The notes beneath the pieces are model-generated. The model made no database searches. It was not told where the DNA came from and was given only the letters and a program-made list of their open reading frames with translations. 64,000 bases of DNA from Amphiscolops sp. MND2022. Its lineage: Eukaryota. The DNA is taken from contig OZ076409.1 in the NCBI GenBank assembly GCA_964187785.1, forward strand, positions 52,950,001 through 53,014,000, read 5' to 3'. The first letter of the stretch is position 1. Each line of letters starts with the position of its first letter. The translations under genes and the position numbers were made by a program. This document shows positions 1 to 64,000 of the stretch, piece after piece.

Positions 1-31
1 TGGCGCCGACTTGGGACGTTCCCGTCTTGTT
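1..31 (+). mobile_element. 3' end of a Helentron-type non-autonomous element (HINE/DINE-1-like), truncated by the window edge
   Basis: gcgccgacttgggacgttcccgtcttgtt (3' subTIR + short hairpin + TT), identical to the end at 6677-6705. Confidence 0.7.
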
Positions 32-319
32 ATTAGTTTGTTTTGGTAATTCGCCAAACTTTCCATAAGGCGCTCGCTACTGGCCAAATGTGGCCCTATT
101 AATTCGTGTTAATTGTTGGCTAGCTTTTAAAAAAATCATGGACCCAAGCAGTTTACACAATTGATATAAACACAAGGTAGGAATAAAACAGTGGCTTCAA
201 GCGATCTTAAACCGCGCATCCTACAAATTTAACTTCCGATTAGAGGGTCTTTTTCATTGGAAATCATAATGAACGATCCGATAAAAACGTCTTTCCTTTT
301 ATAATTATTATTTCTGCGA

Positions 320-897
320 TAGCAGGAATATTAGTGAAACCAAAGTCAGCACCCCGCTCAAAGTTCAAAAAAGTAATTTTTTTACATATGGTAAAAGTAC
401 ACTTTTGTTAAAATGTCATCAATTTTACAGTGCCAAAATATACCTCAAAGGATACGTATAAGACTCGAAAACCACTTTTTCCCCAACTGGAGGCAACAAA
501 ACCTCTCAAAAAACTGAAAATTGAAGTCTCTGTTAACTCGCATAGTGCCCAAGCCCTAAGGAGTCCTCAATGCTCGCAAAAAGTTTCGTTTTTAGTAAAA
601 ACTGCGAGGGGTTTTGATGAAAATAAATGGGAAAAAGTCGCATGGAATAAACGCCGGTCTTGAAAAAAAAACAAAGTTCGGGCATAGCGTGCTGAGAAAA
701 CCTAATTTTAGGACAAAAAAATCATTTAGAAAATTTCACTAAGTTAAAAATTGTAAAAGGGTGGCTTTGGGCTCCTTGAAAATCCAATCTGATGCGAAAT
801 ATCAAAAAATTGAAGGGGCTTATAAAATCTATCACTTCGTCGGTCTTAAAAAAGCCACTACTATAGTCTGTTCTTTCTACGAACGCGCCGACTAAAA
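320..897 (-). mobile_element. Diverged HINE-like element
   Basis: gcgccgactaaaa at 885-897 is the family 5' subTIR in reverse; degenerate aagtcagcacccc near 343-355; A/T-tract interior typical of the family. Confidence 0.5.
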
Positions 898-1319
898 GTC
901 TGCTTGCGAAACTGTGATTCCTTTCTACACCTGAGGCTCTCGTAGTGATGAACAAAAATATCACAGGTAAACGTGACATTCGATTGACACTGATTGTTTC
1001 ACGTTGCCTTGTCGAAACTGCTGGAGTTATCAATTGACAACCTTGAGCATGAACGTTTCGATATCTTTGAAGCCTGACCGAAGCCGTCAATTTTCGAGTT
1101 TATTAGTCAAGCATCAAACAGTTTAAAACTTTTATGCCTAATATTTCCATTTCACAATATTTTCATTTCACATAAAAGGGTCTCTCCAAAGTCTCATGCA
1201 TTTGACATTAAATTGGTATTGGTGGAACTCTCAATACTCCGTTTCAAAAGCAAACACTGGCATTTCCTGAAAGTTTAGCTATACATCGCTTTCAAGTTGA
1301 GCAATAAAAAGTGACAAAC

Positions 1320-1545
1320 TTTTTCAAAGTCAGCTATTCGTTTCAGTAATTCGTTTTTCAGGTTCAGCTCCACTCCATGAATGTGTCGTTTCACAGCATC
1401 CTCGCTTCTAAGGATTCTCTCATTGTTTTCAATTCGTTCTCTCTCAAAAGCCTGATTGGTCGCCGACGACATTTTGGCCAACTCGTGTCGCAGGTCTTCG
1501 ATCATTCGTGCTTGCTCTGACACTTGAGCTTGGTGTTCTCCCATT
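1320..1545 (-). CDS. Putative internal exon of a coiled-coil host gene (..MGEHQAQVSEQARMIEDLRHELAKM..LLKRIADFEK)
   Basis: Acceptor ttttaaactttAG, donor GTttgt, 226 nt (phase 2 to 0), heptad-like E/K/R/L-rich translation. Confidence 0.6.
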
Positions 1546-1661
1546 CTAAAGTTTAAAACCAAGTGAACTTTACACCAAGTGAAAATATAAACATATGGGA
1601 TTTTTAGTCAAAATGCAAAGGAATGCTCTGCACTCATTTGCCCATCAGAACATCTACCTCC

Positions 1662-2221
1662 TGTAAGGACTAATGTCCCTGTTGTCTCTTAGGTCAACTG
1701 CAGACCGTCAATCATTTTTTGCAATTCTAGATTTGAGCCCATTGTTCCCCTCAGTGTTCTCCTGACTATTAGGGGGCGAACTGACCTCAGTGTCTCGATT
1801 TCATGAAGATGACATTGAACTAACTATGTTCTGAATCTCTGGAATTACTCTTTCAGCTATGGCCGTGTTGGTCGCTATATTTATTTGATTATGCATCATA
1901 TACATCATTGAGTCTTTTTCCTGAAAGAGTTTCATGTTGAATTCACTAGTGAGAGTTTCCATTGTTTCTTGAAACCTATCTCGCCTGGGGATCATGTTTT
2001 CATGGACAGAGTGTCCACAGCCATTTTCATGGGAATTATCCTCTCTGGATTGCAAAATCCACTCATCATCACAATGACTTCCTGTATTCCCAATCACATT
2101 TGAAAGTTCTCGTTCAATTGGATTAACATTATTACTTCCGAGTACGACGTCCATGTTTTCAAAATCAGACATCATGTCCATTTCTCTAGTTTCTAGCTTT
2201 CTCTTTTCTAGTGGAAGGCAT
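1662..2221 (-). pseudogene. Frameshifted LTR-embedded ORF (MPSTRK..REMDMMSDFENMDV..RVIPEIQNIV..ISPY), probable Gag N-terminus
   Basis: Translation similar to the ORFs starting at 38692 and 62621; TATA-like tatatata near 2422-2430. Confidence 0.7.
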
Positions 2222-3174
2222 AGGAGACGCATACTAGGGAAGAATTAATTAAAATCCTTTATCTCGTAAATTTAACCTTGTTTCAAATCACACAACTGTA
2301 TCACGTATAATCGGTATTCTTTTGTGTTTCGGACCTTGAGTCCTGAGCATATATATCACATCCGATCACGGAAATGTTTACAAGGCGTTACCTTGTGAGT
2401 CCTTCTAGAACAAGCAACAACATATATATACGAACCAAACAAATCTTTCATGTTAGGTATCAAAAGACTACATGTCCTTCTGTATTTAAAAATGATATTC
2501 GTGTAAGGGTACAAGTTTATTAGCCATAATGTCTGGAGGTGGGAGCAGCTAGAACAGCGACCTTTCTTCGACAGAGTTATAGTAAAGTACTAAACAATCC
2601 TTCAAATAAAAGTTTTATAATGTAAGCGCCGTCCTGTATTCAGATTTGGACTCAATGTCAATTCGCATTTGTTTGCTCATAATTGAATGTGGACAAGCGG
2701 CATATGGCCACTGAGTCCAACTACTGCATTAAATATTCAATGAAATACTGCACTGTGATTGGCTGGTTAAATATTTGGACCGGACGTCCTCGGCAAAAGG
2801 CAAGGGAACGTTTAAACACATTTCCTTTGCCTGTACGCCGTGGTGTCCAATTTCTAACAACATACTGCTGTTTTACATATATAACACGCATAAATGTCAT
2901 AATGAACAACATATTAATTTGATCACTTTCAATTTAGCTGCAAAATAAGTATTTTAACTGCAAGTCCGATTAATATTTTGAGTACAAAGTAATAATACAC
3001 CAACACATGTATGACTCTCATAGCTAAGTATTAAAGTCAAGTTTGTAGTTTTATGACTTTCATACGGCTCGGCCTGTTAGTCTTCCTTCTAATTCAACGG
3101 GACCGACTCAGGGAGAGTGCCATAGTTGTATCCAACTGAATACCAATTGCCATCGCAGACGGCAGCCTGCGACA
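1662..3174 (-). mobile_element. Solo LTR, 1513 bp (copy 1 of the ORF-containing LTR family)
   Basis: Minus-strand ends TGTCGCAGGCTG...CCTTACA; perfect 5-bp TSD CCTCC (1657-1661 and 3175-3179); homologous to 37626-39710 and 61248-63206. Confidence 0.9.
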
Positions 3175-3624
3175 CCTCCAAAAAAGATCCGAAGTTAATC
3201 AGAATACCACGTTTAGTTCGATTCACTTTCAATAGCAATACAGCACTATCTAACATATCTTGCAAAGAACAGCCTGCAAATTTCCAATTTCAAGAAAATG
3301 TCACAAAAGGATTTTCCATAATTCTTTGGCCAGATTTTAGGAAAGTGATCAAAAGTTTTTTCTGCGAGTTTGATCATCAAAAGTCTGTGTTTGATCATCC
3401 GTTCGCGCAGTAGCTTCTATAGTCATGTTGGAACACGTACAAACAAGTCAGGAACGGCCCAAGTCTGCGCACAAAAGTGTACCCGGGGACGTGGCTTTAG
3501 TATCACTTGTTGAATATTCTTTAAAATCCAAAAAGTCTTATAATACAGAAAACCTGACCCTAAAGCGTTACGTTGGACGCAAATTATTTGAAATTTTGGG
3601 TATCGATTATGTTATACGAGAAAT

Positions 3625-3880
3625 GAAAACTTTATATCCGAACTTTGAAAACGTTATATCCGAACTTTGTAAACGTTATATACGAAGTATGAAAACGTTA
3701 CATCCGAACTTCAAAAACGTTATATCCGAACTTTGAAAATGTTATATCCGAACTTTGAAGACATTACATCCGAACTTTGAAAACGTTATATCCGAACTTT
3801 GAAAAAGCTACATCCGAACTTTCAAAACGTTATATCCCAACTTTGGAGACGTTACATCCGAACTTTGAAAACGTTATATC
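3625..3880. repeat. Minisatellite, ~11.5 copies of 22-bp gaaaacgttatatccgaacttt, probably the interior of a HINE-like element ending at ~3983
   Basis: Contiguous units with no spacers; HINE subTIR aaaagcgccgactaaaaa at 3966-3983. Confidence 0.9.
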
Positions 3881-6109
3881 AGTTGAACAATTTAACAAAA
3901 ACGTGGACCATTCAGAGTGAACTGAAAAAACTACCCACTGTAATAGTAAAGATTCTGTTCTGAGGAAAAGCGCCGACTAAAAAACTACCCACTGTAATCG
4001 AATTTCAATCGAATTTCAACCCACCTTCGAATTTCAATCTTGAATACCAAAGTATTTCATGTTTTGAAATCGTACAAAAATTACAGAAGGGTTATAACTA
4101 GGTTTTTGTGAACTTTGGTATTTTCCGAAATACAATTTTCCGAAATCTCGCAAACAGCTGGTCATAGCGAAAAATTGCAGAGAGAAATTTTGTACCTTTG
4201 ACTCGGTGCCTCAACTTTAGACTTTTTTGAAAACACCAAAAAATGAAAACTTACACCGCAAAATTATATCAAATGCAAATTCTTCATTTTTTATTCCGTT
4301 TTAGAAGAATTACAACTGTTTTTGTCCGTTTTTCAAGAACATATTTTCAGACGGTGCTAAATATAAAAGTTGAAGTGTCAAAGCTGCAAATTTGATCCCG
4401 GTAGATTTTTTTCTGACCAGTAGTCAAATGCATGTCTAGAGAAAAAATACACTTTCAATTAAAACGTCTGCAATATTCTTCAGCTTTTTGGTACAATAGT
4501 GTATTGTCTTACAATAGTGTAATAAGACTTATCCAATGTTTTTCTTCTTTATGATGTTATTGCTGCGAAAATGAAAAATCCTATTTTCTTCTAAAAACAT
4601 GTATTCACAAAGGAAGATGATTTGAAGTGTTACAAAAGTAGTATGATGTTTTTACAATGGTTGTTACTACTAAGACATTTTCCATTCGGATCATTCATAG
4701 TTCCCATGAATACAGCAATTTTTCATTCATGTTTTTCATTTGAAGACTCACTCGACTAAACCAAAAAGGTTATGAATTACTGGTAAAGTAGCAATGAATG
4801 ACAACTCAGCACTTTGATAACATTAATGAAAGTAATCAAGAAGTGTGAATAAACGAGTTCAACAATCCGGAGAGACTTGGTTGAACTTATCAGCCCTGGA
4901 AAAGTCCAGTCACAAACATCGATTCATCACTGTTTGCGATGGATTTCTTGATGACTAAAAGTGATTTGCTTAACTGAGTAATTTTTTGCATTTAACTCAA
5001 AGGCTTTATCCAGAAGTGAAAAATAATTGAACAACGGGTCGAACTTCTTACGATGGATTCAACTCAAAGGTTGAACCATTTTGATGCAATACATACTAAT
5101 AGACCCTCAATCAAATTGTCTCCCTTCAAACAACATTACATTGTAGTTCCAAAACTTTTTTTTCCTAACTTCTCAACTTTTTCATTCTATTTCCGAAGTT
5201 TTTTCGAGTAAAAAAATGTTCAAGTTACTTCTAAATTCTAGATGTGCTGTGTTATTGCTGTTGCTCAGTATACTCTTGACTACTCCGAGACTTTGATCGA
5301 CTCTACATGTATGCGTCACATAAATTTTTGACGTCAGATGTTCAACAGACAAAGACTTGACTTTACTACAAAGTAAAGTGCACGAGGTGAGACCTTCTCA
5401 ATACAGAAAATGAAATTAGAAACAATAGCATTGTAGTTGTATTGCAAAAAACTGCGACAGCTATCGATCGATGCATGCAATTCAAAAGCAGCGTGCGTTC
5501 TTTTCCTTCCGCTATATGAAGTCGAGAAGAGAACTTGCTCGGAAATTCAATGGAAAACTTGCAATAAAAAGTAAAAAAAGGTAACAATTTTTCACAAATA
5601 ATTTTAGAGCCAATAAGGTACCTTGATTCCAATTGAAAAAATATCATGCAAAAAAAGAAGTATCCCAATTTTTGCATTCCACCAAATTTTTTTCCAATCT
5701 TTCACTCAAAAATGGATAGCGGAAAATTGAGCTTCAGCTACATGTTTTTTTCCAATTTTTCAATGCTTTAATTTTATGCTTGAGAGATATGTATTAAGAA
5801 CTGTAAGGACGACTCCTAAGAAAGGTAATTCATTTAAATGAATGAACAACAACAGTCAACAGTCAATTTTCTTGAATTAAAGTTTTAAAAAATTCCGAAG
5901 TACGACGAAACTTTTTAATAGGTTTGCCAAATTTTTTAGGGTGTCAGGACATTTCATCCTAAGTAATTTCAATCTATGCAATTTCAACCGTTGCCATTCC
6001 AATTGTTGACCGTTTCAACCTATTGCATTTTCGAATTTCCGCAATTTCTACCTAAACAATTTGGCTAATGGTTCTTAATTAGTTAAACAATTATTATAAG
6101 TGGTTTCAT

Positions 6110-7282
6110 TTTTAGTTGACGCTTTTCCATTAACCAACCCTTTTCCAACCCGACTATAGCAGTGACTGTTTTTAGTCGGCGCCTTTTCCCTTAAGGAAAA
6201 AAGCCCGACTCTTACAGTGAGTAGTTTTTTTTTGTTTTTTTTTCAGTTGACAATCTCACTCTGAGTGGTCCACTTTTCTTACAATTTTTGTTCATCTTTC
6301 ATATTTGTTCATCTTCCATCTTCGACCCAGCCGGAGAGCGTGGGTTCGAATCCCGCACTAAACCATAAATTTTTTAATGCTTCCAAAAGTACAGGTGAGA
6401 CCAAAGGGTCCCCCCTTTGGGTTTTTTTCGGCACTATGCGACTTTTTTTCGAAAACTTTCGAAATTTATCAAAGGGTACCCCCTTGAATTTTTTTGAAGT
6501 TTTCGGTTTGTAGAAAACGTTGAATGAGCCTGAATGGCCTCTTTTTGAGTTTTTCGGCATTGTGCGACCTAAAAAATACTTTTTTTCGAAAAAAATCAAA
6601 ATTTTTTTTTGAAAAAAATTTTTTTTCCAAATTTTTCCAATAGTTGTTCCTTGAATATTTTTGAGCCTAAGATATGGCGCCGACTTGGGACGTTCCCGTC
6701 TTGTTTTTTCTTCAGACTACAATCCTCACACTGATCGGTCCACTTTTTAGAAACAATCCTGAAACCACCTAAAGCGCCCAGTGCGGCAAACGGGCCAAGG
6801 CAAACTTAGTGCAAAGGGTCCCCCCTTTCATTTTTTACTTTTTCAAGGTAACCTACAAAACCGGACGGGACTAAAGAGTCCCTTTCGATTTTTTTTTTCG
6901 TTTTTTTTCGGCACTGTGCGACTTTTTTTTCGAAATTTTTTTTGTCTCCAAAGGGTCCCCCCTTTCATTTTTTACTTTTTACGTAACCTACAAAACCGGT
7001 CGAGGCTAAAGGATCCGCCCTTTTGATTTTTTTCGGCACTGTGCGACTTTTTTTCGAAAATTTTTTAATGTCCTCAAAGGGTCCCCCCTTTGAGTTTTTT
7101 GTTATTTTGCAACAGAATGCATGTTCGGAAATCAAAAAGGGTCCCCTCTGTTACAGTTTTCGGCACTGTGCGACATTTTTCGAAAGAAAAAATTTTCGAA
7201 AATTTCTAGTTTTTTCCAAAAAAATGTTTTGCGCTTTTTGAGCCTTAGATATAGCGCCGACTTTAGACGTTCCCGTCTTGTT
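6110..7282 (+). mobile_element. HINE (outer), interrupted by a second HINE
   Basis: 5' ttttagttgacgc..cccgact; 3' gcgccgactttagacgttcccgtcttgtt; internal cggcactgtgcgactttttt repeats. Confidence 0.7.
6168..6705 (+). mobile_element. HINE (inner), inserted in a T-tract of the outer HINE
   Basis: 5' ttttagtcggcgc..gcccgact inverted segment; 3' gcgccgacttgggacgttcccgtcttgtt; no TSD, T-run target; contains B-box-like gggttcgaatccc. Confidence 0.8.
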
Positions 7283-7771
7283 ATACATTGCTAACTGCAA
7301 ATGTGTTAATTTTTACGCCAGTTTTGATTCGTTTTGGCTTCTTCATGATAATTAGCAATAATTAAAGCACTTTGATTCACTACTGACTATTTTCCTTAAA
7401 TAATAATTAAATCAGGAGTAATTTAGCCAAAATTAGTATAGGTCGAAATTGCGGAAGATTGAAAATGCAATAGGTTAAAATGGCAACGTTTGAAATTGCA
7501 TAGATTGAAATTGCAAAGGACGAAATGTCATGTAACCTTTTTCAGACGGGATTGAAGTATTAACTTCTATTATACTAATAGGAGTTGTAATACCTTGGAA
7601 ACTTGTTCTAAAAAACTCCTTATTCTGACGCACTCAACTAAGGTAAATAGCATCGTCCGCCGTTCTCTGATATGTGAAAATTTTATCATTCTTCGATTTT
7701 TGTTTGTTAATGTTTTTTTTTCAGTTTTTCTAATAAATGAAAAATCTTCCTTTTGGAGCGGGATTCGCGAA

Positions 7772-8106
7772 AACAAGACGAGAACGTCTAAAGTCGGCGC
7801 TATATCCAGGGCTCCAAAGGCGGAAAACATTTTTTTGGAAAAAAAGTTGAAAATTTCGATTGAAAAAAAATCCAAAGTGGGGATCTTTTAGGCACGTCCG
7901 GCTTTGTAGGTTTCCTTGAGAAAGTAAAAAATGAAAGGCGGGATCCTTTGGACTAAGTTTGCCTTGGCCGGATTTGGCATTAGGTGGTTTCAGGATTGTT
8001 TCTAAAAAGTGGACCAATCAGTGTGAGGATTGTAATCTGAAGAAAAAAAGAAAAAAAGATCACTGCTATAGTGGGGCATATAGTAGGAAAACGATCCGAC
8101 TAAAAA
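7772..8106 (-). mobile_element. HINE
   Basis: aacaagacgagaacgtctaaagtcggcgc ... ccgactaaaaa; body is a reverse-complement relative of 6706-7282. Confidence 0.8.
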
Positions 8107-8322
8107 CATTTTCAACATTTTTTCAGAAATCACTACACGTTAGTAAACGAGAAAATACTTTCTACTTAATAATAATGAATTCATCTGTAAAATGGCATAA
8201 AACCATTGACTACGTTTGCTATGAGTGTCTTGTAGCAGTACATGAAAGATTTCGATGTGCCATATTTATAGCCAATGGACTCCTATTTCATAATTTGCTT
8301 AGACTTTTTTAATGAGTGGCAT

Positions 8323-11300
8323 TGTTGTAATCTAATTCTCTAGTAAGAAACAATTTCATTGTATTCAAACTTTACTCTATCTTGTTCTGTCGTTTAATGA
8401 ACAATTCTTCATCCACACTAAGTTGGCAGGTATTAATGAACGAACATCATATCAATAAGACAATACGACTAAAAAAGCAGACTAATTAATGTACATTGTC
8501 CGTGTCCTCTACATTCCCCCCTTCACTATTGGTTGTTGATTGGCCAATGGGGTTTTGTGTTGTTTCTGTATGGCGGTAGTCCCTCCAATGGTGCATTGAT
8601 TTGTGGACGGGTAACTGATCCCCGCGTTGATTTCTGTCACGGTGTCTATCAACCCGTGACGTCTGTTTGTTGTCCGCTGTTTGAATTAGTTGTGGCTGCT
8701 TGTCTCGATGTCTGTTTGACCGGTGTTTCTTCCTGTGTAATCATGACATACTGGATTATTATATCTAACAATTGGTTTGGTTTTTGTTAGTCTTTTCGAT
8801 CTGCGTATTATTTTTCTTCTTCGTGTTCAACATCTGTTTCTAATTCAGTACTTGAGCTCAGGTTGCTAGCAAGGTCTAATTCAAAGCTATTATCTTCCTC
8901 CGTGTTAAGGAGAGAAGTATGATTATTAAACACCTTACCGTTCTCGTCTCTAATGAAAAGCTCTTCATTTGCTTGCCCCGCGTCGCCGATATCACGGTCG
9001 ATCTCGGTGTCTGTCATATTGGCGGTGGTTGTAGTAGGCCGTCCGATGCTGTTGTCTGTCTCTTCCGGTGTATTGCGGGGTGAGCTTGATCCCGACCGTT
9101 CCCGTATCAGTTTCGGTCTGCCTCGACCGAAAGTACCCTTTATGACCGTGGCATTGTCTGTTTGCCTTGGTGTTGTCTGGTTGCTTTTTTCTGGTGGCAG
9201 TGTCTCAGGTTCGTTGTCTGACTCTATTATAAACGTCTTCCTCAGTTTGGATGGTGATTTTGTTAACTGGCCGTCTGGTCGTCTCAATCCGGTTCCTCTG
9301 TTGTTGTTGCAGTCCTGGTTAAAATCATTAAGTGGTTTACTAATACATTTTCAATGTATTTCTCTACTGTTCGGTGTTGTCACCGTGTGTTTCGTTCCCG
9401 ATACTGCTATGTCTGGTTGGTCGGTAAAAGCACTTTCAAGTTTCCATTTCAGATGTTTTTTCTAGGGAAAAAAATGGGTAGTTAGTAACTCCTTTATCGT
9501 TTTTCTTCGGCTTCATTAGTAGCTGGTCAGACACACTGGCAACTCCTTTGAATGAGTATATATGTAAAGTATCCTGTTTCGCTGAAATGCAATTCTTCGT
9601 TAAGTTTTTCCGATTATCCAGATTTAGCAAATTGCTGTTTTCCGTATTCGGTTTCCGACCGAAAGTAGCTCAATTGCTGATTTTTTCAGTCTTGTGTGCG
9701 GTGTCTTTCGCATTATCTCAAGAGTTATGTCTAATTCTTTTCCGAACCGTTCGCCGGTTTTTATGTTTGTTAAAAGATTATCTTTTATTAGTGTTCTAAC
9801 TCCTCTTTCTACCAAACCTGTTGGGGTATGACAATACGGTGTACCGTATATTAATTTAATGTAGTTTTTTTTTAAAAAAAAGTCGCGAAAAAGCCGTCCC
9901 GTAAATGCGGTTGCTTTATCCGTTCTAATCGTTTTCGGTATACCATTTACTTGGATATACTGTTCGAGAAATTTTACCGCCGTTTCTCCGTCTGTGTATT
10001 CACAGAGACTGGCCGCCGGCCATTTACTAAACCGGTCCATGGATAGTAGTATATTAAATCGGCGGTTGTTTTCCGTGATTAGACCAATGAAGTCCAATTG
10101 GATTTCTTCATTTTGACTATCTACCGGTGGCAAGCAATTTTTTCCGTACTCGGTATATTAGGTTTAACACTTTCACCGGACATCTTGCAAGGGATGCAGG
10201 ATTCGCATTTCTACTGAAATGCTTCGATCATCCGCGTCCACCAGAAGTGTCGGGCTGCTAAGGTCATCTCGTTGATGGCCGGGTGTCCTTTATGTAACAA
10301 GCTGATGACTGCAGTACACAAAATCGAAAGAACGTCGTTTAGTTTTTTCTTGTGTTCTTCTTTCGACCCTTTTGTTACAACAATGACATCATCTTACCAT
10401 GCCGGATGTTTGTTATCCAGTGTCTTGTCGATCATCTCCTGCAAGATCGTCGGTATATCCGCTAAGCCGTAGAAACCTTTTAGGAAGCGGTAGTAACCGG
10501 TAAAATTCCCCCCGGTTACGGCGAATATGCATAGGTTTCTGGCTTCTCTAGAGAGTAGTAGTTGTCCGTATGCATAGACTGAATCGAATTTCGAAATCCT
10601 TATTTCGTCAGCTGGGCCGTCCGCTGTTTTCCTCGAGATTCTTGAGATCGATTCCTCCATGTTAGACATTTGAGCCTTTATTTCACAGTTATTTCTTTTC
10701 CCAGCGATTGATGTAGGTTAATCTGTATTGGCCTTCCTTTCCGCTGTATCAGTTCGCTTCTTCTTTCATTTGTATTTTTACTTCCAGTCTGTTTACCGTG
10801 TGGTTTTCGGTAAAGAGTTTTTCAAATTTTGTATTTAATGTTGTTATGTCCGGGTCTTGTTTTATTTGTTGTCTTTGTGAGACGGTTTTGCTCGTCTCCA
10901 GCGTTATTCCCACTTTTTTCATCCAGTCCAGGCCCAGTATTGGGTTTGTTCTTTTAGTTGTTACTAAAATCTCCAACTCCTCTTGTTTTCCGTCGATTTC
11001 TACTTTAGCTGTTGTTTTTCTTTCAAATTGTATCCGGTTATTGTTTACATCCTTGTATTCCGTTTCTAGCGGGTGTAGTGGTGTGATTTTGATGAATTGT
11101 GATTTTGATATCAGTGTTACCGGTGATCTGCTGTCAATTATGAATTTGATTGGTCAATTATTAACCAGTGCGGTGACTGTGAAGAATTCAGGACCATTGC
11201 TGTTTATTGATCGTGTTGAGTTTTGTTTCACTGAATGGATTGTGTTCGGTGTCCAGTCATCTTCACCCACGCTACTTGTTTCTTCTTCCATTATATGGTT

Positions 11301-12459
11301 TACTTTCTTGCTTGCGCGGCAGCATTTGGCGAATAGGCCCATCTTTCGGCATTTTGCGCATTTCTTTCCTCTGACGGGACATTCGTGTTGTCTCGACCAG
11401 TTCGTTGCTCCGCAACGGTTACAATCAACTTTCTTGAGTTTTGTGGGTTTGCCCGGCAGTTCTTTTTTTGGTCTTGTGTTACGTTTATTTGGGTAACGTA
11501 TTTTCATTCTTCCTCTGTCTCGGGTGAGTCATTCAATTTTTCGTACGAATGTTCTATATCGCGTCGGTTTTTGCTTCTACCGACATGTAACGTTTTCTGA
11601 TTTTTTTCCTTCAGGTCACAATCGCCGGTTGATTTCCCGATGACGGACAACAATTTTGATGCTAGGAGTTCTGCTCCGATTATTGTATCAAATTCTCAGT
11701 TCTTTTCGATCTCTAGTATTCGTTTCCATGCATCTGCCGCGGTTTCACCGTCTTCCCGCTTTAAGTCAAAGAAATCGGCTCTGCTATGGTGTACATTCCT
11801 TTCCGGCGTAAAATGTAGTCGAAAAATGTATACAGTTTGTGGAGTGGTAGTGAGCTCGGTTCTCTTTCTCTGATTGTTTTTGTCATCTCGGTGATAGTGT
11901 TTTGTCCGATTGCCCAGATAAAAATATCTTTTATTTCTGTTGCAGTATTTCCTTGCTGTTCGTCATGGTTGATAGGTCGATTTCAATCGTCATTTTTATG
12001 TATTGGACGAATTTTCGCCACCACATGCTCGCATTGGTGAGGTCTTGTTTCTCCAATGTGGGAATGGTAAGTTTCTGGGTGCAGGTCCGGTCTGCCGTCC
12101 TGTTCAGTGTGTCGTTTGGTAGCAGTTGGTTGCTCTGCCGTGTTCCCGCTGACGACAATATGGTGTCCCCATTTCTCGAATTTTCTTCCGTGTTTTCGTC
12201 CATGTCTTCTTTTGAGTGTTTTATGGTTGTCGCGTATAACTTTAGGGTAAACTGACTGCGCCATGTTGTAATCTAGTTCTCTAGTAAGAAACGATTTCAT
12301 TGAATTCAAACTTTACTCTATTTTGTTCTGTCGTTCAATGAACAATTCTTTATCTGCACTAAGTTGGCAGGTATTAATAAAAGACCATCATATCAATCAG
12401 ACAATACAACTATAAAATAAAAGCAGACTAATTATTATTCATTGTCTGTGTCCTCTACA
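8323..12459 (-). mobile_element. Decayed, internally deleted Ty3/Gypsy LTR retrotransposon (Mag-like)
   Basis: LTRs 8323-8513 and 12264-12459 (TG..CA); 5-bp TSD GGCAT; PBS TGGCGCAGTC (tRNA-Ser-like) abutting the LTR at 12263; PPT agtgaaggggggaa at 8514-8527. Confidence 0.93.
8808..12203 (-). pseudogene. Fragmented gag-pol (two Cys knuckles, protease, partial RT, integrase core)
   Basis: CNRCG..HEC..CAKCRKMG..C; NPILGLDW; YYRFLKGFYGLADIPT..W*DD; QLDFIG..DRFSKW..RTDKA..GLVERG; many stops and frameshifts; RNase H region missing. Confidence 0.88.
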
Positions 12460-13385
12460 GGCATGTTTGAAATATTTCATGGGCTAATGATATTGCGCTT
12501 CAAAGGGAAAGAAACACTTTAAAATCTACATAAAATTCAATACTTTGTGGATTCGTTTTTGTTTGCAAAGTTTTTCCTCGGAGTAAGAAAGGATTCGCCC
12601 ATCTGTGATGTTATTTTGAGGCGAGAATCTCGATTGTTCCATTTTTACTCGTTCTTGGGTTTTTGAGGCTTCGAGCTGGGCGAGAAGTCTCTATCGTTCC
12701 ATTTACACTAGTTTTTTGATTTTTTGTTTTTCGCTCTGCAAAAGTTAAGTTTGAAAACAGCGTTTCACTATAGGCCAGTCTTTGACCAGGCTAAACCAGT
12801 ATTTGACACATCCAATCAGATTTCACTTCCCGATCACGCGATTTTTTTCCTGTCGATTTAGGAAGTTTCTACCTTTTCATGTTCTATTCTCAGTCCAAAC
12901 GGTCCGTTCTCAGTACTTTTTTTAGCGTTTCAGCGTGTGTCGAAAACTGGTTTTCCTAGCAACAGTACTATAATTCAACAGTCGGTTTGCTAATTCCTTA
13001 ACTCAAGTCATTCAATAATTTCATTTTGTCATTTGAGATTAGTGGCAAGTACTGCTTGCGTATTGGCGGTTCCGTTGTTTGATCTAAGACTCGGCAATTT
13101 ACAGCAATTATTTGCTTCTTGTGGTAAAATGGAATTTTTATTGTGAAATTAAGACATCATTTGACGAGTCGACTTGACGAATCCGATCGGATTGCATTTA
13201 GACGCAAAATTTAGGCGGAGTGTGATTTACAGCGTCTGAATTGAAACGATGCTATTTACAGCGGAAAAAATGTATGGGATGTTTTTCAATTTCTTTAACA
13301 AGACAATCAGATTCGATACCTCCACCGTCACAAATGTTGACGAAAGCAGCGCACCAAATTTTGAGAACTCCTTGAACTTTCGGTC

Positions 13386-14021
13386 GGATCTTTTCTGTTA
13401 ATTCCCCCCACTAATTTAATTCGCCACCCAAACATACCCCCCCCCCCCCCAGTTAAGCAGCTAAGAGAAATTATCATTGAATTAATAGTAACAACCAATC
13501 AAATTGCAGTATTTTATAACTCTAACTGCAACTGAAACTCATCGCTGAGGATGCGGGACAAAACAGCCGATTTTAAAACGAGACAAAACAGCCGATTTCA
13601 AAACGGGACAAAACAGCCGATTTTCAAAACGGAACAAAATGAGTGCTGTTACAGCCGATATGCATGGAACTTGGTTTATTTGAAGAGGTTCATTTGTCGC
13701 TTCGCTCCCTTCGCCAAGTAGCAACATTGAGGCATGGCCATATGGCACGTCGCTCCGCTTCGCTTCGCTCCTGCATTTAGGGCACTAGGAGTATGTGAAC
13801 ATAGCTGACTACGTTATAATAATTATTTTATTGACTGCTAATCTTAAGCATTGACAAAATCGGTGATTTTTATATTTACCAATCGGCGATTTTGTACTGT
13901 TTTAAAATCGGCTGTTTTGTCCCGTTTAAAATCGGCTGTTTTGTCCCGCTCCCCATCGCTGATAGTGGTGGGGAATTAAAATTTCTGCGCTTACTGGGGG
14001 GTTGATTAACAGAAAAGATCC
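13386..14021. mobile_element. Merlin-like MITE (TIR ggatcttttctgttaat) with nested insertion
   Basis: Inverted ends; 8-bp repeat gaactttc at 13374-13381 and 14022-14029; same family as 18382-22863. Confidence 0.75.
13549..13953. mobile_element. Mutator/foldback-like MITE with tandem-repeat TIRs (gggacaaaacagccgattttaaaac)
   Basis: Perfect 9-bp TSD catcgctga (13540-13548, 13954-13962); the site is single-copy in the sister MITE near 22720. Confidence 0.88.
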
Positions 14022-14293
14022 GAACTTTCTTATGTATGCATCCATGTGCATCAGTGCGGAACCTGCTGTAATAGCCACCCAAACTTCTACACTTCAAAAA
14101 ATTTAATAGTTAAAATGGATGATATTGAACTAAAAGTTCTCGAGTCACGATATTTCTTTCCTTTCAGTTCAAAACAGTGACTTCTTGAGTCATTAAAAAT
14201 GCCATCTTGAGGCGTGCTTGGGCCGAAGCGGATGGTGAATTCCCAAATAACATAAGAGCAAATAACATAAAAACAAAATTAGTTTCAAATAAC

Positions 14294-14797
14294 AACAAGA
14301 CGAGAACGCCTCAAGTCGGCGCTATATCTAAGGCTCAAAAAGCGCAAAACATTTTTTTTGGAAAAAAACTTGAAATTTTCGAAAAAAAAAATTTCTTTCG
14401 GAAAATGTCGCACAGTGCCGAAAAATGTAAAAGGGGGACCCTTTTTGATTTATAAACACGCATTCTGTAGCAAAATAACAAAAAACTCAAAGGGGGGACC
14501 CTTTGAGGACATTAAATAAAATTCGAAAAAAAAATCTCAGCGCCGAAAAAAAATCGAAGGGGAGGGGGGGGGGTACGAAACTTTAGTCCCGTCCGGGCTT
14601 GTATGTAACGTTGAAAAAGTAAATGAATGCGCTCCCCGTTTGCCTTTAGCGGTCCAGTAGTTTAGTACTTATTTAGTAGTTGAACGTTAATTTTAACGTT
14701 CGTCGCTTCGAGTCTGTCTTAAATTTAAAAAAAAAAGAAAAAAAACGAGTGACTGTAATAGTCGGGCTCTTTTCTTAAGAAAAGCGCCGACTAAAAA
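14294..14797 (-). mobile_element. HINE
   Basis: aacaagacgagaacgcctcaagtcggcgc ... gtcgggc..aaaagcgccgactaaaaa. Confidence 0.8.
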
Positions 14798-15700
14798 TGA
14801 AATGAGTTTCACCGAACATAAAAATAAAATTGTTTACGAGAAAGTTTTACTGGTCAAAATCATTCACAATTCCGAAGATTCACTGGAAAAGATATGAAAA
14901 TTACAAAAAAAATTTCGTGAGTTCGATTGTTTACCGGTATTCGGTTTTATTTTTATGTTATTTGAAACTAATTTCATTTTTGTTATTTGAAACTAATTTT
15001 GTTTTTGTTATTTGCTCTTGTTATTTGGTACATAATCGAAGCGGATAACCATATTTATGACTGTCAAAGGCGCGGCAATTCAAGATAAGTTTGCACAGAC
15101 AAAATGGATAGTTTAGAAGGCACGCGTACATTCTAAATGAGCCATTTTGTCTGTGCACACTTATCTTGAATCCTATAGCTCTTCTAGAGGTCAAACGAGA
15201 ATCAACCACTCCTTCTTCAAAACAACTATAGTAATGAGTATACTCATCAAGTTTACTATTTACTACCAACTAAAGTGGTTGCTTAAGATTTAATCTGATG
15301 TCATTTTCAAATAAAAATGAAAGCTACTGTTTCAGAATTGTTAGTAATCCGAAGCAACACAAAAAACTTCATTTTTTCCAAAAACATTTCTATTGTAACC
15401 ATTCGTTTGACTACTATACATTTAATAAAACTTGAAGCATAGAAACATGATCGTTAATATGCTTCATACTGTGAAAACCGGCGTCAGATGGCAGAAATAA
15501 TGTCTGAACTTTCAACGCACTTGGAGTTGGTGTCATTTTGAATCAGATTTTCGTTTGACCTGTTGGTTATTGGTTACACGTTCGTTCAAAGGTTTGGTTG
15601 TGGAAATAGTTATAATAATTCACAAAGCGATCACCAACAATATATGCAACAATAAACGACAACGTTTGAAAAAAAACACAAAAATCAATCGATTCCAGAT

Positions 15701-17312
15701 AGCACAAACTTGCCAGTTTAGTAAATAGTTTTTTTGAAAAACTTCAATGTTTGCTAGAAAAAAAACCATTTGCTAGACAATCATTTCAAATTTGAACAAA
15801 CTAACTCGCGCGTAAAAATCTCCAGATTGTTAAAAGTAATTTGTATTTCCTTGAAAAAAGTTCTCTGTAACGATGAAAGAAAAATGAATGAATTTGTTAA
15901 AATATTTTTAAAAGTTCCCCAAAATGTGACAAGAAAAGCATTTGGCGTCATTAAGGCAGTAACCGAATATCAAAATTCTAAACCGAAAATGATGGCAACC
16001 AGCTTTGAGAAAAAGTGTCGTTTGTCCGAAAAACTCATACATACACACACTAACAGTTTCATCTCACCCATTTTACAACGCCCATTATTTGAAGTTCTTG
16101 GCTTTATCAGCAACTTACCATTCTTTTGAATTTTCTGAATTCTTCCGGTTTCTCACTGTTGTTGTGTTCCTGTTAATCCTGGCATAATTTCATCATAAAA
16201 TTCTTGACATATGCTCATAAAGAAATGAGCCATATGGCTCAATATGATAGATGGAAATTTGGAACTTTTGGGTCGAAATATTACAAATTATTGGTTAAGT
16301 GGACGTTTTTTTCACTTTATACGGTTGCGCTGAAAAATTTACTGACGGCCTTAAGGAAAGTCCGTGATGAAAAGACCTGACTACTATCGTCAAATATTCC
16401 CCATGTCAATAACTAACTCTTGTTGGACCGTTTTAAAAAAAATCGAAAACATTGAATAAGAGAATGATACGCTTTGCGCAAAACTACCTTCTAGTTCCTG
16501 ATGGAAGCACAAACTTGCCAGTTTAGTAAATAGTTTTTTTGAAAAACTTCAATGTTTGCTAGAAAAAAAACCATTTGCTAGACAATCATTTCAAATTTGA
16601 ACAAACTAACTCGCGCGTAAAAATCTCCAGATTGTTAAAAGTAATTTGTATTTCCTTGAAAAAAGTTCTCTGTAACGATGAAAGAAAAATGAATGAATTT
16701 GTTAAAATATTTTTAAAAGTTCCCCAAAATGTGACAAGAAAAGCATTTGGCGTCATTAAGGCAGTAACCGAATATCAAAATTCTAAACCGAAAATGATGG
16801 CAACCAGCTTTGAGAAAAAGTGTCGTTTGTCCGAAAAACTCATACATACACACACTAACAGTTTCATCTCACCCATTTTACAACGCCCATTATTTGAAGT
16901 TCTTGGCTTTATCAGCAACTTACCATTCTTTTGAATTTTCTGAATTCTTCCGGTTTCTCACTGTTGTTGTGTTCCTGTTAATCCTGGCATAATTTCATCA
17001 TAAAATTCTTGACATATGCTCATAAAGAAATGAGCCATATGGCTCAATATGATAGATGGAAATTTGGAACTTTTGGGTCGAAATATTACAAATTATTGGT
17101 TAAGTGGACGTTTTTTTCACTTTATACGGTTGCGCTGAAAAATTTACTGACGGCCTTAAGGAAAGTCCGTGATGAAAAGACCTGACTACTATCGTCAAAT
17201 ATTCCCCATGTCAATAACTAACTCTTGTTGGACCGTTTCAAAAAAAATCGAAAACATTGAATAAGAGAATGATACGCTTTGTGCAAAACTACCTTCTAGT
17301 TCCTGATGGAAG
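15701..17312. repeat. Near-perfect 805-bp direct tandem duplication (15701-16505 / 16506-17310)
   Basis: Identical ORFs at +805 offset; only about 2 substitutions seen; ag microhomology at the junction. Confidence 0.95.
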
Positions 17313-17338
17313 TGAAAAGAGTTTGACATAAAAATTAA

Positions 17339-17938
17339 GTGCAACGACATTTGTTATCAAGCTACATTTGTTATTAAACGACATTTGTTATCATTTTTGA
17401 AAAAGCGACATTTGTTATCAAATTGAAAAAGCGACATTTGTTATCAAATCTAAACAGGCGACATTTGATATCAAATTGAAAAAGCGACATTTGTAATCAA
17501 ATCTAAAAAGGCGACATTTTTTATCAAAATGTGTCTACTATACCTGTTGTCTTTTATATATATGTTGTATGGCTCGGTCGCTTCGCTCCCTTCGCCAAGT
17601 AGCAACATTGAGGCATGGCCATATGGCACGTCGCTCCGCTTCGCTTCGCTCCTGCATTTGGGGCACTAGGGGTATGTGAACATAACTGACTATGTTATAA
17701 TAATAATTCCGACAAAATCTGACACGCGTTTTCAGCTTATTGAATTCATGGTAACAAATCTCGCCTTTTTAGATTTGATAACAAATGTCGCTTTTTCAAT
17801 TTGATAACAAATGTCGCCTTTTTAGATTTGATAACAAATGTCGCTTTTTCAATTTGATAATAAATGTCGCCTTTTAAAAAATGATAACAAATGTCGCTTG
17901 ATAACTCTTGTCGCATGATAACAAATGTCGCCTCACGC
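17339..17938. mobile_element. Foldback/Mutator-like MITE with arms of tandem gcgacatttgttatcaaa repeats
   Basis: Inverted tandem arrays at 17345-17530 and 17750-17935; 9-bp flanks aaaaattaa / aaaaattac. Confidence 0.82.
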
Positions 17939-18403
17939 AAAAATTACGAACAAATTACATGTTTAAACTGTTTCCTAAAGTAAAACACTACACCTTTTGT
18001 AATTCGTATTGAATAATCTCAACATTCAAATTGATTAATCGAATATTCAAATTGCACAGTGAAAAAAACGTTGCTAGATGAAATTCAAAACGAACAAAAA
18101 AATTTGATTGAACAAGTGTTACAATGGGTGAACATATAATACACAAACATCCTAAAATACATAATAACGTCTTTGTTTGGACACGGAGCATATGCGTCAT
18201 GCTATGGGTCTACCAGTTTTCTGCTCTTCCACTCCGCTGCTTAAATCAAGATTTTTCAATGTATCGTTTGAATTTCCTTTTGTTCAATATTATTGTTCAG
18301 AATACTCAATACGAATCACAAAAAGTGTACTACTTGTCACAGGAATTTCACTCGTCACGTAGCTACTTAAATGGAGATATCGGATCTTTTCTGTTAATTC
18401 CCC

Positions 18404-21400
18404 TGTTACGGAGATAGCAATAGTCGTCTAGACTGATAAGACAGTACCTGCCAAAAAGGACAATGTTCTGTCCTCATGCCATGAACTGTGCTACATGATA
18501 CATTCGATTTAGTTTTGTTGAGATATACAAGTTTGTTATTGATATTCATCGATTTTAATTCAACTTATATATTAGACTTTTCCCTTGTCTAATACATAGC
18601 GCAGTCATAAAAAAAACTATCAGAGAATGAGCACCGATCCAAGTATGTCCGAACAATCGGGACAATCCGAACAATCGGGAACACAAAATCAATCAACAAC
18701 GATGGAAAGAATGGAAACGAAAAAGTACAAGATCCCAATTTTATTAGACCGGGAGACAGACTTAACAAAAACCAACCCAAGAATGTGGTGGGAGCAGATA
18801 TCGGAATATATTGATCTCACATACAACAAAAACTTGGAAGACTTGATGAACCACGGATCCGAAGGTATGGATGCCCATACAATTTACCACCTAAAGGGCG
18901 ATGTCATTTGGGCTCTGGGCCCAGAAGCAAAGCACGAAATTATGAGAGGCCAGTGGGGCCGAGAGTTGAAAGACGTCAAAATTCAAGAAATACTGAAGTT
19001 ATTCAAAAAGACGTTCATATCCACCCGAAACGAATTCCACAGCAGAGCACAATTCTTTAATGTAAAGCTGAAAGACGGTGAGACACTCGATGACTACTAG
19101 AAAGATTGGTGGATATTGAGAGAAAATGTGAGTTCAACCGAATAATGCCCGAAGAAATTATCGCATACAAATTTGCAGCAACTATTAATGACAAAAAGGC
19201 CCGGGACAAATTCACCAAAGGCCCAATAAAACTACGAACCGTCCTAGAAACTATAGAACTTGACAACTATAATCGTAAGAACGGTGACAAAAAGCAAAGA
19301 AACGAAAAGTCGAAGAGGGCTTCCTCAAACAGCTCCTCCCGGAGAGAACAAGTTGCTTTCACTAAGCCCGTACGAAAGCGAAGACCGCAAGACACCGAAA
19401 GGAAAAAGCCCCCAACCCGAAATTGTCACTTCTGCGGCAAACCTAACTGGACACCGGAACATAATTGCCCTGCACGGAAATCACAGTGTAATATTTGTAA
19501 AAAGACCGGGCAATTTGCCAGGGTTTGCAAAAGCGAGACCGTGAACCGGATACATGACCAAGATGAAACAGACAGCAACACCGAGCCATGGCCTGAAGTG
19601 GACCATATTCAGTCCACCAACGGCGTCAACCGCATAGACTTCTACAAAGCAATCCCATTTGTGGAGGGACAGCCAAAAGAAATCATCATTGATACTGGAT
19701 CCCCAATCACCATTATTCCGCCGATAATCAATCCGAAGAAACTGACAAAGGCAACAAAATGTTTCGTAGACGTTAATAAAAATCCGATAAAAATCAAAAC
19801 GTAGAATTGTAGACTGGTAGAAGTCAAAACGGAAAAAGCAAAGTTCTGTTTCCAATTCTTATAACTGAGAACAAAGATACACAGCCCTTACTGGGCCTTG
19901 ACTGGTTCGATAAATTGGAAATCGGATTGCAAGGCAACCGGAATACGAATATAAGCCGGAACATAACTGTAGACGAGAAAAGCACGAAATTTCGCGACGA
20001 ATTTGAGGATCTTTTTAAAAATAACCACACGATAGAGGGCCTAAAAATCAATATCCAGTTGAAAGAAGCCGTCAAAGCCATCCAACAGAAGGGGAGACCC
20101 GTGCCAATGCACTTCCAGAACAGCGTACGGCATGAAATAGAAAAATTTGTCGAAAAAGGACATCTGGAGAAGGCAGATGGAACGACAGAAACTGCTTTAT
20201 TTCACCGGCCGTAATAACCATAAAGAAAGATAAATCGGTCAAAATAGTCTTAGACTCCAGAAAACTGAATGAATCCTGCATAAACAGAAAGGCTGCCATA
20301 CCGAACATGGAAGAATTGATCAGCAAAATTTCCCCAGAAATCACCAGAAGCAATGAGGAAATATGGATGTCGAAAAATGGCCTGGATTATGCTTACGGAC
20401 AAGCCAAATTATCCAAGGAAGCTGCAAAGCACTGTGTATTCTCCATAATCGGCGGCGACTGCACCAGCCACTACCGATTCAAGAAAGGCTTTTACGGGTT
20501 GTCGGACATTCCAACCGTCTTTCAAGAGCATATCGATAAAGTATTGGAGTTCAAAACACCAGTATGGTTAGACGACATTATCTGTGTAACGAACGGCTCT
20601 GTTAATGATCACGAACGAGAACTGCGCGAATTACTTTCCAAATATGAGAAAGCTGGATATCGTGCAAGCGAGAAGAACACGGAAATGTTCAAAAAGGAAT
20701 TGACATGCTCGGCTACTACAAAAACCAGAACGGAGTAAAGCCAATAAAAACAAACCGGAGCAATAACATAATTGGCCGCCCCGAAAAATGTGAAGGAGCT
20801 AAAGTCATTTCTGTGCTCGATTCAACACCTGTCCAAGTTCATAAACAACCTGTCCAAAAAAACAGACAGATGCAGAAATTGCTGAAGAAAGATTCCAAGT
20901 GGGAATGGACGACCGAAATAGATGATGATTTTGAGAAATTAAAGAAAGAGATCACCGAAGCACCGTGCCTGGCCCATTTTGACCCAAAGAAAGATAACTA
21001 TGTAACTACCGACGCATGCAACACTGGTTTGGGGGGCCACATTGTTGCAAAAAGAGGGGGAGGATTTTAGACCCATCGCTTTCGCTAGTAGATTTTAACC
21101 TATTGTGAGGGGAAACATGCGATTAATGAGTTGGAATTACTGGAAGCATTGTGGGGTTAGAGCTTCTTAGATACTACGTTTACGGAAAAAGAGTAAATTT
21201 GCTAACGGATCAACAAGCGTTACAGCCGTTGTTAAAAGGCAACCGAGCTCACGAACAGTATAGTGCAAGATTAACGCGTTGGCTAGACCGCTTGAGCCTC
21301 TTCGATGTGAATGTCCATACCACCGCCATTAAAAACACTGTGCTAACGGATTATCTAAGCCGCCATCCGATAGCGCACTCCGATGAGTCCGAAGTAAACA

Positions 21401-22662
21401 ACAAAACGTTCCGTCAAGAAGAGAGAGAAGCCGAAGAAGAGTTCGTCATAAATCAGGTATACGGTTTTTTTGATTTCAACCGAACAGTCGGAAGTATTAC
21501 GCAATTCATTGAACGAACGACGGCACTGCAGCAAACCGACCATCAACCCTACCATCATGCCTCCTGTTCAATTGGAAGAAAACTGTGACCAAGTACGTTT
21601 TAGCACAACCAACAGAGCTGCATGTGTTTACCATACATGACTCTGATGGAGAGATGGCTGACTACCTCGTCCTGAAAGAAAACAAGAAGAGACCTCGCTC
21701 GGTAAGCCAAAATTTTAAGCAGTACCAGTTTTACGAAAAAGAAGATAAACCCAACGCCATGAAGTGCAGGTTCAAAATTAACAAAACTCTAACAGCCGTG
21801 AAAGAAACAGGTCATACTATCACCACGGCCGACGGGAAAATAAGACATAAAAAACTAGCCTCTAACCCGTTTAAAGTTCAGCCACCAAAGAAACCGGAAG
21901 AGTCCAGGAAGCCAACCAACAGATGCCGTAGATGCGGCAAATTCAGTCAGGGTGACTTTTGCGAGACCCACAGACAGCTAATGTCAGAAAAGCTGAGACA
22001 AGACGAGGCCAGTACGAGCAAGTCCTTCCCGAAATTGCCGAGCCGTGATGCCGAAGAAGAGAGAACCGTCATCATATTCACGACGGACAGTAAGACGGCT
22101 GATGCGGAAGAAAATAGTACCGCCACGGACGAACACCCCGAAGCCGACGAGATCACGGAGATCAACGCCCCACCGCCGACCACCGTCACGGGCCGCACAC
22201 TAACGACTGAAACCCCGATGCCATCCTCACCCATCGGTTGCAGCACCGGAATCAGTACCCCGCATCAACGGATGGGACCCAATGGCCACTCCGACAAAAC
22301 CATCGGATACCGTCGCCGAATCGCCGGAAGAAATTAGAGTATATGGTAGGAGGGAGGGCCGGGTAGAATCCGCTAATAAAGACCTAGATAAAGTTTTTAA
22401 AAAAGTCCCAAGGGAAAATCAGGATGTTAGGAGTTCTAGTAGGATAAGAACCGCAAAACGGGTGGAAAAGATGGGCGGCATAGAATATTTCTGATAACAC
22501 CTAGTTGGTTCAGAGAAAGACACAACGTCACCCGGGCGCATTATGAAAGCTTTCAAGAAGCCCAAGTTGGACCAGCAAGAGAAGACCGCAGTCAAGAAAT
22601 CCTACTGATATTCATCAATTTCATTTCAACTTATTTTTTAGACTTTTCCCTAGTCTATTACA
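18404..22662 (+). mobile_element. Decayed Ty3/Gypsy LTR retrotransposon (Mag-like), 3' LTR truncated
   Basis: 5' LTR 18404-18596 (TG..CA) followed by PBS-like tagcgcagtc; last ~60 bp of the LTR recur at ~22602-22662; flanks tcccc / tccca. Confidence 0.88.
18627..22494 (+). pseudogene. Fragmented gag-pol (Gag, two Cys knuckles, protease, RT, RNase H; integrase largely deleted)
   Basis: CHFCG..HNC..CNICKKTGQF..C; IIDTGS; LLGLDW; YRFKKGFYGLSDIP..WLDDII; TTDACNTGLG; LLTDQQAL..DYLSR. Confidence 0.9.
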
Positions 22663-23513
22663 TCCCACCACAGTAAGCGCGGAAATTTCAATTCCCCACC
22701 ACTATCAGCGATGAGTTTCAGTTGCAGTTAGTGTTATAAAATACTGCAATTTGATTGGTTGTTACTATTAATTCAATGATATTTTCTCTTGGCCGCTTCA
22801 CTGGGGCGATTTAAAATTTAACTGGGATTAAATTGGTGGGGGGGGAATTTACAGAAAAGATCCGAAATACCTGATCCCGAGTTGACCTAAAAATTAGTAA
22901 ATACAATGTTTCCATATATGGAAATTAAATGCCAAAAATTAAAAAATTAAAAAAAAAAACATTTTATAATCGTGCAATGACTGAAAATTGATTATGATCT
23001 TTCTACGTTTTCGATATAAATTGGTACTTTGGTTGAGCAGCAGCCAACAACTTCAAAAACGTCAGCGGTAATTGGCTGCGTTTTGGTAATTTGCTGTGAA
23101 TGTAGAACATTCAGTCCATCAATATACCAGAATTTGGTGATTTGTTTGTTTGATTATCTTTTTCCACTTAATGGTCAGTGTATGACTGAACTGTTTCCAT
23201 ACATTACCATTTTTACTTTTTTGATCCAGATGTATTTTCTAGGAGAGATAAACTCCACAAAAGATTACTCTATGGTAGTCCAAAATAACGCTAAAAGTAC
23301 AAATGTTTCTCAAAAGTTATGATTAAATCACAGATATTTCTCGTTATATCATGATTCGAACAAGAATCGGAAAAACATCACAATAAAAAACTTGAACCAT
23401 CTCGATGTTTCTATTTTCAATGAAAAATTTCAGCATTGAAATTTATTTAAACTACAATGACGAATTTCGATGAAGCAAAAAGCAAAATGCAAAAAACTTC
23501 CGTTAACTGTTGT

Positions 23514-23827
23514 GGATCTCTTTCACTATGTCAACCCCCCTATATCACTCGTTACACTATGTCCCCCCTAGAGAGAAAGAATGTTTGTGGCTCATTTATA
23601 TTTATCTCCTATTGGCTAATCTCACATGATTCTGTCAATCAATTGATCTCGTCATAACTAACGACACTTTTTATTGGTTCTTATTATCAAAATCCTCACT
23701 CAGCCAATCAGAAGCGTTGTTAGATAAGAGCAGATCTGCGCTATTAGAATGTGCAATACATGTATTTAATAGCGTTTCATTATGTCCCCCCTTTTTGCTG
23801 TAAGGGGGGATATAGTGAAAGAGATCC
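23514..23827. mobile_element. Merlin-like MITE
   Basis: TIR ggatctctttcactat / atagtgaaagagatcc; perfect 8-bp TSD actgttgt. Confidence 0.88.
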
Positions 23828-24091
23828 ACTGTTGTAATAGGACCGATCTTCAACAAAAGATCTATAATGAAGAACGGCAGATCACTTCAGAAACCCCAAT
23901 TTTGCGCTAAATCTCTTTGCTGGAAATCACGCAAAATAACGCTGAAATCCGCTATTCTTTACGCCGTGATTTTCTGTAATTTCTGATGTCTGTCGTAAGA
24001 CAGTTGTTAAATTCAGTCGTGGCTCAGTTCCAATAGTCCTCAAGAAGGCCACCGCGGGTTAGATTTTAGCACAGCGAGATTTTGTGGTTTT

Positions 24092-24163
24092 AAATTTATG
24101 CTTCTAATTTTTCAACATGCTTGAGTTAACTCAAGTATGTTGAAAAATTAGAAGCAAAAATTT
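24092..24163. repeat. Spacerless palindrome, 72 bp, centre gttaac
   Basis: Arms are reverse complements with 2 mismatches. Confidence 0.85.
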
Positions 24164-24636
24164 TGTCGAAAAGTTAAGAGCTAAAAGCGTGCTATAAGTT
24201 TCTGGTAACTTGATACCATGAAATGACATTAATTTCGAACCAGTTTTTATGCAGTAAAAAAGTTAAGTTTCAAAGTTAATCAGGTTCTACTAGCAAAAGT
24301 CGTTGATGTGATACACACAAAGATAGACGCGTATTAACAGGATCCATAACAGTGGGTTTTTTCTTCAATTTTCTTCATCGGGAAAGTTTATTACAGCACT
24401 ACGTCGCACTGCTCTTCGAGTTTTATTTAAAGTTTTCCTGCCATAACTTGGGAAAAAAAGATTATTGAAATATGGTAATTGAAACTTATCCACACAATTA
24501 TTGAAAACGCTGAAAACAGAGAAACGACAACGTGACTGAGTTCGAAAAACAACCACTCAAGAGTAGAGCGTTCATTTCAAGTCATGTGCATTTTATAAAG
24601 ACTCACGCTTAAACTTCATCTCTTCATTCAAGTAGG

Positions 24637-25401
24637 TTCATCTAAGTACTCTCTAAAATATCGCAACCTCATAGCATAAAATGGCAAAATTCAAAACCAA
24701 ATATCTCATAAACTGTCACGAATACAAAATTTTGCCAGCTAGGAAAGTTTCTTAGAATTTTATCTAGTTTACAAAAATGTTTGTTTGAAATTTCTACGAC
24801 CATTACCAAAAAAGTTAGAAATTGCAAATTTTAGAAAATTTTAATTGAAATTTGTTTTTTCGAAAATTGAGTAACTTAGAATAAATTTTTTTGGATTTTT
24901 TTCATTGGGAAACTTCCTATAATCTCCCGAACCTACTGAATTGTTTAGATCGAGAATTTTTTTCGAATCAGAAAGAATACACTATATTTTGTGTCTATGA
25001 GCACTGAAGTACATGTATTAAGATAGGCTATAAGAATTGTATTTAGAAAATTGACGATTTTTATTTGAAATCGAAAAAGTTTTCCGATCAAATTATATCA
25101 GCATCCTCAGGAGATTTGGGGGCAAATGATTGACTGAAAATTTTTCAGAAATATATTTCAACTTTGTGAAAATCCAGAAAAAGTACAAATTTGATTAAAT
25201 TTTGTCAAAATTTCCAATTTCTAACTTTAATTTTTGTCGCAGAAATTTCAAACAAACATTTTTGTAAACTAGATAAAATTCTAAGAAACTTTGCTAGCTG
25301 ACAGTTTTTCGTATTTGTGACAGTTGTCAAGAAATTTGGATTTGAAATATGCAATTTTGAGCATCGGAGTTGCGATATTTTAGAACGTATGTCACGTATC
25401 G
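24637..25401. mobile_element. Non-autonomous element with ~180-bp diverged inverted arms (Mutator-like)
   Basis: 24652-24835 is inversely similar to 25205-25384; 9-bp direct repeat tcaagtagg at 24628-24636 and 25402-25410. Confidence 0.7.
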
Positions 25402-25412
25402 TCAAGTAGGAA

Positions 25413-25708
25413 GTGTTTTCCGGCATTGTGAGATTTCAAAAAAATCGTTTCGAAAGGTTCTCCATTTGAATTTTTTGTATTTTTGGAACCACGAGGACGC
25501 GAAGAGAACTCAAAAGATCTCGTTTTTGATTTCTTTGCAACTGCAACTGCCTCAAAACTTAAGTTTTGAGGCAGTTGCAGTTGCAAAGAAATCAAAAACG
25601 AGATCTTTTGAGTTCTCTTCGCGTCCTCGTGGTTCCAAAAATACAAAAAATTCAAATGGAGAACCTTTCGAAACGATTTTTTTGAAATCTCACAATGCCG
25701 GAAAACAC
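25413..25708. repeat. Perfect spacerless palindrome, 296 bp, centre cttaag
   Basis: Arms are exact reverse complements; the same peptide appears in the + and - ORF tracks. Confidence 0.97.
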
Positions 25709-25862
25709 CGAGAATTCTCGAAAGCTGAATCAAATTGAAGACCTTTCTCAATCTTAGGAGAGGACTTGAATCGACCACCTGAAACGTCTTGTATACCCTT
25801 CTGTTTCGTAAAACATTTCTGAATTAGTTTTTTCTGTACCCTTATATAAGTTCTGAAAGTAC

Positions 25863-25958
25863 CTTTTGTTCAAGCCTTGCTCTATGGAGCGTCTTTCGCC
25901 TTCGTCTTTCACTGACTTGTTGCGCAGATCCATAAGTGAGTCTCGTACTTCCACAAAC
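25863..25958 (-). CDS. Putative internal exon of the coiled-coil host gene (FVEVRDSLMDLRNKSVKDEGERRSIEQGLNK)
   Basis: Acceptor gtttcaaAG, donor GTactt, 96 nt (phase 2 to 2); phase-compatible with exon 1320-1545. Confidence 0.5.
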
Positions 25959-26816
25959 CTTTGAAACAACCAATCATGTGAACTTACTTCACTTTTAATC
26001 AAAAAGTCAATGTGTCTCCAAAAAGAATGTACTTTCCACTTTCTGGGCCTCGTATTCATTCAAAATTGAGTCCTTTTTAGTCTTTCAAAAATTACTTGAA
26101 CTGAACTTTTCCACATAGTACATGAACATTGATTGATAAAAGACCGATAGCTGACAGGGTTTGTTTGCCAATGCCATGGTCAACAATATAAAAATAAGTT
26201 TTTACATAGTGAAATTATTTTGACAAATTGTGGAACTTTGCAATTATGAAAGCAGTGTACCTGGATTCGACATTAGATCGAAGCTGCTGCTGCTGATACT
26301 CTGAGTCATTCTGATAGTCTTGTGTCTTCCGGAAGTAATCCACCTAAAAAAGCTAAAAAAGCTTAGTCTAAAGGTAAATATTGCATAGATTTTTCGAACA
26401 CTGGATTGCCCATATCAGTTGTAACATGGGTTGGTTTATTATAGCCAAATGATTATAATCAACTTGATTAAAACTATTTTTGTTATGGTTGATTAAAATC
26501 AACCCAAATAGGCCAATTTTTCGACATGGATGGGTTATTTGATCTACAATTCCACAGTTTCTGACTTTTGGTGCAAGCACTGGACAATCGGAATGCGTCC
26601 TCATTACTTGTTCATCCGAAGAATAAAATCCAATTCGGAGTAGAAAAGCCCCAAAAACTTTGTTTTCTTATCCAATTTTAGTCTTTATTTTTCAAAAATA
26701 ATCTGTTTTCTGCATGCTAATTTCTATTAATCAATTCAATTTTGATTTTAAACACTCTAATCGGATTAAAATGATTAGAATACTTTAATCCGATTAAAAG
26801 CCAGCCCTGGTGTAAA

Positions 26817-27691
26817 CCCAGTGTTCGAAGCCATGGAACCCTTGCCATGATCATGGTAAATCTTGCTAAATCATGGTTAACCATGGTACCCTTGTCAAGA
26901 TCATGGCAAGCCATGATACATGGAACGCTTGCCAAGATCATGGCAAGATCTTGACAAGATAACCATGGTAAGACATGTAAGCTGGTATTAATTGTGCATA
27001 ATTTATTCTTTTCGCAAAAATTCCTTGTCGTCTGTAATTTTTGAATTAGCCCATTGTAATAACTTCGGACATAACATTTATTGATCGAAAATAAGTTTTT
27101 AATTGAAATTTATCCAAAACTTGCTCAATAATTTGCTACACCTATTGACCGAGTTTTGTTACTTGAGAGCACGGCATTGTTACTACTATCATAAATTATC
27201 ATACAAAGCAAACTCCGAATTAAGTTATTGCAACTTGCGCGTTTGCGATATCGGTGTGAAAACCAACTTTACTAGCTATGATTTGTTTACTATTATGCAA
27301 ATCATGCTACTACCTTATCTATTAAGGTAATGGTTCTAATTACTGAAGTTCGAGAATGCAATACAAACTTAATGGTCGAAGCAAAAACATTTTTCCTTTA
27401 ATGTCTTGAGTATCAGTTTTTCTTCTGTTTAACCCTATAAAGGTCTGTTTTTTGGTCCGAATAAAATTTTAGATACTAGTTACAATTTGAAAATAAGAGC
27501 TCTGAATTTTCGCTAATGGTACCATGGAACCCTTGCCAAGATCATGGTTAATCATGGTTAGCCTTTGCACGATCTTGCATGGCCATGGTATCCTTGCCAA
27601 GATCATGGCAAGATCATGACAAGATCTTGGCAAGGCTAGCAAGGAACTTGCCATGGATCTTGGCAAGGGTACCATGGCTTCGAACACTGGG
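26817..27691. mobile_element. CMC/EnSpm-like non-autonomous element with subterminal ccttgccaagatcatgg repeats
   Basis: TIR cccagtgttcgaagccatgg / ccatggcttcgaacactggg; aa on both flanks (possible 2-bp TSD). Confidence 0.8.
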
Positions 27692-27704
27692 AAGCCACTC
27701 ATTT

Positions 27705-28264
27705 GGTTGGGCGACAATTCGTCCCAAGCGACAATTCGTCCCAAGTGACAATTCGTCCCAAATTCCAAAAAGCGACAATTCGTCCCAAGCGTCAATTCGT
27801 CCCATTTTGAAAAGGCGACAATTCGTCCCATTTGTAAAAAGCGACAATTCGTCCCAAATTGTTTAATTGATCAGCTAATTACCAACCTTTTGAAGGTTGA
27901 AATGAAAGAAATAATCAAACCAACTACCAATGAATTCATTCAACCACGTGAGAATAATTAGAAAATGTTGCATTTTAACGTACTAGTCGTGGAATGTTAA
28001 AATTAATTGTTGGCACATGCCTCTAATTGTAATCTTTCCGGATTCATTATTACAAAGGTCTTTATTGGCAATTAAATTGGGGATAAATTGCAACTTTTAA
28101 TAATTGGGACGAATTGTCGTCTTTTCACAATGGGACGAATTTTCGCTTGGGACGAATTGTCGCTTTTTGGAATTTGAGACGAATTGTCGCTTGGGACGAA
28201 TCGTCGCTTGGGACGAATCGTCGATTGAGACGAATCGTCGCTTGGGACGAATTGTCGCTTTACG
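27705..28264. mobile_element. Foldback/Mutator-like MITE with arms of tandem gcgacaattcgtcccaa repeats
   Basis: Inverted tandem arrays; perfect 9-bp TSD cactcattt (27696-27704, 28265-28273). Confidence 0.88.
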
Positions 28265-28611
28265 CACTCATTTAGATTGATCCTAAATTCAAATTTTATA
28301 TTATATAATTAATCGTCAATTTGGTAAAAATCAACAGCTGTCTTGATATATTCAGAGGCGAAAGACTGCATTGCTTACACTAGCGGAAGGCTCATATGTG
28401 TCGCTTTCCTTCAAATTTTCATGACACGAAACTTATTTTCGTGTAGCTAATTTGTACCAAAGAGTTAAACCTCTCGATAAGGAAAAAGGCTACGAGGAAC
28501 TTTGGCTTCGAGGAATCGCTTTGTTTCTGTATAATTCGTGTTGAATGAAATAAATGGGGATCGGAAATTTTGTTATAACAATGTTTATAACAATGTTATA
28601 ACAAAATTTTG

Positions 28612-29015
28612 TTATGAAAATCATTGTTTCGGTATGTTTGGAAGCGTGACAACAAGCAAGGAACAAAGGCTATGAGGAACTTTGGCTGAATTCTTTTGTT
28701 TCTGTTCAGTACATTTCGTGTTGAACAAAATAAATGGTGGATGAATAAATTTTTCTGCTTGAATAAAATTGAAATATACCAAGAGATGTATTTTGGAGGG
28801 TTATTTAAACATATATGTTTAAATAACCCTCCAAAATACATCTCTTGGTATATTTCAATTTTATTCAAGCAGAAAAATTTATTCATCCACCATTTATTTT
28901 GTTCAACACGAAATGTACTGAACAGAAACAAAAGAATTCAGCCAAAGTTCCTCATAGCCTTTGTTCCTTGCTTGTTGTCACGCTTCCAAACATACCGAAA
29001 CAATGATTTTCATAA
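28612..29015. repeat. Perfect spacerless palindrome, 404 bp, centre catatatg
   Basis: 202-bp arms are exact reverse complements; identical ORFs on both strands. Confidence 0.97.
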
Positions 29016-30790
29016 GAAAAAAAATGAAATAAATGTAGTAATTTCATCTGTTTCTATGAAAATCACTGTCTCGGAGTGTTTGGAAACACGCAATAGTGTA
29101 CACTATTGCGATGTCTGCAGACGTCTGCAGACATCATGTTATGATTTCCGAAAGAAAAACATGATTCCGAAATGCTCTGTTGAAACTACACTAGGGTACA
29201 AAAACTAAAAACTTTTGATTTCAAATCTCAAACTGCCATAAATTTGCACACAATCAAAAGACACAAAAGTTATTGGAACCATACTTTCGCAAATTTCAGT
29301 CAAAATTACTGGGGTATTATTTGTTTAGAACTCACACAAAAACTTCAAAAGTTGATAACTAACAAAAGTCTTCGCTAATTTTTAACTTTTGTTTTTTTCT
29401 CGAAATTCAACATGCAGTATCTCGAGAACCGCTGTTGATTTCTCGTTTTGAAAATTTCCGTCAGTCAAGTGGGTTGTCTGCAGCTTCCTGGTACCATAGT
29501 GTATCGTGATAGCAAGAAATTTTGCCATTTATTATTTTCTGCTTCAGTCAGTTTATATGCTCGCTGTAAAATATCAAAGAATTTTTTGGCTTCAATAAAT
29601 TTTTAACATCAAAAACCTGCAAATATCTACAGAGTCAATTAAAATTCATTTTTGGTATATGCTCTGAGACATCTCATGTCATATGACTTTATTTTAAGCA
29701 TTCACGATTAGTGTTTTTGTAATTAAATATCTTTTGCTTCAGCAACACTGAAAGTTTATGTTAAGCGTCAATCCATCAGTTTTTGTTAGTCCAGGAGCAT
29801 TCTTGCGTTACTTCGAAATTTGGCTTTTAATGCCTGCCATATTTGGTAAAATTCTCAAAGCATCGATCCAAAAAAATAATCAATTTTCGTGACTTTGCGA
29901 CCGTTGCAGAAGATGAATTTTAGACAAAGAAAAAATGTTCAAAGCATGACTAAACTTGTCTGCCGAAACTTCAACCAAATAAAATTAAAATATAACGCTT
30001 ATGACGTCAAACTTCTCTAGAAATAATAAAGCACTTTTAGGCGGCTCAAATTCGTAATTATTCGGTTACCTTTTTGAACCTTGTTAGTTGTTTTTGCACT
30101 CTCGGCGACTCAGGCTGGGACTAAAAAGTGACCGAATAGAGAACACGTCTGTCTAAATTGAACTAGAAGTTTTAAGAGCTAGCGTAAGGCTATATTTATC
30201 TTGAGAAGAACGATCTCAGTAACTTTGATATATAGAGTACCAAATTCGTTGCAAAGTTGCGCTGTGGTGTTTAGTTGGTTCTACAACTCAAATGGAGAAA
30301 TAGTCAAACTTGGTGACTGGTCCATACCTGCCAGAAACCGAATCGACGAACAGTGACTGTCGGTCAATTTTGAACGCGTGTTCGTGTGTTCTCGAAGTAC
30401 CAAAATCTGGTGAAACCACGGACAAATGGAGTTTGAAACTAAACCACAACTACTGAAGCACAGATCAATATAAACGCAACAAAAGTATCGTCCGTCACGT
30501 CGGCGCATGACACAACTTTTCAAATTGTTACGTCAGATATGTATATTCATAGACCAAATGATAGCACGGGACAAATTTCATACAACATTAGACGACAAAA
30601 ACTTAACAAGACTTTTACTGATGTTGATTTTAAAAATTCATGAACCTGCGAGACAGTCGATGAAAACTCAAGACAGAAACGAATTTCTTGCTTCCTAATA
30701 TCCTGTAATGACTGACCGTTTTTGTTATATCGACGCTTTTTAAAACGTTGACCTCATTGTATTATTTTCGTACTCATCGTTGAAAAAATT

Positions 30791-31780
30791 ATGGCAGCCA
30801 ATGAGAGAAGGAAAAAAGAAAAAGAAAAAAAGACCAGTGCGATTATTCCAGTCATTGGAAGACCACGAATAAACATGGTCTTGGACGTAGCGCATGTTTT
30901 AAGTGGAGGTGTGGCTGGTTGTATTGCAGAGCTTTTCAGCATTCCTTTAGACACGCTGAAGGTTAAAACTATGACTAATCAGGTCAAAATTCCATCCTCG
31001 GTTACAAATCCTTTTGGGAAGTTAGTGAAAGTGGCTACCCTTACTTACAGCAAAGAAGGAATCAGGGCGTTTTATGGGGGCCAAGTTTGCATCTCAGCTG
31101 CTTTTCAACGACAGATGGTTATGGCTTCCGTTAAGTTTGGATGCTACGACGCTGTGAAAAAAAGATACTGTAATTTTTTTGATGTCAGCCAGAACCCAAT
31201 GGAAACCCCAAAGTTTGTCAAAATTATGGCAGCCAGTACTACTGGGATGATTGGAGTCTTGGTCGGACAACCAACGGATGTTGTGAAAGTGAGGACCCAA
31301 GCCAAACTTGATTCCTACAAATCTACAAAACAGGCCTACAAAGATATTTATAAACACGAAGGAATCCGGCATGGCTTATGGCGCGGGACACTCCCGGGTG
31401 CATTGCGCAACATGGCTGTCAATTCGGCCGAAATTGGTGCTTATGACATAATCAAGAGCTTCATATTACGCAACAAACTTATGGAAAACAACTGGCCGTG
31501 CTTTGTATTTTCCTCTTTTTGTACTGGGTGCATTGCCACAGCGGTTTCCTCTCCCTTCGATGTGATGAAGACAATCTACACTAATGCCAAACCGGGGGAG
31601 TATCGAAATCTTCTGGATTGTCTAGTGAGAACATGGGAAAAAGGCGGAATCAAATCCTTCTATAAAGGGGCAACCTTCAATGGGTCGCGCTTAGTTGTGT
31701 GGAATATCGTTATGTTTTTCTCCTTGGAAAAGTTACAACTTGCGGTTGGAAATGCCAGAGGACGAGTTAATGCTACTTAG
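30791..31780 (+). CDS. UCP2: Mitochondrial carrier (SLC25), uncoupling protein UCP2/UCP3-like; intronless; alternative start at 30875
   Basis: Three carrier signatures PLDTLK, PTDVVKVR, PFDVMK; UCP-type segments QRQM..ASVKFGCYD, STTG..QPTDVVKVR.QA, GLWRGTLP..RN..VNSAE..YD.IK, FYKG..RL..WNIVMF. Exact orthology within UCP1-3 not established. Confidence 0.9.
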   Translation: MAANERRKKEKEKKTSAIIPVIGRPRINMVLDVAHVLSGGVAGCIAELFSIPLDTLKVKTMTNQVKIPSSVTNPFGKLVKVATLTYSKEGIRAFYGGQVCISAAFQRQMVMASVKFGCYDAVKKRYCNFFDVSQNPMETPKFVKIMAASTTGMIGVLVGQPTDVVKVRTQAKLDSYKSTKQAYKDIYKHEGIRHGLWRGTLPGALRNMAVNSAEIGAYDIIKSFILRNKLMENNWPCFVFSSFCTGCIATAVSSPFDVMKTIYTNAKPGEYRNLLDCLVRTWEKGGIKSFYKGATFNGSRLVVWNIVMFFSLEKLQLAVGNARGRVNAT

Positions 31781-32517
31781 AACAGCATAACCCATTCCAT
31801 TATAAATAATAATTTTTGATACCTTAGTTAGATCAAGTATAAGTATGTATAGTAACTAATTTAGACTTTTTAAATGAATGGTTTCAAATGACTACTCATA
31901 GTCAATTCAATTATGATCATGTATCTGTAACAATTTTGCATACTATCTATGCAAATCTGACTACTACACTATATACCAGAGGGTATAGCCAGAGTTAGCA
32001 ATGAAATTCCGGAGTTAACAAACACATAATCCTTAGATATTCAAGCGATTCGAGGCGAACTTTGGTATTAGCGGTGTTAGAACTCTACTTGAAATCGCAA
32101 AAATACATTTCAACAAGCTGAAAAATGTGATATGAAAAATGCGACATCCTATGAGCGATATCAATACCGCCAAGATGTCTATTGTTCAGGTCATATCTAT
32201 TTTATATCAATTATTCAGTAGGAGAGGGGGTTATTGTTCAAAAGAACTACTAAACGAGTAGAGTTGCTATCCGCTACCATCTGCTATAACGTCTAGAATC
32301 TTGGAAGCGAAACAATTATTACAAACATACCACTTAGTAACAATTGTGACCAAGTTGTTAGTTAATAATTAGTCGTTTCACTTCCAAGTTTCTACGTAGA
32401 CTAATCTATGAGCCGTATGTAGATTCCAGAAGACTGATTGAAACCATAGGATTCAAGAGACTATAGTTTTCAACAGTGCTGATAAAAAATGGACCAGTTC
32501 ATTTTGAATCAGCTAAC

Positions 32518-32710
32518 CATTGTGTGAGATTCATTGTCAATTTGAGAGTTCCGCTTGAGGAATTCTTGCTGCAGGGAATGATGCTCGAGGGATCGTATCT
32601 CCAAGCCATGTTTGAGTGATTTAACTTCGTTGGCCAATAAGGACAGAGCTCCGTTTACTTTTCCTCGTTCATTAGACCATTCTTCAAGCGACTGGGAAAC
32701 CGAATTCAAC
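32518..32710 (-). CDS. Putative internal exon of the coiled-coil host gene (LNSVSQSLEEWSNERGKV..IDNESHTM)
   Basis: Acceptor tactgcatAG, donor GTtagc, 193 nt (phase 2 to 0); joins in frame to exon 58414-58529. Confidence 0.6.
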
Positions 32711-33099
32711 CTATGCAGTAAGAAAGCCCATTAGATGAAAAAAATCACTAATTAAAGTTTTCTTCTCAATCATTCGAGAGCCGACTATAACACCAATCTA
32801 CGAAAAGTAAAGTAAGTTGTTTGACAAACAAAGCATCAGATAGGAAAGCAAAAAACATTCAAAAGATTTTTTGAAAAGCTCTCGAGAAATTGTGAATTGG
32901 GTTTTAAAAGGCTGGATTTCAGTAAATTCAGATCAATTTTTTTCAAAACGTCAAAAATTCCCAGTTTTTTCTCAACAAAGATCAAGTTGTTAATTTCCGA
33001 GGCTATTTTAACATTTAGTTAAGACTGTTCATATATATGGAAACTAATTGTTATTAAAATTGTTATTAAATATTAGTAAAAGTTTCAGTGTTGATGAAA

Positions 33100-35070
33100 T
33101 AAATTTGCTGCTGTTTGAAAAAATATAAAGAATGGAAGGTCAGCTGGTAATGATGATATGTTTCCGAAGTTTCTTAAGTATGCACTCGAGAAACTAGGAG
33201 TTGTGATTACGAAATTCTTTATTGACATTCTTGATAGAGGGGAAGTCCGATGATTGGGCACTTTCAGTGTACTGCTCAAAAATTAAAAAATGCGATAGAA
33301 AAGACATAAAAAACAAAGGAATATCTATCGAAAATTTTTAAAGTAAATTGTTAACCGCTCTTCTAACGAAGAGAATTCAAAAAGTTCTAGCAGGCAGACG
33401 AGCGTTAGGAATAAAACAAGCAGGTTTTAGGGAAAAGACGGGGTGTACTGATCACGCTTTTGACCTTTATACGATAGTCTCATTCTATTTATTTAGCCCA
33501 AAAAAAGACTGCTGGTCACATTCATTGACTATGAGAATGCGTTCGATCGTGTTGAGCATACTTTACTCTGCATGAAGCTGGCTCCATGTACGAATAATGG
33601 GAAGTACTGTCAGTCATAAAGAACCTTTATGAAAAATCAAAAGCGTGTGTAAAAGTTAATGATGGTCTCTTACGTGGTCTCTTACTGATGTTTTTGAATG
33701 CCGAATAAGAGTTAGGCGAGGTTACAAGCTATAATCTCTACTCTTCATCAATGACTTTCAAGTCTTTGTCTCGTCGAAACTTCAACCTGATGTTTTAGCC
33801 TAAAATGTACAATGTTTTTTGAAGCTTTTTGTGCATCTGTACGCAGATGATACACTGCTGTTACACGGAACAGAGAAAGACATGCAGAAAGCAGTTGAGG
33901 CGACCTTGCAAGCAAAAGAGAATCTTTATAAATATTGATAGAACAAAGTATACGATTTTTTTAGGGGTAAAATACTGAAACCAGTTCCCGTCCTTGCTGA
34001 TGGTAAAGTACTTACGTGTTGCCACATTCTGCTACTTGGGAATTGTCTTTCGGTGTAACATTACGTTTCAAGCAGCAGTGAAATATAACACTGATAAAAC
34101 AAAAAAGCTTTGTTTAAAATGGAAACCCTGCTTGGTAAAGTTGATCTAGAGTTTGAGACAAACGTACATTTTTTTGACACTATGGTTTTATCGATCTTGA
34201 TCTATGGGTGCCAAGTGTTGGGTTTTGAAAAAACTGAGCAATTTGAAGTTTTCCTTACGAGTTTTCAGCGACGTGTTTCACGTGTACGGAAAAGTCTCCC
34301 AAAAGGTATGATATATGGTGAACTAGGACGGTTTATTATTTAATAATAATATTATTTTTTATCTGGAACATAAAAATTTATTATCTGGAAAAGAATGGCT
34401 AACTTCTGGAGAAAAGTCAAAATGCAACCAAATTCATTTTCATGTATAGGGTTCCAATGGATAAATAACAATAACCGGATAACGGCGTGTCACCAAAGAA
34501 ATAGGCGAATTTTGATGAACTGTGGTAAACATTTTGTCGAGATCTATTCACGCTATATTGCTGATGATGAATTTAAGAAGTTTGTGATAGACAGATGAAA
34601 CGAACTTGCATTTCAATCGTGGCAAGCTATACCAAACAATTCGATCTGTGACAACTACCGATTGTATGACCATCGATTGGAACTTGAAATTAATGAAGAG
34701 TCCAGCGAAATGGAGAGTAGTTGACTTCAGGTGTGCTCCGTCAGCACACCCCAAAGTAACAATGAGATATCTAGGCCTTCTGGCAGGATAATGTACTCTA
34801 TGTGGGCTGCCAGGAACTCCAGATGAGTACCATCTACTTTTTAAGTATAAAAGTTTTAAATTACACGTAAGATTCTTTTACCAGGACTTAATCACTCAAT
34901 CCCGAAAGTTATCAAGTATGACCAGCTGATGAATACCAATTATATAAAGCTCTTGAAAGATCTTTGTTTTATGTGGTGCTATCCATGACATGCTTCTTCA
35001 CACTTCAGCTGGAACAATGTTTTAGTTCATGAAATTTGTAAGGCTGCTGGCAACAAATAATAATAAAATC
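33100..35070 (+). mobile_element. 5'-truncated, decayed non-LTR retrotransposon (CR1/L2-group-like RT and C-terminus)
   Basis: KNGRSAGND; QAGFR; LYADD (33840-33851); YLGI; ILIYGCQV; MIYGELGR; CTLC..DEYHLLF; ends in a short taa repeat. Confidence 0.85.
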
Positions 35071-35162
35071 TTCTTGTTCTCGATCACATTCTTGCGTTTC
35101 GATCCATGATCAGCCCGTGATGCAACCCGTCTTCATTCATGGCCTTTCTCGCCATGGCCATC

Positions 35163-35311
35163 ATTTATCAAGGATTGATTTGGAATGAACCCACGTTTAA
35201 AGGTCGTGGCTATCCATCAAAGATTCATCGGTACACGGCGTACTGATGAATAATGAATGGAGAGCCACGACCTGTATTCATGGGTTCATTCAAAATCAAT
35301 CCTTGATAAAT
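35163..35311. repeat. Imperfect ~150-bp hairpin (small MITE-like)
   Basis: atttatcaaggattgattt..aggtcgtggct..ttcatcggtac / gtactgatgaa..agccacgacct..aaatcaatccttgataaat. Confidence 0.75.
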
Positions 35312-35833
35312 CAAAAGAAGATGACAGAATAATAATAATGTTGACACGTGTTTGATAAAATTGCTTCGTGGTTCGTGATAAGGGAGCAGCCAACAAATTC
35401 ATCAACGTGAACGTCAAATGAATACGTTATACTAATTAAAGATGTATGGAAAATATTTGGTCAATAGAAGGACCATGCGGTAGTCATTGTGTGATATGAA
35501 TGTTTTTCTCTCGCATAGTCATTTTTATGACTGAAACATTTCATATAAAAAAATTGAAATTTTTTGACTTCTTTTCCTTTACATAATTGTGCCTTAACAA
35601 GTTCGTAGCAATCAAATTATAACCAATCTCTGTTATCCCTGAGATGAGTTATGGAAGGAGGGATTCATACCTCCATGGATGAAGAAGTCGTGTTTGACGC
35701 CCGTGTCTCATCTTGCCACGTCCTTATTATTTTTAACGAAAACTTTAGATATTCGGATTTATTGAATTCATAAGCACAAAACCACCAAACTATTGGCCAG
35801 TGTTTGAAATTACAGCGTTCTAAAAAGAAGTTC

Positions 35834-37155
35834 CCCGTACTGACAACCCATGGTAACCCACCACTGGCTATTGGTGGACCACTGATGGTCACTGCTGAGG
35901 GAAAATTGGCTAATGTGGACCATCGGATGAAAATTTCGAAACTGAAAATTTTGTTCAAAATTTTAGCAACTGAATGATTCATTAACCGAAATAGATTTAG
36001 ATGTTTTTCGTGCTCCTAAGCGTCAAAGCTAAACAAAGATGTGGGAATTATCAGGACCGGTTCTGAAGTATCTTTAAATTCTGTTTGCAGTTTCAGAAGA
36101 TCGTGTCCGAAAGAATATTTCCACTGGTTTTTCCAGTGAATTTAGATCTTATTCCAGTTTTTTTTGGAATTTTAGATCTTATTCCAGTGACGACTGATGG
36201 TCACCGCTGAGGGAAAATTGGCTAATGTGGAACATCGGATGAAAACTTCGAAAATGAAAATCTTGTTCAAAATTTTAGCAACTGAATGATTCATTAACCG
36301 AAATATATTTAGATGTTATTCGTGCTCCTAATGCGTCAAAGCTAAACAAAGATGAGGGAATTATCAGGACCGGTTCTGAAGTATCTTTAAATTCTGTTTG
36401 CAGTTTCAGAAGATCGTGTGCGAAAGAATATTTCCACTGGTTTTTCCAGTGAATTTAGATCTTATTCCAGTTTTTTTGGAATTTTAGATCTTATTCCAGT
36501 GACCACTGATAGTCACCGCTGAGGGAAAATTGGCTAATGTGGACCATCGGATGAAAACTTCGAAAATGAAAATTTTGTTCAAAATTTTAGCAACTGAATG
36601 ATTCATTAACCGAAATATATTTAGATGTTATTCGTGCTCCTAATGCGTCAAAGCTAAACAAAGATGAGGGAATTATCAGGACCGGTTCTGAAGTATCTTT
36701 AAATTCTGTTTGCAGTTTCAGAAGATCGTGTCCGATCTGGTTTTTCCAGTGAATTTAGATCTTATTCCAGTTTTTTTTTGTAATTTTAGATCTTATTCCA
36801 GTGGTTTTTCAGTAAATTTACATACACCAGAGGTTTTTCAGTGATTTTAGATTTTATTCCAGTGGTTCTTTGGTAATTTCAGATGTTATACCTGTGGTTT
36901 TTCAGTGATATTAGATCTCATTCCAGTGGTTTTCGGTAAATTTAGACTTTATTCCAGTGGTTTTTTTCCAGTATTGAAACATTTTGTGGTAGCCATCGGT
37001 GGGAAAAAAAATTTCTCCTATTGGTGATCCACCCTGTCCTCAACAAAATGTATAATGGCCACCGCGACGGCCAACGTTGGGGCTGCGATAGGAAGTGCGG
37101 TGGCCACCGGTGGGGCAGCGATGGGAAGTTCTGTGCCCTGGGTTGTCAGTACCGG
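35834..37155. mobile_element. CMC-like non-autonomous element holding a 312-bp x ~3 tandem array and ~30-bp subrepeats
   Basis: TIR cccgtactgacaaccc / gggttgtcagtaccgg, tc on both flanks; units start at 35881, 36193 and 36505; ttagatcttattccagt repeats to ~36975. Confidence 0.8.
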
Positions 37156-37625
37156 TCACTTGAATACTCGTAATTGAAAATTGTAATAGAAAGTTCTAGG
37201 TTAGTTTTTTTGTTTCTCTTTCAACGAAGAAACGGTGAAATTAATAATTTTTAGTCATCGATTTCTGTAATCTGTAGTCTCTACCAGACTATAGTTTTGA
37301 CTAATTTTTGAAACACTCGCAATTTACACATCAATAAATTTTCATTCTGAAAGAACTGAAATTTTGATTTTTTGGTTCGATGGACTACTGCCACGGAATA
37401 CCGATCACAAGGTCTTGGGTTCGAAGCTGGACAATTTTTTGTGATTTTGGGTGCATAAGGATGGTTCAGTCAACTATAGCTATTCAATGAATACGTTCAT
37501 TTTTTGGGAATTAAATATAACTTTCAAGCGACACTTGTTTTTCAAATCGGTCGAAGAGACTAAAAAAGTTCATCAATAACCGTAAGATTTGCAGAAGGCT
37601 GAAAGATTCTAAAGAAGAAAGATAA

Positions 37626-39710
37626 TGTCGCAGGCTAACGCCTGCGATTGTAATTGGTACTCTGTGTCGTACAATTACCATCGGGCGCTGCCTGGGACAA
37701 TTCCGCTGGACTGTTCCCCATTCAAACACTTCTCTGTTATTTTGTTTCTGTTGCTAAATTCTGTTGCTAACTTTATTGTGTTGTTTTACAATGAGATTAA
37801 TTGCTGCTTTTGCTCTTGTATTATTATGGAAATTGGACACCGAGGCGTACAGGCAAAGGAAACGCGTCCAAATGTTTCCTTGCCTGGCGCGGCGGACAAC
37901 AAATCCAAATCAGTATCAACCAATCAGATCTCTCCATTTTAGAATACATTTCAAATATTTGCGCGTGTCCTAATCATACAAAAGCCGAGTACGGCCTAGT
38001 GCTGTGGTATAATAATCAATCATGACAATTAGCCGGCTGCGGTTTTATTCACTGAATTATGAAGCGATGCTACCGTAATATAGTACTCTATTGGAGTGTA
38101 GTGTGAATGTAGCCATTTGCGGCTTGCATAAAAGGAGAGCCAGGACAGGCAATTGAATGTGGCCCTCTTTAGCCTGTTTGAAACAATAATTGTACACGAT
38201 TTTGTTTATACGTGAAAATATTGTTGAAATCTACATTTTGTCCATGAAATTGGTTTTTATATTACGAATATGGCCAAAATGTCCTCCCTCCCGTCACCCT
38301 TTTAACCGTGAAATCGCAAGAACATATTCGGATCAGCTGGGCTCATGTCCTACCATGTTAGTCTGCATGTAAACGGTTTGACACATGTATATAGTTGCTA
38401 CAGTTACAGTTAAGCTGGAACGTCCAGTAGGCCATGTAAATATTTTGTAGCCGCTAGGCTTCGATGATATTTATAGAACCAGATTACGTCATGGAACCAA
38501 CTATCGATTCTATTTTTAGACAATGTGACTCTTTTTTCAGCCCTAAATTTGGGATGTCATTCTTCCTGGGGTATATATAGACCGCCCAGAAGGCTCTGAC
38601 ACAATTTGCTTGACGACTTTTACTAATACAGTCTGAAATACACAATCGTTAAAATTGGAGAAATATAAGATAAATCTCTGGCATTCTTTTAATGCCATCC
38701 ACAAGGAGACAGAAATCAAAACCAAGAAGGTCTAGAGAGATGGACATGATGTCCGACTTCGAAAATGTGGATGTACTGCTTGGATGTGAAAATGCAAATC
38801 CTATTGAATAGGAATTAGCAAATACTATCAATAGTTCAATCAGGAACGATGACACTGAAGCCCTCGCCCAACAAAGAGAGAATTCTTCACAGGAGAATGA
38901 AATTAGGGATTTTAGTTGTGAAAATACCATTCCTAGCATTACGATACATATGCCGCAATGAACTAGCAAGATCTTGCTAGTTCGATTAACAGCCAATGAA
39001 AACGCTATCTTGTTTCAGATACGCGTTACGAGTTTTGCTCGTTACACTGTGTGATTTGGCGTTACGCGTAGTGATCAAAATACAGTAAATGACTACTTTA
39101 CACTCGCTACAATTACGTACTTTGACTGGTTTCCACTTCACACATGAATGGAAGTGTCGTTTGGAGTTATTTTTACTCACTGTGTGTACCAAAATGTGAC
39201 TGGTTTCCACTTTTCTCCAATTACGTACGCTCGATGATCACAATCCCCAATTTCTGATTACACTGTGCATCACAATCCATGATGAACACGGTGCACTGTT
39301 TGACTAGAATACGGTTCGCTCTCGTTTTACGGAAAATACAGTTTACACTTGATGATAAATTCCACTTTTGCGGCATATGTATCGTAATGAGGCAAGTTAG
39401 ACTGCTTGAATCTATGGAAATTTTCTCTAATGAGAGAATTATACGTCTTTCACACGAGATGGACTCCCTGATGTCAGTATTGCACTCCCAGATTAATAGG
39501 GCCATAAGCTCTGCTATTAACGACAGTCATACCTGAAATACAAAACATTAGAGGTTCGCTGTTTTCAAGCCATCGAGACACTTGAGTCCAGGTTGTCCTG
39601 CAATAGTCAGGAGAATAATAACCAAACAAGTTGTTTGATAACGAAAATAACGAAAAAGGACTCTAGGTTTGGCTTTGATCTTAGTGACACTGGGGACCTA
39701 AGCCCTTACA
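37626..39710 (+). mobile_element. Solo LTR (copy 2; ~1630 bp without the nested MITE) with embedded decayed ORF from 38692
   Basis: TGTCGCAGGCT...CCCTTACA; perfect 5-bp TSD GATAA; TATA-like tatatata at 38572; MPSTRRQK..REMDMMSDFENVDV..GDLSPY. Confidence 0.9.
38937..39389. mobile_element. CACTA/CMC-like MITE inserted in the LTR ORF
   Basis: TIR cattacgatacatatgccgcaa; 2-bp TSD ag; removing it restores ..IPRQ.. homology to copy 1. Confidence 0.85.
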
Positions 39711-40603
39711 GATAACTTCGTCAATTTTTAGGTAAAACGTTTTGTTATTGAAATTCAGAACTGAAAAAAACAGTTTCTCAAGGATTTAAAAATTTTTTAA
39801 GATTTATGAGATGATGCACTTTTTGAGATTGATGCGTCCGAATTGACCGCACCTGAAAAAACTGTCTGCTACAATCATCTACGAACTTAGATTTAAGGCT
39901 CCTAATGTCAATTTTTTGCTACGATTTTTTGCTTTTTCTCTTTTTGCCAAAAATTTTATTCATGAATTGTTTTCTAGAATGGGCTCACGCTATTATTAAA
40001 AGAAACTGCCAAATAATCAGAACATTGACTCTTCCAGTTTCGTATCTGCATTTCAACCTAATAACCCGGATTGGAGGAAGAATTTTCGGGAGCCACCCAA
40101 CAATCTGGTGCTTAAACTTTAAACCCCAATATCTCCAAAACTATTCAAGTCCGACAAACGATTTATACAGCGTTCAAAAGAGGAGCATCAGGGCTTTCAA
40201 ATCAATTTTTAAACTGCATGGCTGAGGCTGCACGCATCGTGTCTTTGACTGCATTTCAGCATATTTCAAAACATTCTATGGTCACTTTGACCCAATCTTG
40301 TCCCCAGTGGTATAAAGTGGCCACAGAAGAAAACAGGAAAAACGGAAATTTTGCGCAGAGTTTTTTTTATTTTTGGGTCTCGTTTTTTGATTTTGGAGAC
40401 ATCAAGTCAACAATCCGTGAAAATGCTGTGTGATCAAACCTGAAAATCTTATTCAAGAGTTTTCTTCACCATACTGTCAGCTGGTGCTTTTAGAAGTTTG
40501 CAGATCATGAGTGGTGCAAAAACATACCACAATGCGCTTCTGGGTTAAATGCTGCGATAAGCTCATAACGTTTTGGCTGTAACAGCTATTTTTCAACTCA
40601 GCG

Positions 40604-41174
40604 TTTTTAGTCGGCGCATTTTAGTAGAAAATGAGACCAACTTTCACAGTGGGTAGTTTTTTTGGACGCGTAAGTTCCACTTTTTTGTTCATTTCTTCAA
40701 CAACAAGAACTTGAACGAGGGATGTTCAAAATATACTCGGAACGTCTGAAACTCATTCAAAACAACGAAACCGACGTCCAGAACTTCGAAAACACTAAGG
40801 ACTCACCTTTGGCTATCTTGGTGTTTTTCATTTGGATTTTTTCGGCACTATGAGACTTTTTTCTACAATTTTTGGATTGCACCAAAGGGTGCCCCCTTCA
40901 TTTGTTTCGATATTCTGCAACAAAATGGATGCTTGAAAATCCCAAAAGGTTCCTCTTTTTACATTTTTTGGCACTGTGACACTGTTTAAAATTCTCAATT
41001 CTTGTTTTTTTCCAAACTTTTTTAAATGTCTCCAAAGGGTCCCTACATTTTTTCTAAATTTTGCCACAAACTGGAGTTTCAAAAAGCCCAAATGGTCCCC
41101 TCTTCAAAGTTTTAAAAACGTTGCGGTTTTTTAGCCTTAGATATAGCGCCGACTTCGGCCATTCTCGGCTTGTT
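40604..41174 (+). mobile_element. HINE
   Basis: ttttagtcggcgc ... tagatatagcgccgacttcggccattctcggcttgtt. Confidence 0.8.
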
Positions 41175-42254
41175 ACTTTGAACAAACTGGCAATGGTATG
41201 TATAAGTCGGCGCCCCGTTTAAGTTGCAAAAACCGCAAGTGTTTGAAAATGCTCAGGACTTGTTTCGAGGAGAGGGTCTAAATAAAGTCCTGAAAATCCT
41301 AAAGCCATTACTTTAGACTCGAAACATTTTTTCTAACTAAAAACTATCAAAAACCCGAAGACGGTACAGTTTGTATGATGAAACAATGCTCAAAATGCCG
41401 AACAAAAACAAAAAGAGGACTTAGATATTGAAGAAACTCTGAGGTTTACTGTTCTCATTTTCAAATCAAGTCATTCCTGAAATGAATCGTGACTCTTTCC
41501 TCGCCATTCTTAAATTTCTAGATAGAGGTCAGTTTGAATTTGTTGAAACAAAACTTCAAGTTCGTTCATTGATATTGCACAGGCTCAGCCATTGACTATT
41601 CCACTTTTTCTCCGTCGCGATCACTTTGTTTTCACGCGTACGTTTCTCAAGTAAGTACCTTATGCGCCTTATGTAATCACCATTAGTCGGACAGCACGCT
41701 GAATATGACACTACTTTGAAACTTATAATGTGACTCAAGTCTATTCGCACTGAAATCGCGGTACAATTGATAAAGGTCTCAACTGCTTTTAAAATTAGAA
41801 CTGCGTCTTAATGAATCCGGCAAAACTTCGCGACTCGGAATTGCCGCCAAATTTAGAAAGCATCTTATAGGCAACTTGATAAATTTATATTGAATCAGTG
41901 AACTTTCAATACATGGAAGTTTCCTTTAGAACTTTATAAAATCATGAAAAATTGGCTTGGTAACCTACAAACACTTGTAAAAAGTTCAAGCAGTTCCAAC
42001 CATGGAGATGCTTCTAAGAAAAAAAGAACACTTTCAATAAATCTTAACTGTTGGGGAGAGGAAAGGCAACGGAATAATCTCAAATTAAAAAAACCTCTAC
42101 AGATTTGAAGGCTGGCTCAAGCATTAATGGTCTTAAATTGAGCATGAAGATTTTCAACGTTTCTTCTTGGCGGCAAAATATTTCGGGAGCGCAGTTTCAT
42201 TTTTTTACGTTATGTCAGAAAATACAACTCAATTTGGAAAAATAAGAAATATCA

Positions 42255-42374
42255 ACAACACGCCCGCTGAGCACCGGGATATTTTCCGCTAAAAATGTAA
42301 CGTATCAGCACGAGTTCGGACCCAAAACCTCTTGTCTGCCACGGAGATGCACTACCAACTGCGCCATGGTGACT
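42255..42374 (-). mobile_element. tRNA-derived SINE-like head
   Basis: Minus strand agtcaccaTGGCGCAGTTGGtag (A box) ... gggtccgaactc (degenerate B box); imperfect cloverleaf. Confidence 0.6.
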
Positions 42375-42514
42375 AGAATTTACTAAATGGAGTAATAAAG
42401 TGGAGTTTGGCAGAATTTGGAAAAAACGCAACACAGGTTATGATTTTCCTCCCCCATTATTTGTGGGCAGAAAATAATAATGACCAGATGCAAACTTCGG
42501 TCTTTTTCTAGACA

Positions 42515-43225
42515 TGTAACGTCCACCAGTCAAGGTCAAAAATTTCAAAAATTCGAAGAATACCCAAAAAGTGTGCGAATCAAAATGGCCAACCTAGCAG
42601 GTCGTTGAAATCGAAAAGGAAGCACACACAACGCAAAAAGACCCCCCCAGACCACAGAGAAGACCGAAAAGCAGCGAAAGAAGATATTCAGAAGCAGAAA
42701 CTAGCCAATACCTCAGTGTTGTGCCATCAAAACCGGAAAATCGCAAGAATGAGCCGGAAAAGAGATGAAGAAGAAGGTGCGATTTTTGCGTGAGTTGAAC
42801 CCAAAGCTCAAAACTCGCTGAGAACTGTTCAGAATGCCTCCCCAGTGCTGTTTTGTAGTATTTTGGCAGATTTTCAGGTGTTTGTTAATGGTAAACCTGG
42901 AAGGTGTTGATTTTAGACGTTATTCACTTAATTGAGATGTGCTCTGACTAAACCCCTGTTTTCAGACCTCGGAGGTATGTAGGATCGCAGGAAGCCTTTA
43001 GGACCGTTTTTACGTGCTTGTGGGACGTGTCCGGACTTTGAGTGTGCCGGCACGTCGCCACGGAGCTCTAATATGAGGAGTCTCCTCGGCGTCTTGGAAA
43101 AGTCCCTACAGAGACCATTTGGGACCAAAAACTAATGTTTAGGTTGTTGTAAGACACTGGTCTCTTGTTAAGGCAACCTGGGCATTGTCCCGGTTCTGGA
43201 ATGTAGCTGTTAGCTTGACGTTACA
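42515..43225 (+). repeat. 5' LTR (711 bp)
   Basis: tgtaacgtc...gacgttaca; two T/C differences from the 3' LTR seen. Confidence 0.97.
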
Positions 43226-43241
43226 TCTAGGATAGTTTTTA

Positions 43242-43259
43242 TGGCGCCCCACAAGGGAC
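43242..43259 (+). promoter_or_regulatory. Primer-binding site, tRNA-Lys(UUU)-like
   Basis: TGGCGCCCCACAAGGGAC matches the tRNA-Lys3 PBS TGGCGCCCGAACAGGGAC at 15/18; lies 16 nt past the LTR end. Confidence 0.7.
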
Positions 43260-46200
43260 ATTTTTTCCATCTTTTCGCCATAATTGGAGTTTTTCCTGCT
43301 TTCCGGCCCTGCTAGGTTCGGATCTAGGAAATTCTTCTGGTGGGTCCTAGATTGTTTTTATTGCCTTATGCTAGCCCTGTGGGCCTTGTACTAGTGTTTT
43401 TCCTGTGTTTCCTGCATGTTTCCGGGGTCTGGAATGAGAAATAACCGTGTGATTACAGAGTACCGTTTCCATACCGTTTCTGATTGTCGAAATTAACCAT
43501 CCGGCTTCACCGGATTGTGTTTTAAAGGGTCTTCTAGCCTTGTTTCAGCTTAATTGCAATGTATGGGGACCAGGAGGACGAGCACTGAAGGCCCCAGCTA
43601 GCTGACGACAGTAGGTGAACCCCTGCGTCATCGCACCTCCGTCACCCCCGTGATTGCAGTATACCCACGACAATCGGGTGAAATTCCTTATTTTCTTAGT
43701 TTAGAAGCCCAAGAAGCATATTCCCAGGCCTATTCCAACTAAAATTAACTGGAAAGAATACCCTGAGGGTGTTTAAACCAGTTGATTGAAAATTTGAGCG
43801 CGAAAACCTGAAAAATAATGTAAAATAAGGCTCAAATAGTGATTTTACAGATTTTGAAAGTCGAAATTTTGTAGAAAAGAGTACGGCCAGTGGGAATACA
43901 TGAAAAACGTTCCATCAGACCTGCCAGGTCAGGAACAGAAAAATTTGCTGGGCTAAATAGTTGAAACATCGAGAAATTTAGCGATTTTTGTCGAAAAAAC
44001 ATCAAATTTGGCCAAAAATACCAAATTTGGTGAGGGCGAAGCATTGGGCGTTAGTTCCCAAGCTTTTAGATCAGCCCAAAAACGTTATTCCCGAGCTTGG
44101 TAGTACAAAACACTACTGCCAAGACGATTTTTAGCATCCCCCAATAAAAATTGAAACTTTAACCCTTGAATTTCTTTGATATGCATAGACCTGAGTGGAG
44201 GACTCCATAGACCTGAGAGTTATAACATCAAAAGTAATAATTGAAACAACCCCATTCCCCTAAATAAAGTTGTTACACCTTCTAACACTACTATTAGAAC
44301 CATTCGGAACGTCTGAGAACAAAGAAATAAAAATTTCTTGTTGAAAATACGTATTTTCAGTACTGTTCCGAGAGTGTCAAAGGTGCAACTTAAAGTTTAT
44401 TTTGAGAGACCTTATTTGGAACCTGCCAGGTTTTGCTGGCCTATTTTCTGTTAGTACAGAGTATAACGTTGCAAACGCAGAAAATCGCGAGTGATTCCAA
44501 CCAGTAGTTGCCGAGAAATAGCCAAAAACGTGTTATTTTTGTGACATTTTCGGAACACTGGAGTAGTGTACCCAAGATAGGTCGAAATCTCTCCTGGTAG
44601 GAGTAGCCCAGAACGGATAGCACCATCGTGTAGAACATAAAAAGTTACGTTAGTGGTGTAATTTTCGTAGCGCTACCATTACTAGTGATCGAGAAATCTC
44701 AGCCGCAGTTTTGCTCAAAAATGATCCGAAAATGTCGAAAAAATTGAATTTTAGTTGAGCATAGTGCAATACCTTGCAGGTATCCCAGCACTAAAATTCT
44801 TGCATTTTCGTACATACGACACTAGATCCCGACGATTTGTGCATTTTGAGCAGCTTGCTACTGGCCAACTTAGAGAAATTGACAATTTTGTGGATTTTAA
44901 CCCCTGAAAGTGACATACAGTGTACATCATAGTTTTGTCGACTCGGATTGCGGAATATTGATCTGGGCACCCCGCTAACTTATTTTTCTGTTACGTGGGC
45001 ATAATTCACGCTCGCATACAAAATTTCAGGTAGCTAGGAAGCCTAGAAGGCGAGTTTGACAGACTTGTGTGAATTTCACAACATTGTAAAATTTTGCAAT
45101 AACATTGTTGAACGACCCCAAGTCACGTGCAATTAATTTTAGCGCAATCGATGGTGATTTTCCCACGATTTGGCCACAGTAGTATACCGTGTTGAATTTT
45201 GAGGTCGCTACTAGCTCTAGAAGTGATTTCCACCTGTTCCAGGCGTGCATATTGGCGAAAAAGTTGCTGATTTTGAGAAATTTTGCGAAAAATTACGTAT
45301 TTTTCGTAGGTATAGTCGCAAGTGAGTGCTCCAACGACCCTAGTTCTACACCAGGCACCCATAGCACGTCTTGTTGAGGCAATCAGTATAGAGCTAGCTC
45401 AACCCTAAGATCTTGGGTTCGTGGAAAGATTGTCAACGAGACGTAGAAGCGAAAAACACCAAAATCGTGTTTTCTCTGTTAACAGCCACCAGAGTCACCT
45501 AAGTGCGAACTGACAGTTGTAGCCACGCATACTTCGAATGCGAAGCATAGTGTAAGAATCAGAACGCATTTAGGAGTTTCCCACGAGACTTAGACTTAGG
45601 ACGCGCTGCGTCTCGCCAAAGTACATTAAGTACAGCAGCATCTGAAAGTGTGAAGAACCGTGTCTCCATTGATCTTGTAATCATCAGATTAGTAAAACTC
45701 TCTTGTTTGTTAGTCTCCTAGCACCTACTCACCCCCAAGGTCTATCCCCGAGTTCCCTATTCGTAGTAACCCTACTTGTGCTCTCCTCATAAAGGGCAGT
45801 GCGAGTAACATAGAGTGCGCTCACAGAATAAAGTGCGGAGATTTCTTGAATAAATCTCCATAAAGCTCTGTTAGCGTGCCAAAACCTTTCTGTTCACTCC
45901 AACCGCATAGCCTGTGGCTGGGTAAAGCGTAGTTTAGTGTGAGTAACCTCTAAAGTACTTCAAAAAAAAATTTTAAAAAAACTCATCTTTAACTTTTCGT
46001 AGGATAACTATCTCCAGTTAGTGGGGTAGCAAACATTTCTGTTCTGATTAGTGGTGATTAGCACCAGTACATGTAATCTGGAGACTGTAGTTTGTAAGCC
46101 AGCTTCATTCGACTTAGAACATAGCAGGCAATTGCGAGCTGCAAGCCCCAGAACGTAGTGGTCCCATAGTTTAATTTGCTTAATAGTGAAGGAGCACGTC

Positions 46201-46261
46201 AAAACTCCCAAATTTTGTTTGCCTTGTATTTGACTTTACACAAAGAAGCAAGAAGTGAGTA

Positions 46262-47011
46262 ATGAGAAAAGCCAAAGCCCTGTTCAAAAGCTGGGTTACC
46301 AGAGGAAACAGTAGTCCGAGCAGTCCATCGAGCATGAACTCAGGCGAGATTGAGTATCTGAAGTCTTTGAATGAGTCGAACAGGCAGTCTAGTAGCTTCC
46401 ATGTTACGAATCCATTTGCAAGCGAGGTAGAGGAGTTGTCTGGGCTTAGTGCACGTGCTGAGATAGCAGCGGATGACATGATTGCAAACATGTTTTTATA
46501 CGACGTCATGTCAAATAACATGTCGAATGCCGAGCAAAACTCGCAAATGGCATACATCAGCCAACTAAACTCCTCTCGAACATCTTCGGATAGCGCTAAT
46601 TTTGTAAATGGCACTGCCATGAACTGTGGTAGCGTCTGGCCTCCCATGAATAACTCTGCGATTGCTTGGGGAGATTGGCCAAACTCGAATGGAGAACAAG
46701 CTACCAGCTCGAACATCAGCAAAAGTGTAGAGGACAAGAATGCAGGCATGGCCTTAGGAGAGATTACACCACAAGTGAGTTTGGGTGTGGACCCGCTGGG
46801 TTCCGGAGTTCCAGTGTTTGCTGCTAGTAGAAACGCTGTTGCTGACACCGCAAGTACTCCTTCAGGAAACCAGCTGGGAAAGCGGGAGACTGCAAAAGAG
46901 GTGAACCAGAACTATACCTTTACCACACCACCTCTGCTAGATCTTAGCACCTTCCGACTAGAATGCACGGCAACTCCCCAAGATTCAGGCTCAGGTAGCG
47001 TTGCATCTTGA
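46262..47011 (+). CDS. N-terminal Ser/Asn-rich part of Gag, separated from the main ORF by one in-frame TGA
   Basis: Same frame as 47063-55606, with no other stop between 47012 and 47062. Confidence 0.7.
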   Translation: MRKAKALFKSWVTRGNSSPSSPSSMNSGEIEYLKSLNESNRQSSSFHVTNPFASEVEELSGLSARAEIAADDMIANMFLYDVMSNNMSNAEQNSQMAYISQLNSSRTSSDSANFVNGTAMNCGSVWPPMNNSAIAWGDWPNSNGEQATSSNISKSVEDKNAGMALGEITPQVSLGVDPLGSGVPVFAASRNAVADTASTPSGNQLGKRETAKEVNQNYTFTTPPLLDLSTFRLECTATPQDSGSGSVAS

Positions 47012-47062
47012 AGTTCTACCATCACTAGAGGCATCAAGGAAACTGAAGCCATAAACGAAGAC

Positions 47063-50000
47063 TTGGGACGGAGCATGGCACAGTTGAAACAAGTCCAGGC
47101 AGAACTATCCCAAGAGAATAGTGACCATGCTCATCGAGCTGAAGTTTTAATGAAAGAAGTGGAGGAACTGAGAAGAGGAGTGCTTGAAATGAAGATGGAA
47201 GGGCACATCAATCAGGGCAAAATGGAAACCTCAATGGCATCAGTCAAGGGTTTAACTGAAAAGCTCATATCGGAAATGACTGCGATAATGGCGCAAAGAG
47301 ATCACCAAGCCGATGAACGACTGACGCTCATTTCCGAAACTATGCATCGCAGAGACATAGATGTCGACAAGCGCATGGTGGACCTCATGACTACAGTTCA
47401 AGAGTTGACCCTAGGGGTAAAAGCTGTAGTGGCGACGGTACCAAGTCGTCCTTCACCTGTGCCGGTGGCACTAAATCCTGCGAACGTGCCATCCACTAAT
47501 GAATCTTCAATTCAGCAACCCACCAATAGAGAAGTAGTTCAGCGCCAGAGCAGAACGAAACCCGATCAAAGAAACTTGAATCCAGAAACAGTAGAAGAGG
47601 CTGCAAAAGGCAATACACCGAACACCATACATGGACAAGCGTTAGCCGAAGCAATAACAGGCGCGATGTCCAAAAGTTTGGAACCATTGCTAGCAGCAAA
47701 AGAAGCCAAAAATATACCAACAAAATACCGCGGTACGCGCGACGGGATAATAGATGGTTGGCTAATGCTCATGAAACGTTATTTGGAGAAAGCACACGCA
47801 AGGGATACTCCACTGGACAGAGCATGGACCATCGTTGAATTCCTAGAGAATGAGGCACAAGACTACATCATGAACAAATCCGAGGCTGAGCGCGACACGG
47901 ATGAAAAAGTCTTTGCGCTACTAGCGCGTCGATTTGGAACCGGATCTAGCAAGTTCCAAAAACAACAGCAGTTCCGTACACGCAATCAGTCCGACAACGA
48001 AGACTATATGCAATATCTTGACGCTCTTGAAGGTTTGCGCAGCCAAGGTTTTCCTAACGAGGACGTTACTGTAAGGCGTTACGAAATCATGCAGAGGTTC
48101 ATTGAAGGGGTACGCAGCTTTGAGTTGAAGCGAAATCTCGCACTCATGTACGCACAAGAACAGTACGTGGATACACCTCCAACAGTGGAAGCACTACGGT
48201 TCACGGTACAACAATACTTGCATATGCGCGGCCCCATCCGCTCTGAGAACTATCCAGCGCCTCAGCAACACCAAGAGCCGTTACTTGCTAGCCACCAAAA
48301 CCCGATACCGGCAGCGGCTCCTCAAGCGCCTAATGGGCAGCTACCTCCACAGCCAGTGGCTGTTCGACAGCAACCACCGAAGCCATCTGGAGCGTGTGTC
48401 AATTGTGGCGACCCGTCACATTTTGTTGCCGATTGCACTTTGAAAGATCGTGCACGCAAACCAGTGCCTCAACTAGTTACTTCATGTCGAACAAACCCAA
48501 CTGGTGAATGGTCTTGTCCTTCTAACTCTCAGGGCATGAATAACGACGTTGTGCCTGTGGCACTACCAGCACAAGCACCTCCCACACTACGCGTCACTTT
48601 TGATTGCACGGGCAACACTGCATCCGAATGCATGGTGCCTGGGAATGCAGCAACAGAAGAACAAGTGAAAGCGGCGTGGTACGCCCCTGTCGCGAATTCC
48701 GCGGACATTATTGATACTGATGATCAAATACGGGTGATCTCAATTTCAGAAGAAGGAGGCCCCTCACGTCCTGTGGTTGTGACTTGCGGTGAAAAACAAA
48801 TCTTGACGACGCTTGAAGCCCCAGCACCTGATTGTACTGAGACTTTAATTTCTATCCACTTGCTATTATCAGCAGAGCAAAAAGCACGTCCAAACCTCAC
48901 GTTGGTACAACTAAAAGAGGAACTTTGCCGCAATACCAGTCTCACGATGGCTTCGAGACCCTTACCGCATTTTACTAGAGATGACGAGACCAAGCTAGCC
49001 CAAATACACAAGGTCAAAACAATCGCGCCAGTCCCCATTGCAATCACGGTTGATGGTGTCGACATGAAATTCGACGCGATTGTTGTCCTGGAAGGACACT
49101 TTCCGCAGGGACTGTACTTGGGCAGGCAAGAACTGCGCTATTATAACATCGGAGTGCAGGATGCACAAGGAGAGGCCCAGATTGATGAGCAAGCCTCGCT
49201 AGTCGTTGCATTCGGAACTACTTTGCAAAAGCCGATACCACTCTTCGGCATGATAGACACCGGTTCGGGAGTCTCCATCCTCTCATTGAGCGCGTACAAG
49301 AAAATTGCACCCCAGCATGAACTGAACCTGTCACCGTACGATCTTGAACTCTTCGCTGCCAATGGCAAGACCATCACCACCGTTGGAATAGCCGAAGACG
49401 TAAGCTTTCAGCTTGGCGGACATACTCTGAAGACCAACTTTGTAGTCATAGCCGATCACATTGGTTCAGAGGATTTTCTCCTGGGTCGGAACTTCTTGCG
49501 CACATACAACGTGTTGGTGGACCTGGCTGCCATGAAAATAACCATCCGTGACCCGGAAACGCCTAGGATCTTCAAAGCAGTTCACGAGGTCAGTGACCAA
49601 GAGCCATCATTCGTTGTTTCTGCCGAGGAGGTTACTTTAGGGCCTTTCGAACAAAAAGTTGTGCGCGCGAAGATCATAACGCAGCAGCCCAACGAGTTTC
49701 ATTTTCGTAACGTAATGGTGCACCCATGTAGCATTAGGTCCAACTCATTGTTTGATTCAGAAGATACACTTACTTCCGTGGGAGAAGACGGTGTAGTTTT
49801 TTTAGCCCTAAGAAACCAAACTGCTAAAGAAGGGGTAAGAATCAAGGAACAAACCGTAGTTGGGAAAGCGGTGCTCACCAATTTTGTGTTCAACTCCGTT
49901 CCCATTCAAGACAGTCGTGAAGCTTCGAAGCTTTCAGCCGAATTTGTGAATCAAGTGCACAGAGACTTAGATTTGGACACGAGTTCAGAGTTTAGTTCCT

Positions 50001-53000
50001 TTGCACAGAACTTTTGGTCTTCAACTGAGCCGTCAGAAATGGGCCTATCGGAAAATGAAAAACGCAAAAGGACAGATCCACTATTGCTGAAGCCGATCCC
50101 AGGCCCCGACCTCTCTTCCGTCCTTTCTTCTTGGGGGGAAGGGGCGAGAGACAAATTAGCGAGCGTTTTGAGTGAATACGATGACCTGTTCATGAAAAAT
50201 AAATCCGACATAGGACGATGCAAAATTGCGAAACATCGCATAGAGCTAGAGCCGGAGGCTATACCACACAGAGAAGGGGCAAGGCGCATGTCTCCCGACA
50301 AAGCAGCCAAAGCAAACCAAGAAGTGCAGAATTTGTTAGCTCTAGGTTTGATTCAACCCTCTTACTCGCCGTGGGCTAGTGGGATTGTCATGGTGAAAAA
50401 GAAATCAGGCGAGCTTCGCTTTTGCTGTGACTTCCGCCCGCTGAACGATGTAACAGTGAAAGACGCGTTCCCACTGCCCAGGATTGATGAAAGTCTTTCA
50501 AGGATCGCGAATGCAAAAATCTTCACGAGCATCGACTTAGCGTGGGCCTTTTGGCAGATTCCACTGAAGAAACGTGACCGCAGAAAGACCGCGTTCGCGT
50601 GCGAGCTTGGACTGTTCGAATGGCGACGAATGCCCTTTGGGCTTTGCAATGCATCGGCCACATTTCAGCGGTCGATCACGAGAGCTCTTCAGAAGATTCA
50701 ACAACGCCATGGAAGTGTTGTCATGGCATACATTGACGACATAGTAATTGCCACCGAAACAATTGAAGATCATTTGGAGAGGATCAGAGAGGTGTTCGAG
50801 TGTCTCAGAGAGGCAGGTTTCAAGATGCGAGCCGAGAAGTGTGATTTCATGCGCACTGAAACCAAATACCTCGGACGGGTAGTATCAGCCGAAGGCATAA
50901 AACCAGACCCGGCAGCTGTTAGCAAAATCCAAGAATGGATGCCCCCGAGAAATAAAGAAGAACTTCAAAGCTTCCTCGGATTTGCGAACTACTACCGGGA
51001 CTTCATTCCTTTTCACGCTGCTAAGGTGCAACCTATGCAGGAGTTGTTAAGGAAGAACCAACACTTCTACTGGAAAGAAAAACATCAAGAAGCGTTTGAC
51101 TCAGTGAAACAGGCATTAGCCGATGCCACAGCTTTGGCAGCGCCAAACGAAGAAGGACGTTTTGTTTTGGACACAGATGCCAGTGCAGTTGCTATAGCCG
51201 GCATACTGCACCAAGAACAACAATACAATGGGAAAACCATTCTTCGTCCCATCGTTTATGGCAGCAAGTCACTGACTCGAACACAAATGAATTATGGCGC
51301 CCCGAAGCTGGAAATGTATGCAGTATTCTATTTTATCGAGAAGTTTCATTCCTACCTTGCAGGTCGGGAATTCACGCTGCGCGTGGACAACCAGGCTCTC
51401 TCGTGGCTGAAGACATATTCAATGGATCAGGCCATGATTGGACGCTGGATTGCGCGCCTCGACCAATATCACTTCAAGACGATCCACAGACCACGCACGC
51501 AACACCGAAATGCAGACGGTCTTAGCAAAAGGACCAATGACTACGTGCATCGGGAGAAGATTGTGGAAGCTCTACCAGAAGTGAGCAAGGGATTCAGCTT
51601 CATGTCCCAGAAAGACTACGAAGAACTCCCCACTGTGCCATATATTGACAAACACGGAAAATTCATCCGAAACCATCCGGAGCTTCCGCCCGAAGCTCGG
51701 GCACAACTCCCTGTGCTGTACATTTTGAAAAAGTCACCAAAGGAGGATCTAACCCCAGATCAGTCTTTGAGCTCCATACCGTGGTATCCACAGGTGCAAT
51801 GGGAAAACACTCCGACATCAACCGAAAACGACAGACCAAATTGTATCCTTAGTGTAACAACCAAAGTGCCAGCGGCACGTCTCGACACCACCAAACGCGA
51901 CCCAGCGTTGCGTAGATTGCCAATGCAGTGCCAAGAACAAGCTGATGTCCTTATGCTAGTTGGGACTGAGCTTCACGAGCATCAGTCGACAATGCGTGGA
52001 TTGAAGGATCTACATCTAGCTCAAAACAGGGATGTTCATCTTCTAGCGCTGAAGAAGCTCATGAAGAACGAGCCATTGGATGACGCTTTGTTCCCCGAGG
52101 ATGTGCAAGACTTTGCCAAACGATACTTTCATCAGAAAAAAGACCTACTGTTCTTGAACCAAAATGACATTTTATGTGTCAATTACATTCCGCAGCAACG
52201 CGCGATGCACGTACGACCGTGTATGATTGTCATGCCCCAGCTCTACCAGCATGAAATCTTGTACAGAGCGCATGATGAATCAGGACACCAAGGCGTTGGC
52301 AAAGTATTGGCGAGGATACAAGAGCGCCACACTTGGCCAGGCATCAAGCGTGATGTCGTCAATCATATTAAGCATTGCTTAACATGCCAACAGACGAAGC
52401 ATCCCGCTGGGAATCCCTGTTACCCCCTACAGAGTATCAACAGCAGCAATTTTAATGACCTGGTGCAATTTGACCATTTGAAATTGTGCAAGACAACGTC
52501 AGGAAATAATGGATTGCTAGTCATCATCGACCATTTTACCAAGTTTGCAGAGGCAATCCCATGTGCACATGATGAATACGACGCCCAGACGACTGCAAAG
52601 ATCATCCTGAATAAATGGTTCGCGAGACATGGCACTCCTGCCAGGATGCAGTCGGACAATGCCACCAATTTCACTGCCGAAATTGCTCAAGAATTGATGA
52701 AAGCTTCGCAAGTGACCAAGGTAACGTCTACTCCAGCTCATCCGAGAGGCAATGGTTTAGTGGAACGCCAGAACCGAACGTTACTCACCTTGCTCCGAGT
52801 CTACACGTCTCGCAGAATGCTTGACTGGGATGAGCACATAGACGGAGTCTTGGGTGCCTACAATTCGACTAGACATGCAACAACCGGATTTTCCCCGTAT
52901 ATGTTCCAACATGGCGCAGAAAAATCCATTCCGCTCTCGTTTATATACCCAGAATTCGCAGCGCGAGAGTTCGAATCAAAAGAAGAATTTGTAGAGCACC

Positions 53001-55606
53001 TACTTGCCAGACAACAAGAAATCCACGAGCTTGTTCGCCGAAACACTCATCAGGCGCAAATACGACAAAAACAGAAGTTTGACAGGCATTTGAAGGCAAA
53101 AGCTCACGCCGTGGGTGATGCCGTTTGGGTTTTTTGCCACATAATCCCCAAGGGCGGTACCCGCAAACTTCTTCGTGCCTGGCGTGGACCTCACAAGGTC
53201 ACGGATGTGTTACAAGATGGAAGATTGTACGTTTTGGATACAGGTCAAAAGGTTCATTTTGAGCGTCTGAAGAAGCATGTGCCAGCGCCATGGGATTGGG
53301 CAGCACATCAACCCTTCGGGTTAGACCAGAATGTAGCCATCGTCGCAGATCCATACGTGGAAGAAAGCAATGAAGAGATAACGTCAGATATAACACGAGA
53401 CTCATTTCTTCCAGAACAACTGCCGGAGGCATCGTTCGAAATGGAACCAACCGCGCCTGTCCCACCGCGCACGATTCAGACACGTACTCAGTCCGCTCTG
53501 GAACGAGGAATCCCACGTAGACGATTCAGTCACTTTGGATATCCGTCTGAGTCGGAATCTGACAGAGAACCAATGGATCAACCCATTGAAGAACCACAGC
53601 AACCAATGGTTCATCCTGATATTGATGACCTAGAACCGCTGTATTCCGATCAAGAGGAAGTCTTACCTGAACCAGCACCAAGCTTGGTACCTTCACCGTC
53701 AGGAACGTCCGCACCATTGCTTTCGAACCCGGCTTTAACCGATACATTGAGTAATTTTCCACTGTTCAGTTCTCGAGCTGGTAGTTCGGTAGGACTAGAA
53801 CTTGCCGAGGAAGCCGAACCCCAAGAAGGAACTGACAGAGAAATTCAAGAACCCGGTCAAAGCATGGAAACGTTACCCTCATCAGGGAGAACTGCAACTA
53901 GAAGAGGCAGACCAAGAGGCAGACCTCCAGGTCGTAGAAGAGGAAGTACCACTTCATCAAGCAGAACACTTACAAGAGCGCACAGACCTTACACGCGAGC
54001 GAGAGGCCGAGTAAGAGCCAGAGCTCAGTCTCACACTTTGGAACGTGCAATGACATTACCCAACATAGCGGAAAGCATATCGCCAGAGCAACGAAAAGCG
54101 GAGCAACCAACCCCTTCACAAGCCCCACCTTATCAGCTACGACGTAACAGAACACCACGATACAGGTGTGGAACCTGTGGTTCCCGCAACTGTAGTTGCG
54201 TCAACCTAGTTGAAGTGAAAACACCGGACAAGCGATTGGCCCGGGGAGTGGACGCTCCTGCTCTTGACTTAGCCGACACCGAAATATTCGAAGACCATAT
54301 ACAACATACGATCAGGTCCATACACGCAAAGGACCAGGATGTTCCACAAGTACATCATGTTGTAATTTCAATAGAAAAGACGTACTCGAGCATTGGACCA
54401 GGTGTGGTCCCACCCCTGGAAACCACACTAAGAGCCATGCAAGGAACACCGCCCTCAGACTGTCCCACCTATCGGTTCAAGGAGTGGACGTGGCACGACA
54501 AGAGCGGATTAGAGTTTACGTTGGCCGCTATTATTCCCCCGCTCCCACCATCGATGGTGTTTGGAAAAATAGAGCCAGAAGACACGAAAGTAGCAATGGT
54601 ACGCTGTATCACCGCGCAAAAGCTATGGCAACAATACGGTGTGACCTCCCCCCCTGGAGATGTGTATCACCCTACGGCTGGTTGGTGGCTATTAGTCACC
54701 TCCTTGGACGAAACATCACCAGTGAACCCAGGAACGCTATTGATTTGTCTAGAGAACTTGCGTACACTTGTAGAGTTCGAGGACACACTTTGTTTTCATC
54801 TAGCAGATATCTATCGCGGGAAATTCCTTAGTCAACATTGGTTACAGCTACTAGCTATCACTTTCTGTCGCCAAGCCAAAATACGCCTGCTGGACAAACA
54901 CACGTATACGTTTGAGAACCCAGTGACCGTGCTAGAAGCACTCTCCGTAGTTCATGATTGGTCTTGCACGAATTTGGGAGACAGGCCTTTGCGCAGAACA
55001 GTGTGGCAAGACCGTAAAGCCATTCTAGATCATCTCAAACCAAGTCAAGATAATCAAAGCACCGTCACGGGAAAACTGTTGACAACGCACCCGAAAGTCA
55101 AGCCGAACTATCTACCATGGATATCTTACGATGAAACCGATATACTGCAAGCACGTGGTACCGTGGTGATATGCTGTCCGGCTGATCTTCTGTCATACTC
55201 AGCAATGGCGCGTTACGTCATCAGGGAATATGGCCAAGAAGAGATTTTCAAACTACGACCAGCCGTAGGAAAAGCCATACACCTCGCCAAATCACCAGAT
55301 GCGCCATGGAATAACGACATGTTTCTACTATTCACAAGAGCCTCCAACAAACATCCCATGTTACATGATGTGCTACATCTGTGCCTGACAGATCTGGTGC
55401 AGAAGCTAGCCCAAGCTCAAATTACCCGAGTTCACCTTCCTATCTATGATCCTGAAAGGTCAATCAACATACTACCAGCTTGGTATTCAATGTTGAGAGA
55501 TCACTTCATTGACTCAGACGTTGACATAGTTCTCCATGACAGGGTGTATGTGTCGATTGCATCAGTCAAAGCACACCCTAGCCACGTAAAGCACAAGCTT
55601 GATTGA
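47063..55606 (+). CDS. Gag-Pol polyprotein: coiled coil, capsid, CCHC knuckle, pseudo-protease, protease, dUTPase-like relic, RT, RNase H, integrase, AT-hooks, tandem macrodomain-like tail
   Basis: CVNCGDPSHFVADC; IDTGS..LLGRNFL; MPFGLCNA..YIDD (50729); DTDAS..E..DNQAL..ADGLSK; HDESGH..CLTC; IIDHFTKF..SDNA..GLVERQN; WRGPHKV. Confidence 0.97.
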   Translation: MGRSMAQLKQVQAELSQENSDHAHRAEVLMKEVEELRRGVLEMKMEGHINQGKMETSMASVKGLTEKLISEMTAIMAQRDHQADERLTLISETMHRRDIDVDKRMVDLMTTVQELTLGVKAVVATVPSRPSPVPVALNPANVPSTNESSIQQPTNREVVQRQSRTKPDQRNLNPETVEEAAKGNTPNTIHGQALAEAITGAMSKSLEPLLAAKEAKNIPTKYRGTRDGIIDGWLMLMKRYLEKAHARDTPLDRAWTIVEFLENEAQDYIMNKSEAERDTDEKVFALLARRFGTGSSKFQKQQQFRTRNQSDNEDYMQYLDALEGLRSQGFPNEDVTVRRYEIMQRFIEGVRSFELKRNLALMYAQEQYVDTPPTVEALRFTVQQYLHMRGPIRSENYPAPQQHQEPLLASHQNPIPAAAPQAPNGQLPPQPVAVRQQPPKPSGACVNCGDPSHFVADCTLKDRARKPVPQLVTSCRTNPTGEWSCPSNSQGMNNDVVPVALPAQAPPTLRVTFDCTGNTASECMVPGNAATEEQVKAAWYAPVANSADIIDTDDQIRVISISEEGGPSRPVVVTCGEKQILTTLEAPAPDCTETLISIHLLLSAEQKARPNLTLVQLKEELCRNTSLTMASRPLPHFTRDDETKLAQIHKVKTIAPVPIAITVDGVDMKFDAIVVLEGHFPQGLYLGRQELRYYNIGVQDAQGEAQIDEQASLVVAFGTTLQKPIPLFGMIDTGSGVSILSLSAYKKIAPQHELNLSPYDLELFAANGKTITTVGIAEDVSFQLGGHTLKTNFVVIADHIGSEDFLLGRNFLRTYNVLVDLAAMKITIRDPETPRIFKAVHEVSDQEPSFVVSAEEVTLGPFEQKVVRAKIITQQPNEFHFRNVMVHPCSIRSNSLFDSEDTLTSVGEDGVVFLALRNQTAKEGVRIKEQTVVGKAVLTNFVFNSVPIQDSREASKLSAEFVNQVHRDLDLDTSSEFSSFAQNFWSSTEPSEMGLSENEKRKRTDPLLLKPIPGPDLSSVLSSWGEGARDKLASVLSEYDDLFMKNKSDIGRCKIAKHRIELEPEAIPHREGARRMSPDKAAKANQEVQNLLALGLIQPSYSPWASGIVMVKKKSGELRFCCDFRPLNDVTVKDAFPLPRIDESLSRIANAKIFTSIDLAWAFWQIPLKKRDRRKTAFACELGLFEWRRMPFGLCNASATFQRSITRALQKIQQRHGSVVMAYIDDIVIATETIEDHLERIREVFECLREAGFKMRAEKCDFMRTETKYLGRVVSAEGIKPDPAAVSKIQEWMPPRNKEELQSFLGFANYYRDFIPFHAAKVQPMQELLRKNQHFYWKEKHQEAFDSVKQALADATALAAPNEEGRFVLDTDASAVAIAGILHQEQQYNGKTILRPIVYGSKSLTRTQMNYGAPKLEMYAVFYFIEKFHSYLAGREFTLRVDNQALSWLKTYSMDQAMIGRWIARLDQYHFKTIHRPRTQHRNADGLSKRTNDYVHREKIVEALPEVSKGFSFMSQKDYEELPTVPYIDKHGKFIRNHPELPPEARAQLPVLYILKKSPKEDLTPDQSLSSIPWYPQVQWENTPTSTENDRPNCILSVTTKVPAARLDTTKRDPALRRLPMQCQEQADVLMLVGTELHEHQSTMRGLKDLHLAQNRDVHLLALKKLMKNEPLDDALFPEDVQDFAKRYFHQKKDLLFLNQNDILCVNYIPQQRAMHVRPCMIVMPQLYQHEILYRAHDESGHQGVGKVLARIQERHTWPGIKRDVVNHIKHCLTCQQTKHPAGNPCYPLQSINSSNFNDLVQFDHLKLCKTTSGNNGLLVIIDHFTKFAEAIPCAHDEYDAQTTAKIILNKWFARHGTPARMQSDNATNFTAEIAQELMKASQVTKVTSTPAHPRGNGLVERQNRTLLTLLRVYTSRRMLDWDEHIDGVLGAYNSTRHATTGFSPYMFQHGAEKSIPLSFIYPEFAAREFESKEEFVEHLLARQQEIHELVRRNTHQAQIRQKQKFDRHLKAKAHAVGDAVWVFCHIIPKGGTRKLLRAWRGPHKVTDVLQDGRLYVLDTGQKVHFERLKKHVPAPWDWAAHQPFGLDQNVAIVADPYVEESNEEITSDITRDSFLPEQLPEASFEMEPTAPVPPRTIQTRTQSALERGIPRRRFSHFGYPSESESDREPMDQPIEEPQQPMVHPDIDDLEPLYSDQEEVLPEPAPSLVPSPSGTSAPLLSNPALTDTLSNFPLFSSRAGSSVGLELAEEAEPQEGTDREIQEPGQSMETLPSSGRTATRRGRPRGRPPGRRRGSTTSSSRTLTRAHRPYTRARGRVRARAQSHTLERAMTLPNIAESISPEQRKAEQPTPSQAPPYQLRRNRTPRYRCGTCGSRNCSCVNLVEVKTPDKRLARGVDAPALDLADTEIFEDHIQHTIRSIHAKDQDVPQVHHVVISIEKTYSSIGPGVVPPLETTLRAMQGTPPSDCPTYRFKEWTWHDKSGLEFTLAAIIPPLPPSMVFGKIEPEDTKVAMVRCITAQKLWQQYGVTSPPGDVYHPTAGWWLLVTSLDETSPVNPGTLLICLENLRTLVEFEDTLCFHLADIYRGKFLSQHWLQLLAITFCRQAKIRLLDKHTYTFENPVTVLEALSVVHDWSCTNLGDRPLRRTVWQDRKAILDHLKPSQDNQSTVTGKLLTTHPKVKPNYLPWISYDETDILQARGTVVICCPADLLSYSAMARYVIREYGQEEIFKLRPAVGKAIHLAKSPDAPWNNDMFLLFTRASNKHPMLHDVLHLCLTDLVQKLAQAQITRVHLPIYDPERSINILPAWYSMLRDHFIDSDVDIVLHDRVYVSIASVKAHPSHVKHKLD

Positions 55607-56840
55607 AAGCCTGTAGCACTCAGAAATAGCCATTCGAAAGGCCACTTGCCTTCTTTTAAACTTATGTGTCGTTTTAACTAATTGGCGAACTGGTTCTTAA
55701 TACGGATTGTTTTACTATCTGTCTCGTCTGTGTCTGATCATATTCTATTTCGCTCCAATTCAAAAAAGGTCTTAATCTACAACTGCTGCTTGTTTTACAG
55801 TTGTGTCCTATTTCGCTGAACCTGCGCGGTATCAGATCATAAATCCCAGTTACATCCCCGCAACTTCCTCAGATTATACCCTAGGTGCTACACACCAACG
55901 CAGTATGCTATCATTTCTTGTTTGTACACAGTGCATTAATCTTTCACTTGGATGAGAGAGCGGTCCGAGCAATGTGGATTCAACTGACAGCGACAAGAAA
56001 TCAACATAATTGTCCGGAGATCACCGTCGACCAACTGCTGTTATCAACTATGGAATGGTGAGACCGTACATGATAAGAGACGAATATGTGATCAATTTCA
56101 AACCACCAGCCTCCAAACATTTGACTCAGCCTGTGATTTGTGCGAAGCACCCCATACGGAACCGGTTCCAGATACAATCACGTATTTGTCGTCTGAATAG
56201 TGTTATACATTCAAGCCACATGGTTTTTGACTTCAGAAATGCTTGTTCTGCCAGACTTTTATACACTTGAATGGACGATGAGTGAACTCTTGGAACTCAA
56301 GTTGAGCACAGTGCCTGAAATGGATCCCAAACAAACATGAGAACACAATGGACTGAATGGACTCTCACGTGGTGATTTTCTTTGGCGTGTTACATGTTGT
56401 GTTTCTATATTGGAGCTATTTATTTGGCATCGCACCCGATTCAAGTGCTCTTGTGCATTCTGTAATACCCTACCTGGTAGGTGGGTCCTAACTTGGTGCC
56501 TCCCTGCCCAAAAACAAAAAAAATTTGCAATTGAAATTCCTGCAACTATGCTTTCTTGCAATTCTTGGAATGCCGCGTACATTACCACCCTTAAAAGAAG
56601 TTTTAACTAGATTGAAACGAGTGGAAAGAGTTTTCTTTTAGAGAAAATGTTTTTCATCCTCTAGAATGTTGAAAAAGTGCTAAATTCAAAAGATGAAAAA
56701 GTGCTAATGTCAAAAAAAAGTGCTGTAAAAATGATGCAGAAATTTGGAGCAGTAAAACAAAAAATGAAATAATGTTGCTAAAAGACCCGCTGGGTATGTA
56801 TCATTCTCTCTCGTTTGCCGAGGACAACAAACTACGGCCC

Positions 56841-56848
56841 GGGGAGGA
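56841..56848 (+). promoter_or_regulatory. Polypurine tract
   Basis: ggggagga directly before the 3' LTR. Confidence 0.8.
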
Positions 56849-57559
56849 TGTAACGTCCACCAGTCAAGGTCAAAAATTTCAAAAATTCGAAGAATACCCA
56901 AAAAGTGTGCGAATCAAAATGGCCAACCTAGCAGGTCGTTGAAATCGAAAAGGAAGCACACACAACGCAAAAAGACCCCCCCAGACCACAGAGAAGACCG
57001 AAAAGCAGCGAAAGAAGATATTCAGAAGCAGAAACTAGCCAATACCCCAGTGTTGTGCCATCAAAACCGGAAAATCGCAAGAATGAGCCGGAAAAGAGAT
57101 GAAGAAGAAGGCGCGATTTTTGCGTGAGTTGAACCCAAAGCTCAAAACTCGCTGAGAACTGTTCAGAATGCCTCCCCAGTGCTGTTTTGTAGTATTTTGG
57201 CAGATTTTCAGGTGTTTGTTAATGGTAAACCTGGAAGGTGTTGATTTTAGACGTTATTCACTTAATTGAGATGTGCTCTGACTAAACCCCTGTTTTCAGA
57301 CCTCGGAGGTATGTAGGATCGCAGGAAGCCTTTAGGACCGTTTTTACGTGCTTGTGGGACGTGTCCGGACTTTGAGTGTGCCGGCACGTCGCCACGGAGC
57401 TCTAATATGAGGAGTCTCCTCGGCGTCTTGGAAAAGTCCCTACAGAGACCATTTGGGACCAAAAACTAATGTTTAGGTTGTTGTAAGACACTGGTCTCTT
57501 GTTAAGGCAACCTGGGCATTGTCCCGGTTCTGGAATGTAGCTGTTAGCTTGACGTTACA
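56849..57559 (+). repeat. 3' LTR (711 bp)
   Basis: Near-identical to 42515-43225. Confidence 0.97.
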
Positions 57560-58413
57560 ACAAGATCTAATAAAACATCGGACATAACATAACAATTTGG
57601 ACTTAGCGCTTTCTCCATCGAAATATACTTTATCTGAAAATGATATAAATCAATTCACTTTGAAGGTTCAGAACTTTGACGTTTGTTCGTTGTGAACTCC
57701 CTCACGGGAGACTATTTGCTGAAAAACAATTTCAAAAAAGTTGTACAATAAAAAACTTCGAAGGATCACCTCACAGGCTAATAATTGTGCTTTCTCTATC
57801 TGAAAAATCAAAAAATTGAATGCTAGACCATTCAATGACTTTTTTGCCATAAAAGGTACCTTTTATCGTTGCGCACTATCGAAAAAACCCAAGCGCAGCG
57901 GCAATGCGATTTTTTCCGTATATTGATACGAGACGTCTTCAGAATAAAATCGAACACTTTGAAATTTCAGACCTTCGAAAAAGAAAAAGTAGTGGAGTAA
58001 TCTCAACTAAAAAACGTTGCACAGTGCCAAAAAAGGGGGACTTTTTGGTTTTCTTTCTACCTTTGCAGGAACGAAAAGTATTGTCCTGCGCAGGATTCGA
58101 GCCCTTTCGGACTCCTGCTTCCCAGGCACCGGCCGTTTGTGCAAGGCAACCGCGGTAACCACCAAGCGAAAAGATTTTTTCTTTCTACATCCTCAAAGTC
58201 TTGACGAAAAGTATGTATGAATAAATTATTCCAGCCATTAGGAAGCAATAGTTCATTTTTCGCATTGTTAACACCAAATCAGAGCTGGTAATTTTTAAGT
58301 TCGCAAATTCGTGGAGCCTCCGGACAAATACGTTGACGCATATTGCAACCATATAACAATATAGTGCCTTGTGAATTAGGTAAATTTGGTGGTAAAATGT
58401 ATCAAATAGGTAC

Positions 58414-58529
58414 CGGGAGAAGTAATTATCGTTCCTCTGAAGGACTTCTTTCTGGGATGCTAGCACACTCTGTTCCAATTTCTTCACCTGACTCGAAAGA
58501 TTCATCACGCTTGATTGTCCTGTCTCCAA
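58414..58529 (-). CDS. Putative internal exon of the coiled-coil host gene (LETGQSSVMNLSSQVKKLEQSVLASQKEVLQRNDNYFS)
   Basis: Acceptor ctttcattttAG, donor GTacct, 116 nt (phase 0 to 2). Confidence 0.6.
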
Positions 58530-58897
58530 CTAAAATGAAAGAAGTTTATGTCGAAGAATTGGAAAGAGCTGATGACTGACGAAGATTCGATGTTACGTCA
58601 ATTTGGAAAACTTTATTAAGTTTATCGGGCAAAGCTATCAAAATTTCTGCTACAACACTCGAATTAAAAAACAGCTACTTACAGTCCTAATCTTTTCATA
58701 ATAAAACCTGAAAAACCTCTGAAATTATTGATCAGTTGTAAACAACAGAAAGTGATAGCTAGTTCTTTTTGGAAGTCAATAAATTGTGATTTTTCTAACA
58801 TAAATGCACACTAGTCTTAGGAACTTTCTCCTCAAAAAATCAATCTTGACTTACTACTATTGAATTCCACTACTGATAAAGTTACGCAATATCCGAA

Positions 58898-59148
58898 AGA
58901 CATTAGTTTCCCGCATCGCAAGTAAACAGTATTTTGCAAACCAATGCTCGGAAACATATATAACCTTGTCAAGATCTTTCGTAGATTTTATTCAGCGTTC
59001 TATGTTCCATGGTTTGCAATAATCCTGACCAAGGCACCATGGTGTACCATGGTTGAACAAGATTCACCAAGATTCTGGCAAGCATTCTATGTTTCCGAGC
59101 ATTGGTTTGCAAAATACTGTTTACTTGCGATGCGAGAAACTATTGTCT
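58898..59148. mobile_element. Short MITE with ~60-bp TIRs
   Basis: cgcatcgcaagtaaacagtattttgcaaaccaatgctcggaaacata and its exact inverse. Confidence 0.8.
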
Positions 59149-59167
59149 AAAATATTGATCTAAAACT

Positions 59168-59263
59168 AAAATCCACACAAGATATTGATAACATTGTTAC
59201 AATACGAACTATAATATTATAGTTCGTATTATAACAATGTTATCAATATCTTGTGTGGATTTT
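59168..59263. repeat. Spacerless palindrome, 96 bp, centre aatatt
   Basis: 48-bp arms, one mismatch. Confidence 0.92.
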
Positions 59264-59889
59264 GTGTTCAAAATCTATTTGATGAAGCGTTCAATGTTTC
59301 GTCACTATAATGATTGAGGACGGAAAATTCTCCGGTTCTTTGCTTGTACAAAACGCATTTTTGGAATCGTGAAATTTTCCGTCCTATCTCATTCTAGCGA
59401 CAACGTATGTTCTGAGCTTCAGCGTTGCCAGCCAATACGGTAGAAAATGCGCAAAAAGATTAAAAAGTTGAAAATTTGACACTTTTTGACAATTATGGGC
59501 ACTTTTGAGCATAAATTGAAACACGGCAAAAGTTTGAAAAGACGCGTCTGAGAGATAGTTTAAGAATTTCCCATTGCCATTTGGAAGATTGATCGAAAAG
59601 TAAAAACATCAAGTGTAGCACTTGTTGTGCGGTTGATACTGATTTGACCTTTGCAAAGTTTTGGTGTAAATGAGCAGATCAAAAATTTTGTTCACAAACA
59701 AACACCTTTTTTTAATGTATAGCTTTAGAATACAACATGGCACAGTCAGCTGATTGTGATATTGGTAACTCTTATTACGTTTTATCGACACAAAGTAATT
59801 ACCAACCGACAATTTAGAAACCGGCGGAAATCCGACCTAAAACCGATACTTATACCGAGACCATGGCGAGCGAGATTCCGGCAATTCAC

Positions 59890-60491
59890 AACAAGACGAG
59901 AACGTCTAAAGTCGGCGCTATATCTAAGGCTCAAAATCGCCAAGTTTTGAAATATGCCCAGGAGGTATTTATGAAAAGCTCAGAAAACAGTTTTGTGACA
60001 CCCAAAGGGTGCCTTTCAAGCTCGATAAGACTCGACAACGACTTTTTTCCAAAGTGGGAACAAAAAAACATTTTTTGAGAAAAAACTTCGGATTTTTTTT
60101 CTTTCGGAAAAGGTCGCATAGTGCCAAAAAATGTGGAAGAGGGGACCTTTTGGGATTTATTAACATACATTCAATAGCAAAATATCAAAAAAAAACTCGA
60201 AGGGGGGACCCTTTTAAGACATTTAAAAAATTTTCGGAATAAATTCGCACAGTGAGGACAAAAATCAAAAGGGAGCCTTTTGTCTCGTACGGTTTTGCAG
60301 GTTATCTTAAAAAGTAAAAAATGAAACGGGACTCTTTGCACTAAGTTTGCATTGGCCGGACTTGGCCCTAGGCCTTAGTGGTTTCAGGAGTTTCTCTAAA
60401 AAGTGGACCGATCAGTGTGAGGTTTGTAAGAAAAAAGGTCACTGTAAGAGTCGGGCATCTTTCCTTTAAATGGAAAAGCGCAGACTAAAAA
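59890..60491 (-). mobile_element. HINE
   Basis: aacaagacgagaacgtctaaagtcggcgc ... gtcgggc..aaaagcgcagactaaaaa. Confidence 0.8.
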
Positions 60492-61247
60492 GTGAGCACA
60501 AGGTATCACTCCGCTGATCAAAGAAGAAAAATGATACCGGGTGGGCCGAAAATGAAGCTGAATGCAGATAGTTTCCTTTTGGAGTATCGGGTCAGAAACA
60601 CACTAGGGAAGATTAATTGGCACTAACAAGATATCAACAGAACAACAAATCATTTCAACATACATGACGTCTATACCCAAAAAAAGCTACCGGATAAACT
60701 GATGGAAAAACATCGAAAACTAATGAAACAACCAAAGAAGAAAAAAATCACAATAGACGGGAAGCACTACTTTCAGCAAAAAAAAGATGGACAATGAAGG
60801 AAAAGCTGATGCCAAAACAATCGAAATGAGTACCCTTTAGTGTCGTCTGGTTTTGTATGTTATTCTAAAAAAAGGAGCCACTAATATAGTTCAATTCTCT
60901 TGGACAAATGGTACAATTTGGAACCCTGGAAAAATTGTAAAACTTGTAGAACTTTTTTGATCGGGTGGATTAAAAATGAAGAGCCACTATTGAAGTCGCG
61001 TTACACTTTATGATGCGCCGACTAAAAACAGGAAACCTAGAGCTAAAAAGTAACAACCTAGATTAAGAATAATCTGTATTTACAGTAGTAATAACCAAAA
61101 AGAAAGACAAGTCAGTGGAGAAAGCACATCGTTTGCTGAATTAAAAACGAGTTGTTTTAAGATGACACCACATGCACTTAACACGGAGGAGCTACTATAC
61201 CAAGTCTCGTTAGAAAAAGCCCACGATTTTTGTTGGACTAAGGTTGA

Positions 61248-63206
61248 TGCCGCAGGCTGCCGCCTGTGACGGTACTAAAATCACGACGACAGCAGGAGGG
61301 CAGGAAATAGCGACTGGTACCCTACCAATCTATTAGAGAGGTAAACATTCAAAACTCAAACTTTTATGTTATTCTGTTAGGTTTATAAGTTGAATGTGTT
61401 AATGTTGCTAATTTCGCATTTAATATATACTTTCGCCAGTATTAGTCTGTTAAGGCCAACAATCAAAAAGCTCAGATGATCCGATGATGTTTGTGAGATT
61501 CAGAAGTGCAATACAATAAGGTAATTGAAGCAATTAGAAACACGGCTAGATAGCATAAAGGAAATGAGTTCAAGTGAACGAAACTCCAATTCCGGGGACG
61601 TCACTTGAGCTCATCTCGCTAGCCAATCGCATTCATTCATTCCTGCAGTGCTATTGCTGTATTTATTAATTGGCCGATTAAGGCCGCATGACGGAACTCC
61701 GCTTTCATTACTCGGTGCTTTGGTCAAACGGCCGGTTCCGGCCGCAAAGCAATATTGGAAGATGTATAGCTAAATATCTTTGTACTTTGTTAATGATAGT
61801 ATAGTTGTGCTTTTATACTGGTTAAACGCTCTTTTTAGTAATTTGGCGCTTTGTTCTAATATTTGGCTGAATAAGGCCATTTGCCTGATCATTATCTCTT
61901 GTTGCTAGAGCCAACCGGAAAGTGGCCGGTTAAGGCTTCTTTTCAAATCAATTATTCGGATGCTATATCTAACCAATTCGCGTACTCTAAATGTCATGTA
62001 TGGTTGTGATTGCGATGTAAACACTCATGTAACTCCCTAAATTAATTAGTGCAATCAATATTAGACTATGTTGTTGCTACAAACACCGGTCTGGAAGACC
62101 TATCCGGCTATGCCCACCAGTTAACATGTACAATCTGTGGCCATATCAGATAAAGATTAACATATGCAATAACATGTAATACTGTTGCTTACTAGCCAAT
62201 TCTGTCTGTTAACGGGGCACGTGCCGACACAGGATTGTTAGCATTCCCCGAATATTAGCGGCTTGAGTAATTTATTTGATGTTATTTGATGCACTGCGTG
62301 CCTTTCAAATGTTTACTAGTGTTGTCGAAACAAAAATTTGAATGGCCGCGTGGTTTTCCTGATAACATTTCAGCGGCACTTTGATGTTCATATAGCTGTG
62401 TAAATCAGGTGCCTCCGGAATGTAGTCATCACATTTTTTAAGTATTTGTACTATGTATGTCACGCCCGAGGCAGTATATATAGGAGCTACTCCCTTGGGT
62501 AGACACAATTTTGTTCTGCTCCTTAAAATCAGTTTGTAAAATAACCTTCTGTTACAAACCTCCAAACAAGATACTATTTCCTGGTGTTAAATAATTTATT
62601 ATTTGACCAGGTTTATCTCAATGCCTACAACTAGAAAACAGAAGAAAGCGAGAAAGTCAAGAGGACTTGAAATGTTGTCAGATATCGAGAATTTAGATAT
62701 TATGTAAGGTGAGAATCACTTCAATGCAAGGGAGAGAGAAAGTAGTTTAAATAGCAATTTGCCCAGGAGATCCAGAAGCTTTGCGAGCAATGAATCCGAA
62801 AATGAAGATGGGGACATAGGTAGAAATCAGAGAAATGTTAACTCTAGAACAAATGCCGAATGTGACCGAAATTCAGTTACAGGCAACTCTAGTGCTGAGA
62901 TGAACAGGTTGTCAAGTGAATTAAATTCTCGTATTTCACGAGAAATGGACGAGATGATGAATTCTGGGAGTGTCCAGATACAAAGGGCCATAAGTGATGC
63001 GATAAGTACGCAGGTGCTTCCACAAATCCAAAATGTAATTATGGCCGGATTAAGACACGGGACCAGAAAGGGATGGGACGTTCCGTCTGAGAGACCGGAA
63101 CTAAATTCCGAAGTTCAGCGAAATCTAAACGCAAAGAACAACTTGAGAAATGAACAGGATGAGAACCAGTTAAACAATGATTACCCTGATCTGAATGTTC
63201 ATGACA
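61248..63206 (+). mobile_element. Solo LTR (copy 3), 1959 bp
   Basis: TGCCGCAGGCTG...CATGACA; perfect 5-bp TSD GTTGA; TATA-like tatatata at 62475. Confidence 0.9.
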
Positions 63207-63211
63207 GTTGA
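62621..63211 (+). pseudogene. LTR-embedded ORF (MPTTRKQKKARKSRGLEMLSDIENLDIM*..RLSSELNSRISREMDEMM..QVLPQIQNV..VHD); one premature stop at codon 29
   Basis: 195 codons in a single frame up to the LTR end; homologous to copies 1 and 2. Confidence 0.8.
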
Positions 63212-64000
63212 TAAAAAGGGGTGAAACTCACTTATCCGACTGATTGAATTGGAGAAGGAGGACATTAGCGTGAGAAAAATGTAGTGAATATTAGATTCGA
63301 AAAGTCCTCTCGATATAGCAACAAAACTTTGAGAATAGGTAGAACCAACACTTGAAAACTTTGCAGCGGCATAGAAAAATGATGTAATAGTGGTAACACG
63401 CCGAAGCACAGAATTGCACGAAAACGAAAGAATTCAACGTGATAGAAAAAAAAATCAGAGAAGGTCGGATGCCGAGCAACAGAAAGAAGATAAAAACTCT
63501 TCATGAACCGAACAAAGTGACTGAGATACGAAATACACGAAATGAACAAAAGTTGAAAGAAATCTAACGACAGACAAAATAAAAACGATCAAGAAACCAG
63601 AGCCCCCCGCGAATACGAATATTTGAAATCATCACTTGGAGCCGTGCACGACATGGCAAAAATGTTATCGAAACTCCCATAAACGACAACCTGACCCAGA
63701 AGGTTCTCGTCGAGACGAAGACTTGATTGGATGGACTTGGGAAGGCGAAAAGTGTTTTAAAGAGACAAAAACAAAGGGTAATAAAAACACCATGTCTAGT
63801 ACATCACGCAAGAGACAAAGATAGTATCCCTAGTAAAATGGGACTTAGTATCACACTTTTGCAGAGACAAGAAGACAATATTTAATTAATCGAGAGTGTA
63901 AATCGAACATTACGAGTAAACCGGTTTACAGTTCCCACAGAACCGAAGATGACATCAATTGAATTACATCACGGTAGTAAAACGATTTACCAAACATTGT

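Follow-up and report, generated by a model that had tools for sequence, protein, structure and literature searches.

The 64-kb stretch of DNA analyzed here (the window) contains three solitary long terminal repeats (LTRs), and these are real solo LTRs of a family of ~16-kb Ty3/gypsy-order retrotransposons. LTRs are usually treated as non-coding regulatory repeats. In this family, however, gag very probably starts 586 nt inside the LTR, reads through the primer-binding site (PBS) and is selected by way of the 5' LTR.

Three solo LTRs carry broken remnants of the start of gag

61248..63206, plus strand: solo LTR copy 3; subfamily A, 1959 bp, target site duplication (TSD) GTTGA
37626..39710, plus strand: solo LTR copy 2; older subfamily, TSD GATAA
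1662..3174, minus strand: solo LTR copy 1; older subfamily, TSD GGAGG
62475..62481, plus strand: TATA-like box of copy 3, 146 nt 5' of the Gag ATG; putative function
38572..38578, plus strand: TATA-like box of copy 2, 120 nt 5' of the ATG at 38692
2349..2355, minus strand: TATA-like box of copy 1, 134 nt 5' of the ATG at 2221
2424-2430, minus strand: second TATA-like box of copy 1, 209 nt 5' of the ATG
62621..63206, plus strand: Gag codons 1-195 and base 1 of the junction codon, copy 3; stop at 62705-62707
38692..39710, plus strand: Gag N-terminal remnant, copy 2; first stop at 38809-38811, more stops and frameshifts, insertion inside
1662..2221, minus strand: Gag N-terminal remnant, copy 1; early frameshift, first stop at 2186-2188
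38937..39389, no strand: MITE-like insertion in copy 2; 453 bp, 22-bp perfect inverted ends, lacking from relatives
61248..61336, plus strand: accessory-frame tail in copy 3; sense, last 28 codons and stop
62888..63049, plus strand: helix codons 90-143, copy 3; prediction made with the corresponding part of an unbroken relative

All three units start with TG(T/C)CGCAGGCT, end in ACA and are bounded by perfect 5-bp TSDs, each different, which confirms the solo LTRs claimed at these positions in the original prediction. It had also placed a TATA-like box 120-210 bp upstream of an ORF; TATATAT indeed lies 120-146 nt 5' of the homologous ATG in every copy (at 134 nt in copy 1, with the second box at 209, and at 120 and 146 nt in copies 2 and 3). 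The ORF itself had been described as homologous among the copies and extending to the last LTR base. The homology does reach the final base, which is codon position 1 in copies 1 and 3, but none of the three frames is open: copies 1, 2 and 3 reach their first stop after 11, 39 and 28 codons, respectively, and the end-anchored frame of the copy 1 remnant has further stops at 1803 and 1710. Copy 2 owes its extra length to the 453-bp insertion.

At the DNA level the window copies belong to different subfamilies and have only short patches in common. Is copy 3, whose protein similarity was said to persist despite highly diverged DNA, simply a degraded outlier? The homology is real, but the copy is not degraded: it belongs to a separate subfamily with relatives of up to 96% identity, which rules that idea out. 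The common start of the three units is conserved because the last 28 codons of an accessory frame, described below, lie there.

The window has other repeats and genes. A different gypsy element occupies 42515-57559, with ~711-bp LTRs that are 99.7% identical, a single 2843-aa gag-pol frame (47075-55606) starting 3.85 kb after the LTR, and an upstream 249-codon frame (46262-47011) with no Pfam match; it lacks both a TGG primer site immediately after the LTR and a clear TSD. Short direct repeats (60-200 bp) occur in pairs at 8323-12459 (minus), 13696-17708 and 18537-22663 (plus), the first and last of which enclose decayed gypsy gag-pol frames. An intronless gene for a 329-aa mitochondrial carrier (PF00153, three repeats) lies at 30791-31780 on the plus strand, near-perfect palindromes of 296 and 414 bp at 25413-25708 and 28607-29020, and an 807-bp tandem duplication, 99.8% identical, at 15701-17312.

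The LTRs flank gag and pol in full-length elements

The original prediction had called for a genome-wide search for paired copies. The last 647 bp of copy 3 were used to query the 1.07-Gb assembly, giving 40 scored matches at 89-100% identity (among 3,592 candidates), many of them paired 10-16 kb apart, mostly ~14.4 kb. A gag-pol region lay between the LTRs in 9/9 fetched pairs, and in seven of these copy 3 was 92-95% identical to its relatives over the whole LTR. Relatives of copies 1 and 2 also form paired LTRs around gag. Two younger subfamilies were reached via protein matches. In these young elements the LTR pairs are 99.6-99.98% identical, the 570-aa Gag frame is intact in 8/8, and pol is a single frame of 1735-1738 aa in 5/8. 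The copy-1 family is older: 24 of its 30 copies are broken, and among 150 scored matches there was no intact member and no open frame >346 aa.

Paired direct LTRs with TG...CA ends and 5-bp TSDs were seen around the internal region. The whole element is ~16.1 kb long, with a 5' LTR of 1.5-2.0 kb followed by gag, pol, three antisense frames, a ~1-kb gap, a sense frame and the 3' LTR. The family has at least hundreds of copies, young members among them. Separate protein searches returned 272, 3,173 and 1,313 matches, all without names or taxa; the best 150 of the 1,313 profile matches were mostly fragments of 70-260 aa. An ESM Atlas match for Gag 1-195 (0.75) is a lead only. We also observed a tandem LTR-internal-LTR-internal-LTR array (L157-L160, G000:C5:67760700-67793000) with halves 99.98% identical, the middle LTR of which is both the 3' end of one unit and the gag start of the next.

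The Gag frame crosses the end of the LTR and the primer site

In the 5' LTR the Gag ATG lies 586 nt (195 codons plus one base) from the LTR end, and Gag is 570 aa long. Directly behind the LTR we found TGGTGACAGGAG in eight of nine pairs, the other one having a substitution. This PBS is a 12-nt complement of a tRNA 3' end, CCA included, and adjoins the LTR end. The frame crosses the LTR/PBS junction in 9/9 pairs and is complete, at 570-577 aa from the LTR ATG, in 3/9. With a slash at the LTR end, the junction reads ...LNVHD/MVTGDNE..., in which A/TG is in frame and encodes Met196. The earlier inferences that Gag starts ~600 bp inside the LTR, that an in-frame ATG is created by the terminal A and an abutting TGG, and that the ORF continues through the PBS into gag were all borne out, the last in the eight intact young elements as well as in the nine pairs.

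A search with Gag 1-330 gave 121 scored matches, every one of them spanning the junction in one frame, a count that is a lower bound and ascertained by the query (121 of 23,828 candidates were scored). Relatives of copies 1 and 2 have the same primer site and phase, with 568 nt (189 codons plus one base) inside the LTR and a junction reading ...SPY/MVTGA.... The tRNA 3' end that matches the PBS had 980 genome-wide matches versus 0 for a control, and tRNA-Leu(CAG) was called at one of four loci checked. The junction would double as the integrase end CA, a 12-nt tRNA-Leu primer site and Gag codons (...His-Asp/Met-Val-Thr-Gly). Separately, tRNA-like 3' ends matching the primer-site complement form a large tandem array at G000:C8:35.59-35.64 Mb, with a spacing of ~230-300 bp.

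LTR-encoded Gag codons are selected in replicating lineages and decay neutrally after insertion

The original prediction had also proposed dN/dS among copies as a check. We took 39 copies from a DNA-ranked list and excluded three that lie on small unplaced contigs and may be haplotype duplicates, leaving 36. Variants common to several elements were read as having arisen in replicating lineages and private variants as post-insertion changes. Across the 195 LTR codons, variants common to three or more elements comprised 16 nonsynonymous and 58 synonymous changes (omega 0.09, p 7e-23), with 54 of the 74 at third codon positions; the other two frames gave omega 1.6-1.9, without a comparable deficit. 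Private variants in the same 36 copies gave omega 0.97 (159 nonsynonymous, 12 stop, 55 synonymous). By class, private omega was 0.82 in 11 solos (52 nonsynonymous, 3 stop, 21 synonymous; p 0.42 versus neutral), 1.32 in 13 3' LTRs and 1.10 in nine 5' LTRs, all consistent with neutrality. Selection among the shared variants is purifying, and the contrast between constrained shared and neutral private variants therefore indicates that the codons are translated, that the element needs them to replicate and that solos do not maintain them.

The copy-1 family gave omega 0.14 for variants common to four or more copies and 1.18 for private ones, in a sample of 30 copies ascertained by protein and hence biased towards conservation. 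Between subfamilies, pN in the LTR-coded part was 0.23-0.28 versus a pS of 0.66-0.75. This part is 54-63% identical between subfamilies, against 94-98% for the capsid-like region, and its conservation is concentrated in two blocks (residues 1-31 at 84-90%, 88-140 at 72-85%) with linkers variable in sequence and fixed in length.

Might Gag begin at the junction ATG, Met196, with the LTR frame a vestige or an independent frame upstream? Nearly all 5' LTRs seen do have an in-frame ATG at their junction, and some gene-caller proteins have 375 aa, the length expected from Met196. However, CA/TGG holds an ATG wherever a PBS adjoins the LTR end and hence is no evidence of a start, and the diverged relative P0371 has Leu at this position. 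Moreover, unbroken copies have no stop from Met1 to Met196, and codons 1-195 are under purifying selection and constant in length across subfamilies 54-63% identical. A Gag that begins at the junction is thus very improbable, and we reject Met196 as the sole start; it may be a second, leaky start beside Met1.

The LTR encodes a predicted oligomerization domain

Reading Gag from Met1, an AlphaFold2 model (84-row alignment) had low confidence at residues 1-89, a single helix at 90-143 (pLDDT 91-98), low confidence to ~285 and a lower-confidence helical region at 286-438. Pfam matched DUF1759 at 280-358 (E 9e-6, above the cut-off) and zf-CCHC at 468-482 (just under the cut-off). The capsid-like region (from ~280) and the CCHC knuckle are outside the LTR, which ends at codon 195. 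"Capsid-like" refers to the DUF1759 match and the position: Foldseek with the Gag model had no match reaching E 0.001, and the capsid C-terminal domain (CTD) of Rous sarcoma virus came only at E 4.6; a wide fold search gave generic coiled coils at Z ~6 and no clear capsid match.

Modeled in three copies, the only stoichiometry used, residues 80-145 formed a parallel coiled coil with a score of 0.79 versus 0.04 for the best control, at least 83% of contacts common to runs and a pLDDT of 84. The score mark was reached by 21/30 solved homodimers and 0/23 single chains from microbes and by 17/29 and 0/30 from eukaryotes, a calibration that used two copies. The helix resembles many solved long amphipathic coiled coils in shape; by sequence, no solved relative of the LTR-coded part was found (a single match, at E 0.26, in one search and none in another). 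Modeling thus predicts that the LTR-coded 54-residue helix forms a parallel homo-trimeric coiled coil, which would likely oligomerize Gag ahead of capsid assembly. The LTR-coded third of Gag, then, consists of a basic head, a linker, the predicted trimeric coiled coil and another linker.

Pol is of gypsy type and is followed by accessory frames

The pol frame overlaps gag by ~10 nt in the -1 frame, and A AAA AAC precedes the gag stop; Pol is likely to be made by a -1 frameshift at this site. Pfam domains follow the order PR-RT-RH-IN (PF13975 at 227-315, PF00078 at 626-791, PF17917 at 883-986, PF17921/PF00665 at 1179-1350). In a ranking of solved matches pol came closest to Ty3 Gag-Pol (E 1e-46), with foamy and caulimovirus RTs behind. 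DUF1759 is common in BEL/Pao elements. Membership of that group was rejected, as PF05380 was absent at E up to 1 and the gypsy-type PF17917, PF17919 and PF17921 were present instead.

A polypurine tract adjoining the 3' LTR is typical of LTR elements, though not gypsy-defining. None was present there in the elements seen, including young ones with LTRs 99.9% identical. The bases 5' of the 3' LTR are pyrimidine-rich coding sequence ending in CAG or CTG (e.g. L146:~5000-5035), and the nearest purine run of 12 or more is ~130 nt upstream in subfamily B and ~1.5 kb upstream in subfamily C. We count the missing tract against the reading of the element given here, as it leaves plus-strand priming without a purine tract at the usual place.

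The sense accessory frame begins ~700-800 nt before the 3' LTR and extends 28 codons into it (e.g. L146:4204-5124). It encodes ~260 aa from its ATG, is 64% identical between subfamilies and gives a weak hint of a Spin-doc zinc finger (E 0.05). It is oriented away from a cluster of three antisense frames of 400, 181 and 675 codons that lies between pol and the 3' LTR (L145-L146, G000:C8:59352300-59370000, element ~9057-13287), and the ~1-kb gap between the divergent frames may be an internal promoter. The antisense frames are 46-59% identical between subfamilies (pN 0.31-0.38 versus pS 0.75-0.84). The longest has a C2H2 motif and a weak Atlas tie to BED zinc fingers (0.85, a lead only); the 400-aa frame had no match in Pfam or PDB profiles and a predicted structure with pLDDT 31. 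Perhaps the antisense frames are exons of one transposase-derived gene. No env-like membrane segment was found in the accessory frames, the highest 19-residue hydropathy being 1.7 or less.

Promoter turnover and a proposed mechanism

A TATA-like box was present at -120 to -147 from the Gag ATG in 7/7 LTRs examined, four of which have an upstream ATG between the box and the Gag start. The positions of AATAAA/ATTAAA poly(A) signals were not conserved across the seven. Between subfamilies, LTR alignment is limited to ~88 nt at the start, ~586 nt at the end and one 24-nt motif. At least four unrelated promoter/leader types precede A-type gag codons (L015-L048, L074-L088). All have the TATA-like box at a similar distance, and where they join gag, similarity begins -46 to -1 from the ATG. 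The pattern would fit modular promoter swapping by template switching near the gag start.

We propose the following mechanism, in which promoter use, the U3/R/U5 borders and a start at Met1, not Met196, are all inferred. Transcription would start just 3' of the TATA-like box, ~100 nt 5' of the ATG, and translation of the transcript would yield a Gag of 570 aa, its first third encoded by the LTR. Since these Gag codons would lie 3' of the start, in R-U5, they would be copied from the 5' end of the RNA into both LTRs in each cycle. Each cycle would duplicate the first third of gag in the 3' LTR and leave a copy in every solo. Selection would act via the 5' LTR of replicating elements, the 3' and solo copies being by-products that decay neutrally.

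LTR copies of gag as possible cassettes, brakes or host genes

Are these by-products nonetheless functional? The original prediction held every solo or 3' LTR to be a ready-made expression cassette. In the youngest subfamily (30 loci fetched of 40 matches, no solos among them), 15/15 3' LTRs retain the TATA and the ATG, with the frame open for 197-224 aa, but the window copies are broken, and the cassette idea would hold for young copies only. In subfamily A the frame is open in 5/12 solos, 6/14 3' LTRs and 6/10 5' LTRs; open solos are not in excess (p 0.67 versus 5' LTRs, p 1.0 versus 3' LTRs). Read-through tails into the flanks of young 3' LTRs are 2-29 codons long, and fusions with flanking DNA would, barring splicing, be short tails, not new proteins.

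One way in which such cassettes could matter is as a brake on copy number. The 3' and fresh solo LTRs would make a ~200-aa capsid-less Gag piece whose coiled coil poisons Gag assembly, an effect that would grow with copy number and arise from LTR architecture alone. The open cassettes of the young 3' LTRs and the predicted homo-trimerization of the helix are consistent with this. So is a precedent, truncated LINE-1 ORF1p, as cited in PMC10951436: it retains the N-terminal domain and coiled coil, trimerizes with the full-length protein and inhibits mobility. Given expression of the cassette, a dominant-negative role is therefore plausible. Selection for such a role would go unseen in 3' LTRs, since selection in the 5' LTR already covers these codons. 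However, the piece lacks the capsid region, whereas Ty1 p22 and DRT2 restrict through the capsid CTD, by the portions of PMC10951436, PMC4551931 and PMC13709905 that treat these Gag-derived factors. The family has also amplified, with hundreds of copies at least, and is still young, and a poly(A) site inside the frame would leave a 3'-LTR or solo transcript without the whole piece. The trimer, moreover, is modeled in three copies against a two-copy calibration, and long amphipathic helices resemble many coiled coils. We regard a brake as unlikely.

Have some solo LTRs instead been domesticated as host genes, as restriction factors or fusions, the window ones included? The five open subfamily-A solos keep frames of 201-232 aa, and in so large a family a rare domesticated locus could fall outside the sample. 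However, the private changes in the 11 solos are indistinguishable from neutral, solos are open no more often than 5' or 3' LTRs, and read-through adds 2-29 codons in young 3' LTRs. For the window copies domestication is ruled out, their frames being broken early. The suggestion that the LTRs are a source of restriction factors or new genes is therefore unsupported, and for solos elsewhere in the family we consider domestication highly unlikely. On their sequence, the three window copies can neither brake transposition nor act as domesticated genes.

Discussion

The analysis supports solo LTRs of a gypsy-order element whose gag starts well inside the LTR. Accessory genes in or overlapping an LTR are known from MMTV (sag) and HIV (nef), where they lie in U3. 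As with nef, the sense accessory frame here runs 28 codons into the 3' LTR; unlike sag and nef, it is the main structural gene that starts here, in the downstream part of the LTR. In Ty1, the GAG start lies within the 5' LTR, ~13 codons before the LTR end, which the frame crosses. Here, in contrast, 189-195 codons, a third of Gag with the whole predicted oligomerization domain, are in the LTR. Ty1 is also a Ty1/copia element with a +1 frameshift, whereas the present family has gypsy order, a predicted -1 frameshift and accessory frames. PMC7055915 describes abundant solo LTRs and tandem elements with a common LTR in Ty1, and these features, like a Gag start inside the LTR, are seen here too.

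Truncated Gag-derived restriction factors, Ty1 p22/p18 and DRT2, are reported in PMC4551931, PMC10951436 and PMC13709905. As with p22 and DRT2, a truncated Gag piece could come from element-derived DNA in this family. Unlike them, with their capsid CTD and internal start, it would be the capsid-less N-terminal third; no selection was found at solo loci, and the window frames are broken. Truncated ORF1p is the closest mechanistic model for a brake, being a trimerizing N-terminal piece that joins the full-length protein, but LINE-1 is a non-LTR element, and the trimer here is a prediction.

The region between pol and the 3' LTR also has counterparts. Plant Retand, a Ty3/gypsy element, has a long region of this kind with conserved antisense frames, according to the abstract of PMC11963269; here the region is ~6.2 kb, with three antisense frames. 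Unlike Retand, it gave no match to TRP28, and the Retand abstract is silent on Gag starting in the LTR. The Tor elements of Oikopleura, a marine invertebrate, are divergent and gypsy-like, with an extra gene expressed from an internal promoter according to PMC4402516. The present element is likewise divergent and gypsy-like, and its ~1-kb gap may be such a promoter, but its accessory frames lack an env-like membrane segment. In the openly licensed literature, repeat databases aside, we found no publication on a Gag-LTR overlap of such size, and the words "overlap", "antisense" and "PPT" are absent from the main text of PMC13524379. A Gag start in the LTR was known before; a third of Gag in the LTR is apparently new, as far as openly licensed literature goes.

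Of a 1.8-kb LTR, some 38% encodes protein under selection, namely 88 nt at the start and 586 nt at the end. Little besides these coding ends can be aligned between subfamilies, as the promoter part turns over. Annotation that seeks gag only between LTRs would miss a third of Gag, and in gene models solo LTRs yield many spurious short ones. The same codons also give a clean contrast between selection during replication and neutral decay after insertion. If 3' or solo LTRs are expressed, this still-amplifying family would allow a test of whether an N-terminal Gag piece, not capsid, can control copy number.
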